A DNA stretch of 32,000 nt, taken from NCBI GenBank assembly GCA_965112635.1, contig OZ218778.1, positions 1,796,404 to 1,828,403 of the forward strand, given 5' to 3'. The translations under genes and the position numbers were made by a program. This stretch comes from an uncultured bacterium (GTDB lineage: Bacteria > Oederibacteriota > Oederibacteriia > Oederibacteriales > Oederibacteriaceae). The notes under the pieces were generated by a model. The model was not told the origin of the DNA and searched no databases. It saw only the letters and a list, made by a program, of their open reading frames with translations. This document shows positions 1 through 32,000 of the stretch, one piece after another (positions within the stretch are counted from its first letter, which is position 1; each line of letters starts with the position of its first letter).

Positions 1-1
1 A

Positions 2-241
2 ATCGACAGTTTGCTCGCAGAGGCCATCAAAAATTGGAATCTGCTTAATGTGGCAGCGGTTGACCGAAATATCATGAGATTAGCCTGTTATGAGTTTTTG
101 TATTGCGATGACATCCCCGCAAAAGTATCCCTAAACGAAGCCATCGAATTGGCCAAGAAATTCAGCTCTCCCCAATCCAGCGGATTTGTTAATGGAATCT
201 TAGATAAGATACAGGCCAAAGTCCCTAAAAAGGCCGTGTGA
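2..241 (+). CDS. nusB: Transcription antitermination factor NusB, C-terminal part (5' truncated by window edge)
   Basis: Open frame reads [70 protein letters not shown], a typical NusB C-terminus. Confidence 0.93.
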
Positions 242-280
242 TCTATTTATTGCCACAAATGCTGGTCACGGCTAAGTTTA

Positions 281-309
281 TTGACATATTCCTTTTAAAA
301 TGATAGGAT
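281..309 (+). promoter_or_regulatory. Predicted sigma70-type promoter of the infC operon
   Basis: TTGACA (281-286), 17-nt spacer, TAGGAT (304-309), upstream of infC. Confidence 0.55.
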
Positions 310-368
310 TTTCCTACTTTTTTCAAGATTTTTGGGAAAGCAAAACAATTTAACGAAGGGAGACCCAT

Positions 369-935
369 ATTTTTAAGGAATTAAGGGCCAATAAGCAGAT
401 CCATGCGCCAAAAGTTTTGGTCATCGACGAAGAAGGTGAAAAGTTGGGGATTATGACCGTTGACGAAGGGATCACGGCAGCAATTGCTAGTGGTCTAGAC
501 CTGGTAGAAGTTGGGCAGGATAAAGATATCCCCACTTGCCGTATCATGAATTATGGGAAGTTCAGATACGAAAGACATAAAAAAGACAAGGACGCCAAGA
601 AAAAGCAGAAAATTGTTTTGATCAAAGAGATCAAATTAAGGCCGAAGATTGACAAACACGACTATGAAACTAAGATGCGCCATATCAGGGAATTCATCGA
701 ATTTGGCCATAAAGTCAGATTGACGATCATGTTTAGAGGAAGGGAAATGGATCATGTTGAGATCGGCGCCAATCTTTTAGAGAGGGCCATCCAGGATCTC
801 AACGGGATCGCGGTATTGGAAAGTAGGTCCTCGATGCAAGATAATAATTTAGCGGTATTACTAGCTCCAAAATTGGTCAAAGAGGAAAAAAATGCCAAAG
901 TTAAAGACCAGCAAGTCAGCAGCGAAAAGGTTTAG
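369..935 (+). CDS. infC: Translation initiation factor IF-3, probable AUU start codon
   Basis: The ORF-track start (TTG 417) truncates the IF-3 N-terminus. The frame extends upstream as (ATT)FKELRANKQIHAPKVLVIDEEGEKLGIM with SD AAGGGAG at 356-362, 6 nt before ATT 369. Confidence 0.93.
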   Translation: MFKELRANKQIHAPKVLVIDEEGEKLGIMTVDEGITAAIASGLDLVEVGQDKDIPTCRIMNYGKFRYERHKKDKDAKKKQKIVLIKEIKLRPKIDKHDYETKMRHIREFIEFGHKVRLTIMFRGREMDHVEIGANLLERAIQDLNGIAVLESRSSMQDNNLAVLLAPKLVKEEKNAKVKDQQVSSEKV

Positions 936-1092
936 CTTTACCGGCTCAGGCAAAATCAAACACAAGAACGCATTTGCGCGTCATAAATTGGAGGCAAAGA
1001 ATATCGCGAGACGGAGGAGGCTGAGAAAGCTGGGATTTGTGCATGAGACCAACGCAAGGGCCATTGCAAGGTTGTTGCCTTACAAAAATTAA
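892..1092 (+). CDS. rpmI: 50S ribosomal protein L35
   Basis: MPKLKTSKSAAKRFSFTGSGKIKHKNAFARHKL; position between infC and rplT; overlaps the infC 3' end. Confidence 0.96.
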   Translation: MPKLKTSKSAAKRFSFTGSGKIKHKNAFARHKLEAKNIARRRRLRKLGFVHETNARAIARLLPYKN

Positions 1093-1125
1093 TTTTTTTA
1101 AAATCTCGTATATCTAGGAGGATAG

Positions 1126-1488
1126 GTGGCAAGGGTAAAAGGCGGAATGACCGCTAGAAAACACAAGAGAAAAGTCTTCAAGCTGGCCAAGGGGAACTGG
1201 GGTGGACGCAAGAACAGGAACCGGATGGCCCAAGAGACAGTACAAAAAGGCCTGGCCTATGCCCATAGGGATCGGCGCCAAAGGAAAAGGGAATTCAGGA
1301 AAATGTGGATCGCGCGGCTTAATGCTGCTGCCAGAATTCACGGTTTGTCCTACAGCCGTTTGATTGACGGCCTGACCAAAGCCAAAGTGGCCATTAACAG
1401 AAAAATGTTGGCCGAGTTGGCGATTCACGACAGCCAGGTTTTCGGCCAGGTCGTTGATGTGGCCAAGAAACAGCTGAGCAAAGCCTAA
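1126..1488 (+). CDS. rplT: 50S ribosomal protein L20 (GTG start)
   Basis: MARVKGGMTARKHKRKVFKLAKGNWGGRKNRNRMAQETVQKGLAYAHRDRRQRKREFRKMWIARLNAAAR; SD AGGAGG just upstream of the GTG start. Confidence 0.97.
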   Translation: MARVKGGMTARKHKRKVFKLAKGNWGGRKNRNRMAQETVQKGLAYAHRDRRQRKREFRKMWIARLNAAARIHGLSYSRLIDGLTKAKVAINRKMLAELAIHDSQVFGQVVDVAKKQLSKA

Positions 1489-1529
1489 ATTGACCTAGAG
1501 TAAAGATCGCAGGGTTACTACTGAAAGAA

Positions 1530-2378
1530 ATGACAAGAAAAGTGAGTGGCGGAAAAATAACACCCATAACCTCCTTCCACAATTCCCGCATCAAATTTAT
1601 CAGGTCCCTTCATGAGACTTCGGTGAGGAAAGGCTCAAAAAAATATTTCGTCGAGGGTTTGAAGCTTTGCCAAGATGCCATTCTATCGGAAGCGGCCATC
1701 GATTTTTGTCTGGTCAATTCCTCCTTTGAGACGACCGCTGAAGGCAAAGACTTTTTATCCCAAGTTGCCAGGAAAAAGATTGAGGTAGCCCAAGTTACGG
1801 ACGATTTATACAAAAAAATCAGCGACCTTGAAAACCCCCAAGGCGTCTTGTGTGTGGCTAACCAACCGGAAGCCTCCTTGGAGACTTTGGCTGGCCACAA
1901 AGGACCGTTGCGCTTTATTTTTGCCGAAAAGGTCCAGGACCCAGGCAATATAGGTGCTATTTTGAGGACCATCGAAGCCTTGGGCGCGAGCGGCCTGGTA
2001 ATTTCCGGTGGCGGGGTGGATGTCTTTCACCCTAAAGTGGTAAGGAGCTCCATGGGGGCCATTTTTAGATGTCCTATTTTTGAGGCAGAAAATCTCAGAG
2101 ATTGGCTGGATCAATCTAAAAAATTTAGAGTTAAGATGCAAGTAGTTGCAGCGGATAGTAGTGCTAAAAAAGAGTTATTTCAGATTAACTTCAGCATTTG
2201 CAGTACTATTGTCATCGGGTCTGAAGGGCAGGGATTGTCTAGAGAATCACTTTCACTTTCTGATGAAATCATAAGGATACCGATGGCAGGTAAAGCAGAG
2301 TCTTTAAATGTCGCTGTGGCCACCGGGATCCTGTTATTTTGTGCCTGCACTAATGTAATGAGACCTAAAAAATATTAA
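1530..2378 (+). CDS. TrmH/SpoU-family RNA 2'-O-methyltransferase
   Basis: SpoU motifs EKVQDPGNIGAILRTIEALGASG, VIGSEGQGLS and IPMAGKAESLNVAVATGILLF; typical position downstream of rplT. Confidence 0.9.
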   Translation: MTRKVSGGKITPITSFHNSRIKFIRSLHETSVRKGSKKYFVEGLKLCQDAILSEAAIDFCLVNSSFETTAEGKDFLSQVARKKIEVAQVTDDLYKKISDLENPQGVLCVANQPEASLETLAGHKGPLRFIFAEKVQDPGNIGAILRTIEALGASGLVISGGGVDVFHPKVVRSSMGAIFRCPIFEAENLRDWLDQSKKFRVKMQVVAADSSAKKELFQINFSICSTIVIGSEGQGLSRESLSLSDEIIRIPMAGKAESLNVAVATGILLFCACTNVMRPKKY

Positions 2379-2432
2379 AAACCTTCTTTTCACCTTATTT
2401 TTTCAGCACTTTTTGACCTTTTGCTGCTCACA

Positions 2433-2461
2433 TTGACAGGTCCCAATAGCGGTGCTATAGT
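2433..2461 (+). promoter_or_regulatory. Predicted sigma70-type promoter
   Basis: TTGACA (2433-2438), 17-nt spacer, TATAGT (2456-2461), about 37 nt upstream of the small ORF at 2498. Confidence 0.6.
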
Positions 2462-2497
2462 TACGCTACAAAACTTTAGGGAACGAGGTACGAAATT

Positions 2498-2692
2498 ATG
2501 CGGAGGCCAAGCGTGATAGAGCCCGAATTAAAACAAGAGAGTGATTTTATGTGGAAATTATTTGAACAAACGGGTTCTGTTGGTGTTTTTCTGGTTTATA
2601 AGCAGACCCAGAAGAATATTGATACTTTTGAAAAAGCAAAAAAACAAATTCTCAAAATAATGGAGTTCGATTTTAGAGAAACAGAGTTTTAA
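2498..2692 (+). CDS. Small YqzL-like protein (64 aa)
   Basis: Core SDFMWKLFEQTGSVGVFLVYKQ resembles the YqzL-type motif (FTWxxFxxTGxxxxYLLYKE); preceded by a promoter-like element and a purine-rich RBS region. Confidence 0.6.
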   Translation: MRRPSVIEPELKQESDFMWKLFEQTGSVGVFLVYKQTQKNIDTFEKAKKQILKIMEFDFRETEF

Positions 2693-2719
2693 GCTTATAT
2701 AACTTATGTATTTTCAATT

Positions 2720-2757
2720 AAAAAAGTTTATATCCCCGGGGGTATAAACTTTTTTTA
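2720..2757. terminator. Intrinsic terminator or attenuator hairpin (possibly bidirectional) between the yqzL-like gene and pheS
   Basis: Inverted repeat AAAAAAGTTTATA...TATAAACTTTTTT around a CCCCGGGGG loop region, with A-tract and T-tract flanks. Confidence 0.7.
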
Positions 2758-2883
2758 TTGACTACAGCTCGAATTCCGGCAAGTATATTGTTGATTAAAA
2801 TATTGTAATTAATAAAAAAGCAGTTAGGTGTTGATGAGTTATTCAAAAGCGTTACCAAACTACTTAAAAAAGAAGATAAACTT

Positions 2884-3861
2884 ATGAGAGAGAATATTCA
2901 GAAGCTTGAGGCAGAAGCTGGGGCAGGAATTCAAAAGGCTGTAAGTCTCGAGGAATTGCAAAAGCTACGTGTCCATTATTTAGGTAAAAAAGGTCAAGTC
3001 ACCGAGTTGCTCCATTCCCTTAAAGATCTTTCCATAGAAGAAAAAAAGGAGATTGGTGCTTTAGTCAATGCCCTTAGGGATAAAATTGAAAGTTTTATCG
3101 CTCAAAAGTCTGACCAGCTGGCTTCAAGCGATTCCCAGACCCTTAAGAACAGGGTCGATATCACATTGCCGGCCGCCCTGCCTCCGACGGGGAGGTTGCA
3201 TCCTTTGACCCAGATATTATTGGAGATGCAGGAGTTCTTTGAGGCATTGGGGTTTGAGGTTGCTGAGGGCCCTGAAATCGAGACAGATTACTATAATTTT
3301 GAAGCCCTCAATATTCCTGCCCACCATCCTGCCAGGGATCTCTGGGATACTTTTTACCTTTCGGAAAACCTGTTGCTAAGAACCCATACTTCGCCTGTGC
3401 AAATCCATTTTATGGAAAAGAAAAAACCTCCTTTTCGTTTGATTGTTCCAGGACGTTGTTACCGCAGGGACCAAGTAGACGCCAGCCATTTGCCGATTTT
3501 CCACCAGCTAGAAGGGTTAGTGGTGGACCGGGATATCCAGTTCTCCCACCTTAAGGGGGTTTTGGAGGCTTTTGTGCACCATATGTTCGGGAAACACCGA
3601 GCCGTCCGTTTTTTGCCCAGCTTTTTCCCGTTTACCGAACCAAGTGCTGAAATGGGAGTGGAATGGGAAAGTGGCTGGTTGGAGATCATGGGTTGCGGCA
3701 TGGTCCATCCAAAGGTGTTGAGCCGGATGGGAATAGACCCTGAGCAATGGAGCGGTTTTGCTTTTGGAATGGGGATAGACAGGATTACCATGCTCAAATA
3801 TGGGATCCCTGATATGAGGCTTTTATTCGAGAACCACAAATTGTTTTTAAAACAATTTTAA
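2884..3861 (+). CDS. pheS: Phenylalanine--tRNA ligase alpha subunit
   Basis: HPLTQILLEMQEFFEALGFEVAEGPEIETDYYNFEALNIPAHHPARDLWDTFY; ...WLEIMGCGMVHPKVL...GFAFGMGIDRITMLKYGIPDMRLLFENH. Confidence 0.97.
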   Translation: MRENIQKLEAEAGAGIQKAVSLEELQKLRVHYLGKKGQVTELLHSLKDLSIEEKKEIGALVNALRDKIESFIAQKSDQLASSDSQTLKNRVDITLPAALPPTGRLHPLTQILLEMQEFFEALGFEVAEGPEIETDYYNFEALNIPAHHPARDLWDTFYLSENLLLRTHTSPVQIHFMEKKKPPFRLIVPGRCYRRDQVDASHLPIFHQLEGLVVDRDIQFSHLKGVLEAFVHHMFGKHRAVRFLPSFFPFTEPSAEMGVEWESGWLEIMGCGMVHPKVLSRMGIDPEQWSGFAFGMGIDRITMLKYGIPDMRLLFENHKLFLKQF

Positions 3862-3871
3862 CGAGGATGTT

Positions 3872-6247
3872 ATGAGAGTTTCCTTTGAGTGGTTAAAAGA
3901 GCTGGTTTCTTTAACCTGCTCTCCCGAGGAGCTGGCAGGCTTGTTTCCCCATCTGGGGCTCGGGGTGGAAAAGGTCATAAAATTGGGCGAAAGTCTGGAC
4001 AAGGTCGTTGTTGGCCAGATCTTGGAGATCAAGCCCCATCCGGGAGCTGACCGTTTGGTGTTATGCCAAGTAAACGTCGGCACTGCCAATAATCTTGCTA
4101 TCGTTTGCGGGGCAAAGAACATGCAAGTCCATGATAAAGTACCCGTCGCCCTGGAGGGTGCGGAACTGCCCGGAGGGATTAAGATTAAGCGTTCCAAGAT
4201 TAGGGGCGAAGAGTCGGAAGGGATGTTATGCTCAGCCAAGGAGTTGGGTTTGAGCGAGGATGCTCAGGGTGTCCTTATCCTCAAGGATGGTAAGCTGGGT
4301 GATGATATAAAGGAGACGCTAGGACTTCATGATGTTATCTTTGATCTGGAAGTGACTCCCAACAGGCCGGATTATCTGGGGGTCGTTGGTATTGCCAGAG
4401 AATTGGCTGCGTTCTTTAAATTACCCCTTAAAATGCCTATATTTTTGGTATCGGAATCGAATAAAAAGGCTTCAGAGGCAGCTCGCGTTATGATCGAGGA
4501 CCCCGACCTTTGCAGACGATATGCTGCCAGGGTGATCAGTAACATTAAGATTGGGCCGTCTCCGGAATGGTTGTGCCGACGCTTGGAAGCCGTTGGACTC
4601 AGAAGCGTTAATAGCGTGGTGGATGTGACCAATCTTGTGCTTTTTGAATGGGGACATCCTCTGCATGCCTTTGATTACAACAAGGTCAAAGACCACCAGA
4701 TCGTGGTGAGGCGTGCTAAAAAGGGTGAAAAGTTATCACTTTTAGATCAGTCCACCAAGGAGTTAAATCCACAGGTTTTAGTCATTGCTGACAGCCAAAA
4801 TCCCTTGGCTCTGGCGGGTATCATGGGAGGGACAGAATCCGCTGTCAGCGACTCTACGGAGCAGATTTTGTTAGAAAGCGCTTATTTTAACCCGGCCACG
4901 ATACGCAAAACCTCAAAGAGCCTCGGGGTAAGTTCAGATTCCTCTTATCGGTTCGAGAGGGGCGCAGACCCGGAGGGCCTTATCGAAGCTCTGGACAGAG
5001 CCGCCAGGTTGATCCAGGAAATTGCAGGAGGAGAAATTTACCAGGGCAGAGTGGATTGTTATCCGCAGAAATTTGCAAGGAAGACCATTAGCCTCCGGGT
5101 AGGCAGAGCCAATGCATTCCTGGGTGTCCAGCTGGCCAGTGAAGAGGCGCAAGATATCTTAAAAAGACTTTCTTATAAAGTCAGCGGTAAGGACCCCTTA
5201 AAAGTTGAGGTTCCAAGCTTCCGCCGAGATATCACCGAAGAGATCGACCTGGTCGAGGATATAGCCCAGCTTTACGGTTATGGCCGCATCCCAACTTCTT
5301 TGCCACGCACTTTTTTGTTAGAGAAGGATCTGAGGAATCCGGTCTATATTGATATTAGGATCAAAAGGCAATTAGCTTCCTATGGTTTGTTTGAGGTCGT
5401 CAGTGGAAGTTTAATATACTCCAAAAGGATAGAATCTCTGGCCGATAGCGGGGAAATTGTGAAGATCAAAAATCCTTTAACAGAAGACCGCGATGCCCTG
5501 CGGCCAAATTTATTGGTCTGCTTATTGGACGACTTGGCCCTCAACGCTCGGCAAGACCAAGCGAACCTGGGAATCTTCGAACTGGGAAAAGTCTTTTCAG
5601 CAGGCCAACCGATTCCCCGTGAAAGAAAGAAAATGGGTATCGCGCTCATGGGATTCCAGGAGAGGGGGGAGGGAGTAGCCTATAAGGATGGAGATTATTT
5701 TACTCTAAAAGGAATGATTGAGAACCTATTGGGTTTCCTCGGCCTCCAAGAGGTAGCCTTTCAAGAGTGCAAGAATCCCTGGTTTCTTCCGGTCTGTTCA
5801 GCGGAAATTGTTGTGAAAGGCAAAAAGATGGGAGTACTTGGAGAAATTCCCCAATCTTTGCTGCGCAAAAATGATATCAAGAAAAGGGTATTCTTTAGTG
5901 AGATAGATTTAGAAGAGATTTATTCTATGGTAAACTTTAACAAGGTTTTCAAGGGCTGGCCTAAATTTCCTTGCGTCAAGCGCGATGTCGCCGTTGTGGT
6001 TCCAAAGGACTTGCCAGCGGCCCGTGTCCTTGATTTAATTAAAACCGAAGGGTCTCCTCTTGTTGAAGAAGTGTCATTGTTTGACGTGTATGAGGGCGCA
6101 TCCATACCTGAGGATAAGAAAAGCCTAGCTTTTGCTATTTCATACCGTTCAAAAGAGCGGACCCTTACGGATGCAGAGGTAAATCAGAAACACGATCTTA
6201 TCGTTAATAAAGTTAAAGAGAAGTTTCAGGCTCAGATTAGGGTCTAG
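3872..6247 (+). CDS. pheT: Phenylalanine--tRNA ligase beta subunit
   Basis: MRVSFEWLKELV; tRNA-binding domain VVGQILEIKPHPGADRLVLCQVNVG; B3/B4, B5 and C-terminal FDX-ACB (ALAFAISYRSKERTLTDAEV) regions; SD GAGG upstream. Confidence 0.97.
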   Translation: MRVSFEWLKELVSLTCSPEELAGLFPHLGLGVEKVIKLGESLDKVVVGQILEIKPHPGADRLVLCQVNVGTANNLAIVCGAKNMQVHDKVPVALEGAELPGGIKIKRSKIRGEESEGMLCSAKELGLSEDAQGVLILKDGKLGDDIKETLGLHDVIFDLEVTPNRPDYLGVVGIARELAAFFKLPLKMPIFLVSESNKKASEAARVMIEDPDLCRRYAARVISNIKIGPSPEWLCRRLEAVGLRSVNSVVDVTNLVLFEWGHPLHAFDYNKVKDHQIVVRRAKKGEKLSLLDQSTKELNPQVLVIADSQNPLALAGIMGGTESAVSDSTEQILLESAYFNPATIRKTSKSLGVSSDSSYRFERGADPEGLIEALDRAARLIQEIAGGEIYQGRVDCYPQKFARKTISLRVGRANAFLGVQLASEEAQDILKRLSYKVSGKDPLKVEVPSFRRDITEEIDLVEDIAQLYGYGRIPTSLPRTFLLEKDLRNPVYIDIRIKRQLASYGLFEVVSGSLIYSKRIESLADSGEIVKIKNPLTEDRDALRPNLLVCLLDDLALNARQDQANLGIFELGKVFSAGQPIPRERKKMGIALMGFQERGEGVAYKDGDYFTLKGMIENLLGFLGLQEVAFQECKNPWFLPVCSAEIVVKGKKMGVLGEIPQSLLRKNDIKKRVFFSEIDLEEIYSMVNFNKVFKGWPKFPCVKRDVAVVVPKDLPAARVLDLIKTEGSPLVEEVSLFDVYEGASIPEDKKSLAFAISYRSKERTLTDAEVNQKHDLIVNKVKEKFQAQIRV

Positions 6248-6285
6248 GCATTAGGATGAGGGATCATCTCGTTGAATAGGAGGTT

Positions 6286-6621
6286 ATGGGGATGTGGCAG
6301 AAGTTTGAAGAGCAGCTGCAAGAGCTGTTTGACAAAATTGAACAGTTAAAAAAAGAGAATGACAGCCTAAAAAATGACGCGATGAGAGCCAAGGCTTCCC
6401 TGAACGAGAAAGATCAACTTCTGGAAACAAGCATGACGGAGATAGAGGAGAAGATTAAAATCCTGGAAGAGTCGAACGAGATGCTCAGCAGAGAGAAAGC
6501 AGGTCTGGAAAGAAAAAGTTTGGAAATGGGCAAAAGGCAAGATAGGGCAAAAGAAAAGATTGATGCCTTAATTTCCCACCTCAATGAACTGACCCAAGAA
6601 AGGCGAGAAGAAAATGTCTGA
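6286..6621 (+). CDS. Coiled-coil protein, ZapB-like in character
   Basis: 111 aa, almost entirely heptad-like coiled coil (FEEQLQELFDKIEQLKKENDSLKNDAMRAKASLNEKDQLLE); overlaps zapA by 8 nt. Confidence 0.6.
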   Translation: MGMWQKFEEQLQELFDKIEQLKKENDSLKNDAMRAKASLNEKDQLLETSMTEIEEKIKILEESNEMLSREKAGLERKSLEMGKRQDRAKEKIDALISHLNELTQERREENV

Positions 6622-7066
6622 ATCCAGGCCTTCCGTACGGGTGAACATTTTTAATAAGGAATATTTGATCAAAGGGGACGCGGACGTCGAATACATAGAA
6701 AGCTTAGCTAGGTATGTGGACGCGAAAATGCGGGAGATCGCCGGGAGCACAACCCTTTCTTCAGAGTTGAAGGTTTCCATTTTGGCGGCTGTGAATATCA
6801 CCGATGAACTCCACCGCCTGAAGAAAGAACATAAGACAGAGATTGAACGGCTGAAAACATCTTATGAAAAACAGAAGGAAACGTTGGCCCTTGAACTGGA
6901 AGAACAAAAGGACCGGCTCATGAAAAGCCTGGAGGAGGGCCATGAGAAAAAGGTGGAAGATCTTGTTGGCCTAAAAGAGAAAGAAAAGAATGAGTTGATG
7001 GAAGGGATTCAGAAGAAGATAGATATCCTGACAAATTTAATCGATGAAAAATTGGATACACTATAA
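6614..7066 (+). CDS. zapA: Cell division protein ZapA
   Basis: VRVNIFNKEYLIKGDADVEYIESLARYVDAKMREIAGSTTLSSELKVSILAAVNITDELHRLK, ZapA signature, with an extended C-terminal coiled coil. Confidence 0.88.
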   Translation: MSESRPSVRVNIFNKEYLIKGDADVEYIESLARYVDAKMREIAGSTTLSSELKVSILAAVNITDELHRLKKEHKTEIERLKTSYEKQKETLALELEEQKDRLMKSLEEGHEKKVEDLVGLKEKEKNELMEGIQKKIDILTNLIDEKLDTL

Positions 7067-7130
7067 TTTTGTCTTCTTAAATTTAAGTTTGACGACGCGT
7101 TTTCATTCTAATCAACATTGAGTCGACCGC

Positions 7131-7158
7131 TTGTTTTCATTTGTTCGGGTGCTATAAT
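7131..7158 (+). promoter_or_regulatory. Predicted sigma70-type promoter for the 6S RNA
   Basis: TTGTTT (7131-7136), 16-nt spacer, TATAAT (7153-7158). Confidence 0.6.
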
Positions 7159-7170
7159 TTAATCATAAAA

Positions 7171-7352
7171 ATTCCCTGCGGTGTTCGTGATGAAATGACG
7201 AGTTTTGAGCCAACACCTTTTTGGAAGGGACCCGACCTCTAAAAGCAGTGTGCATACCTTGACTCAGGTTGAGGCAGCCTAATGCTTTTTCGGGGGTACC
7301 CACTTATTCATTAAGGTTCAAAAACCAAGTTTCACACGGCACAGGTGGGGAA
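7171..7352 (+). ncRNA. ssrS: 6S RNA (SsrS)
   Basis: 5' ATTCCCTGCGGTGTTCG pairs with 3' ACACGGCACAGGTGGGGAAT to form a closing stem; length about 182 nt; located directly after zapA; TATAAT about 12 nt upstream. Confidence 0.78.
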
Positions 7353-7372
7353 TTTTTATTTTGGGGAAAGAC

Positions 7373-8740
7373 ATGGACCTTTTTGACAAGGAAGCCTTTA
7401 TAAACAAAAACCCAGCCCGAGAACTTATCCCATCCAAGGACGCCCCATTAGCGAAAAGAATCTGTCCGGTGGATTTGGCTGACCTAGTGGGACAACCCCA
7501 TTTGCTGGGGGAAGGCAAATTACTTCGCAGGCTTATCGAGTCAGACCGCCTCGTCTCCATCATCCTTTATGGACCTCCGGGCACAGGAAAGACCGCATTG
7601 TGTAACGTGATTGCGCACAGGACCGGCGCTTACGTAGAACGGCTCAACGCCACTTTGGCGGGTGTTGAGGAGGTGCGGAACATTATCAGGGCCGCCAAAG
7701 AGCGGGCCCAATACTCATCTCAAAGAACCATCCTGTTCGTCGATGAAATACACCGTTTTAATAAAGCCCAGCAGGACGCTTTTTTGCCTGATGTCGAAGG
7801 AGGCACTATTATTCTGCTGGGTTGCACGACCCAAAACCCATTTTTTTCGATCAACCCGGCCTTACTTTCGAGGTCTCAGATATTTGAGTTCAAACCACTG
7901 TCAGAGGGCGAGCTTAGATCCATCATTCAAAAAGCCTTAAGAGACAAAGAGAATGGGCTGGGAAATCTCAATATCAAGATCCAAGAGGAAGCGATACGGC
8001 ATTTGCTAACCGGAACAGAAGGGGACGCCAGACAATTGTTAAACGCCTTGGAGGTAGGTACCCTGACGACTGATCCTGACAAGGATGGACGGATTTATAT
8101 AACAGTGGCCGTGGCCGAGGAGTGCCTTCAGAAGAAAAGGGTGATCTATGACAGCAATGAGGACTCACATTACGACACCATCTCGGCCTTTATTAAAAGT
8201 TTGAGAGGTTCTGATCCGGACGCTGCCTTGTATTGGATGGCGAAGATGCTTTATGCGGGCGAGGATCCCCGTTTTATAGCCAGGCGCCTGGTCATTGCCG
8301 CTGCCGAAGATGTGGGGAATGCCGATCCAAGAGCCTTGCAGGTAGCGACCGCGGCTTTTCAGGCCCTGGAGTGGATAGGACTTCCGGAGGCCAGGATCCC
8401 GTTGGCCCAAGCTGTCACCTACATCGCCTGTGCCCCCAAAAGCAATGCGTCATGCGTGGGGATTGATAGGGCCTGGAAAGATGTTTCTGAAAAGCCCCTA
8501 TTGTCGGTGCCCAATCATCTCAGGGATGCCCATTATAAAGGAGCGAAAAAATTGGGCAGAGGGGAGGGGTATATTTATCCCCATGAAGACCCCTTGGGTT
8601 ATGTTGAACAAAACTATTTGCCAGAGAAGAAAACGTATTATGTACCCAAAGAGGTCGGATATGAAAGTATCTTGAAAAAGAGATTAGAAGATATCAAGAA
8701 ATATACAAAATCGAAGAATAAACAGGAAGAAGTGAAATGA
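7373..8740 (+). CDS. rarA: Replication-associated recombination protein A (RarA/MgsA AAA+ ATPase)
   Basis: [44 protein letters not shown]...[21 protein letters not shown]...; ATG 7373 with SD GGGGAAAG preferred over the TTG at 7361 in the track. Confidence 0.95.
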
Positions 8741-9330
8741 CTAAAGAAAAGCTTAGACAAAAAATGCTGGCTCTTAGGTTAAATCAGATTCCTTTAACCA
8801 AGAAGCGCAAAAGCCTTCTTGTTTCCAAGAATTTATTCAGTCTTTCTTGTTACAGCGAGTCGCGGAATATCATGGTTTATTTTGATTTTAAGGGTGAAAT
8901 CAATACAGGTCTGATCATACAGGAAGCATTGAAAGAGGGTAAGAAAGTTCTTTTTCCAGATATAATCCCAAAAACAAGAAAACTAAATGTTTTTGAGTTG
9001 AGGAATTTTAAAAAAGGATTTAAAAAGGGCTATTTTGGCATTCCAGAACCTGTTCAAATGTCCAAAAGGGTTTTTCCGTATTCGAAGATAGATATTGTTT
9101 TAGTTCCCGGAATTGCTTTTGATTATAAGGGTTTCCGAATAGGTTTTGGAGGTGGTTATTACGACCGTTTTCTCAGATTATTACCCAAAAGAGCTATAAA
9201 AGTCGGGTTGGCTTATGACTGGCAATTGGTTCAAAGAGTTAGCCATGAAAAGCACGATATTTGTTTAGATTTATTAGTCACTAATGAGCAAATCGTTATT
9301 ATTAACAAGGCAATGCTAAAAAACCTTTAA
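8737..9330 (+). CDS. ygfA: 5-formyltetrahydrofolate cyclo-ligase family protein
   Basis: ATGA overlap with rarA; DIVLVPGIAFDYKGFRIGFGGGYYDRFL signature. Confidence 0.92.
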   Translation: MTKEKLRQKMLALRLNQIPLTKKRKSLLVSKNLFSLSCYSESRNIMVYFDFKGEINTGLIIQEALKEGKKVLFPDIIPKTRKLNVFELRNFKKGFKKGYFGIPEPVQMSKRVFPYSKIDIVLVPGIAFDYKGFRIGFGGGYYDRFLRLLPKRAIKVGLAYDWQLVQRVSHEKHDICLDLLVTNEQIVIINKAMLKNL

Positions 9331-9344
9331 TTTCCTTGCAAAAG

Positions 9345-9372
9345 TTGACTTCACTAAGGTATTTGCTATAAT
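9345..9372 (+). promoter_or_regulatory. Predicted sigma70-type promoter of the HU/IHF-like gene
   Basis: TTGACT (9345-9350), 16-nt spacer, TATAAT (9367-9372). Confidence 0.65.
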
Positions 9373-9410
9373 TCACCATCATTTTCAAATTTAATAAAAG
9401 GGGAGGATAT

Positions 9411-9683
9411 ATGACTAAAAGTGAGTTGCACAAGAGTATCGCTGAGGATGTCAACCTCAAGAAAAGCGATATTCAAAGGGTGATGGAGTCCTTAAATAAG
9501 CATATCTACAATACCCTTAAAAAAGAAAGGAAATGCAAATTAGACGGCCTGGGAATCTTTGCCGTTAAAGATAGAAAAGCCCGCCAAGCCAGAAATCCTA
9601 AAACGGGTGAAATCGTCAATGTTCCGGCCAAAACAGTTGTGAAATTCAGGGTTGGGAAAGACCTCAAAGCCGTAGTTCTTTAA
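9411..9683 (+). CDS. HU/IHF-family DNA-binding protein
   Basis: MTKSELHKSIAEDVNLKKSDIQRVMESLNKHIYNTLKKERKCKLDGLGIFAVKDRKARQARNPKTGEIVNVPAKTVVKFRVGKDLKAVV. Confidence 0.93.
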   Translation: MTKSELHKSIAEDVNLKKSDIQRVMESLNKHIYNTLKKERKCKLDGLGIFAVKDRKARQARNPKTGEIVNVPAKTVVKFRVGKDLKAVVL

Positions 9684-9822
9684 TTAAATAGGCCTTGCCA
9701 ATTCAGAACTTTTAACAGCAAGTATTTTTGATCGTTTTTGGCTTAAGAATATTTATAAAAGTGAGGCAACTTTAAGAGGGACATTTGTCCATTTTTCTCA
9801 AAGTTGAATTTACAGCAAATTC

Positions 9823-9864
9823 ATAGCCCTATTTCCTGCTTGTCCTGGGAAATAGGGCTATTTT
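9823..9864 (+). terminator. Intrinsic terminator between the HU-like gene and proB
   Basis: Perfect 14-bp stem ATAGCCCTATTTCC / GGAAATAGGGCTAT with an 11-nt loop, followed by TTTGT. Confidence 0.85.
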
Positions 9865-9903
9865 GTAATAATTGATTGTAATTATTAGGAAAAGGGTATT
9901 CCT

Positions 9904-11031
9904 ATGGTCGAATTGAAGGAAACTTTAAATCAGGTTGAGCGGATTGTTATCAAAATTGGGTCTAGTTTACTGGCTAGCCATGAAGGCGGCCTGCACAAAA
10001 AATATATCCAGAATATTACAGACGATATATCAGCCCTGAAACAATCCTGTAAAGAAATTATCCTCGTTACTTCCGGGGCTATTGGTACAGGCATGGTGAG
10101 GCTGGGATTAACAAAAAGGCCTATCACTATCCCGGAAAAACAAGCGGTCGCTGCGGTTGGACAATGTTTGCTTATGAAAGAGTATGAAGAAGCTTTTAGA
10201 CAACATGGTTATTTTGTGGGGCAATTGCTTCTGACCGCAGAAGATCTTTCCGATCGCCAGCGATACGCCAACGCCAGGCAAACCCTGTTGACCCTTCTAG
10301 GCAAAGGCATTGTTCCCATCATTAACGAGAATGACACGGTGGCTGTTGACGAGATAAAGTTCGGGGACAACGACCGGCTTTCGGCCCTGGTGACCAATCT
10401 CGTTGGAGCCCATCTGCTTATCGTTCTTACGGATGTAGACGGATTTTATACCAGCGACCCCAGAAAGGACAAAAAAGCCTTGCCGATTCCCGTCGTGAAT
10501 AAGATTACCCCTGAGCTTATGGCCCAGGCCGGAGGGACTGGTTCTTCTCACGGGACCGGAGGGATGACCACAAAGCTTTTGGCTGCCCAAATCGTCAACC
10601 AAGCTGGGGTAGGAATGGTCATTGCCAACGGTTTGAAGCCAAAAATACTGTTAGAAATTTTCAGGGGAGAGAGGTGCGGGACCTTCTTTGCTCCAACTGG
10701 AGATCGCATGGCTGGCCGAAAAAGGTGGATCGCTTTTTCCAAGAAAACCTCAGGAACCCTCACGGTTGACGAGGGGGCCAAGGAGGTTTTACGCTTTAAG
10801 GGTAAAAGCCTACTCCCTTCAGGTATCGTGAAAATAGAGGGAGACTTTGGCTTTGGCGATGCAGTCAATATCGTTTCCACGGAAGGCAATATTTTTGCGG
10901 TCGGTATGGTTAAATACAGTTCTATGGAGTTGGAAAAAATCAAAGGCAAACAGACCAAGGACATCGCCGGGATCTTGGGGCAGAAATTTTATGATGAAGT
11001 TGTCCACAGGGACGATCTGGTTATTTTGTAG
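9904..11031 (+). CDS. proB: Glutamate 5-kinase with PUA domain
   Basis: RIVIKIGSSLLA...ILVTSGAIGTGMVRLGL...INENDTVAVDEIKFGDNDRLSALV...GTGGMTTKLLAA; C-terminal PUA region. Confidence 0.97.
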   Translation: MVELKETLNQVERIVIKIGSSLLASHEGGLHKKYIQNITDDISALKQSCKEIILVTSGAIGTGMVRLGLTKRPITIPEKQAVAAVGQCLLMKEYEEAFRQHGYFVGQLLLTAEDLSDRQRYANARQTLLTLLGKGIVPIINENDTVAVDEIKFGDNDRLSALVTNLVGAHLLIVLTDVDGFYTSDPRKDKKALPIPVVNKITPELMAQAGGTGSSHGTGGMTTKLLAAQIVNQAGVGMVIANGLKPKILLEIFRGERCGTFFAPTGDRMAGRKRWIAFSKKTSGTLTVDEGAKEVLRFKGKSLLPSGIVKIEGDFGFGDAVNIVSTEGNIFAVGMVKYSSMELEKIKGKQTKDIAGILGQKFYDEVVHRDDLVIL

Positions 11032-11080
11032 TTGGGAATTACACTCTTCCGGTGGTGGGTAAAATGATAAGGAATAATCC

Positions 11081-12340
11081 ATGACAGTTAAACAAATGGT
11101 TTTGAAAAGAGCCCAGGAGGCAAAGCAGGCCAGTCCGACCTTGGCCAAATTATCCAGTGGGGTAAAGAACAAAGTCCTTGCGGCCATGGCCGATGCGTTA
11201 GAGCACCAGAAGGGCAAGATCCTAGAAGCCAACCAGAAGGATATCAAGGCAGCCGTGGGCCGCAAGCTATCCAAAGCACTCATCGACCGCTTGACTCTAA
11301 ATAGCGAACGCATCAAGTCCATGGGCGAGAGTTTGATGACCATAAAGTCCCTGGCGGACCCTGTGGGGGAAATCGTAAAAATTTGGCGCCGGCCCAACGG
11401 GCTTCAAGTGGGGCGGATGAGGGTCCCTCTGGGGGTAGTCGGAATCGTTTATGAGTCCAGGCCTAACGTCACCGTGGACGTGGCTGGCCTGTGTTTAAAA
11501 TCAGGCAATGCCGTGGTCCTGAGAGGGGGTTCCGAAGCGTTTGGCAGCAATAAAGTCTTGGCCGAAATCCTCCAGGACGCCCTTAGAAAAGAAAATCTGC
11601 CGGCGGGCAGCGTCAGCTTTATCGAAAGCGTGGACCGCCAGGCTGTGGTGGAGATGCTCCGTCTGCGTTCTTTGATCGATGTGATCATCCCGCGGGGAGG
11701 CAGGCAACTTAATGATTTCGTTTCTACCCACAGCCTTGTACCGGTGATCCGCCACGACATCGGGAACTGCCACGTTTTTATCGACTCAGACGCGGACCTG
11801 GAAATGGCCGAAAAGATATCTTTTAACGCAAAAGTCCAGCGTCCCGGAGTTTGTAACGCCATGGAAACTCTTTTAGTCCACAAGAATATTGCCAAGAAGT
11901 TTTTGCCGAAAATGGTCAGAAAGTATCAACAGGCCGGAGTGGAGATCCGGGGCGATGATGCTGTCCGAAAATATTGCCGCGGGATCCAGCGAGCCACAGA
12001 GAAGGATTGGTACACGGAATATCTGGATCTCATTCTGGCGGTCAAGGTGGTCGCGAATATTGATGAGGCTATGGCCCATATCGCCAAATATGGTTCTAGC
12101 CATACGGAGGCTATTGTCACTCGGACCTATGAGCATGCCCAAAGGTTCCTGAGAGAGGTTGACTCAGCCTGCGTGATGGTCAATGCTTCCACCAGGTTTA
12201 CGGACGGCGGACAATTTGGCCTTGGTGCTGAAATGGGGATCAGCACCCAGAAGTTGCATGCCCGGGGGCCAATGGCCTTGGAAGAATTAACTTGTCTGAA
12301 ATACATAGTCTATGGGAACGGCCAGATCAGGGAGTCGTGA
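11081..12340 (+). CDS. proA: Gamma-glutamyl phosphate reductase
   Basis: RVPLGVVGIVYESRPNVTVDVAGLCLKSGNAVVLRGGSEA...CNAMETLLVH...VNASTRFTDGGQFGLGAEMGISTQKLHARGPMALEELT. Confidence 0.97.
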   Translation: MTVKQMVLKRAQEAKQASPTLAKLSSGVKNKVLAAMADALEHQKGKILEANQKDIKAAVGRKLSKALIDRLTLNSERIKSMGESLMTIKSLADPVGEIVKIWRRPNGLQVGRMRVPLGVVGIVYESRPNVTVDVAGLCLKSGNAVVLRGGSEAFGSNKVLAEILQDALRKENLPAGSVSFIESVDRQAVVEMLRLRSLIDVIIPRGGRQLNDFVSTHSLVPVIRHDIGNCHVFIDSDADLEMAEKISFNAKVQRPGVCNAMETLLVHKNIAKKFLPKMVRKYQQAGVEIRGDDAVRKYCRGIQRATEKDWYTEYLDLILAVKVVANIDEAMAHIAKYGSSHTEAIVTRTYEHAQRFLREVDSACVMVNASTRFTDGGQFGLGAEMGISTQKLHARGPMALEELTCLKYIVYGNGQIRES

Positions 12341-12354
12341 CCGCAAAGGACAAT

Positions 12355-12981
12355 ATGATCAGTCACCGGGGATCCGTGGGGATATTTGGAGGGACATTCA
12401 ATCCAATCCATCTGGGCCATTTGCTGGTCGCCCAGGAAGTCAGGGAAAAATATGGTCTAAAACAGGTAGTTTTCATCCCTGTTTATTTGCCGCCCCATAA
12501 GAGCGCTAAGGGTGTCATTGAGCCCAAGCACCGTCTCAATATGATTAAAAAAGCCATCCAGGGTAACCCCTATTTTAAAGTTTCAAACGTGGAAATCGCC
12601 AGGAAAGGAAAGTCATATACTTTCGATACTATTCAATTTTTTCGGCGTCGCCTAGGGAAGGGTGCGCCGCTTTTCTTTATCACCGGTTCAGATGCCCTTA
12701 ATACCCTGCATCATTGGTATAAGATTGAGCAGCTGCTGGCGCTGTGCCAGTTCATTATTGTACCCAGGCCGGGGCATCCCATGCCTCCGGCGAAAAGGTT
12801 TCTCGCCCAGCGTTTATTTAGCAAGAAGATGCTGGAAAGGATCCATTACACCAAACTCAAAGTCGTGGATATCTCTTCATCTGAAATAAGAAGGATGGTC
12901 CGGGACAAGAGAGATGTTTCCTATCTTGTCTCAAAGCCGATCGCAGATTATATGAAGAGCCATCAGCTCTATAAAAATTAA
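12355..12981 (+). CDS. nadD: Nicotinate-nucleotide adenylyltransferase
   Basis: VGIFGGTFNPIHLGHLLVAQEVREKYGLKQVVFIPVYLPPHK...; ISSSEIRRMVRDKRDVSYLV. ATG 12355 gives a canonical N-terminus; the track start 12292 would overlap proA by 49 nt. Confidence 0.93.
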   Translation: MISHRGSVGIFGGTFNPIHLGHLLVAQEVREKYGLKQVVFIPVYLPPHKSAKGVIEPKHRLNMIKKAIQGNPYFKVSNVEIARKGKSYTFDTIQFFRRRLGKGAPLFFITGSDALNTLHHWYKIEQLLALCQFIIVPRPGHPMPPAKRFLAQRLFSKKMLERIHYTKLKVVDISSSEIRRMVRDKRDVSYLVSKPIADYMKSHQLYKN

Positions 12982-12991
12982 GTCAAGCGAG

Positions 12992-13360
12992 GTGATCGCC
13001 GTTAGAAGCAAGCCCGTCAATCAAGAATTGGTGACCACGGTCCTTAAAGCCACTGACGATAAGCAAGCCCATGATGTTGTGCTTTTAGATGTCAGAAAAT
13101 TGACCTATTTGACCGACTACCTGCTTATTTGCCATGGCCATGCCAGGACCCATATTCAAGCCATAGCCGATGAATTAAGGACCAAGCTCAAAGCGATGGG
13201 GCTGGGTTATGGGAGGATGGAGCGGGACAAGGGAGAAACCTGGATCCTGTTGGATTTTAACGAAATTATTTGCCATATTTTTTCAAAGGAAGCTAGGGAG
13301 TTCTATGCTCTGGAGAAGTTTTGGGATGAAGCTCATAAAATCAATGGTAGGATACATTAA
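12992..13360 (+). CDS. rsfS: Ribosomal silencing factor RsfS (GTG start)
   Basis: DDKQAHDVVLLDVRKLTYLTDYLLICHGHARTHIQAIADEL...ERDKGETWILLDFNEIICHIFSKEAREFYALEKFWDEA. Confidence 0.93.
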   Translation: MIAVRSKPVNQELVTTVLKATDDKQAHDVVLLDVRKLTYLTDYLLICHGHARTHIQAIADELRTKLKAMGLGYGRMERDKGETWILLDFNEIICHIFSKEAREFYALEKFWDEAHKINGRIH

Positions 13361-13392
13361 TGAATTATGATTCTATTTTCAGGGGGTGGAGC

Positions 13393-14145
13393 ATGAGGCA
13401 GATAAAGGTCGTATCCATATTTTTGTTGATGGCAGTCCTTTTAGGGGGGCTTGTCCCAGTATCCGTTTTTGGCAAGGATGAAGACACGAAGCGTGTAGCC
13501 ACAAATTTGTATGTCGTGGATATCCCTACTGCGAACACTTTATTAAGGGGCACTTATGATGCCTTTGCCAGGTTGTACGCTCCCGACGGCATTGTCGGTA
13601 GGTTTGTGATAGCCTTGAACGACCAGTTTCTTTTTGGTGGCGGTATCAACATGGAAAATATCATTGGTTCGGGGGATGTCCAGGCCCAAACTCCGCGTTT
13701 TATAGCTAAATGGAGAATTATTGCGGAGGATAAAAATATCCCTGCCTGCGCCATAGGTTATGATGGGTTGGGTTATGGTGACTATAATTCTGATTCTGGG
13801 GTTTGGCAGCACAAGCAAAAAGGTTTTTATGGCGCAGTGACCAAAGAGTTCAGTAGTTTTGGAATCTTCCAATTGACGTGTGGAATGAGCAGGGTGGATA
13901 GTCGTGTTTATGACCCCCAGCGGGATATCACGGCATTTGCGGGTCTGGCTGCGGCTATTATCAAAGAAGTAGCTCTAAATGTGGAATATGATGATTGGTT
14001 TAATACTCAGGGCGGAGAATTTAATGTCGGGCTTGGTTATAATTTTGACCCTGCCATGAAGCTGGAATTTGATCTCGAGGATATCGGAAGAGCCGGGGAT
14101 TCCCTGGAGCGCACTTTAAAGATCGAATATTGCAATTACATTTAG
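13393..14145 (+). CDS. Predicted outer-membrane beta-barrel-like protein of unknown function with signal peptide
   Basis: From ATG 13393 (SD AGGGGG upstream) a good signal peptide MRQIKVVSIFLLMAVLLGGLVPVSVFG, then a YVVDIPTANTLLRGTYDAFARLYAPDGIVGRF...GFNVGLGYNF-type alternating beta pattern; C-terminal LKIEYCNYI. Confidence 0.6.
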   Translation: MRQIKVVSIFLLMAVLLGGLVPVSVFGKDEDTKRVATNLYVVDIPTANTLLRGTYDAFARLYAPDGIVGRFVIALNDQFLFGGGINMENIIGSGDVQAQTPRFIAKWRIIAEDKNIPACAIGYDGLGYGDYNSDSGVWQHKQKGFYGAVTKEFSSFGIFQLTCGMSRVDSRVYDPQRDITAFAGLAAAIIKEVALNVEYDDWFNTQGGEFNVGLGYNFDPAMKLEFDLEDIGRAGDSLERTLKIEYCNYI

Positions 14146-14205
14146 TGGCGAGATTTTCCCATATTTACAACCATTCTTGCTCTTTTTGTATTTTTAGCTA
14201 CTTCG

Positions 14206-14234
14206 TTGACAAACGGTATTATGACAAGTAATAT
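14206..14234 (+). promoter_or_regulatory. Strong predicted sigma70-type promoter for the motor-like gene cluster
   Basis: TTGACA (14206-14211), exact 17-nt spacer, TAATAT (14229-14234), about 100 nt upstream of the first gene. Confidence 0.72.
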
Positions 14235-14332
14235 TCATTCAATACAGTAATTCATATTGTAAAATCAGCGTTTTCTGTTGTTTGGTTGAGTGCGTGGGGA
14301 AGTATTTTCCCTGAAAAAATAAAAAAGGGAAA

Positions 14333-14692
14333 GTGAAGGGCGTGAAAAAAGCTGATGAAATCAAAAGACCTCTGAGTTTTGCGACAGGCGAAAAACGAGA
14401 GGCCTTTAGTGCTTTGATCAGGCTTCTCCAAAATGGCGACTGTACTCCTGAAGAACTCACCAAGTATATACTTTCCCAAAAGCAATCTCAGGAACAATCC
14501 GAAGAAACAGAAATCCCCGCTTCCCGGACATTCCATTTTGGATCCGATTATAGGACTAAAGAGCGAGCCTTTACTCATTTTGAGCATATGCCCCGGATGG
14601 CCAAGCCAAAAGTTAATTATTTCAACTGGACGGTATTCTTCTTCTTTCTTTTCATGACCATCTTTATACTTCGCAATTTTATTTTTCGATGA
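14333..14692 (+). CDS. Small protein with C-terminal transmembrane anchor (119 aa; alternative GTG start at 14342)
   Basis: Hydrophilic N-terminus and C-terminal helix NYFNWTVFFFFLFMTIFILRNFIFR; ends 10 nt before the FliF/FliG-like gene. Confidence 0.65.
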   Translation: MKGVKKADEIKRPLSFATGEKREAFSALIRLLQNGDCTPEELTKYILSQKQSQEQSEETEIPASRTFHFGSDYRTKERAFTHFEHMPRMAKPKVNYFNWTVFFFFLFMTIFILRNFIFR

Positions 14693-14702
14693 GGATAAAA
14701 CA

Positions 14703-16367
14703 GTGAGCTTTATCAAAGATTGTGACAACTGGCTGCGCTTGGGAAAAATGCTTACAGGCTGGTTGTTGTTTGTGAGCATTTTCTTTATGACCAGCATCTA
14801 CGCTTTGGACTTAACCCATGGTGACCTGTTGGTCGGAAAGTTGCAATATGAAAGGGAATTAGAAAGAAGGATACAGTCCATATTGATCTCCACGGTTGGT
14901 CCTCAAAAGGCGAAAGTTTCGGTGACCCTGGAGGTCAACAGCGAAGTCGTCTCCAGCAAGGAGGAAACAATCCATTCCGAGACCACCAGCCAGACCATTG
15001 TATTGAGCAACGGCATCCAAGAGGAGAACTTTGACAATCCTGAGGCGGGGACGGGTGGTCCAGGCAAGGAAGGCAGCGCCAATCAGGCTAGCAGCAATGT
15101 CTTGGAAGAAACCCGGACCACCAAAGAAACCTTGTCGATGCCTTCCAATTTGATCAAAAAGCTGTCTATCTCTTTGTTGATCAGCGACAAGGTCCCTGAT
15201 GCTCTTATCGAAAAAGCCAAGACCATCATTATGGAAGCAGTCAGTTTTAATGCCGACAGGGGGGACCAGCTATCTTTACAAAAGGTCACCTTTATTTCCG
15301 GTGCCGCAGGGGAGATGGAGCAGATCCAGGACCAAAAACAGACAGCGGATTTCTGGCTTGCTTTAACCCGGTATGCCTTGAGCTTGATCTTGGGGGTCGC
15401 TTTCCTTTTGTTTTTGTTCAGTTTGTTAAATACTTTCCGTACCCTGAAACAGGCTGAGATCAATGTGTCCGCTCAGGCCATAGCCGCCAAGGCAGCCCCT
15501 GCCGAAGGCGAGGTCGCAGGACCGGCCGGGGCCACGGCGATCCCGGCTGCGGGATTTGCTGCCGTAGGTGTCCCCGGCACAATGCTTCCCGGGATGCCTA
15601 TGGGAATGCCTGGAACGATCACGGTTGGACCCCAGCGCTTCGCTTTCCTCCAGGAGAAGAATTCCAGGGCTCTTCTGCATTTGATCCAAAAAGAGCCGAT
15701 CCAAACTATTGCTTTAGTGCTTTCCTATATTACCCCAGAGCAGGCAGCCGGGATCTTGCAGTCCCTCCCAGGGGAGATCCAAAGCCAGGTCGCCTCTAGG
15801 ATCTCTACGATCAGTGAAATGTCACCGACGGAAGTGAACAGAATCGAGCAGGATATCAAAGAGAAGATCGATTATGTGGTGGGGGGCAGGGATTCCCTGG
15901 TCAATATCATCCAGAGCATGGGTCCCGATGGAATGAAGGCTATCATCGGCAATCTTGACAGGAGCAATCCAAAGCTGGCCGGTGAATTGAGGCCTTCACT
16001 ATTTACTTTCGATGATGTCCTCCTGTTGGATAGTTTTGCGATCCAGCAAGTTGTCAGGCAACTGAGCATTCCGGAACTGGCCATCGCTTTAAAAAATGCC
16101 AGCGAAGAGATAAAGAACAAGGTTTTTGGGGCCTTGGCTGAGGGTGCCGCCCAGTTGCTCAGGCAGGAACTGGAGTTGATGAGGCCGCTGCCCGCTCGGC
16201 GCTATATAGAAGCGCAGCGTAAATTTATTCAGGCGGTAAGGATACTTGAACAACAGGGCGTAATCTTTGTGCAGAGAGAAGAATCGACTCCTTCCTCAGT
16301 CGGCGGCAACGACCTGGGTGGTGGGCCTGGTTTAGGGCCCGATTCTCCTTTGGCGCCGATGACCTAG
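14703..16367 (+). CDS. FliF (RBM3-like, two TM segments)-FliG (middle + C-terminal) fusion protein
   Basis: FliF-like ERELERRIQSILISTVGPQKAKVSVTLEVN...ETRTTKETLSMPSNLIKKLSISLLI...EAVSFNADRGDQLSL, then TM ALSLILGVAFLLFLFSLL, an Ala/Pro/Gly linker, then FliG-like EPIQTIALVLSYITPEQAAGILQSLP...VVGGRDSLVNIIQ...LFTFDDVLLLDSFAIQQVVRQLSIPELAIALKNASEEIKNKVF. Confidence 0.88.
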   Translation: MSFIKDCDNWLRLGKMLTGWLLFVSIFFMTSIYALDLTHGDLLVGKLQYERELERRIQSILISTVGPQKAKVSVTLEVNSEVVSSKEETIHSETTSQTIVLSNGIQEENFDNPEAGTGGPGKEGSANQASSNVLEETRTTKETLSMPSNLIKKLSISLLISDKVPDALIEKAKTIIMEAVSFNADRGDQLSLQKVTFISGAAGEMEQIQDQKQTADFWLALTRYALSLILGVAFLLFLFSLLNTFRTLKQAEINVSAQAIAAKAAPAEGEVAGPAGATAIPAAGFAAVGVPGTMLPGMPMGMPGTITVGPQRFAFLQEKNSRALLHLIQKEPIQTIALVLSYITPEQAAGILQSLPGEIQSQVASRISTISEMSPTEVNRIEQDIKEKIDYVVGGRDSLVNIIQSMGPDGMKAIIGNLDRSNPKLAGELRPSLFTFDDVLLLDSFAIQQVVRQLSIPELAIALKNASEEIKNKVFGALAEGAAQLLRQELELMRPLPARRYIEAQRKFIQAVRILEQQGVIFVQREESTPSSVGGNDLGGGPGLGPDSPLAPMT

Positions 16368-16421
16368 GAAGCCGCTGCGGCGTCAGATTGACACTAAAAC
16401 CAAGTTTGGAGCATATCAATA

Positions 16422-17186
16422 ATGGATAAGATGTCATTGTTTGGCTATGTCTTTGGTGTCGGTATATTCCTGCTGGGTATGCACCAGGGCGGGACGACCA
16501 GCCTTTTCTTGAATGAGCACGCGGTGGTCCTCGTGCTGGGGGGTACCTTTGCCGCTGTCATGATCAGTTCCAGTTTTGAACAGACGGTCGTCGCGTTTAA
16601 ATCCCTCAAAATATTGTTTTACCCCAAGAAGTATATGCCTGCTCAAGAAATCATCGATGTGATGGTAGGCTTGGCTGAGAAGGCCAGAAGGGATGGAGTG
16701 GGTTCTCTGCCCGAGGAGGCAAAAAAATATAATGAGCCCTTTCTTTCCAACTCGGTTCAGCTAGTGGCGGACGGTTTGCCTTCTGCAACGGTCCAGGAGA
16801 TCATTGAAATGGAGATCAATAATACCCGGGACCGCCATAAGGAGAACAGCAATTTCTACCGTGTGGCCGGTATCTACGGCCCCATGTTCGGTCTATTAGG
16901 AACTTTGATCGGCATCGTCCAGGTGCTGAGGAATATTGGGGGGGACCCGACCACAGTGGGTCCGGCCATGGCTGTTGCCATTACGACGGCTTTTTACGGG
17001 ATATTTCTGGCGAACTTTGTGTGTATGCCCATCGCCAATAAACTGAAATTAAGATCAGATGAAGAACTCGCTTTAAAAGAACTTACCATCGTTGGTCTTA
17101 TTGCCATCGAATCCGGAGACCTACCCTTGGTTGTGCGGAGAAAGATGGAGACTTTTCTGTCCTATTCCCAGAAAAAAAAGAAATAA
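16422..17186 (+). CDS. motA: MotA-family stator protein
   Basis: LGGTFAAVMISSSFEQ...GLAEKARRDGVGSLPEEA...YGPMFGLLGTLIGIVQVLRNIG...ITTAFYGIFLANFVCMPIANKLK. Confidence 0.92.
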   Translation: MDKMSLFGYVFGVGIFLLGMHQGGTTSLFLNEHAVVLVLGGTFAAVMISSSFEQTVVAFKSLKILFYPKKYMPAQEIIDVMVGLAEKARRDGVGSLPEEAKKYNEPFLSNSVQLVADGLPSATVQEIIEMEINNTRDRHKENSNFYRVAGIYGPMFGLLGTLIGIVQVLRNIGGDPTTVGPAMAVAITTAFYGIFLANFVCMPIANKLKLRSDEELALKELTIVGLIAIESGDLPLVVRRKMETFLSYSQKKKK

Positions 17187-17256
17187 AAAGCCGTTCATTT
17201 GTTGACCGGGAAAGCGAAGCAATGCTTCATCCCTCGAAGGGATAAAGGAATCTGCC

Positions 17257-17952
17257 ATGGCCATCAGAAAAAGACCTCCTGAAGATATCGAATCCCTTAT
17301 GCATCGCGGGACGCAATGGATCATTGTTTATGGCGACCTGATGTCCTATTTGATGATATTTTTCCTTATCTTGTTCGCATTTGCCTCGGCCAAAAAAGGG
17401 AATTTCGTGGAATCCCTCAAGGGAATTGAAAAAACCTTCGGGCAAAAAGAGAAGAAGATGTCCCAGGAGGCGATGAAAGAGGTTCAGGTCCAATCCGAGA
17501 TACAAAGTTTTCTGGTCGCGCAAAACCTGACCCAAGTTGCCCGCGTGGTCATGACCGAACAAGATCTAAAAGTTATATTGACCAGCCCAGTGCTTTTTCC
17601 GTCCGGCTCGGCAGAGTTGCATCGCAAATCTTACGGTATTTTGCATACTATAGCCCAATCTATGAAAGATATGCCGAACTATGTCACGGTTGAGGGCTTC
17701 ACGGATAATGTCCCAATTCATTCAGCCAAATACAGTTCCAACTGGGAATTGTCCGCGGCGCGAGCCATGCAAGTTGTCAAATACTTTATTGAAGAGGAGA
17801 AAATCTCTCCCACTCAGATCTCCTTCACGGGGTATGGCGAGTACCAGCCGGAATATACCAATGACACCGAAGAACACCGGGGATTGAATAGAAGGATCGA
17901 GATTATCATCCACCGCATTTTGGTCCCCGTCACGGCAACAAAAAAATCGTGA
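17257..17952 (+). CDS. motB: MotB-family stator protein with OmpA/MotB peptidoglycan-binding domain
   Basis: N-terminal TM with the conserved Asp (WIIVYGDLMSYLMIFFLILFAF); OmpA-like VEGFTDNVPI...NWELSAARAMQVVKYFIE...ISFTGYGEYQP...NRRIEIII. Confidence 0.93.
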   Translation: MAIRKRPPEDIESLMHRGTQWIIVYGDLMSYLMIFFLILFAFASAKKGNFVESLKGIEKTFGQKEKKMSQEAMKEVQVQSEIQSFLVAQNLTQVARVVMTEQDLKVILTSPVLFPSGSAELHRKSYGILHTIAQSMKDMPNYVTVEGFTDNVPIHSAKYSSNWELSAARAMQVVKYFIEEEKISPTQISFTGYGEYQPEYTNDTEEHRGLNRRIEIIIHRILVPVTATKKS

Positions 17953-17968
17953 GAATGAGGGCGGGATT

Positions 17969-19459
17969 TTGAGAATAATCATATGGGTCCTAGCCGCTTT
18001 GATCGTGGGGGGTGCCGGTCTTGCGGCGGCCCAGGAAGCCCAGATGCCCAGCGCCGACATCTTTGTCCACGGTAATCTGGGGCAGCAAAAGATCGGGAAT
18101 ACGATCGTCATCCAATGCGATGTCTTTAACACGGGGCCTGTGGCGCATTTTTTCCCGGTCTCCGTGAAATTAATGAACGCTGCCGATAACATCGTCCTGC
18201 CGTTCCAGTCCATTTATTTAAAACCCGGGCAGTTCGGCACCTTGACTTTCAATTATGCCTTAAAACCCGACAGCACGAGCCTCGGCCTTTATGCGGTGGA
18301 GGGCAGTGTTTGGCAGGTTCAGGGGCCTAAAAAACGCCTGTCCCTCAAAACCGATACCCAAATCTTTGAGGTGGTGTTGGGTGAAGTTATGAAAAGTGTC
18401 GTCCTGGAAAATTTAACGCTCAAGGGGAAGGTCGTGGGAGGCTCCACGGTGTCTTTGAAATGCCTGGTCCGCAACACCGGCAAGGTTTCCTATACCTTCC
18501 CCGTGAGCGTTAATTTGAGCGGGAGCGATGGGCCTTTTATCGCACCGGTCAAGACCGTGACCCTGGGGCCCAAAAAGAACCAGGGCCTTTCTTTTGATGT
18601 CAAAATACCCGCTGAAGGGATAGAGCCTAACGCGGTTTTGAGGGTCGTCGCCTGGGATAGGAAGGACGAGAAGGGAAAGTTGCTCATGCCTTACGCTGAC
18701 GCCGTCATATCCTTGGAGACAGCCAGCCAGACCTCGGTGGAGGCGTCTTTTGACGGCGAGATAGGGGACCAGCCCCGGGGCAAGACGTTTACTATTGCTT
18801 GCAAGATTAAAAATAACGGCGGCACCCGATTTGAGTTCCCCGTCAAGCTGGATATTTTAGATTCTTCTGATGAACTGGTCGCGACCCCTAAACCTAAAAA
18901 AGTCCTTTTAAAACCAGGGGAAACGAAAAGGATCGGCTTCAGCACCGCGATCAAAGAGGTGGGTGCTTACCAAGCTGTGGTGAGTGTTTGGAAAGAAAGA
19001 CGCGGACCCGACAGTTTTGTCGATAAGCTTACGGAGGAGGAACAGAATTTTTCGATTGCCAACGAAGCCACAGGAGGGGCTGAGCAGCAGGGGATGGACC
19101 TCGGAGTCGGCGAGACCCCTTCCGTGGCCCCGCCTGCGGTGAAATTGATGGACATCATGCTGGCAACATCCCAGGACCAAAAAACACCGGTCAAGGCCCA
19201 GGTGTCCGATAAATTGGGGGCGGTTTCCTGCCGCCTCTATTACCGCCTGAGCACCGAAACAAATCCTGATTTTGTGGAGATGAACCTTTTTTCTGGAGAT
19301 GCCAAGAGTGGAGTATGGGTGGGCGAGGTGGATCTCTCCAGACTTTCTGGAAAAATAATTTTTTACGCGGAAGCGGCCAATACAGAGTCCGTGCTAGGTC
19401 GATCCAAAGAATACAGTATTGCCAAGATGGCTACTCCGAAAAACAAACCCAATAAATGA
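17969..19459 (+). CDS. Secreted/periplasmic protein with three CARDB-like beta-sandwich repeats
   Basis: Signal peptide MRIIIWVLAALIVGGAGLAAAQ; repeats GNTIVIQCDVFNTGPVAHFFPVSVKLM / GSTVSLKCLVRNTGKVSYTFPVSVNLS / GKTFTIACKIKNNGGTRFEFPVKLDIL. Confidence 0.75.
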   Translation: MRIIIWVLAALIVGGAGLAAAQEAQMPSADIFVHGNLGQQKIGNTIVIQCDVFNTGPVAHFFPVSVKLMNAADNIVLPFQSIYLKPGQFGTLTFNYALKPDSTSLGLYAVEGSVWQVQGPKKRLSLKTDTQIFEVVLGEVMKSVVLENLTLKGKVVGGSTVSLKCLVRNTGKVSYTFPVSVNLSGSDGPFIAPVKTVTLGPKKNQGLSFDVKIPAEGIEPNAVLRVVAWDRKDEKGKLLMPYADAVISLETASQTSVEASFDGEIGDQPRGKTFTIACKIKNNGGTRFEFPVKLDILDSSDELVATPKPKKVLLKPGETKRIGFSTAIKEVGAYQAVVSVWKERRGPDSFVDKLTEEEQNFSIANEATGGAEQQGMDLGVGETPSVAPPAVKLMDIMLATSQDQKTPVKAQVSDKLGAVSCRLYYRLSTETNPDFVEMNLFSGDAKSGVWVGEVDLSRLSGKIIFYAEAANTESVLGRSKEYSIAKMATPKNKPNK

Positions 19460-19499
19460 TCCGGAATCAGGATACAGGCATCGGCCTTAGGGGTGAATC

Positions 19500-20177
19500 A
19501 TGAAGACAAGGTCAAAAAATATTTCAATGGAATTATCAATCAGCCTTTGTTTTCTTGTTTTGTTCTGCTTGTCCGCAGAGCTATGGGGCGCCCAGCCCAG
19601 CGCGACACCATTTTCCCCGCAGTCGGATAATGACTACGAACAAAATTACAACGAAGCGATGTCCTTTTACAATGCGGGATTGTTGGATAAGGCCAAGGCC
19701 AGCTTTCAAAAGGTGATCAAGATAAGACCAACGGCCGGAGCCTATCATTATCTGGGCATGATCAGCCAAAAAAAGAACCAGGTCAAAGACGCCATCTGGC
19801 AATGGAAGCAGGCTTTAAACTTGGAGCCGCGACTGGCTGTGGTCTGTTTTAATATCGGGTTGGCTTATGGTTCGTTGAAGCAAGTGGACGAACAGATTAA
19901 ATGGTATAAAAAGGCAGTGGCTTTAAATCCGAAATATTCAAAAGCATGGAACAATCTCGGTTCAGTGTATCTTGAGAAGAAGAGGACCACCGATGCATTA
20001 AATGCCTTTAGGACCTCGTTGAAAACCAATCCCCATTATGCTGTGGCCGCGGAGAATCTGGCCCTGGTCTATGAAAAGATGGGTCGTCACATTGAAGCCA
20101 AGAAGGAATGGAAATACGCCGCTTCGATAGAGACGAGGCCTGAGTGGAAAAAGGTTTTGGCAGCCAGAGCCAAGTAA
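19500..20177 (+). CDS. Tetratricopeptide-repeat protein, exported
   Basis: Signal-like N-terminus; TPR units such as AYHYLGMISQKKNQVKDAIWQWKQALNLEPR, AVVCFNIGLAYGSLKQVDEQIKWYKKAVALNPK and KAWNNLGSVYLEKKRTTDALNAFRTSLKTNP. Confidence 0.88.
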   Translation: MKTRSKNISMELSISLCFLVLFCLSAELWGAQPSATPFSPQSDNDYEQNYNEAMSFYNAGLLDKAKASFQKVIKIRPTAGAYHYLGMISQKKNQVKDAIWQWKQALNLEPRLAVVCFNIGLAYGSLKQVDEQIKWYKKAVALNPKYSKAWNNLGSVYLEKKRTTDALNAFRTSLKTNPHYAVAAENLALVYEKMGRHIEAKKEWKYAASIETRPEWKKVLAARAK

Positions 20178-20264
20178 TGAGCTAGCTAGATTCCTTTGGT
20201 TTTATCCTTTCAATTTTGTTTTTCCTTTATTTACAACCCTTTTATTAAATCCTTTTCTTAAATT

Positions 20265-20280
20265 TGTGACCAAAATCACA
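20265..20280. promoter_or_regulatory. Candidate CRP/FNR-superfamily binding palindrome
   Basis: Exact TGTGA-CCAAAA-TCACA in the only long intergenic gap of the locus, upstream of the PorV-like gene. Confidence 0.45.
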
Positions 20281-20380
20281 CCAAAAAAGTGAAGAAATCA
20301 AGGGAATTATCCTGGTTTATCCGCTAAAATTTCCTATAACAATTTATAAAAAATCGAAAAAGCCGGCCCAATGCGCGAGC

Positions 20381-20408
20381 TTGGGTGGGAAAACTATCCT
20401 CCTATAAT
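20381..20408 (+). promoter_or_regulatory. Predicted sigma70-type promoter for the PorV-like and giant protein genes
   Basis: TTGGGT (20381-20386), 16-nt spacer, TATAAT (20403-20408). Confidence 0.5.
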
Positions 20409-20429
20409 TTAGGAACAAGGGGTATACCG

Positions 20430-21365
20430 GTGGCTGATATACATAAAGAAAAAGATATTCTTCTTTTACCCCTTCTCATTACTTTTCTTGCCCTGACTTG
20501 CCTCATCTTCATCCCTGTCCTCGTGTCCGCTGAAGGAAATACTGCCGCTCAATTTTTAAAGATCCCTATCTCAGCCCGTCCAGCCGCCATGACTGCTTTT
20601 GGAGCCGTCTCTGACGACGTGAACGCCTTGCTTTATAACCCGGCCGGCTTATCCCAATTGTCCCAAAACGAGTTCTCCCTCTCCTATGTTAAATATTTCA
20701 CCGACACAAACATGGCATTTTTGGGACTGGCTGTCCCGCTCGCGCACATCGGCACTTTTGGTCTTGGCGTCACATACCTGAGCGTCCTGAATATTGACGC
20801 CAGGGACGCGCAGGAGAACCAGGCCGGAAGTTTTGGGAGCACGGATTGGGCCGTCACTTTGTCCTACGCCAAGGAAAACCTATGGGGCAACCTGAATGCA
20901 GGGGCAAGCCTTAAGGTGGTGGGGGAGACTATCGATGCCACAAGCGCAAACGGGCTGGCCGGCGATGTGGGGGTCCTTTGGATCGGTAAAGAGCCGAGGG
21001 CTTCGATAGGACTGGAAGTGGAAAATGTCGGGACCGGCCTGCAATTCATCAATGTCAGTGATCCCTTACCCTTGGGAGTTGTTCTATCAGGTGCTTACTG
21101 GCCAGTGGAACAGATAGTCGTCGGTACGGATGTGGACATGTATGTGCTGGAGAACAAGACCTATGTGTCCCTGGGCGGGGAAGACTGGCTGACCAAAGAG
21201 TTCGCTCTCAGGCTTGGTTACAAGTTCGGGACCGATCTGGGCCCGCTTTCCGGTTTGACCGGTGGGATAGGGCTGGCCATGGCGGGTTACAGCGTGGACT
21301 ATGCCGCTGGAGATGCCGGAGACCTGGGCACACTGCACCGGGTTTCTTTGGGAATAAAATTTTGA
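20430..21365 (+). CDS. PorV/PorQ-family outer-membrane protein
   Basis: GNTAAQFLKIPISARPAAMTAFGAVSDDVNALLYNPAGLSQLSQNEFSLSYVKYFTDTNMAFLGLAVPL signature. GTG 20430 has SD AAGGGG at 20417-20422 and lies downstream of the predicted promoter; the track start 20385 overlaps the promoter. Confidence 0.88.
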   Translation: MADIHKEKDILLLPLLITFLALTCLIFIPVLVSAEGNTAAQFLKIPISARPAAMTAFGAVSDDVNALLYNPAGLSQLSQNEFSLSYVKYFTDTNMAFLGLAVPLAHIGTFGLGVTYLSVLNIDARDAQENQAGSFGSTDWAVTLSYAKENLWGNLNAGASLKVVGETIDATSANGLAGDVGVLWIGKEPRASIGLEVENVGTGLQFINVSDPLPLGVVLSGAYWPVEQIVVGTDVDMYVLENKTYVSLGGEDWLTKEFALRLGYKFGTDLGPLSGLTGGIGLAMAGYSVDYAAGDAGDLGTLHRVSLGIKF

Positions 21366-21378
21366 AAGGGCAGGCTGA

Positions 21379-24300
21379 ATGAAGCTGGAAGGCATGTTAA
21401 AAAAAATAGGGAAGGCGGTCGTCCTGGCTCTGGTCCTGGGCCTGGGGATGATGCCTTTGGCCTATGCCGGCACCCGCATCAAAACCGTGGAATTTTTCCT
21501 GGGCCAGTATGAGATGGGGCAGGTCAATCTTATCCCTGCCCTTGAGTTTGACACCCCGTCCAAAACCATCGCCCTTCCAGAATCCTCTATTGTTGTCCGT
21601 TCAGCCTGGGTGGACATGCATTTTGTCAGCCAGGATCAAACCAATTTTGAAGCCAATTTTACCGCTGTCACCTTGACGGCAGGCTCTGCGATAGGTTTTG
21701 CCAGCACCAGCAAATTCGCCGCGGCGACAGACAGCCATGATAATGCTTATCATGTGAGATATGACTTTACTTCGGCCCTGCAAACTTTGACCACCGGCCA
21801 ATGGAATACTGGTCAAAGTGTTCAGGCCAAGATCAAATTTTTTGCCGCTACCAATTTCCATGCGGTCAAGCTGTATATCACCTATGAGTATGATGATACT
21901 TCCGCCACCCAGCTAAAAACCGTCAGATTCCCCCTGGATTCTATGGTGGGAGATTTGACCGTAGCTGACCTTCCTTGTACCGTGATGATCCCTCCAGCGG
22001 AAAGAAGTTCCCCGGGATACAGCTTGAAAGACGCCTGGTTCGAAGTGCACGGGCAGATGGATTATATCTCCGGTGCCATGACCGTAACCGCCCAGATCTA
22101 CCAGAGCGGCACTCCCCAGGGGTCTCCTTCCCAGGGAGGCTGTATCCCTTTGATCACCGGGAACGCTAATTTTGAGTGGACTTATTTTTACGATAATACA
22201 GCCAACCTGGCTCTGGATGGCACAACCCAAAGCCTGCGTTTAACGGCCAAGATGGGCAGTTTCCTGCATCCGGGCGGAGAACTGGTGGTCACTTACCAGG
22301 CCACCAATGATGTTATGGGCGCCTTAAAGACCGTGGAAATACCCCTGGCCCAGGGAGTTCTGGCCAATCAAGGTCCTGCCACTTTTACAATTCTGAATTA
22401 TCTCCAGGATAGCGGGGCCAACATACAAAAAATGTGGGCCAGGGTCAGAGGCGTCTGCAATGTGAACACTTATTCGGCCATTACTATTACCGGTGTGGCC
22501 AATGGCACACCAACGGGTCAGTTTGCTTATGAAATGTTTAGTTCCGGCGGCGGTTCAGATACCATGAATGAATACGAACTCATTTATGAAATGACCCAGC
22601 CCTATGCCAACCCCATGACCGTGACCCTGACCGCTACCGGCGGCTCCTCGCCCAGCGCTGTCCTGCTGATAACCTATGGTTGGAATAAGAACCAGAATGG
22701 ACATGAGTTCAAGACGCACCGGCAGCTGATAGGACAGGAAACCAGCCCTTTCCTGTCCGGGACAGTGGGAAATGTGACCGTTTATGCCCCTGAAACTAAT
22801 ACCAAAACCAAACAGGCTGCTTACGCGGATTGGACCTATTTTGCCGATGCCAATTCTACCAACTGGTGGGTCAGCACTACCATATCCGCGGGTTCGGGTA
22901 TGGCCCCAGCTTATGCCGCATTAGACAACAGCTATAAACAGACAGAAGGGATCAACCCAGACCTGAGTAGTGCTGTTTCTGTTTTGAATGCTTCCAATGG
23001 TCCTTATAGTTTTAATAGGAGCGGCTTTGTCATCGGTATGATGGGCGGGGATATGATCGTGACTTATGATGTAGCTTTCCCCACTTCCACCCCAACAAGT
23101 ACGCCCCCGCCGTCAACGTCAACTCCCACTACTTCTCCGACCCGGACGGCTACGGTTACGCCAACTGGAACGGCAACAACAACACCTACATCCACCTCTA
23201 CTAGAACTGCCACTAATACGGTTACTCCAACTTCCACATCGACAACCACCGTTACACTGAGTCAAACAGCTTCGGTCACTCCCAGCCTGACAATCACTCC
23301 CACTGGAACCCAGACACTCACGCAGACCTATACCGCCGGTCCCAGCCAGACGGCTACAATGACCCCTACGAGCACAACCACGATGACGGTAACAGCAACC
23401 CCTTCAGCAACGTTGACTATGACTACCACAGTCACGCAGACAGCCACACCGAATGGCGGCGGGACGACGATGCTGGATGCGATGACTGGGTTCAGCCTAG
23501 GTAGCGACCCGTGCGGCTACTTTCCTTTGCCAAGTGGTTCCATTACTCTTTCTAAAAATTCCAGTAACTATTACGATTGTTGCAATTCTTTACAAATATC
23601 CAACCTTACAAGCACTGGTACTATGGTGCAGATAAAAGTTGAAGATATCACAGGTTCTCCCCAGGATTGGTCCTGTTATTCATCCGTGTCTTTTTGGATA
23701 ATGGCAACTACTTCCGGGGTGCAATATCGGATTGGTTTAAGAGACAACTCCAGTAACTGGACTTGGTCAAGCACCAGTCCGCTTACTTGTCCAACCAGCT
23801 GGACGCAAGTAACCGTCCAGTTGCAAATGTTGGGAAATCCTACCGGATACGACGGATTTAAAAGCGGTTACCTAGGCCCTAATGACTTTAGCCAACTAAC
23901 TTGCGTGGAAATCGAATGTGATACGGCCAATGCGACCATACTAATGAATGACCTGGCGTTAGAAGGTAGTCCCTGCACACCTTCTCCCACGCCGTCTGGG
24001 TCGACCTATACTTATTCCTATACCTATACTTACACAACACCGCCGACCAACACCAATACCAATACTCCCACGCCTAGCAGCGCCACCTTGTACCTGTTGA
24101 ATACGACAACGGGTGATTCCAGTTTGTGGTATATGGACAAAACCAACCCGTCGCCCTCCACGGATACCACCACAATTCTTTCCACGGGGACCACGGCGGC
24201 TGGTAACTATTTCCTCGTTGAGCCTGGTGTGGCCAATTCCACCTCTTCAGGCACTGTTCTTCCCACTACTTTCAGCCAGATGGGCTGGAGAAGTCCAAAT

Positions 24301-27300
24301 ACTTCAGGCGGGACCATTTCAGCAGGGAACTGGACCGTTAATGTGAGCCTGACCAATAAGGCGGCCAGGTCCCACAAAGGATATGTCTGGGTCAGGTTCT
24401 GGAAGAGTTCCAACCCTGACGGCAGTGCAGCCACGGCTCTCAGCCCCTGGAACGAAAGCCCGAATCTGCTCAGTTTTCCTGCCTCGGTGACCACACTAGC
24501 GGATACTTTCAACGTTTCCATGCCGCTGGTGACCCTAAATAACGAATACCTTTTTGCGGAATACCTCTGGTTGATACAGACCGCGGGCCTTTCCAATACA
24601 GGGTTAAAATTTGTGGCCAATGAGGCCACCGGAGAGACCCTAGTTCTACCGGGATTTATTACTTTTACCCAGACCCCTACGCTGACTATGACGCCTACGG
24701 TTACCGCGACACCCGGGGGCGGCTCTCAGGTTTTTTATAACGGCGAGCCGGGGGGAGGATTTAGCGATGCAGATTGCGGCGGTGCCTGTGATTATATTGA
24801 CACGGGTGGCGGCCATGGTGGAGCGGTCACTGAGGACGGAGCCAGTGCACATTCCGGATCCTATGGTTTTGATTTTACCTATAATACTAGTGCTGCGGAT
24901 ACAGATGGTTACTTTTCCTGGACCTGGACGACCAACTATCCCAGCAGGGCCATCAACATCAACTCCTACGATACCGTGTCTTTCTGGATAAAATCGAACA
25001 GCACCAGGAACACAGATACTCTCTTCTTTTATTTGTTTGACATTAACAATGTGGCCACGAGCTCCCTGGATATTGAGCCATATATCGCTGGAGGGGGGCC
25101 TGTCAATCTTTCGTGGAAACAGGTCTCCATACCCCTTTGGGCGTTTACTTATGGCACTTTTAATAAAACCCAAGCCGCGGGTTTTGAAATAGACCTCAGC
25201 GACTCCGCCCTCACCGGGCCGGTGACCCTGCATATGGATGACGGATATTTCATGTTCTCCGGAGTGGGCACTCCCACCACTACACCCACACCAACGGCCA
25301 CACCGAATGGCAGTTGCCCTAATAACCCCGCAATGTCAAATATCAGCATAGGGGTTGGTTCGGGGTATTCCAACTATAATGCCGGAACCTATACTGTCAA
25401 TGGAATGGGCAATGGTGTTACAAATAGCGCTGATTCGTTCGACCTGGATTATCTAAGCGTTACGGGAAACAGTATTACGATGGTAGCCAGGGTGACGGGG
25501 GCTACTTATAACTCCGGCATCACAATCAGAAATAGCACCGGCAACGCCGCGGCCTTGGTCGCGCTGTCCATGAATAACAGCGGCATGCTTTACTGTTTAT
25601 ACCGGTACAACGACGGTATGGTAGCCAATAGCACTTATTATGGAACATATTCCTTCCCTTACTACCTTAAGATCATCCGCTATGGAAGCAGTAATTTTGA
25701 TCTCCAGATATCAGCGGATGGCAACACTTGGAATGAGTTGACTTTTCTGAACGGGGTATCTTTAGGCAGTACGGTTGCTGTGGGACTCGAGACCTGGGAT
25801 GGCACTGACACGGTCACGGCCACCGGAACTTTTGATAATGTTTGTATTCAAAGCTCCGGGGGGGTCAGTACCCCAACCTATACCCAGACCCTGACACCCA
25901 CGCCATCAGGACCGACCAATACTATTACCAATACCTTTACTATTACCAATACGATTACCCCTTCCTTTACCCCTGTGGGAGCGACCTATACCAACACCCC
26001 CGTTTCCTGCGGGTGGTCCGAGGCGTTGCTGAGCCCGGCTGAACAGCCCTGGCAGTCGGGATACAACGATACGCAGCCTGGCACCAACGCTCCTTATCCA
26101 GTTGCCGGGGTAGCCAACCTGGGGCAGGGGATAGCCAATTTCGGCTGCGGCCAGGGCTATATTGCCACCAATTCGGACCAGGATGTCTACCAGTTCCGCA
26201 TTCTGAGCTCGGACATCAATAACGGCACCTGCACCAATATGCTTAAGATAGTTTTCACTCCCCCGTCCACTAGTGATAGTTATTATTGTAATCTTTATCA
26301 CTGGAGCGGCTCTTCCTGGCAATCTTCGAATAGCCACAGCGGGGGCAGTGCCATGACCTTTTATTGCGATCTGTCCGCGGGCGGGAACCAGGATTTTTAT
26401 ATGGTCATCGGCAGCCAAAGCGGTTCCGACCAAGGTCATCCCTATGTGGTCCAGATGTCTATGTTGCAAACCGGGACTATCAGCGGCGTAGTGACGGCCG
26501 TTGGCGTGGGGGCTTCTGGGTCAAGCGGCATTGGAGTCTCGGCATGCGATTCTCAGAGCAATAGTTTTGGCGGGAGCTCCACGAACTCCTCAGGGGCCTA
26601 CACGGTCCGTGTGCCAATCAATACGACGGTTTCCAAGATTACCGCGACGCGCGGATGGTACTACGGATGCGCCAGTGACTGGTCCTATGGAACTTCGGTA
26701 CTTAACTACGGCGCCGGGGAGGTACTGGCCTCTCAGTGCCAAAGTCTGACCAACCAAAATTTCAATGTTTATCCTGACGCGATCTTAAAAGGAAATATAA
26801 CAGGGCTGACCAACGGGACCAGTATCAATATGAAGATCAGTGACCCCTATGGCTCCAATTTTTCAAATTACGTGCAATTTAACTATAATTCTTCCGCCCC
26901 GACCTATTATGAGATCCACAACGCCATGCCGCGCACCTATGATCTATCCGTTTATCCCAGCGATGCTACTAAAGCCCCGCTGTTCTTCCATAATATAACC
27001 GTCACGGATGGCTTGCAGACCACCCAGAACTGGAACTTTATCTCGGGCGGCAGCATCAGCGGGACGATCTCGCCGACGGATCCCGGCGTGGAGGTAGACT
27101 TTTACGAGGGAGGGACCAATTTTTCAGGGGATCCCATTTATACGACCAGGACCGCTTCTGGTGCTTCCTACTTTATGACCAATATGCAACCGGGTAGTTA
27201 TGATATAAAGCTCAGCTCCGGTGGTGGTGGCCCGGCACCCTTTTACGCCTATAACTCAATACCCGTGACCAATGGCAACAACACCAACCAGCCGATCACC

Positions 27301-30300
27301 GGCCTGAACGGCAATAGCACCATTTCCGGCCAGGTCTTTGACACCGCAGGTTATGGAGCCGGGAACCTTACCCTCATAGGATACAGGGTCGGAGATAACG
27401 TCATGCAGTTGGCTATCCCTATGATGATGGTAACTCCGGTAGGGTCGGCTTCACCTTATACCTATACTTTGCCAGTGGATACCACTTATGGGGGCTCGTG
27501 GAACATTGCGTTGATTGCCAATTTGCAATCCAATAGCTGGCCGACCTTCCTGGACGCCCTTGCTAATGTTCCAGCAGGATCCACAGGCCAGAATCTTACC
27601 ACTAACGGGGGACACAAAATTTCCGGAATGGTATTAGTAGGGGGGCAGACTTTTAGCCAGCTCGGTTATTTAAATAACAGCAGTAATTTACCTGTTTTTA
27701 TTTTTAATTCCAGCAATGTTTGGCGTGACGGAAACAGCCTGGACTCGTTGGGTAACTATATTTCACACCAGCTTCCTGACGGAACTTATACCCTGAAGCT
27801 TAACCAGAGATTTTTGAGTACTGCCCAGATCAGTCCGACCCTTGCGGGCGTTGACCTCTACAATCAGAACTTTAACCTTACCGTGGATCCCACACAGGAT
27901 ATCTTTTATCCCTATGCCAGCCAGCTCTATCCGGCCAACAATATGACCATTCTCAACAGCCAGCCGACCATCAGCGCGTCTCTGTCCGATGGGACGCTGG
28001 GCACTGCTATCCAGAACATCTCGACCAAAATAGACGGCGGCACGGTGGGGAATACTTTCAATTCCGGCGTGGTGAGCTTTAGCCCGGCTGCGGCTCTTTC
28101 CGGCGGGTCTCACAGTGCTGAGGTCAAGTTCAGTGATTCCGCCAGCCCTTCAGCCCACAGCCAGGATGAGGTCTGGACCTTCAGTATTGCCACCTCCACC
28201 AACACCCCTTCTTCCACGCTGACCTCTACGATGACACAAACGCCGACACCCTTGCCTACACCCGTTTTCACCAGTATCAACGGCGGGCCCAGCGCGTTCC
28301 TGGGCGAGGGTGCCACTGCCCAGACCATAACTATTGTCGGAAACAATTTTGGAGGAACCATCGGGTCAGTAAGTTTCAGCGGGGCTGGTGTCACAGTGAC
28401 CAGCTATCCAGCCTGGAACAACACTACTATCACTTTATCCGTCAATGTGGATACCTATGCTCCCACCAACACCATTCCCGACCGATTTCTCACTATTGTC
28501 AACGGGTCCAACGGCGGCTCCGCGATGACGGGAAATGTGTTTTATGTGGTGCCCCGGCCCAATGCCAGCATTACCACATTCATGTATCCTTCCAACCTGG
28601 GTCAGGGAGCTGTAAACGCTACCATCGATATCTTTGACCCCTCAGGATATTTCGGGTCAACTCCGGGCTCGCTCCTGCTGGATGCTCCCGGCCATACCAA
28701 TATCACCTCGTACAGCATTCAGGCGTGGGACAGTCATTCCATCACCATGACCGCCAGCGCTAGCAGCAGCGCTATTCCAGGCGACTATGGACTGACCATC
28801 ACCGCCTCTTCGGCCAGCGGATCCGGTATTGGTGTGTTTAATTGGTTCTCAGTTGTGCCCGGCCCCGTGGTCAACAGTGTTTCCACCACATCCAACCTCA
28901 ACTATCTGGGCCAGGGCGCAGTCAATCAGATTGTGAATGTCTATGGCGCTGGGTTTGGGGCTAGCCGTGGGACAAGCGGGTCAGTCAGTTTCAGTGGGCC
29001 CGGTATTACAGTAAACGGATATCCAAGCTGGAGCGATAGTCAGATACAGGTCAATGTATCTGTTGCGCTAAATGCTTGGACCACATCCCGGACGGTCACC
29101 GTGGTGAACGGCCTGAACTACGGCCAGGTAACCACGGGCAATATATTCAGCGTATCTCCTTCCCCCAATTCGTTCGGTTTCACGGTGATGACCCCTCCCG
29201 GCTTGTTCCAAGGGGCTAGCAACGTGACCATCAATCTCTATGACCCCAATGCGACTTTTGGGACCGCTCCTGGTTTGCTGCTGCTGGATAGCGCCAGCGG
29301 TAATGCCAACATTACCTCTTATAGCCCCAATATGTGGAGCGCTAATTCCATTACCCTGACCGCCAGCGTGAGCAGTACTGCCGCCTTTGGGTACTATGCC
29401 CTGACCATCACGGCGAATGTCGGTAACGGGTCCGGTGTCGGGGCTTTCAACGGGTTCCGCATCATCCCGTCGTCCACGGCTACAGCCACGGCAACGGCGA
29501 CGGCAACCAGCACCGCCACCGTGACGACCACGGCCACGCAGACAGCCACCCAGACGGCGACCCAGACGGCCACCAATACCGCCACAACCACAGCAACTAG
29601 CACGGCTTCTAGTACGGCTACCAATACGGCGACCCAGTCTGCCACAGCTACGAGCACGGCAGCATTCACAGGGACCTATACAGCTACGGGCACGGCTACC
29701 CAGACTGCCACGAATACAAACACCGAGACCGCGACCAGCACAGCAACAAATACGGAGACCCAGAGTGCCACTAATACGGCTTCCCAAACAGCATCCCAGA
29801 CCGTGACCCTGACGGCTACAAATACAGCTACGAATTCAGCGACGGCCACGGCCACCAATACGGTGACGCAGACCGCCACAGCCACTGGCACGGCAGCATT
29901 CACAGGGACCTATACAGCTACGGGCACGGCTACTCAGACTGCCACGAATACAAACACCGAGACCGCGACCAGCACAGCAACAAATACGGCTACCCAGACG
30001 GCCTCCCAGACGACCACTCAGACCACCACGGCAACGGGCACGGCAGCATTCACAGGGACCTATACGGCCACAGGAACGGCTACCCAGACGGTTACGAATA
30101 CGGACACCCAGACTGGGACCAGCACAGCTACAAATACGGCTACCCAAACCTCCAGCCAGACGGCTTCCCAAACAGCATCCCAGACCACAACCCAGACGGC
30201 CACCAATACCATAACGAATACAGCTACGGCCACAGTCACCAGCACGATCACACAGACCGCCACAGCCACGGACACGGCAGCATTTACAGGGACCTATTCA

Positions 30301-32000
30301 GCTACGAGCACGGCTACCCAGACGGTTACAAATACAGCCACCCAGACAGCGACCAGTACGGCGACGAATTCAGCGACTGAAACGGTTACCGGCACGATCA
30401 CCCAAACCGCCACAGCCACCAATACCATAACGAATACTGCGACGGCCACGGCGACCAGCACGATTACCCAGACCACCACAGCCACGAATACGGCTGTATT
30501 CACAGGGACCAATACGGATACGAGTACGGCTACCCTGACGGTCACCAATACGGATAGCCAGACGGCTACGGCTACAGCCACCCAGTCGGCTACCGCCACG
30601 ACCACGGCAACGGCGACCTATACCGGGACCATTACCAACACGGCTACGGAAACCGCGACCGCGACCCTGACGCTCTCCACCACCGAGACTGCCACCTCGT
30701 CCTTGACCCAGACGATTACGCTGACTGCTACCGCCACCAACACGGCCACCGAGACTATGACCACCACGGCAACCCTGACCTCCACGGTAACAGGGTCCCA
30801 GACCGTGACCGCTACGGAAACCCTGACCGCTACGATCACTTTGACCTTTACGGACACGCCAGTCAATACCGGCACAGCCACCGTGACCGCGACCTATACG
30901 GCGACCAATACGGTCAGCCCGTCTGCGACATACACCGCGACTGTGACGGCATCGGGCAGCCCTACAGTCACGGCGACCATAACCCAGACCATGACCCAGA
31001 CCATGACGATGACCGTTTCGCCGACAGCGACTGATTCAGGCACTCCGACCATAACCAATACCCAGAGCCAGACCGCCACCATCACTCTGACCTCTACCGT
31101 GACTTTGACGGGCACCCAGACACAAACACCCTCCCAGACCTTTACCCCGGGCGGGTCCACAGCGCCGGGAGGATTGACCATCACCGCCCAGCTCAATCAG
31201 GAAATTGACCTCAAATGGAATGCCGCGATACAGGGTTATTACCGCATCACCAACTATAAGATTTATAGGAACGTTGGAGTGCCGGGTCCGCCTTGGCTGA
31301 ACTCTTTCCAGGTCAACTCAACACAATTGTCCTATCAGGACCACAACGTGACGAACGGGACCCTTTATTACTACACCGTGGCTGCGGTAGACAGTCAACT
31401 TAACGAAGTGGCAGCATTCCCCGTCTATGGGACGCCGCAAAATATCGTTGATCCCGCTCAAAATCTTGCGGCTTCCTGCGGGAGCGGCGGCATTACCCTT
31501 ACCTGGAACGAGCCCTATGGGGGCAGCAGAACATTGAACTATTTCAATGTATTCCGTTCAACCACTCCGGGGGGGCCATATCCCATTACCGTAACAGCGG
31601 TTACTTATACTTCAGCAGGCTATGCCGATTCTTGCCTGGATCCCTACGCTCCCAACGGGATGACCATTTATTACATTGTGATTACGTATGATAATGCCGG
31701 TAATCCCAGCACAGGGTCCAACGAAGCCAGCGTGGTCAACACCAAATCTTTGGATGGCTATGTTTACAAAACCGACGGGAGTACTCCGATTTCAGCAGTT
31801 TCTGTTTACGCCTATCTGAACGGCTTGCAGCAGAGTGTGGCCACGACGGATGTTACAGGTTATTACTCGTTCTTTAACCTGTCCGACGGGATCTATAGTG
31901 TCCAGGCTTCAGCCAGCACTTTGGAAGGGATATTGAGTTCGGCTTACCAGCCGGCTGCCACAGGCATGTCCGGGTTTAACTTTACCCTGGAGGTCAACTA
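21379..32000 (+). CDS. Giant secreted multidomain surface protein / adhesin candidate, 3' truncated by window end (at least 3,540 codons); missing from the ORF track
   Basis: Manual frame-1 reading shows no in-frame stop from ATG 21379 to 32000. Signal peptide MKLEGMLKKIGKAVVLALVLGLGMMPLAYA; many beta-sandwich-like modules, PT-rich linkers, a T-rich stalk, FnIII-like and carboxypeptidase-regulatory-like domains. Confidence 0.93.
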   Translation, partial: MKLEGMLKKIGKAVVLALVLGLGMMPLAYAGTRIKTVEFFLGQYEMGQVNLIPALEFDTPSKTIALPESSIVVRSAWVDMHFVSQDQTNFEANFTAVTLTAGSAIGFASTSKFAAATDSHDNAYHVRYDFTSALQTLTTGQWNTGQSVQAKIKFFAATNFHAVKLYITYEYDDTSATQLKTVRFPLDSMVGDLTVADLPCTVMIPPAERSSPGYSLKDAWFEVHGQMDYISGAMTVTAQIYQSGTPQGSPSQGGCIPLITGNANFEWTYFYDNTANLALDGTTQSLRLTAKMGSFLHPGGELVVTYQATNDVMGALKTVEIPLAQGVLANQGPATFTILNYLQDSGANIQKMWARVRGVCNVNTYSAITITGVANGTPTGQFAYEMFSSGGGSDTMNEYELIYEMTQPYANPMTVTLTATGGSSPSAVLLITYGWNKNQNGHEFKTHRQLIGQETSPFLSGTVGNVTVYAPETNTKTKQAAYADWTYFADANSTNWWVSTTISAGSGMAPAYAALDNSYKQTEGINPDLSSAVSVLNASNGPYSFNRSGFVIGMMGGDMIVTYDVAFPTSTPTSTPPPSTSTPTTSPTRTATVTPTGTATTTPTSTSTRTATNTVTPTSTSTTTVTLSQTASVTPSLTITPTGTQTLTQTYTAGPSQTATMTPTSTTTMTVTATPSATLTMTTTVTQTATPNGGGTTMLDAMTGFSLGSDPCGYFPLPSGSITLSKNSSNYYDCCNSLQISNLTSTGTMVQIKVEDITGSPQDWSCYSSVSFWIMATTSGVQYRIGLRDNSSNWTWSSTSPLTCPTSWTQVTVQLQMLGNPTGYDGFKSGYLGPNDFSQLTCVEIECDTANATILMNDLALEGSPCTPSPTPSGSTYTYSYTYTYTTPPTNTNTNTPTPSSATLYLLNTTTGDSSLWYMDKTNPSPSTDTTTILSTGTTAAGNYFLVEPGVANSTSSGTVLPTTFSQMGWRSPNTSGGTISAGNWTVNVSLTNKAARSHKGYVWVRFWKSSNPDGSAATALSPWNESPNLLSFPASVTTLADTFNVSMPLVTLNNEYLFAEYLWLIQTAGLSNTGLKFVANEATGETLVLPGFITFTQTPTLTMTPTVTATPGGGSQVFYNGEPGGGFSDADCGGACDYIDTGGGHGGAVTEDGASAHSGSYGFDFTYNTSAADTDGYFSWTWTTNYPSRAININSYDTVSFWIKSNSTRNTDTLFFYLFDINNVATSSLDIEPYIAGGGPVNLSWKQVSIPLWAFTYGTFNKTQAAGFEIDLSDSALTGPVTLHMDDGYFMFSGVGTPTTTPTPTATPNGSCPNNPAMSNISIGVGSGYSNYNAGTYTVNGMGNGVTNSADSFDLDYLSVTGNSITMVARVTGATYNSGITIRNSTGNAAALVALSMNNSGMLYCLYRYNDGMVANSTYYGTYSFPYYLKIIRYGSSNFDLQISADGNTWNELTFLNGVSLGSTVAVGLETWDGTDTVTATGTFDNVCIQSSGGVSTPTYTQTLTPTPSGPTNTITNTFTITNTITPSFTPVGATYTNTPVSCGWSEALLSPAEQPWQSGYNDTQPGTNAPYPVAGVANLGQGIANFGCGQGYIATNSDQDVYQFRILSSDINNGTCTNMLKIVFTPPSTSDSYYCNLYHWSGSSWQSSNSHSGGSAMTFYCDLSAGGNQDFYMVIGSQSGSDQGHPYVVQMSMLQTGTISGVVTAVGVGASGSSGIGVSACDSQSNSFGGSSTNSSGAYTVRVPINTTVSKITATRGWYYGCASDWSYGTSVLNYGAGEVLASQCQSLTNQNFNVYPDAILKGNITGLTNGTSINMKISDPYGSNFSNYVQFNYNSSAPTYYEIHNAMPRTYDLSVYPSDATKAPLFFHNITVTDGLQTTQNWNFISGGSISGTISPTDPGVEVDFYEGGTNFSGDPIYTTRTASGASYFMTNMQPGSYDIKLSSGGGGPAPFYAYNSIPVTNGNNTNQPITGLNGNSTISGQVFDTAGYGAGNLTLIGYRVGDNVMQLAIPMMMVTPVGSASPYTYTLPVDTTYGGSWNIALIANLQSNSWPTFLDALANVPAGSTGQNLTTNGGHKISGMVLVGGQTFSQLGYLNNSSNLPVFIFNSSNVWRDGNSLDSLGNYISHQLPDGTYTLKLNQRFLSTAQISPTLAGVDLYNQNFNLTVDPTQDIFYPYASQLYPANNMTILNSQPTISASLSDGTLGTAIQNISTKIDGGTVGNTFNSGVVSFSPAAALSGGSHSAEVKFSDSASPSAHSQDEVWTFSIATSTNTPSSTLTSTMTQTPTPLPTPVFTSINGGPSAFLGEGATAQTITIVGNNFGGTIGSVSFSGAGVTVTSYPAWNNTTITLSVNVDTYAPTNTIPDRFLTIVNGSNGGSAMTGNVFYVVPRPNASITTFMYPSNLGQGAVNATIDIFDPSGYFGSTPGSLLLDAPGHTNITSYSIQAWDSHSITMTASASSSAIPGDYGLTITASSASGSGIGVFNWFSVVPGPVVNSVSTTSNLNYLGQGAVNQIVNVYGAGFGASRGTSGSVSFSGPGITVNGYPSWSDSQIQVNVSVALNAWTTSRTVTVVNGLNYGQVTTGNIFSVSPSPNSFGFTVMTPPGLFQGASNVTINLYDPNATFGTAPGLLLLDSASGNANITSYSPNMWSANSITLTASVSSTAAFGYYALTITANVGNGSGVGAFNGFRIIPSSTATATATATATSTATVTTTATQTATQTATQTATNTATTTATSTASSTATNTATQSATATSTAAFTGTYTATGTATQTATNTNTETATSTATNTETQSATNTASQTASQTVTLTATNTATNSATATATNTVTQTATATGTAAFTGTYTATGTATQTATNTNTETATSTATNTATQTASQTTTQTTTATGTAAFTGTYTATGTATQTVTNTDTQTGTSTATNTATQTSSQTASQTASQTTTQTATNTITNTATATVTSTITQTATATDTAAFTGTYSATSTATQTVTNTATQTATSTATNSATETVTGTITQTATATNTITNTATATATSTITQTTTATNTAVFTGTNTDTSTATLTVTNTDSQTATATATQSATATTTATATYTGTITNTATETATATLTLSTTETATSSLTQTITLTATATNTATETMTTTATLTSTVTGSQTVTATETLTATITLTFTDTPVNTGTATVTATYTATNTVSPSATYTATVTASGSPTVTATITQTMTQTMTMTVSPTATDSGTPTITNTQSQTATITLTSTVTLTGTQTQTPSQTFTPGGSTAPGGLTITAQLNQEIDLKWNAAIQGYYRITNYKIYRNVGVPGPPWLNSFQVNSTQLSYQDHNVTNGTLYYYTVAAVDSQLNEVAAFPVYGTPQNIVDPAQNLAASCGSGGITLTWNEPYGGSRTLNYFNVFRSTTPGGPYPITVTAVTYTSAGYADSCLDPYAPNGMTIYYIVITYDNAGNPSTGSNEASVVNTKSLDGYVYKTDGSTPISAVSVYAYLNGLQQSVATTDVTGYYSFFNLSDGIYSVQASASTLEGILSSAYQPAATGMSGFNFTLEVN
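23086..23457 (+). repeat. Pro/Thr/Ser-rich low-complexity linker in the giant protein
   Basis: TSTPTSTPPPSTSTPTTSPTRTATVTPTGTATTTPTSTSTRTATNTVTPTSTSTTTVTLSQTASVTPS... Confidence 0.9.
28264..29470 (+). repeat. TIG/IPT-like modules in an A-B-A'-B' tandem arrangement (about 300 bp per module, about 600 bp supermodule)
   Basis: A: FLGEGATAQTITIVGNNFGG..GSVSFSGAGVTVTSYPAWNN vs YLGQGAVNQIVNVYGAGFGA..GSVSFSGPGITVNGYPSWSD; B: NLGQGAVNATIDIFDPSGYFGSTPGSLLLD vs LFQGASNVTINLYDPNATFGTAPGLLLLD. Confidence 0.8.
29471..31158 (+). repeat. Thr-alternating (XTXT) mucin-like stalk with higher-order repeats containing an AAFTGTYTATGT motif
   Basis: SSTATATATATATSTATVTTTATQTATQTATQTATNTATTTATSTAS...; motif starts at 29659, 29893, 30043, 30277 and (degenerate) 30493. 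Confidence 0.92.
31170..31740 (+). other. Two fibronectin type III-like domains in the giant protein, followed by a carboxypeptidase-regulatory-like domain
   Basis: EIDLKWNAAIQGYYRITNYKIYRN...LYYYTVAAVDSQLNE; ITLTWNEPYGGSRTLNYFNVFRST...MTIYYIVITYDNAGNPS; then LDGYVYKTDGSTPISAVSVYAYLNGLQQSVATTDVTGYYSFFNLSDGIYSVQAS. Confidence 0.65.

What the first reader, a model, noticed from the sequence alone, without database searches (positions are those of the whole stretch)
14206..21365. The motor genes sit in an apparent transcription unit with exported CARDB-like, TPR and PorV/PorQ-family proteins
Seen: a consensus promoter TTGACA-N17-TAATAT at 14206-14234, then same-strand genes with short gaps (10, 54, 70, 16 and 40 nt) up to 20177. 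A regulated gap follows, then porV-like and the giant gene 13 nt apart. Known: PorV/PorQ proteins assist type IX secretion, and Bacteroidota gliding couples a proton-driven motor (GldLM, MotAB-related in principle) to giant surface adhesins such as SprB. Inference: this locus may be an analogous but independently built module, a FliG/MotAB-type motor serving a giant surface protein.
Basis: inference. Interest (0 to 1): 0.85.

Follow-up and report, generated by a model that had tools for sequence, protein, structure and literature searches.

The report
Flagellar-type motor wired to giant adhesins
A one-gene version of the flagellar rotor (FliF fused to FliG) and its MotA/MotB stator sit, in this and several distantly related uncultured bacteria, beside type-IX-secretion-style outer-membrane barrels, TPR proteins and giant surface proteins instead of flagellar genes, which points to an undescribed ion-driven envelope machine.

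Summary
The promoter-like site, gene order, gap sizes and domain calls are all in the sequence. Two corrections: "CARDB-like" is only a weak Ig-like match, and the PorV-like gene more likely starts at 20430, behind a 252-nt gap.

The motor gene is a FliF(RBM3)–TM–FliG(M+C) fusion, followed by flagellar-type MotA and MotB. An exhaustive profile search shows the fusion is a broad family: at least 80 clusters at 50% identity.

I sampled 11 divergent lineages:
- 5 have a PorV/PorQ-family barrel next to the fusion, usually fused to TPR.
- 2 have a different barrel.
- 6 have MotA adjacent.
- 4 have neighbouring large or giant proteins that end in a T9SS-type C-terminal sorting domain.
- None has another flagellar gene nearby.

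Gene order and fusion state differ between lineages, so the linkage looks functional rather than inherited synteny. The window's giant protein aligns with one of those CTD-bearing giants up to the window edge, and exactly the right length remains for the same ending.

Best reading: a non-flagellar rotor–stator module that acts through periplasmic partners on a PorV-type barrel and its giant CTD cargo, for secretion, anchoring or surface movement. The function is inferred, not shown. I found no published description.

The parts
14206..14234 (+). Sigma-70-like promoter candidate TTGACA-N17-TAATAT in front of the motor genes
   Evidence: Read. It is the only 10/12 match in 13000-22000. Function is not shown.
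14333..14692 (+). Small protein (119 aa) with a C-terminal membrane anchor, 10 nt upstream of the fusion gene
   Evidence: No family hit. The C-terminal TM segment (FNWT...IFR-stop) is conserved in the 56%-identity relative L006. It is called as a gene in L001 and L002.
14703..16367 (+). Rotor protein: FliF(RBM3-like)-TM-linker-FliG(M+C) fusion, 554 aa. Layout: TM1 at about 4-33, periplasmic domain at about 37-195, TM2 at about 211-261, disordered Ala/Gly/Pro linker, FliG_M and FliG_C at 312-525.
   Evidence: Pfam and NCBIfam. PDB sequence alignment to T. maritima FliG_MC, E = 7.5e-40. AF2 model with pLDDT 76.5. Foldseek hits to FliG_MC (E = 3e-13) and to FliF RBM3/S-ring structures (E about 1e-3, prob 1.0).
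16422..17186 (+). Flagellar-type stator A subunit (MotA/PomA-like)
   Evidence: MotA_ExbB 6e-27. PomA model scores 183.9 bits against 22.9 for TolQ. E = 6e-42 to solved flagellar MotA. R89/R90 and E98/E99 are present, and the Pro residues of TM3/TM4 are present.
17257..17952 (+). Stator B subunit (MotB): plug, TM helix with the conserved Asp (YGDLMS), OmpA-like peptidoglycan-binding domain
   Evidence: MotB_plug 3e-10 and OmpA 8e-21. MotD/MotB models score 138-162 bits. Alignment.
17969..19459 (+). Exported 496-aa protein with weak Ig-like (CARDB/HYDIN-type) matches
   Evidence: Signal-peptide-like N-terminus. The only hits are below cut-off, E = 1e-3 to 8e-3. No internal repeat by BLAST.
19500..20177 (+). 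Exported TPR protein (225 aa)
   Evidence: TPR_2 1e-25 and a signal-peptide-like N-terminus. In other lineages the TPR is fused to the PorV-like barrel or is a separate periplasmic protein after MotB (L033).
20265..20280 (+). Perfect CRP/FNR-type palindrome TGTGA-N6-TCACA in the 252-nt gap before the PorV-like gene
   Evidence: the only perfect match in the window, against about 0.8 matches with at most 1 mismatch expected by chance. Not found in other lineages. Function is not shown.
20430..21365 (+). PorV/PorQ-family outer-membrane beta-barrel (311 aa from GTG 20430; the longest ORF starts at 20385)
   Evidence: NF033709 at 157.1 bits (cut-off 90). The PorQ model (123.7 against 220) and the PorV model (55.2 against 250) are both below their equivalog cut-offs. 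The protein ends in ...GIKF. Homologous to the barrels next to the fusions in L009, L025, L026 and L030.
21379..32000 (+). Giant exported surface protein. 3540 aa lie in the window and the public gene call gives 3740 aa in total. It has a signal peptide, four N-terminal beta-rich repeats, weak CBM-, Ig- and Fn3-like and prealbumin-like modules, and long Thr/Ser/Pro linkers.
   Evidence: Its last 114 aa in the window align to the CTD-bearing giant of L033 (31% identity, E = 3e-6). The alignment ends 199 aa before that protein's end, and 200 aa remain here.

Best explanation
The locus encodes a non-flagellar, envelope-spanning machine built from a flagellar-type rotor and stator.

Proposed mechanism:
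1. The FliF-FliG fusion is inferred to oligomerise through its RBM3-like periplasmic domain into an inner-membrane ring. Each subunit carries one FliG middle and C-terminal domain on the cytoplasmic face. This amounts to an MS-ring plus upper C-ring in one polypeptide, with the FliF-C/FliG-N joint replaced by a covalent linker.
2. MotA5B2-type stator units, anchored to peptidoglycan by MotB, use ion flow to push on the FliG_C torque helix and turn the ring.
3. There is no rod, hook, export gate or FliM/FliN switch. The output is passed in the periplasm to exported partners instead: the Ig-like 496-aa protein and a TPR protein that other lineages fuse to the barrel.
4. Those partners reach a PorV/PorQ-family outer-membrane barrel. 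In type IX secretion, this kind of barrel binds the C-terminal sorting domain of cargo.
5. The cargo is the adjacent giant surface protein. The motor would drive or gate its export, its attachment, or its movement on the cell surface, as adhesion or gliding.

What is shown: domain identities, conservation of the key stator residues, a distinct family-specific FliG signature, and recurrent gene linkage across divergent lineages.

What is inferred: ring formation, rotation, periplasmic coupling and the final output.
For: **Parts.**

**Residues that matter.**
- The MotB channel Asp, MotA R89/R90 and E98/E99, the FliG Gly-Gly hinge and the (M/L)FxF motif are all kept.
- FliG_MC is about 40% identical to Thermotoga FliG.

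**Non-flagellar signature.**
- There is no FliG_N and no RBM1 or RBM2.
- The FliM-binding EHPQ motif is replaced by E-[PST]-P-[ED] across 43 family members.
- The torque-helix Arg (E. coli R281) is Gly in 38 of 43 members, while the acidic pair is kept as E/Q-E.

**Family size.** The exhaustive HMMER search returned about 80 full-length fusions among the best 150 cluster representatives.

**Linkage across lineages.**

| Lineage | Neighbourhood of the fusion |
|---|---|
| Clade D (19 contigs) | Fn3 protein with T9SS CTD / PorV-like+TPR / fusion / MotA / MotB / MotB / HK / REC-GGDEF / REC / REC / CTD protein / second PorV-like+TPR |
| L025 | CTD protein / PorV-like+TPR / fusion-TPR |
| L026 | Giant of at least 3521 aa with CTD / PorV-like+TPR (148 bits) / fusion-TPR |
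| L030 | PorV-like+TPR / fusion |
| L033 | Fusion / MotA / MotB / MotB / periplasmic TPR (E = 9e-54 to the TPR part of the clade-D barrel fusion), next to an Ig+barrel OMP, a CARDB-like protein and a 5243-aa giant with CTD |

**No other flagellar genes.** No other flagellar gene family appears in any of these flanks.

**The window's giant.** It aligns to the L033 giant up to the window edge, and 200 aa remain here against 199 aa there.
Against: - There is no experimental or expression evidence.
- The organism's full gene content could not be read. A complete flagellum or a canonical T9SS (GldKLMN, SprA) elsewhere in the genome is not excluded.
- The giant's last 200 aa, and so its CTD, are outside the window.
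- A 252-nt gap with a CRP-like site separates the motor genes from PorV-like and the giant. Co-transcription is therefore not shown.
- The linkage is not universal. In 3 of 11 sampled lineages the fusion has no OMP or cargo nearby (L028/L029, L034, L035). In 2 lineages the OMP is a different family with no detectable relation to PorV.
- The window's TPR is only generically similar to the fused TPRs.
- In known T9SS, PorV is a shuttle and is not directly coupled to the motor.
- The torque-helix Arg that pairs with MotA E98 in E. coli is missing.
Confidence: 0.55

Rival explanations
1. The motor energises some other outer-membrane process. Candidates are uptake or gating through the FadL-like PorV-family barrel, Tol-like envelope tethering or remodelling, or signalling. 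Alternatively the FliF-FliG ring is a static scaffold. On this view the giant protein is a neighbour with related regulation but is not the motor's load.
For: - The PorV/PorQ family belongs to the FadL-like barrels, and only the family-level model passes its cut-off.
- Two lineages use an unrelated Ig+barrel OMP instead.
- Some fusions have MotA but no cargo nearby (L027, L035).
- Regulators such as HK, REC-GGDEF, FecR and a cyclase fragment are common neighbours.
Against: - CTD-bearing proteins recur next to the module in four lineages, and giants recur in three.
- The PorV-like gene and the giant gene are 13 nt apart here.
- Stator residues specific to torque generation on FliG are conserved.
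Confidence: 0.2
2. Two independent units happen to be adjacent: a motor operon (14206-20177), and a separately regulated PorV-like/adhesin operon starting after 20265. They have no functional coupling.
For: - The 252-nt AT-rich gap contains a perfect CRP-type palindrome and possible -10 elements.
- The window's TPR is not specifically similar to the barrel-fused TPRs.
Against: - The same component families co-occur in five or more divergent lineages in different orders and fusion states. This is hard to get by chance, given how few PorV-family genes a genome holds.
- No terminator was found in the gap.
Confidence: 0.1
3. The locus is a decaying remnant of a flagellar locus, or an accessory or paralogous rotor component of a genuine flagellum encoded elsewhere.
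For: - The FliG and MotAB parts are clearly of flagellar type.
- Rotor proteins without filaments are reported in about 11% of non-motile genomes, with unexplained function (bioRxiv 10.1101/2024.12.05.626484).
- The rest of the genome could not be inspected.
Against: - The family is large and diverse, has a conserved architecture of its own and keeps the functional residues.
- The FliM-binding motif and FliG_N are systematically absent.
- No flagellar gene lies near the fusion in any lineage. The usual neighbours fliH, fliI and fliJ are replaced by motA.
- The neighbours are outer-membrane and surface proteins.
Confidence: 0.1
4. The locus is a Zorya-like anti-phage defence system built on a MotAB-type motor.
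For: MotB matches ZorB models at 42-75 bits.
Against: - MotA gives no ZorA hit, and no ZorC, ZorD or ZorE is present.
- Flagellar MotB models score far higher, at 138-162 bits.
- MotA has normal length, with no long ZorA tail.
- The partner is FliG.
Confidence: 0.02

Closest known systems
Bacterial flagellar motor (FliF MS-ring, FliG, MotA5B2/PomAB stator)
   Same: - Homologous rotor and stator parts: FliF RBM3-like ring domain, FliG middle and C-terminal domains with the Gly-Gly hinge and MFxF-like motif, MotA with the R/E loop residues, and MotB with plug, channel Asp and OmpA-like domain.
- Engineered FliF-FliG fusions exist and have been used for structures (PDB 8z4d, listed).
   Different: - It is a natural fusion that lacks RBM1, RBM2 and FliG_N.
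- The EHPQ FliM-binding motif and the torque-helix Arg are replaced family-wide.
- No export gate, rod, hook, filament or FliM/FliN genes are nearby.
- The neighbours are OM barrels, TPR proteins and giant CTD proteins.
Type IX secretion / Bacteroidota gliding machinery (GldLM/PorLM motor, PorV, PorQ, PorP/SprF, SprB)
   Same: - An ion-driven motor is genetically tied to a PorV/PorQ-family barrel and to very large surface proteins.
- Related loci carry type A or type B C-terminal sorting domains.
- A barrel gene immediately next to its giant adhesin recalls the SprB/SprF pairing (my own knowledge of that system).
   Different: - The motor is MotAB plus a FliF-FliG ring, not GldL5M2.
- No GldK/N, SprA/Sov, PorU or PorZ was detected in the locus.
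- The barrel passes only the family-level model, not the PorV or PorQ equivalog cut-offs.
Myxococcus Agl-Glt gliding complex
   Same: An inner-membrane ion motor is coupled through periplasmic TPR proteins to outer-membrane barrels and a surface adhesin. This is a resemblance in concept. The TPR protein gives weak hits to the GltE and Tgl models.
   Different: The Agl motor is of TolQR type and has no FliG-like rotor. Here MotA is of flagellar type (PomA 184 bits against TolQ 23 bits). No Glt homologues were detected.
Zorya (ZorAB) and Tol/Ton (TolQR, ExbBD) 5:2 motors
   Same: These are non-flagellar uses of MotAB-superfamily ion motors.
   Different: There is no ZorA, TolQ or ExbB signature. 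None of those systems uses a FliG ring as the driven element.

Membership tests
Bacterial flagellar motor | FliF with RBM1, RBM2 and RBM3 forming the MS-ring | tested here: not met
   Only an RBM3-like domain of about 160 aa lies between the two TM helices. It covers YscJ_FliF_C model positions 1-147, and Foldseek matches only the RBM3/S-ring parts of FliF.
Bacterial flagellar motor | FliG with N, M and C domains, the N domain binding the FliF C-terminus | tested here: not met
   M and C are present (E = 3e-20 and 8e-29). The N domain is absent: about 50 disordered residues link TM2 to FliG_M, and the FliG_N hit overlaps the M domain.
Bacterial flagellar motor | EHPQR motif of FliG_M that binds FliM (switch complex) | tested here: not met
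   The window has KEPIQ, against EHPQ in T. maritima. The family consensus is E-[PST]-P-[ED]. No FliM or FliN is in the window or in related loci.
Bacterial flagellar motor | Torque-helix charged residues of FliG_C (E. coli R281, D288, D289) facing MotA R90/E98 | tested here: inconclusive
   The acidic pair is kept as Q-E here and E-E in the family consensus. The Arg equivalent is Gly in 38 of 43 members, preceded by Glu. MotA R89/R90 and E98/E99 are kept.
Bacterial flagellar motor | Flagellar-type MotA/MotB stator (plug, channel Asp, PG-binding domain) | tested here: met
   The scores are still below the NCBIfam equivalog cut-offs (PomA 184 against 341; MotD 162 against 283).
Bacterial flagellar motor | Type III export apparatus, rod, hook and filament genes | not testable with these tools
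   None is present in the 32-kb window or in the flanks of 11 lineages. The whole genome could not be read.
Type IX secretion system | PorV/PorQ-family 14-strand outer-membrane barrel | tested here: met
   NF033709 scores 157.1 bits against a cut-off of 90. The equivalog models PorQ (123.7 against 220) and PorV (55.2 against 250) are not reached.
Type IX secretion system | PorL/PorM (GldL/GldM) motor and PorK/PorN ring | tested here: not met
   No such hit for any protein of the locus in Pfam or NCBIfam, nor in related loci. Genome-wide absence is not testable.
Type IX secretion system | SprA/Sov translocon and the PorU/PorZ attachment complex | not testable with these tools
   Not in the window or in related loci. 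The rest of the genomes was not available.
Type IX secretion system | Cargo with a type A or type B C-terminal sorting domain | tested here: inconclusive
   **Window giant.** The last 200 aa are outside the window. Its end region aligns to the L033 giant, and the remaining length matches.

**Related loci.** TIGR04183 scores 25.0 and 23.7 bits (cut-off 23) on the L033 and L026 giants. TIGR04131 scores 38.7 bits (cut-off 35) on the clade-D Fn3 protein. The best matches are to the CTDs of PorU and PorZ, at E = 1e-12 to 1e-10. The same domains also hit Pfam FlgD_ig.
Zorya anti-phage system | ZorA with a long cytoplasmic tail, plus ZorC/D or ZorE | tested here: not met
   No ZorA hit. Only generic ZorB/MotB similarity was found.
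Agl-Glt gliding machinery | TolQ/TolR-type AglRQS motor | tested here: not met
   MotA scores 184 bits on the PomA model and 23 bits on TolQ.

The most novel reading that the evidence does not exclude
A previously undescribed class of rotary envelope machine. A single-polypeptide MS-ring/C-ring rotor (the FliF-FliG fusion) is driven by flagellar-type MotAB stators. Its torque is used in the periplasm and at the outer membrane, through TPR and Ig-like partners and a PorV-type barrel, to export, anchor or move giant adhesins that carry T9SS-type sorting domains. The rotor-stator pair would then be a module that works without a type III export apparatus. That bears on what use half a flagellar motor is, and on how the flagellar motor arose.
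Probability: 0.4. Interest if true: 0.92.

Novelty: categorically new. Interest (0 to 1): 0.82.

Why it matters
- **A new kind of motor use.** Only a few ion-driven rotary machines are known. In none of them does a FliG ring drive anything but a flagellum. A widespread family in which the rotor-stator pair is wired to T9SS-style outer-membrane and cargo components would be a new kind of secretion or motility device in uncultured diderm bacteria.
- **An open observation explained.** It would give a concrete answer to why rotor proteins occur in genomes without filaments (noted as unexplained in bioRxiv 10.1101/2024.12.05.626484).
- **Flagellar evolution.** It would provide a natural minimal rotor for structural work. 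It would also inform models in which the torque-generating module and the export apparatus have separate histories.
- **Annotation.** These genes are currently annotated as "flagellar motor switch protein FliG" and would wrongly mark such genomes as motile.

Tried and rejected
- **Word-index homologue search of the fusion.** It found only 4 full-length relatives. This was misleading, because the exhaustive search shows a large family.
- **Third homologue search with a 43-sequence alignment.** It returned the same hits and added nothing.
- **Search with the giant's N-terminal 560 aa.**
  - It did not return the giant itself, so its C-terminus could not be fetched. Flank limits also stopped 600 nt short.
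  - It did find about 630-aa standalone homologues.
- **The giant's N-terminal region.**
  - The AF2 model is poor (pLDDT 56.5).
  - Foldseek gave only generic tandem jelly-roll or beta-sandwich matches with TM below 0.2.
  - PHROGs gave nothing.
- **The 633/635-aa OMPs of L031 and L033.** They are not related to the giant's N-terminus or to PorV-like barrels (hhalign).
- **PADLOC.** Zorya is rejected.
- **CRP-like palindrome.** It is not found in other lineages.
- **Internal repeats in the 496-aa protein.** None was found by BLAST.
- **Cluster look-up.** It gave no names, so the organism's taxonomy remains unknown. The NCBI labels "Clostridia bacterium" on clade-D MAGs are unverified and sit oddly with outer-membrane proteins.
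- **Literature searches and three papers read.** None describes this module. The library is incomplete, so this is weak evidence of absence.
- **afdb50 fold search.** The library was unavailable.

Full report
**Observation.**

The window is identical to ENA ERZ25039471 contig_13896, positions 173695-205694. Its left half is core chromosome: infC, rplT, a SpoU methylase, pheS, pheT, zapB-like, zapA, 6S RNA, rarA, 5-FTHF cyclo-ligase, HU, proB, proA, nadD and rsfS.

TTGACA-N17-TAATAT is at 14206-14234. It is the only 10/12 sigma-70-like match between 13000 and 22000.

Six same-strand ORFs follow, with gaps of 10, 54, 70, 16 and 40 nt, up to 20177. After a gap comes the PorV-like ORF, which ends at 21365. 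Thirteen nt later, at 21379, an ORF opens that stays open to the end of the window: 3540 codons, against 3740 aa in the public gene call.

Two corrections apply:
- The 496-aa protein matches CARDB-like and Ig-like models only below cut-off, at E = 1e-3 to 8e-3.
- The PorV-like gene most likely starts at GTG 20430, where a signal peptide follows. That start makes the gap 252 nt.

No terminator-like hairpin lies in any gap. The 252-nt gap does hold a perfect CRP/FNR-type palindrome at 20265-20280. A separate, regulated promoter for PorV-like and the giant is therefore possible.

**What the genes are.**

The product of 14703-16367 is a fusion:
- It begins with a TM helix.
- A periplasmic domain of about 160 aa follows and covers the whole YscJ_FliF_C model (3e-11).
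- A second TM helix follows.
- A disordered Ala/Gly/Pro linker of about 50 aa follows.
- FliG_M (3e-20) and FliG_C (8e-29) end the protein.

Its FliG part aligns to T. maritima FliG_MC at E = 7.5e-40. An AF2 model (pLDDT 76.5) matches solved FliG_MC at E = 3e-13 and 40% identity. Its periplasmic part matches the RBM3/S-ring region of Salmonella and Vibrio FliF at E about 1e-3 and probability 1.0. The disordered stretch 94-136 sits where FliF carries its beta-collar insertion.

The fusion has no RBM1, no RBM2 and no FliG_N. The covalent link replaces the FliF-C/FliG-N contact.

MotA (16422-17186) is of flagellar type. It scores 184 bits on the PomA model against 23 on TolQ, and E = 6e-42 to solved MotA. 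MotB (17257-17952) has the plug, the channel Asp (YGDLMS) and an OmpA-like domain.

The remaining genes:
- a small tail-anchored protein, whose anchor is conserved in a 56% relative;
- an exported Ig-like protein of 496 aa;
- an exported TPR protein;
- a PorV/PorQ-family barrel, with NF033709 at 157 bits against a cut-off of 90, while the PorV and PorQ equivalog cut-offs are not reached;
- the giant protein, a mosaic of beta-rich repeats, weak CBM-, Ig- and Fn3-like and prealbumin-like modules, and long Thr-rich linkers.

**How common the fusion is.**

The word-index search suggested only four full-length relatives. The exhaustive profile search against 1.84 billion cluster representatives did not agree:
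- About 80 of the best 150 hits match the profile from the RBM3 region to the end of FliG_C in one stretch, at lengths of 450-735 aa.
- Many more look like divergent fusions.
- Ordinary FliG of about 335 aa only appears near the bottom of that list.

An alignment of 43 members at 23-31% identity to this protein shows a family signature:
- The Gly-Gly hinge is invariant.
- The (I/L)F-x-F-(E/D)-D motif is kept.
- The FliM-binding EHPQ motif is replaced by E-[PST]-P-[ED].
- The torque helix reads N-[LM]-S-E-G-A-A-A-L-L-K-E-E-M-E. The E. coli R281 equivalent is Gly in 38 of 43 members, while the D288/D289 equivalents stay acidic or are Gln.

The associated MotA proteins of six lineages keep [RK][RKT] at 89-90 and Glu at 99.

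This is what a rotor looks like when it still engages a flagellar-type stator but has no switch complex.

**Neighbourhoods.**

I could inspect 11 lineages.

| Lineage | Neighbourhood of the fusion |
|---|---|
| A (this window) | Described above |
| B (clade D; 19 contigs, 6 of them from GTDB species-representative MAGs, including L008-L011) | Fn3 protein with T9SS-type CTD / 842-aa PorV-like barrel fused to TPR / fusion / MotA / MotB / MotB / sensor kinase / 3xREC-GGDEF / 2xREC / 3xREC / 173-aa CTD protein / second PorV-like+TPR |
| C (L025) | CTD protein / PorV-like+TPR / fusion with a C-terminal TPR |
| D (L026) | Giant of at least 3521 aa / PorV-like+TPR (148 bits) / fusion-TPR / coiled-coil protein |
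| E (L030) | PorV-like+TPR / fusion |
| F (L031) | 633-aa OMP with an N-terminal Ig-like domain / fusion / MotA |
| G (L033) | Fusion / MotA / MotB / MotB / periplasmic TPR; beside them a homologue of the L031 OMP (E = 1e-163), FecR, a CARDB-like protein and a 5243-aa giant, with another giant upstream |
| H (L027) | Fusion / MotA |
| K (L035) | Fusion / MotA |
| I (L028/L029) | No OMP or cargo nearby |
| J (L034) | No OMP or cargo nearby |

The L033 periplasmic TPR is homologous to the TPR half of the clade-D barrel fusion (E = 9e-54).

In none of these flanks is there any other flagellar gene family.

The barrel sits before or after the motor in different lineages. The TPR is fused to the barrel, fused to the rotor, or free. 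The components therefore co-occur under rearrangement, which argues for functional coupling rather than inherited synteny.

**The cargo.**

The C-termini of the L033 and L026 giants are recognisably one domain. So are the C-termini of the small L025 protein and of the two clade-D proteins. All end ...K[IL][AG]V[IL][HK]-stop.

| Protein | Model | Score (bits) | Cut-off (bits) |
|---|---|---|---|
| L033 giant | TIGR04183 (T9SS type A sorting domain) | 25.0 | 23 |
| L026 giant | TIGR04183 (T9SS type A sorting domain) | 23.7 | 23 |
| Clade-D Fn3 protein | TIGR04131 (type B) | 38.7 | 35 |

Their best matches are the CTDs of PorU, PorZ and a T9SS-dependent M6-like protein, at E = 1e-12 to 1e-10. They also hit Pfam FlgD_ig. 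That family shares the same beta-sandwich fold, so the assignment is to the sorting-domain fold class and not proof of T9SS dependence.

The window's giant could not be read to its end. Its last 114 residues in the window align to the L033 giant at 31% identity over 126 columns (E = 3e-6). The alignment stops at FTLEVN/FDLEIN. L033 has 199 residues after that point: a prealbumin-like domain plus the CTD. The window's protein has 200. I therefore predict the same ending, but this is an inference.

**Mechanism.**

The reading I consider most likely has five steps:
1. The fusion forms an inner-membrane ring through its RBM3-like domain, as FliF does, with one FliG_MC per subunit.
2. MotA5B2 units anchored to peptidoglycan turn the ring.
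3. Because there is no rod or export gate, the ring's periplasmic face passes the work to exported partners, the Ig-like protein and the TPR.
4. Those partners reach a PorV/PorQ-type barrel that binds the sorting domain of the neighbouring giant protein.
5. The output is export, attachment or surface movement of that protein.

The clade-D kinase, REC and GGDEF genes suggest control by two-component and c-di-GMP signalling. The CRP-like site suggests the same kind of control here. Both fit a surface-behaviour device.

Shown: the parts, their conserved residues, the family signature and the recurrent linkage.

Inferred: ring formation, rotation, the periplasmic path and the output.

**Rivals.**
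- Another outer-membrane function, or a static scaffold (0.2). This fits the lineages that use an unrelated OMP or have no cargo nearby.
- Chance adjacency of two operons (0.1). The gap and the palindrome favour it, but the comparative data count against it.
- A flagellar remnant or accessory (0.1). The size, conservation and distinct signature of the family count against it, as does the absence of flagellar neighbours. Only whole genomes can exclude it.
- Zorya (0.02). There is no ZorA hit.

**Comparison with known systems.**

The locus works most like two known machines at once. Its torque generator is that of the flagellar motor. Its outer-membrane and cargo side is that of type IX secretion and gliding.

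It is a member of neither:
- It fails the flagellar tests for RBM1/RBM2, FliG_N and the FliM-binding motif.
- The locus lacks GldLM, GldKN and SprA.
- Agl-Glt is analogous in concept but uses a TolQR-type motor.

I found no paper describing this module. Two papers bear on it:
- The MotAB phylogeny paper (PMC12505986) treats flagellar-type stators as flagellar.
- The flagellar-loss survey (bioRxiv 10.1101/2024.12.05.626484) explicitly leaves rotor proteins in filament-less genomes unexplained.

**Verdict.**

The system appears to be new, and its function is still hypothetical.

The organism's taxonomy and the rest of its gene content are unknown. The decisive checks are the whole-genome inventory, the giant's C-terminus, co-occurrence statistics, multimer modelling and imaging. 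All are straightforward.

Noticed in passing
window 7170-7355 (+): A 6S RNA (Rfam RF00013, 92.7 bits against a gathering score of 46.4) lies between zapA and rarA/5-FTHF cyclo-ligase. This recalls the zapA-ssrS-ygfA arrangement of E. coli (my own knowledge of that locus).
   Followed up: no
window 20265-20280 (+): A perfect CRP/FNR-type palindrome, TGTGACCAAAATCACA, lies in the 252-nt gap before the PorV-like gene. Possible -10 elements (TAAAAT, TATAAC, TATAAA) lie 45-70 nt downstream. It is not found in other lineages' loci.
   Followed up: partly
window 21379-23058 (+) and proteins P0027-P0048: The giant's N-terminal 560 aa consist of about four repeats of a beta-rich module marked by ...ITYEYDDTSxTQ(I/L)KTV(R/K)(F/I)PL.... 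The same module builds standalone proteins of about 630 aa without signal peptides. It also builds 780-930-aa membrane-anchored proteins, one of them from a Patescibacteria MAG. No Pfam, NCBIfam or PHROG match was found, and the fold is only generically jelly-roll-like.
   Followed up: partly
L009 9660-10343 (clade D, second MotB paralogue): Clade D and L033 carry two MotB genes after MotA. In clade D the second copy has Asn in place of the channel Asp (YGNLMT). This suggests a heteromeric or regulatory B subunit.
   Followed up: no
P0051, P0052, P0056-P0059, P0061, P0064 and others; L025 2082-4241; L026 10001-11896: Many family members carry a conserved cytoplasmic TPR-like tail after FliG_C (...WQTYQYLGxCYY...LNPxN...). 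In the fragments seen, these lack an adjacent MotA and are followed by long coiled-coil proteins (L026, L034). Clade-D members instead end in an extra TM helix.
   Followed up: partly
L031 410-2311 and L033 14798-16705 (-): A conserved OMP family of about 635 aa sits next to fusion/MotA modules in two lineages. It has an N-terminal CARDB-like Ig domain and a beta-barrel ending (I/R)(N/S)YSF (E = 1e-163 between the two). It has no database match and no detectable relation to PorV-like barrels.
   Followed up: partly
P0110 (996 aa), P0119 (787 aa), P0142 (774 aa), P0190 (869 aa): In these long proteins the FliG_MC match lies at the far C-terminus, after about 550-630 residues. They could be natural full-length FliF-FliG fusions of true flagella. 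Their sequences were not inspected.
   Followed up: no
window 13360-14145 (+): An exported 261-aa protein with no family match. Its start codon overlaps the rsfS stop (ATGA). It lies directly upstream of the motor promoter, and whether it belongs to the module is unknown.
   Followed up: no
window 29000-31200: Strong AT skew (up to 0.42) and negative GC skew coincide with the Thr-rich (ACN-codon) linker region of the giant gene. The many antisense ORFs listed there (for example 29068-29787) are artefacts of this composition and have no family hits.
   Followed up: partly
L007-L012: The GTDB species-representative MAGs that carry clade-D modules are labelled "Clostridia bacterium" at NCBI. Yet they encode PorV-family outer-membrane barrels and T9SS-type sorting domains. 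Either the labels are unreliable or this is an unusual diderm lineage.
   Followed up: no

Follow-up and report, generated by a model that had tools for sequence, protein, structure and literature searches.

The locus described here raises the question of what a natural fusion of the flagellar proteins FliF and FliG, followed directly by genes for the stator proteins MotA and MotB, may be doing apart from a flagellar operon. The analysed stretch of 32 kb (below, the window) contains no flagellar genes other than these three by Pfam search, in agreement with the first-pass annotation, which had reported the lack of rod, hook, filament and export genes. Our analysis suggests that the fusion, motA and motB code for a rotary motor core of the flagellar type that operates in the absence of a flagellum and is possibly coupled to a PorV/adhesin module, a reading that we hold to be somewhat likelier true than false. 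That rotor and stator are compressed here into three genes had already been proposed, and the sequence supports this in all testable parts.

Table. Features of the window that bear on the proposed machine (residue numbers refer to the fusion protein).
Feature	Position	Strand	Evidence
Promoter-like site, TTGACA, 17-18 nt spacer, TAATAT	14206..14235	+	Consensus scan, 10/12 matches; pattern match only
119-aa ORF with C-terminal hydrophobic segment	14333..14692	+	Gene call in source assemblies
FliF(RBM3/collar)-FliG(M+C) fusion, 554 aa, GTG start; proposed rotor subunit	14703..16367	+	Pfam, NCBIfam, AlphaFold2, Foldseek
N-terminal hydrophobic segment, residues 17-35; TM1 anchor or signal peptide	14751..14807	+	Hydropathy scan; helix in AlphaFold2 model
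Periplasmic FliF RBM3 domain with short collar-like insert, residues 61-197	14883..15293	+	PF08345, Foldseek
TM2 helix, residues 224-242	15372..15428	+	Hydropathy 2.52
Ala/Gly/Pro-rich cytoplasmic linker, disordered, residues 258-312	15474..15638	+	pLDDT <50; A14, G10, P8 of 55 residues
FliG middle domain, residues 322-392; EPIQ instead of EHPQ	15666..15878	+	PF14841, E 2.6e-20; motif table
FliG C-terminal domain, residues 417-521	15951..16265	+	PF01706, E 7.7e-29
Torque helix in FliG_C, residues 480-492	16140-16178	+	Within fusion
MotA/PomA-type stator A subunit, 254 aa	16422..17186	+	PF01618 (MotA_ExbB), E 6e-27; NCBIfam
MotB-type stator B subunit, 231 aa; TM, plug, OmpA-like peptidoglycan-binding domain	17257..17952	+	PF13677, PF00691
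Secreted 496-aa protein of Ig-like repeats	17969..19459	+	Sub-threshold Ig-type matches; N-terminal signal-like segment
Secreted TPR protein, 225 aa	19500..20177	+	TPR_1, TPR_2, TPR_8, E down to 1e-25
PorV/PorQ-family outer-membrane beta-barrel	20385..21365	+	NF033709, 157.1 bits vs cut-off 90
Giant secreted protein, 3740 aa in source record, cut by window end	21379..32000	+	Gene call; signal peptide

The fusion protein runs from TM1 through the FliF RBM3/collar region, TM2 and a 55-aa linker to FliG_M and FliG_C. Three of its domains exceed the Pfam cut-offs: YscJ_FliF_C (44.4 bits against 23.8, E 3e-11, with the profile matched across positions 1-147 of 147), FliG_M and FliG_C. An AlphaFold2 model built from an 81-sequence alignment (mean pLDDT 78) is confident in the RBM3 core and FliG_MC and of low confidence in the linker and the collar insert, which is short (~45 residues). 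In Foldseek comparison with the PDB, FliG_MC matched 1lkv (E 7.7e-14, 40% identity), and the periplasmic part matched the Salmonella FliF RBM3/collar S-ring structures 6sd3, 7bk0 and 6sd1 (E ~1e-3, probability 1.0). The stretch GGPGKEGSANQ is similar to the FliF collar motif, an RGD motif at residues 186-188 is kept across the fusion family, and the TM2 region, a section of a long helix (residues 202-257) in the model, includes the family motif FLFGP. Pfam, hydropathy, AlphaFold2 and Foldseek thus agree on the domain order given in the first-pass annotation, and the YscJ_FliF_C, FliG_M, FliG_C, MotA_ExbB and OmpA profiles that it named all match.

Several parts of the canonical proteins are absent from the fusion. 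RBM1 and RBM2 of FliF are missing (TIGR00206 matches positions 241-340 only and scores 37 bits where the cut-off is 129.75), as is FliG_N (TIGR00207, 151.8 against 226.7); the linker stands where the canonical proteins have the FliF C-terminal tail and FliG_N. In FliF, RBM1 and RBM2 form the inner portion of the MS ring, surrounding the export gate. The EHPQR motif, to which FliM binds, has degenerated throughout the fusion family: EHPQ is kept in 16 of 16 canonical FliGs, and the fusion family has E-P/S-P-E/D in its place. Without RBM1/RBM2, FliG_N and EHPQR, the fusion therefore lacks what a flagellar MS/C-ring needs. A Salmonella FliF-FliG fusion-deletion mutant still rotates, a precedent for doing without FliG_N in a fused protein (PMC9389320).

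The torque interface departs in part from the canonical one. E. coli FliG residues K264, R281, D288, D289 and R297 correspond in the fusion to K464, G481, Q488, E489 and P497; K264 and the acidic site at 288/289 are retained, and R281 and R297 are lost. All 16 canonical FliGs have Arg at position 281; the fusions never do, 72 of the 81 having Gly there, a family-specific substitution that points to selection for a new state and not to drift. The MFxF hinge and the GG linker are retained in FliG_C of the fusions. By neighbour-joining, the FliG parts of the fusions form a clade separate from canonical FliG (49 of 60 bootstraps), with a mean distance of 1.65 within the fusion family versus 1.05 among the sampled canonical FliGs.

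The presence of complete MotA and MotB directly after the fusion, with the MotB channel aspartate at codon 17335-17337, is confirmed. The best NCBIfam match of MotA is the PomA/MotA model NF006527 (183.9 bits, full length), the TolQ and ExbB models scoring just 17-23 bits; it keeps Arg89/Arg90, Glu98/Glu99 and both channel prolines (those of GPMFG and CMPIA). MotB has the plug (E 3e-10) and OmpA (E 8e-21) domains, and its channel aspartate, Asp27 (GAC), aligns with D32 of E. coli MotB. Judged by their sequences, both subunits look functional, and they carry all residues known to be necessary for ion-driven stator function and peptidoglycan anchoring. The window MotA is 40-46% identical to MotAs beside other fusions; fusion-associated MotAs likewise share 40-46% identity among themselves and 22% with E. 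coli MotA, and in sequence comparison the fusion-associated MotAs are a MotA clade of their own.

Clustering at 50% identity gave at least 132 representative clusters of fusions with the same architecture, and both halves are present in 136 of the 153 top representatives. The few named family members belong to Elusimicrobiota, and the bacterium of the window bears a distant resemblance to Poribacteria; the operon was found in many uncultured bacteria. The fusion is immediately upstream of motA in 44 of the 45 informative loci reached via the MotA clade, and motB lies downstream in 50 of 50 informative loci, each with two motB genes where the window has one; the loci L011 and L014 are without adjacent motAB. 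On this comparative evidence, fusion-motA-motB is a conserved operon in a large, old protein family and no local accident.

The lack of flagellar neighbours extends to these relatives. Some 90 loci were scanned on both sides (+/-10 kb, 935 kb in all) with 22 other E. coli flagellar proteins as queries, and no rod, hook, export-gate, FliM, FliN or FliE genes were found there, the sole matches being three FlgD_ig-type and two Rho genes. Four ordinary fliF-fliG loci, used as positive controls, do show flagellar neighbours, with fliF-fliG between fliE/flgBC and fliHI in every case. A canonical FliG of the same 2.88-Mb contig was absent among the sequence-search matches, which is weak evidence since this search relies on a word index. 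Because the operon recurs in many bacteria without nearby flagellar genes, it probably encodes a minimal rotary machine in the cell envelope, hitherto undescribed.

In the window, all genes from 14333 to past 32000 are on the same strand, with gaps of 10, 54, 70, 16, 40, 207 and 13 nt, and the row is preceded by the promoter-like site. The 119-aa ORF just upstream of the fusion has no Pfam match and no homologue in related loci, and its membership in the operon is uncertain. Of the CARDB-TPR-PorV row proposed downstream of motB, the TPR and PorV assignments stand, the PorV family profile also matching F. johnsoniae PorV (6h3i_F, E 1.7e-22), and the CARDB assignment is weak, all Pfam matches of the 496-aa protein being sub-threshold (CARDB, E 0.008; HYDIN/VesB Ig, E 0.0016). 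This Ig-like protein appears lineage-specific, with no homologue in the related loci searched, and is a possible periplasmic or surface partner. The giant protein, a candidate surface protein, has no Pfam match in the 3540 aa visible and none recorded for the whole, and its record shows no recognisable T9SS C-terminal domain; the related loci searched contain no homologue of it. In its gene, 384-nt repeats rich in Thr, Ala and Gln occupy positions 29642-30473.

Among the relatives, TPR and PorV-type genes recur along with the fusion-motA-motB order, and the placement of rotor and stator genes among envelope genes, suggested for the window, holds more widely. Homologues of the window barrel occur in 31 related loci, and in 20 of 34 informative loci a PorV-like barrel is encoded upstream, often with TPR fused C-terminally onto the barrel. 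T9SS-type C-terminal-domain cargo (CHU_C/FlgD_ig/Por_Secre_tail) recurs on neighbouring proteins, including giant proteins with terminal CHU_C/FlgD_ig-type domains. The envelope partners differ by lineage; one locus (L018) has none, and a TolB-like beta-propeller protein is encoded at another (L015). Signalling genes come after the operon in the largest clade, where they encode a dCache-HAMP histidine kinase, a 3xREC-GGDEF protein and more REC proteins; L018 has a HAMP kinase after the operon and L011 a response regulator upstream. No signalling genes adjoin the operon in the window by Pfam search.

We propose that some tens of fusion subunits would join via their RBM3 domains to form a ring in the inner membrane, much as the FliF S-ring is built from 33-34 subunits, and that this ring would bear an equal number of FliG_MC units beneath the membrane. 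Wall-anchored MotA5B2 would pass ions by Asp27 and turn; its MotA Arg89/90 would engage the conserved acidic pair 488/489 of FliG and push the FliG_C helix, so that the ring would rotate. Rotation is likely to be unidirectional, since with the EHPQR motif lost the FliM/FliN switch cannot dock. A counter-point is the incomplete electrostatic interface: FliG R281, with which MotA E98 pairs in the canonical motor, is replaced by Gly, and R297 is gone. More speculatively, the periplasmic ring may hand its motion to the secreted TPR protein, the PorV-type barrel and the Ig-like proteins, and such partners might move, secrete or tension large surface proteins, much as GldLM drives T9SS cargo and the SprB adhesin.

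Every recognisable domain is flagellar, and engineered full-length FliF-FliG fusions yield working flagellar motors (PMC10941966, PMC11481574, PMC9389320), as would suit an MS-ring/C-ring gene that replaces fliF and fliG in a conventional flagellum with its other genes elsewhere in the 2.9-Mb genome. We consider this very unlikely, given the missing RBM1 and RBM2, the loss of the FliM-binding motif throughout the family, the flanks without flagellar genes, unlike those of the control loci, the clades of their own that FliG and MotA each form and, more weakly, the absence of a canonical FliG of the same contig among the search matches. That the operon is a decaying, functionless remnant of a lost flagellum is barely credible: non-flagellated Chlamydia and Lysobacter do keep reduced flagellar gene sets (PMC4768692, PMC7688988), but here the ORFs are all intact with functional residues kept, architecture and gene order are shared by the divergent clusters of the family, and the Gly at 281 argues for selection.

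An alternative that is unlikely, yet to be reckoned with, has no rotating wheel: MotAB ion flow would pull or remodel a static FliF/FliG-like scaffold, as in ExbBD-TonB or TolQR-TolA, with energised release or insertion of outer-membrane or surface proteins as an example of its output. The PorV-type barrels, TPR proteins and TolB-like propeller of the neighbourhoods are consistent with it, as are the partly degenerate torque interface and the lack of an axle to turn. However, the stator is PomA-like, not ExbB/TolQ-like, the retained parts (RBM3 and FliG_C with its hinge and GG linker) are precisely those of a rotor, and RBM3 domains build rings in FliF and SpoIIIAG (PMC4768692). The kinases and response regulators near related operons, in the largest clade and at L018 and L011, speak for a machine that serves chiefly for sensing, a rotor-stator unit that would respond to load or surface contact and be read by an adjacent histidine kinase and a multi-REC GGDEF protein, acting through c-di-GMP on surface behaviour. 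Flagellar stators do serve as mechanosensors. Nevertheless, the window operon lacks such neighbours, regulators next to it could equally control a motor, and sensing would still require the mechanical cycle of the rotary machine, so that we find a primarily sensory role distinctly improbable.

The rotary machine favoured here is best compared with the flagellar motor core (FliF MS ring, FliG ring, MotA5B2/PomA5B2), with which it shares RBM3/collar, FliG_M, FliG_C, the GG linker and MFxF hinge, a PomA-like stator in which the Arg/Glu charges of the loop and both channel prolines are present, and a MotB with Asp, plug and OmpA domain. It differs in that FliF and FliG form a single polypeptide devoid of RBM1/RBM2, FliG_N, EHPQR, R281 and R297, that rod, hook, filament, export-gate and FliM/N genes near the operon give way to PorV-type, TPR and large surface-protein genes, and that most relatives have two MotB paralogues. 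The SpoIIIAG sporulation ring is built by an RBM3-like domain that carries a beta insert, and the structural kinship has been discussed (PMC4768692); its model TIGR02830 matches the window fusion weakly (E 0.008) and 5 of the 81 family members. That ring has neither FliG nor stator and belongs to another biological context.

The Chlamydiaceae CT719-type protein (PRK05934) is likewise a natural fusion, in bacteria without flagella, of a FliG-derived cytoplasmic part with a shortened FliF consisting of a signal/TM segment, a reduced periplasmic RBM region and a second TM (PMC4768692). Weak PRK05934 matches via the FliG_M segment occur in 51 of 81 fusion-family members (window fusion, 26 bits against a cut-off of 297), and some phylogenies put the Elusimicrobiota and Poribacteria-like lineages that carry the fusion close to the PVC group. 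Compared by its description (PMC4768692), however, the chlamydial protein is of ~330 aa, has RBM2-like sequence and part of FliG_M only, lacks the FliG_C torque domain and MotAB, and is presumed to act together with the injectisome.

The T9SS and gliding machinery of Bacteroidota (GldLM/PorLM 5:2, PorV, SprB) similarly combines an ion-driven 5:2-type motor with PorV barrels, C-terminal-domain cargo and giant surface proteins, and both the significant PorV homology and the CHU_C/FlgD_ig/Por_Secre_tail domains on neighbouring proteins recall it. Here the motor consists of MotAB and a FliF/FliG ring instead of GldL/GldM, the giant protein of the window has no recognised C-terminal domain, and general annotation of the flanks brought up no GldK/N/SprA homologues; a functional tie to T9SS-like genes is inferred from gene neighbourhood. 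Finally, the engineered FliF-FliG fusions of Salmonella and Vibrio are laboratory constructs set in complete flagella, where the periplasmic domains of FliF are full-length and FliM/FliN and the export apparatus are present. Like the natural fusion they join the two proteins covalently 1:1, and they form rings and working motors (PMC10941966, PMC11481574, PMC6079021); in the Salmonella deletion-fusion the rotor works even with a shortened region of FliF C-terminal tail and FliG_N (PMC9389320).

The 554-aa ORF ahead of motA encodes a natural fusion of FliF and FliG domains, as the first-pass annotation had described. YscJ_FliF_C (residues 61-197), FliG_M (322-392) and FliG_C (417-521) each score above the curated Pfam cut-offs, and Foldseek matches the N-terminal half to RBM3/collar chains of the Salmonella and Vibrio MS ring in the PDB (6sd3, 7bk0, 6sd1, 8z4g; probability 1.0) and the C-terminal half to FliG_MC structures (1lkv, E 7.7e-14). 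Hydrophobic helices at residues 17-35 and 224-242 lie on either side of the periplasmic region and are also helices in an AlphaFold2 model (mean pLDDT 78) built from an alignment of 81 members of the family. In this model a confident RBM-type alpha/beta domain is followed by a long transmembrane helix, a disordered linker corresponding to an Ala/Gly/Pro-rich stretch (residues 258-312), and a very confident FliG_MC.

The FliF-derived half is short. RBM3 with its beta-collar is present, the whole PF08345 model being covered (44.4 bits vs 23.8), and the collar insert (94-134) is shorter than that of Salmonella and modelled with low confidence. The SctJ-like domains RBM1 and RBM2 are absent: the periplasmic region spans only about 185 aa, Pfam gives no PF01514-type match, and the FliF model TIGR00206 aligns only at its positions 241-340, with 37.2 bits vs a cut-off of 129.75.

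The FliG-derived half retains the middle and C-terminal domains. All 81 aligned members match the equivalog model TIGR00207, the window fusion scoring 151.8 bits, below the cut-off of 226.7. This alignment begins only at model position 111, and no separate FliG_N was found; a PF14842 match at residues 333-421 was rejected as FliG_N, being an overlap with FliG_M and FliG_C and not a separate domain. FliG_M is present (E 2.6e-20), but EHPQ of the FliM-docking motif EHPQR reads EPIQ. All 16 canonical FliGs sampled share the E, P and Q of this motif; in the family, P or S predominates at position 126, and position 128 carries E or D, or Q in 7/81. The GG linker is found as G394 and G395 (kept in 77/81 and 78/81 members), and the MFxF hinge as LFTF (433-436).

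MotA and MotB genes follow directly, and both are complete, in agreement with the earlier reading. The MotA protein matches the PomA, MotA and MotP models of the four-TM-helix stator subunit end to end, its best score (183.9) being below the equivalog cut-off of 341. Relative to E. coli MotA it keeps the loop arginine (R89/R90, within ARRDG), a loop acid at position 98 or its neighbor (E98/E99; acidic in all seven MotAs adjoining fusions), and both channel prolines, P173 and P222 (GPMFG and CMPIA). MotB has a single transmembrane segment, a plug (PF13677, E 3e-10) and an OmpA-like peptidoglycan-binding domain (PF00691, E 8e-21); its D27 aligns with D32 of E. coli, and the codon earlier assigned to the channel aspartate is indeed GAC.

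Published charge pairs join MotA R90 with FliG D288/D289 and MotA E98 with FliG R281 (PMC12505986). We compared five FliG_C charges in E. coli numbering: K264 (K464 in the window fusion) and D289 (E489) are kept, and R281 (G481), D288 (Q488) and R297 (P497) are changed. Position 281, arginine in 16 of 16 canonical FliGs, is glycine in 72/81 members of the family and arginine in none; position 288 is E in 49/81 and Q in 32/81; and position 297 is T, S or P, never basic. The torque-charge set thus appears to be kept in part, one of the two MotA-FliG pairs being retained, since the acidic 289 site and the MotA arginine remain, and the other lost, since R281 is replaced by glycine.

The fusion is a family, not a singleton. 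A word-indexed protein search returned only four fusions, three of them relatives of the same architecture, and a profile of 81 sequences added none; the family emerged when a profile of five sequences was run exhaustively with HMMER against 1.84 billion cluster representatives. Both the RBM3-like and FliG_MC halves are found in 136 of 153 sequences (the top 150 matches plus seeds), with a membrane helix between them and a median length of 514 aa. By Pfam, FliG_M and FliG_C occur in all 81 aligned members and YscJ_FliF_C in 55; 29/81 carry additional, cytoplasmic TPRs after FliG_C. A third, C-terminal transmembrane helix follows FliG_C in four member proteins (P0003, P0139, P0143 and P0160). 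Source annotations ("hypothetical", "FliG C-terminal domain-containing protein", "flagellar motor switch protein FliG") give no informative name for any member. Hosts with a name are few, all of them MAGs of Elusimicrobiota and Endomicrobiales. A scan of GTDB genomes gave only ordinary adjacent fliF and fliG genes, the four control loci L001-L004. In neighbor-joining trees of the FliG_MC region, 49 of 60 bootstraps place canonical FliGs apart from every fusion, and the mean distance is 1.65 among fusions vs 1.05 among canonical FliGs. This is moderate evidence, because the canonical sample is small, that the fusions form an old clade separate from canonical FliG.

Gene neighborhoods were scanned with our own HMMs in 90 loci, ten obtained by exact protein look-ups and 80 from JGI metagenomes via the MotA clade. 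The fusion lies immediately upstream of motA in 44 of the 45 loci with at least 1.9 kb of sequence there; the sole exception, L073, has a PorV-like gene and no fusion upstream of motA-motB-motB. Of the order suggested from the window, fusion-motA-motB recurs in relatives. In addition, two fusions found by protein look-up (L011 and L014) have TPRs and no adjacent motAB.

Two adjacent motB genes occur in the look-up loci L007 and L015-L018 and in 50 of the MotA-clade loci L019-L098, that is, in all 50 with enough downstream sequence; the window is an exception, with one motB carrying the aspartate. The first copy keeps the channel aspartate (YSDLMT); the second has Asn (YGNLMT) or Thr in many loci, and in other two-motB loci both copies keep Asp. 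The frequent Asn or Thr suggests that MotB of these relatives is a heterodimer in which only one subunit has an ion-binding aspartate, so the dedicated stator of most lineages, with its two MotB paralogues, may contain a B-subunit heterodimer. In the largest clade, fusion-motA-motB-motB is followed by a dCache-HAMP histidine kinase and 3xREC-GGDEF, 2xREC and 3xREC/VpsR-like proteins, which suggests two-component and c-di-GMP control of the operon.

Flagellar genes were sought with phmmer, the queries being 24 E. coli flagellar proteins and two other flagellar operons, and the targets every six-frame ORF in 935 kb made up of the related loci and the window. Apart from the fusions, the only matches were two FliI-like flank genes that are really Rho and three FlgD matches that are really FlgD_ig/CHU_C-type C-terminal domains. 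Flagellar-operon neighbors (fliE-fliF-fliG-fliH-fliI and similar) were absent from the window and the approximately 90 related loci; in the controls FliE, FlgB, FlgC, FliH and FliI were all matched.

In the window the genes form a row on the forward strand from 14333 to beyond 32000, with intergenic gaps of 10, 54, 70, 16, 40, 207 and 13 nt. Upstream of the row are housekeeping genes (infC, SpoU methylase, pheS, pheT, zapA, 6S RNA, mgsA, 5-FTHF cyclo-ligase, proB, proA, nadD and rsfS) and the gene of an unassigned 261-aa protein. The order of zapA, the 6S RNA gene immediately after it and the 5-FTHF cyclo-ligase gene further downstream resembles zapA-ssrS-ygfA of E. coli, although the lineage of the window is a very distant one; in the window version an MgsA-type AAA+ gene is inserted. 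Candidatus Poribacteria, the nearest named relatives by PheT, share only 44-46% identity in that protein, so the host, with a small genome (about 2.9 Mb), is by this measure a deep, poorly sampled lineage. The 261-aa and 119-aa proteins have no family match. No homologues of these two, the Ig-like protein or the giant protein were found in the 90 loci, and all four are lineage-specific accessories.

Coordinates of the features discussed in the window and in related loci
Sequence	Feature	Position	Strand	Remarks
Window	pheT	3872-6247		
Window	zapA	6614-7066		
Window	6S RNA gene	7170-7355	+	RF00013, 92.7 bits
Window	5-FTHF cyclo-ligase gene	8737-9330		
Window	261-aa ORF	13360-14145	+	secreted; beta-rich, outer-membrane-protein-like sequence; just upstream of fusion
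Window	sigma-70-like site	14206-14235		ahead of gene row; good, by pattern match only
Window	119-aa ORF	14333-14692	+	C-terminal hydrophobic tail; just upstream of fusion
Window	FliF-FliG fusion	14703-16367	+	554 aa
Window	motA	16422-17186	+	
Window	motB	17257-17952	+	
Window	MotB channel Asp codon	17335-17337	+	
Window	Ig-like protein	17969-19459	+	496 aa
Window	TPR protein	19500-20177	+	
Window	PorV-like barrel	20385-21365	+	
Window	giant ORF	21379-32000, beyond window end	+	3740 aa in source record; signal peptide
Window	384-nt tandem repeats	29642-30473	+	within giant ORF; Thr/Ala/Gln-rich
L011	Roadblock/LC7 gene	15798-16145		
L018	signaling genes	13724-15163		
L028	two adjacent motB genes	9407-10087, 10185-10868		
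L028	signaling genes	11009-16731		
L032	signaling genes	6589-12022		
L073	PorV-like gene, motA-motB-motB	6930-9264		

Envelope proteins recur beside the operon. The predicted assignment of the window barrel to PorV is sound (NF033709, 157 bits vs a cut-off of 90; profile match to PorV 6h3i_F, E 1.7e-22), and of the 34 loci whose upstream sequence reaches 4.5 kb or more, 20 have a PorV-like barrel there. In relatives the barrel usually forms the N-terminal part of a protein that continues into TPR repeats, and its gene often comes immediately ahead of the fusion; the window encodes TPR protein and barrel in separate adjoining genes, which fits a joint function. Among the relatives' neighbors are proteins with CHU_C, FlgD_ig or Por_Secre_tail C-terminal domains, including giant proteins (2700-3500 aa or longer) terminating in a domain of this kind, as well as CARDB/CarboxypepD_reg Ig proteins and FecR-domain proteins. 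Conserved neighbors of 633/643, 649 and 830 aa have no NCBIfam match, and GldL/PorL, GldM/PorM, GldK, GldN and SprA/Sov were not matched by NCBIfam among the scanned neighbors of unknown function. L011 has a Roadblock/LC7 (MglB-like) gene two genes downstream of the fusion, and two PorV genes and two Por_Secre_tail/CHU_C cargo genes approximately 5-9 kb upstream. The giant protein of the window has no Pfam domain in the 3540 aa within the window, and none on record for the whole protein, nor a recognizable CTD on record. GC skew falls below zero at about 22 kb and beyond, and within the giant ORF AT skew climbs to 0.42.

The operon is real, conserved and apparently undescribed. The set of domains and the conservation of the operon are observed, as are the intact residues of the stator and the separation from flagellar genes in the neighborhood; we rate the operon as a flagellar-type rotor-stator pair that has probably been redeployed without a flagellum. 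As it does in FliF and SpoIIIAG, RBM3 would make the subunits assemble into a large ring in the inner membrane, and a flexible tether of some 55 residues would suspend the FliG_MC of each subunit beneath the membrane; a rotor working with this FliF/FliG region shortened has a precedent in a Salmonella fusion-deletion mutant (PMC9389320). Ion flow would turn the wall-anchored MotA5B2 units, and these would drive the ring by way of the Arg-acidic contact that is retained; such a motor, without a FliM/FliN dock, would not switch. The weakest step of this mechanism is what the ring turns. There being no rod, its periplasmic face must engage something else, for which TPR proteins, PorV-type barrels and CTD-bearing or giant surface proteins would be the recurrent candidates. 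Because these recur beside the operon, we favor a role in moving or exporting surface proteins, comparable to GldLM-driven T9SS and gliding, a suggestion that comes from gene neighborhood only.

Our tentative proposal, to which we give a substantial, though clearly less than even, chance, is a new class of envelope-spanning rotary machine, in which a single-polypeptide FliF(RBM3)-FliG(MC) ring with a dedicated MotA-MotB, and without type III export, rod or filament, would use torque to move, secrete or tension large surface proteins via PorV-type outer-membrane partners. The same genes could instead encode a non-rotating energizer or scaffold, which we consider unlikely, or a mechanosensor feeding c-di-GMP signaling, for which the chances seem slim. 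It is very improbable that the fusion is a component of a conventional flagellum with the rest of the regulon elsewhere in the genome: RBM1/RBM2 and FliG_N are missing, the FliM-docking motif is lost, the fusions form a separate clade, and no flagellar genes surround the loci. Family-wide conservation argues strongly against a functionless relic.

By its parts, the closest known system is the flagellar motor core. The fusion fails defining features of both FliF and FliG, so we call its halves FliF-derived and FliG-derived and file it as neither. To our knowledge, the FliG-MotA interface has so far been known only inside complete flagella, and all other 5:2 motors we are aware of (ExbBD, TolQR, GldLM, AglRQS and ZorAB) use unrelated output proteins. 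With only ring-forming and torque-receiving parts and its own stator, this widespread and conserved operon would encode the smallest natural flagellar-type motor. If the proposed new machine exists, the flagellar rotor-stator pair can exist and work alone, and the machine might descend from a rotary device older than the flagellum or serve as a model for one. The operon makes testable both a rotor-stator function independent of type III secretion, which bears on the evolutionary assembly of the flagellum, and the minimal features of FliF and FliG for ring formation and torque. In phyla that are poorly known (Elusimicrobiota, Poribacteria-like lineages and others), it is also a candidate for powering the handling of surface proteins. 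The prediction, a ring rotating without axle or export gate, is sharp and bears on the origin of the flagellar motor; the parts are few, and a system of only three proteins is tractable for cryo-EM.

We found no description of the operon in the literature, and the only natural FliF-FliG fusion that we found reported is the chlamydial one. A survey of MotAB diversity splits stators into flagellar and generic clades and mentions no such rotor fusion (PMC12505986). The chlamydial protein, of approximately 330 aa, is without FliG_C and without MotAB (Bergeron 2016, PMC4768692). Against its model, PRK05934 (Chlamydiaceae FliF-FliG), the window fusion scores 26.2 bits vs a cut-off of 297, and only residues 317-363 align. 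Kinship is possible, because half of the family members match this model weakly, via FliG_M. If the operon does encode the new machine, the chlamydial FliF-FliG may belong to the same lineage as a reduced form.

Follow-up and report, generated by a model that had tools for sequence, protein, structure and literature searches.

The window, by which we mean the whole 32-kb stretch of DNA analysed here (32,000 nucleotides), covers about 1% of the 2.88-Mb genome of an uncultured bacterium. The closest named PheT relatives, from Candidatus Poribacteria, are only ~45% identical. From position 14333 to beyond 32000 all genes are + strand and spaced 10-207 nt apart, in the order small transmembrane (TM) protein, fusion, MotA, MotB, Ig-repeat protein, TPR protein, PorV/PorQ-family barrel and giant secreted protein. 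The features of this gene run are:

14206..14234, + strand: promoter-like site (TTGACA, 17 nt spacer, TAATAT), a consensus match only, in the 187-nt gap before the run
14333..14692, + strand: small protein of 119 aa, TM helix at the C-terminus, clade-specific, stopping 10 nt before the fusion
14703..16367, + strand: FliF(RBM3/collar)-FliG(M+C) fusion ORF, 554 aa, proposed as a rotor subunit in one chain
16422..17186, + strand: MotA/PomA stator A subunit, flagellar type, 254 aa (NCBIfam; Pfam MotA_ExbB)
17257..17952, + strand: MotB stator B subunit, 231 aa (Pfam MotB_plug and OmpA; NCBIfam MotD/MotB/MotS)
17969..19459, + strand: exported protein, 496 aa, with weak Ig-like (CARDB/HYDIN-like) repeats (Pfam E ~1e-3) and an N-terminal hydrophobic leader
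19500..20177, + strand: TPR protein of 225 aa, signal-like at its N-terminus (Pfam TPR_1/2/8)
20385..21365, + strand: PorV/PorQ-family outer-membrane beta-barrel, 326 aa, ending in GIKF (NF033709 157 bits, cutoff 90)
21379..32000, + strand: giant secreted protein, at least 3540 aa, beginning 13 nt past the barrel gene and running off the window

The fusion ORF starts with GTG, has a GAGGA Shine-Dalgarno sequence about 8 nt upstream and is co-oriented and tightly spaced with the flagellar-type MotA/MotB. The small protein before it belongs to no Pfam or NCBIfam family; a partial ORF homologous to it (phmmer 5e-07) is found upstream of a 56%-identical fusion at the related locus L006. The Ig-repeat protein is likewise clade-specific and was not found beside fusions of other clades. 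The giant protein, possibly a cargo or surface partner, carries Thr/Ala/Gln-rich 384-nt repeats (29642-30473); it has no Pfam family, and a 1000-aa query returned only weak, uninformative relatives. Besides the fusion and motAB there is no flagellar gene in the 32-kb window, neither of the export apparatus (FlhA, FlhB, FliPQR) nor of FlgB/C/E/G, FliM/N or the filament. Only 32 kb of the genome were covered, and genes for flagellar export, rod, hook and filament could be present in the remainder.

The fusion itself is built in the order TM, FliF RBM3/beta-collar, TM, 66-aa Ala/Gly/Pro linker, FliG_M and FliG_C:

14751..14807, + strand: N-terminal hydrophobic segment, TM1 or signal anchor (residues 17-35, hydropathy scan)
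14835..15302, + strand: periplasmic RBM3 interrupted by a beta-collar of reduced length (residues ~45-200; PF08345, hhalign, Salmonella FliF match)
15372..15434, + strand: TM2 (residues ~224-244, hydropathy scan; aligned with the Vibrio FliF TM2 region)
15438..15635, + strand: cytoplasmic Ala/Gly/Pro-rich linker (residues 246-311), replacing the FliF C-tail and FliG_N
15636..15878, + strand: FliG middle domain, ARM_M (residues 312-392; Pfam FliG_M 72.8 bits)
15951..16277, + strand: FliG C-terminal torque domain (residues 417-525; Pfam FliG_C 100.6 bits; PDB 1LKV, 1QC7)

Four kinds of comparison (Pfam, NCBIfam, profile-profile and PDB-profile) all confine the fusion to FliF ~231-465 and FliG ~103-331. 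Pfam annotates YscJ_FliF_C (PF08345) at residues 61-197, covering the complete profile (1-147 of 147, E 3e-11), followed by FliG_M at 322-392 and FliG_C at 417-521. In NCBIfam, positions 241-340 of 555 of the fliF model and 111-331 of 338 of the fliG model are matched, with whole-protein scores under the cutoffs for both TIGR00206 (FliF, 37.2 bits, cutoff 129.75) and TIGR00207 (FliG, 151.8 bits, cutoff 226.7). Aligning the family profile with canonical FliF by hhalign gave a single match, of residues 35-200 to FliF 231-420 (probability 99.6%), and profile-profile comparison with canonical FliG matched residues 307-527 to positions 103-330 of 336 (E 3.6e-47). The PDB profile search found T. maritima FliG_MC (1LKV, E 1.9e-73) and Salmonella FliF 241-464. 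Furthermore, the likeness of the RBM3 domain to SpoIIIAG, which had been suggested before any search was run, is detectable (PDB 5WC3, E 3e-7 to 5e-6).

Thus the periplasmic part consists of the FliF RBM3 and a short beta-collar only, and the cytoplasmic part of FliG_M and FliG_C only. The two TM segments flank the periplasmic region as in FliF, with a periplasmic part of only ~185 aa. Its conserved features across the family are K46, E50, G66, the PG motif 117-120 and RGD 186-188; R186-G187-D188 is invariant or near-invariant both in the fusion family and in canonical FliF. As in FliG, ARM_M and ARM_C are joined by helix_MC and a Gly-Gly hinge, the near-invariant Gly-Gly 394-395 that precedes FliG_C. 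In the clade with ~28% identity, the segment equivalent to TM1 ends in AFA|ID, which resembles a signal-peptidase site.

The first-pass annotation of 14703-15625, which corresponds to residues 1-307 of the fusion, had proposed that RBM1, RBM2 and FliG_N are absent, and all four domain maps bear this out, also across the family. RBM1/RBM2 (FliF 1-230, PF01514) had no match in the Pfam, hhalign or PDB profile searches. No independent FliG_N (FliG 1-102) was found, with alignments beginning at FliG 103-121. The only signals of FliG_N (PF14842, 28 bits, residues 333-421; PDB 5TDY, profile 301-349) overlap FliG_M; these are cross-matches among homologous ARM repeats, and we rejected them as an additional domain. 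The strings quoted from the RBM3 region, ERELERRIQSIL...VGPQKAKVSVTLEV, are present at residues 50-77, and the Ala/Pro/Gly/Met linker described after TM2 lies at ~261-305, followed by FliG_M. The domain economy is real. TM2 leads through the linker into FliG_M, and the FliG-binding tail at the FliF C-terminus is judged to be missing as well, because its place holds only the 66-residue linker. This linker is 52% Ala/Gly/Pro (A16 G10 P8) and had no profile match in the profile-profile comparison with canonical FliF and FliG. A flexible linker takes the place of the non-covalent FliF-tail/FliG_N joint, and the domain economy fits a covalent linkage standing in for this handshake.

The fusion belongs to a large, selectively maintained family. 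The identical 554-aa protein is present in three assemblies (NCBI, ENA and Logan), and homologues with 56% and ~28% identity have the same architecture on independent contigs, so that the check for an assembly artefact proposed with the first annotation was passed. Among the best 150 matches of an exhaustive search (258 in all at E <= 1e-10) there are at least 61 further 50%-identity clusters of the same architecture, a recurrence well above what chance would give, and architecture and synteny are kept across clusters sharing only ~25% identity. Purifying selection is seen as well: dN/dS in relatives is 0.16-0.27 overall and 0.11-0.31 per half, with the linker (0.23-0.59) above the domains, and between the fusion and its 56% homologue pN is 0.30 versus a pS of 0.79. 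A neighbour-joining tree of the RBM3 region of fusions and canonical FliF had saturated distances (NaN) and is unusable for judging either monophyly or the ancestral-like character that the first-pass annotation had suggested. We found no description of this architecture in open-access papers and preprints.

The stator genes next to the fusion are of the flagellar type. MotA scores 184 bits with PomA, 176 with MotA and 175 with MotP in NCBIfam, versus 23 with TolQ and 17 with ExbB. It has a basic residue at the R90 equivalent, an acidic EE near the E98 equivalent and the TM3 and TM4 prolines. In MotB, the plug, the TM Asp (YGD) and the OmpA-like peptidoglycan-binding domain are intact. The stator is a divergent member of its type, because all its NCBIfam scores fall under the equivalog cutoffs.

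Two sites of FliG read differently in the fusion. The FliM-binding motif EHPQ of FliG_M reads EPIQ; across the family, the H is found in 0 of 61 and the Q in 6 of 61 members, versus 8 of 11 and 11 of 11 in canonical FliG. The torque helix is AEGAAQLLRQELELMRP, with a 'SEGA' signature found family-wide. In the E. coli torque-residue numbering, K264 is retained as K, and R281 is replaced by G, D288 by Q, D289 by E and R297 by P. The R281 equivalent is an arginine in 2 of 61 family members versus 11 of 11 canonical proteins, and the acidic pair is mostly retained. The numbering draws on PMC7564593 / PMC12505986. Given the changes of R281 to Gly and R297 to Pro, the stator contact may differ from the flagellar one. 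A compensating change in MotA for R281 to Gly was considered and rejected, as MotA retains the E98-like acids and there is no simple covariation.

To compare neighbourhoods we used a census of 84 full-length fusion ORFs, of which 68 remain distinct when grouped at 95% identity; at 50% identity they fall into 17 clusters. The metagenome scan was designed from a 10-sequence alignment, a 38-sequence alignment being too diverse, and the census is therefore biased toward four groups. A gene combining a PorV/PorQ-family barrel with TPR repeats lies directly upstream of the fusion in 63 of the 73 loci with room for it, representing 11 of 17 clusters; two of these barrel partners score 132 and 102 bits in NCBIfam, above the PorV/PorQ cutoff. 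MotA is present in 27 of the 31 loci that extend at least 6 kb downstream. The window differs in that barrel and TPR protein are separate downstream genes and not one upstream gene; its barrel is a homologue of the barrel part in the barrel-TPR genes adjoining other fusions, and its 225-aa TPR protein is related to the TPR parts of these partners and of longer fusions. The conserved neighbours of the family are thus MotAB and a PorV/PorQ-family barrel with or beside TPR repeats, and not flagellar genes.

Matches to sorting domains of type IX secretion (T9SS) also occur at related loci, with a type-B match at the cutoff (35.4 versus 35 bits) and type-A matches that are weak or under the cutoff. 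Genomes of this kind have many PorV-like barrels and type-IX-sorted proteins, and therefore some of the adjacency could be incidental. This would hardly account for a barrel-TPR gene directly next to the fusion in 11 divergent clusters. In the clade with ~28% identity, signalling genes come after the module, encoding a dCache histidine kinase, three multi-receiver proteins and a REC-GGDEF cyclase.

Flagellar genes are found near the fusion in 1 of 17 clusters only; the other 16 have none within +/-10 kb. The exception is P0042 at locus L015, with the order fusion-MotA-MotB(LysM)-FliK-?-FlgE-like-FliM-FliN-?-FliP-FliQ-FliR and then a gene with the FlhB family domain. A second member of this flagellar-operon group, P0102, is on a 2-kb contig. 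The first-pass annotation had further suggested a rotor without the inner ring layers that house the type III export gate; in the flagellum it is the RBM2 ring that houses the gate (PMC11739650). Consistent with this suggestion, the 32-kb window contains no export-gate gene. The loss of RBM1/RBM2 alone does not imply the absence of a gate, however, because the L015 subgroup has the same domain economy and heads an operon with FliP, FliQ and FliR.

As the family lies mostly outside flagellar gene clusters, it possibly represents a rotary motor for non-flagellar use. We lean towards the fusion being a complete minimal one-chain rotor subunit which, together with MotAB, most likely works outside a flagellum in this genome. 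In such a machine, about 30 or more copies would make a periplasmic RBM3 ring with its collar, as isolated RBM3 can form rings (PMC8786727), and a 1:1 FliG_MC ring would lie beneath the inner membrane. Peptidoglycan-anchored MotAB units would push on the torque helix of FliG_C and turn the ring by ion-motive force, and the periplasmic collar may be coupled to the outer-membrane barrel via the TPR protein. Our best guess for the output would be the moving, gating or anchoring of large surface proteins of the type-IX-secretion kind. More tentatively, the fusion, MotAB and the PorV/PorQ-family barrel with TPR may together form an unrecognised envelope-spanning rotary machine of uncultured diderms, which would draw its torque from the flagellar pair FliG_C and MotAB, have an RBM3 ring, lack type III export and handle (move, secrete or anchor) large surface proteins.

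Alternatively, the fusion could be the MS/C-ring protein of a genuine streamlined flagellum, replacing separate fliF and fliG, with the remaining genes elsewhere in the genome, of which ~1% was seen. The P0042/L015 operon, headed by a protein of the same architecture, and the clearly flagellar type of the stator agree with this. We regard it as unlikely, as the window protein is far closer to the PorV/TPR-linked groups (318-378 bits with their profiles) than to the flagellar-operon group (170 bits), its own gene run contains genes for TPR and PorV/PorQ proteins but none for other flagellar ones, and 16 of the 17 locus clusters are free of flagellar genes over the same +/-10 kb. Moreover, there is no RBM2 ring to seat an export gate (PMC11739650), and the EHPQ signature for FliM binding is degenerate, although this is likewise the case in the L015 group.

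Slightly more doubtful is a ring that does not turn continuously but is an envelope scaffold or conduit, static or gated, like SpoIIIAG/SctJ, for which FliG_MC-MotAB would serve as an energiser or as mechanosensory input to signalling. A ring that does not rotate, that of SpoIIIAG, is likewise made of the RBM3 fold (PMC4768692). The torque-helix charges are unlike those of canonical FliG, and the signalling genes after the module in the ~28%-identical clade would suit a sensory role; these genes are absent from the run in the window. To our knowledge, FliG_C together with a plug-bearing, peptidoglycan-anchored MotAB has no role other than as a rotor-stator pair. The R90-like and E98-like loop charges kept in MotA and the purifying selection on both halves also speak against this reading.

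That the fusion is a decaying, functionless remnant of a lost flagellum is very improbable: flagellar genes do persist as orphans in lineages that have no flagellum, Chlamydiaceae among them (PMC4768692), but here the frame is intact, dN/dS and the pN to pS comparison indicate constraint, the key stator residues are intact, and architecture and synteny are conserved at ~25% identity. An assembly chimera or a frameshift of two genes is scarcely credible; such errors or variants occur, as in the metagenome contig L071, where a clade-B gene is split in two by a 34-nt duplication, but the protein is identical in three independent assemblies, dozens of divergent homologues have the uninterrupted architecture, and a simple read-through from fliF to fliG would not lose RBM1/2, the FliF tail and FliG_N. 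We likewise reject a Zorya-like anti-phage system on a MotAB homologue as next to impossible, since MotB matches the PADLOC ZorB models (E 1.8e-21) as any MotB would, and there is no match to the ZorA, ZorC or ZorD models and no ZorA tail on the short, flagellar-type MotA.

Models of flagellum origin ask whether the rotor-stator and type III export cores ever existed as separate modules. In this family, a widespread natural rotor subunit, usually outside flagellar operons, retains only RBM3 for ring formation and FliG_MC for torque. It makes testable the minimal parts list of a FliG/MotAB rotor, the need for the FliF-tail/FliG_N joint and the RBM1/2 layers, and the use of FliG-MotAB torque beyond the flagellum. 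If the stand-alone envelope machine is real, the flagellar rotor-stator core is able to exist and function as an independent module. The conserved PorV/PorQ-TPR partner hints at an unexplored tie to the handling of outer-membrane and surface proteins in sediment bacteria. If the genome does encode a flagellum, the fusion is still a natural test of export-gate seating without an RBM2 ring.

Compared with the canonical flagellar rotor, the RBM3/beta-collar, FliG_M, Gly-Gly hinge and FliG_C are homologous and have the same order and topology, and the stator subunits belong to the MotA/PomA and MotB types, MotB having the plug, the TM Asp and the peptidoglycan-binding domain. The canonical rotor, however, has two chains, whereas the fusion is one chain with a shorter collar and without RBM1, RBM2, the FliF C-tail and FliG_N. 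In contrast to canonical flagellar loci, FliM/FliN, export-gate, rod and hook genes are absent nearby, and the neighbours are PorV/PorQ and TPR genes instead.

The FliF-FliG fusion of Chlamydiaceae is ~330 aa long and has RBM2, an RBM-like domain and only the FliG_M of FliG (Bergeron 2016, PMC4768692; NCBIfam PRK05934). It is likewise a natural covalent FliF-FliG protein in a non-flagellar context without FliG_N and FliF tail. The chlamydial protein has neither FliG_C nor a cognate MotAB, whereas the window fusion has RBM3/collar, FliG_M and FliG_C with MotAB adjacent; its match to PRK05934 covers 47 residues where FliG_M begins (317-363, model 290-336 of 341) with 26 bits versus a cutoff of 297.

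Engineered Salmonella and Vibrio FliF-FliG fusions assemble rings (PMC11481574) and indicate that covalent 1:1 linkage is compatible with ring assembly (PMC11481574, PMC6079021). These constructs are full-length or have small deletions, keep RBM1-3 and most of FliG_N and work in a complete flagellum, whereas the window fusion is without these domains. SpoIIIAG likewise has an RBM3-type fold with a beta insertion that builds rings, and its large rings form without RBM1/2. Unlike the window fusion, it has a single TM and lacks both a FliG part in the cytoplasm and a stator, and rotation is not assumed.

A further related system is type IX secretion and gliding (GldLM/PorLM motor, PorV, PorQ, PorP/SprF, CTD cargo), which has in common with the proposed machine an ion-driven inner-membrane motor genetically tied to PorV/PorQ-family barrels; in the window this link comes from the genes alone. 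A PorV/PorQ-family barrel is present (20385-21365), and of GldK/L/M/N (PorK/L/M/N), SprA/Sov, PorU and CTD-bearing cargo, none is recognisable in the 32-kb window. The motors themselves differ: type IX secretion is driven by GldL/GldM, whereas the proposed motor of the window would combine FliG-MotAB with an RBM3 ring.

The fusion gene is the second of a run of same-strand genes, 10 to 207 nt apart, ahead of which lies a 187-nt gap containing a promoter-like site.

Features of the window
Upstream of the run: housekeeping genes infC, rplT, pheST, zapA, 6S RNA, proBA, nadD and rsfS
7170-7355, plus strand: 6S RNA (Rfam: RF00013, 92.7 bits), between zapA and the gene for a MgsA/RarA-type ATPase
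13360-14145, plus strand: 261-aa protein, beta-rich with a signal-like N-terminus, between rsfS and the motor run
Run gene 1: 119-aa membrane-anchored protein, no family assigned
Run gene 2, 14703-16367, plus strand: FliF-FliG fusion, 554 codons, GTG start preceded by GAGGA
Run genes 3 and 4: MotA and MotB
Run gene 5: 496-aa exported protein with weak Ig-like repeats
Run gene 6: 225-aa TPR protein
Run gene 7: 326-aa PorV/PorQ-family outer-membrane barrel (NCBIfam: NF033709, 157 bits, cutoff 90)
Run gene 8, 21379-32000, plus strand: ORF of 3540 aa or more, open at its 3' end; it has a signal peptide and begins 13 nt past run gene 7

The giant ORF runs past the window end and contains tandem repeats of 384 nt, rich in Thr, Ala and Gln, at 29642-30473; it matched no Pfam family or informative homologue. 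The 261-aa protein matches no known family, is conserved in copies of this genome alone and may also be an outer-membrane protein. PheT (3872-6247, plus strand) shares only about 45% identity with its nearest named relatives, from Candidatus Poribacteria, which marks a deep-branching lineage.

Hydropathy places membrane segments of the fusion at about residues 17-35 and 224-244, and its topology is a prediction on this basis. The FliF 'C-terminal' family (Pfam: PF08345) is matched over its whole model length by residues 61-197, FliG_M by 322-392 and FliG_C by 417-521. The NCBIfam models agree, with positions 241-340 of the 555 in fliF falling on residues 46-141 and positions 111-331 of the 338 in fliG on residues 312-526. 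The profile-profile comparisons started from 61 family members. Residues 35-200 aligned in a single alignment with positions 231-420 of 40 canonical FliF proteins (probability 99.6%, E 2.6e-24), and residues 307-527 with FliG 103-330 of 336 from 13 canonical FliG proteins (E 3.6e-47). The top match among solved structures is the middle-plus-C fragment of T. maritima FliG (PDB: 1LKV, E 1.9e-73). The Salmonella FliF structure is matched from 241 to about 464-511, the end varying with the profile used, and SpoIIIAG only weakly.

The first-pass annotation, whose interval covers the first 307 residues and whose quoted strings are present in the sequence, had claimed that RBM1, RBM2 and FliG_N are absent. 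Neither FliF 1-230 nor an independent FliG_N domain was matched in the Pfam, NCBIfam, profile-profile or solved-structure searches, so the refuting match that the annotation had named did not turn up and the observation is confirmed. The only FliG_N signals, a Pfam match of 28 bits on residues 333-421 and one to PDB 5TDY at profile positions 301-349, fall on FliG_M itself and were rejected as an extra domain, being cross-matches of homologous armadillo repeats. The segment between the second membrane helix and FliG_M has 66 residues, of which 52% are Ala, Gly or Pro; we judge the FliF C-terminal tail to be missing too, because this short linker alone occupies its place. Defining domains are absent and the scores of the fusion lie under the curated cutoffs for FliF and FliG; it lies outside the bona fide members of both and yet clearly works with their parts.

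The identical 554-aa protein is present in three records, namely a 2.88-Mb contig at NCBI, a 231-kb contig at ENA and a Logan read assembly. The same architecture, which the first-pass annotation had proposed to look for in relatives, occurs on independent contigs in a 56%-identical protein and in a clade at about 28% identity, each followed by motA, and a scan of species-representative genomes gave six further loci. An exhaustive HMMER search of 1.84 billion cluster representatives with the N-terminal (FliF-like) profile returned 2221 matches at E <= 1e-3, 258 of them at E <= 1e-10. The best 150, sorted by local profiles, comprise 61 new 50%-identity representatives with the order TM-RBM3-TM-linker-FliG_MC (352-836 aa, most 460-705), 67 ordinary FliF proteins matched at about 235-460 and 22 short N-terminal pieces. 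The family is under purifying selection: dN/dS (Nei-Gojobori) among close relatives is 0.16-0.27 overall, 0.13-0.31 in the RBM3 half, 0.11-0.22 in the FliG half and higher in the linker. Between the window gene and the 56% homologue, pN is 0.30 and pS 0.79 (saturated). Given the identical copies, the recurring architecture and the purifying selection, a chimera, a frameshift and a decaying relic are all poor explanations. As a variant of the paired flagellar rotor proteins, the fusion is real and widespread, and we found no earlier description of it.

C-terminal extensions vary from clade to clade. In the 28% clade and the related P0031 a third TM helix follows FliG_C (P0003/P0004/P0027/P0031), fusions of 620-705 aa have cytoplasmic TPR repeats there (P0033; loci L027, L031, L066, L074, L077), and P0139 (836 aa) and P0162 (796 aa) have additional extensions. 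One metagenome contig (L071, 5487-7278) carries a gene of the 28% clade that is identical to that of L008 (4985-6742) except for a 34-nt duplication, which breaks it into two overlapping ORFs and reflects either an error of assembly or a natural variant that inactivates the gene.

We collected 97 loci and annotated their ORFs by local phmmer and hmmsearch with the window proteins, partners from relatives and the flagellar proteins of locus L015 as queries. They contain 84 full-length fusion ORFs, 68 distinct at 95% identity, in 17 clusters at 50% identity. The association with MotAB and with a PorV/PorQ-TPR partner is conserved. In 63 of the 73 loci with room for it, the gene directly upstream of the fusion encodes a PorV/PorQ-family barrel whose C-terminal part carries TPR repeats, and in 11 of the 17 clusters all testable members have it; two such barrels score above the NCBIfam cutoff (132 and 102 bits) and a third below (59 bits). 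Of 31 loci with 6 kb or more downstream, 27 contain MotA, in most cases together with one or two MotB; MotA immediately follows the fusion in 18 of these and lies 2.8-6.4 kb from it in nine. Recurrent neighbours match type IX sorting domains, type-B at the cutoff (35.4 against 35 bits) and type-A more weakly.

In L008 (9197-15347) and its equivalents in the 28% clade (L009, L010, L030, L058, L063, L094), the module has two MotB paralogues, and behind it come a dCache histidine kinase, a triple-REC-GGDEF protein and two multi-REC proteins, which suggests c-di-GMP or phosphorelay control in this clade. These loci also contain a small protein matching CHU_C (type IX sorting) and a second barrel-TPR-like gene. 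The label 'Clostridia bacterium' on MAGs of the clade (records L007-L012) looks inconsistent with their PorV-like barrels, T9SS sorting domains and OmpA-type MotB.

In L018 (410-2311), L076, L079 and L082, with fusions of 473-499 aa, a conserved protein of about 633-663 aa without a Pfam or NCBIfam family replaces the barrel-TPR protein upstream of the fusion; MotA and two MotB follow, in L076 with a TPR protein. The 672-aa fusion of L017 (12085-16145) adjoins an 830-aa protein with no family and a Roadblock/LC7 (MglB-like) protein, and two PorV-like barrels and proteins with CHU_C/Por_Secre_tail hits, one a Peptidase_S8 protease, lie 5-9 kb upstream.

One of the 17 clusters differs. In L015 (3096-12538; GCA_041650635.1, JBAZKV010000024.1) a 480-aa fusion, P0042, opens what is apparently a compact flagellar operon: fusion, MotA, MotB, FliK, an unassigned gene, FlgE-like, FliM, FliN, another unassigned gene, FliP, FliQ, FliR and a gene with an FlhB family domain. 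This MotB has LysM where OmpA is usual, and no separate fliF or fliG lies in the 3 kb upstream of the fusion; an export gate here would have to be seated without RBM2. A flagellum might be encoded elsewhere in the genome studied here, which we consider unlikely. No flagellar genes other than the fusion and motAB were found within the 32-kb window, and the window fusion scores 318-378 bits against profiles of the PorV/TPR-linked groups versus 170 bits against the flagellar-operon group. Because of these scores and its own TPR and barrel genes, which are separate in the run, it belongs with the non-flagellar contexts. The fusion and MotAB most likely form a stand-alone rotor-stator module with outer-membrane partners.

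The stator in the run is an intact flagellar-type one. The PomA, MotA and MotP models (NCBIfam) give MotA 175-184 bits, those of ExbB and TolQ only 17-23, and MotB combines a plug and an OmpA-like domain with the TM Asp (YGD). In the flagellum, MotA R90/E98 contact FliG D289/R281 (PMC7564593, PMC12505986). Partner MotAs retain the R90-like base and E98-like acids, and the D288/D289 acidic pair is mostly kept in the fusions as EE or QE. In the torque-helix region (residues 478-496, window 16134-16190), all 11 canonical FliG have Arg at the position of E. coli R281, but only 2/61 fusions do (Gly in 42), and a conserved Glu just before it gives the family signature SEGA. The R297 equivalent is never Arg, with Lys or Arg often three positions earlier. 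With the E98-like acids retained, MotA shows no simple compensation for the lost Arg, and the contact is probably similar, not identical, to the flagellar one. The FliM-binding EHPQ reads EPIQ in the window; its H is found in 0/61 fusions versus 8/11 canonical FliG, and its Q in 6/61 versus 11/11. The Gly-Gly hinge and the RBM3 RGD are nearly invariant, and the collar has about 65 residues versus about 110 in canonical FliF, with the conserved PG tip kept.

RBM3 in isolation makes rings, the inner ring being RBM2 (PMC8786727), and engineered FliF-FliG fusions assemble rings (PMC11481574). The fusion would form an S-ring-like RBM3 ring with collar in the periplasm and, at 1:1, a FliG_MC ring under the membrane, which MotAB would turn. 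The export gate sits in the RBM2 ring (PMC11739650), and without this layer the type III gate would have no seat. The reading of the first-pass annotation as a minimal rotor without the gate-housing layers is supported in part; its 'ancestral-like' may or may not apply. The TPR protein is a likely periplasmic and the barrel a likely outer-membrane partner. The PorV/PorQ barrels, type-IX-sorted neighbours and giant secreted protein suggest, as a hypothesis from gene neighbourhood, that rotation serves the handling or movement of surface proteins.

The module is one a specialist would not expect, and through it the questions of modular origin and of a minimal rotor become open to experiment. We found neither the fusion family nor the FliG-MotAB-PorV/TPR association described in the open-access literature, and an identity with Zorya was rejected. 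The sole natural FliF-FliG fusion we found described is the chlamydial protein of about 330 aa, which has RBM2, an RBM-like domain and FliG_M alone, and no MotAB (PMC4768692). The window fusion holds the complementary set, RBM3/collar with FliG_M and FliG_C, and has its stator alongside.
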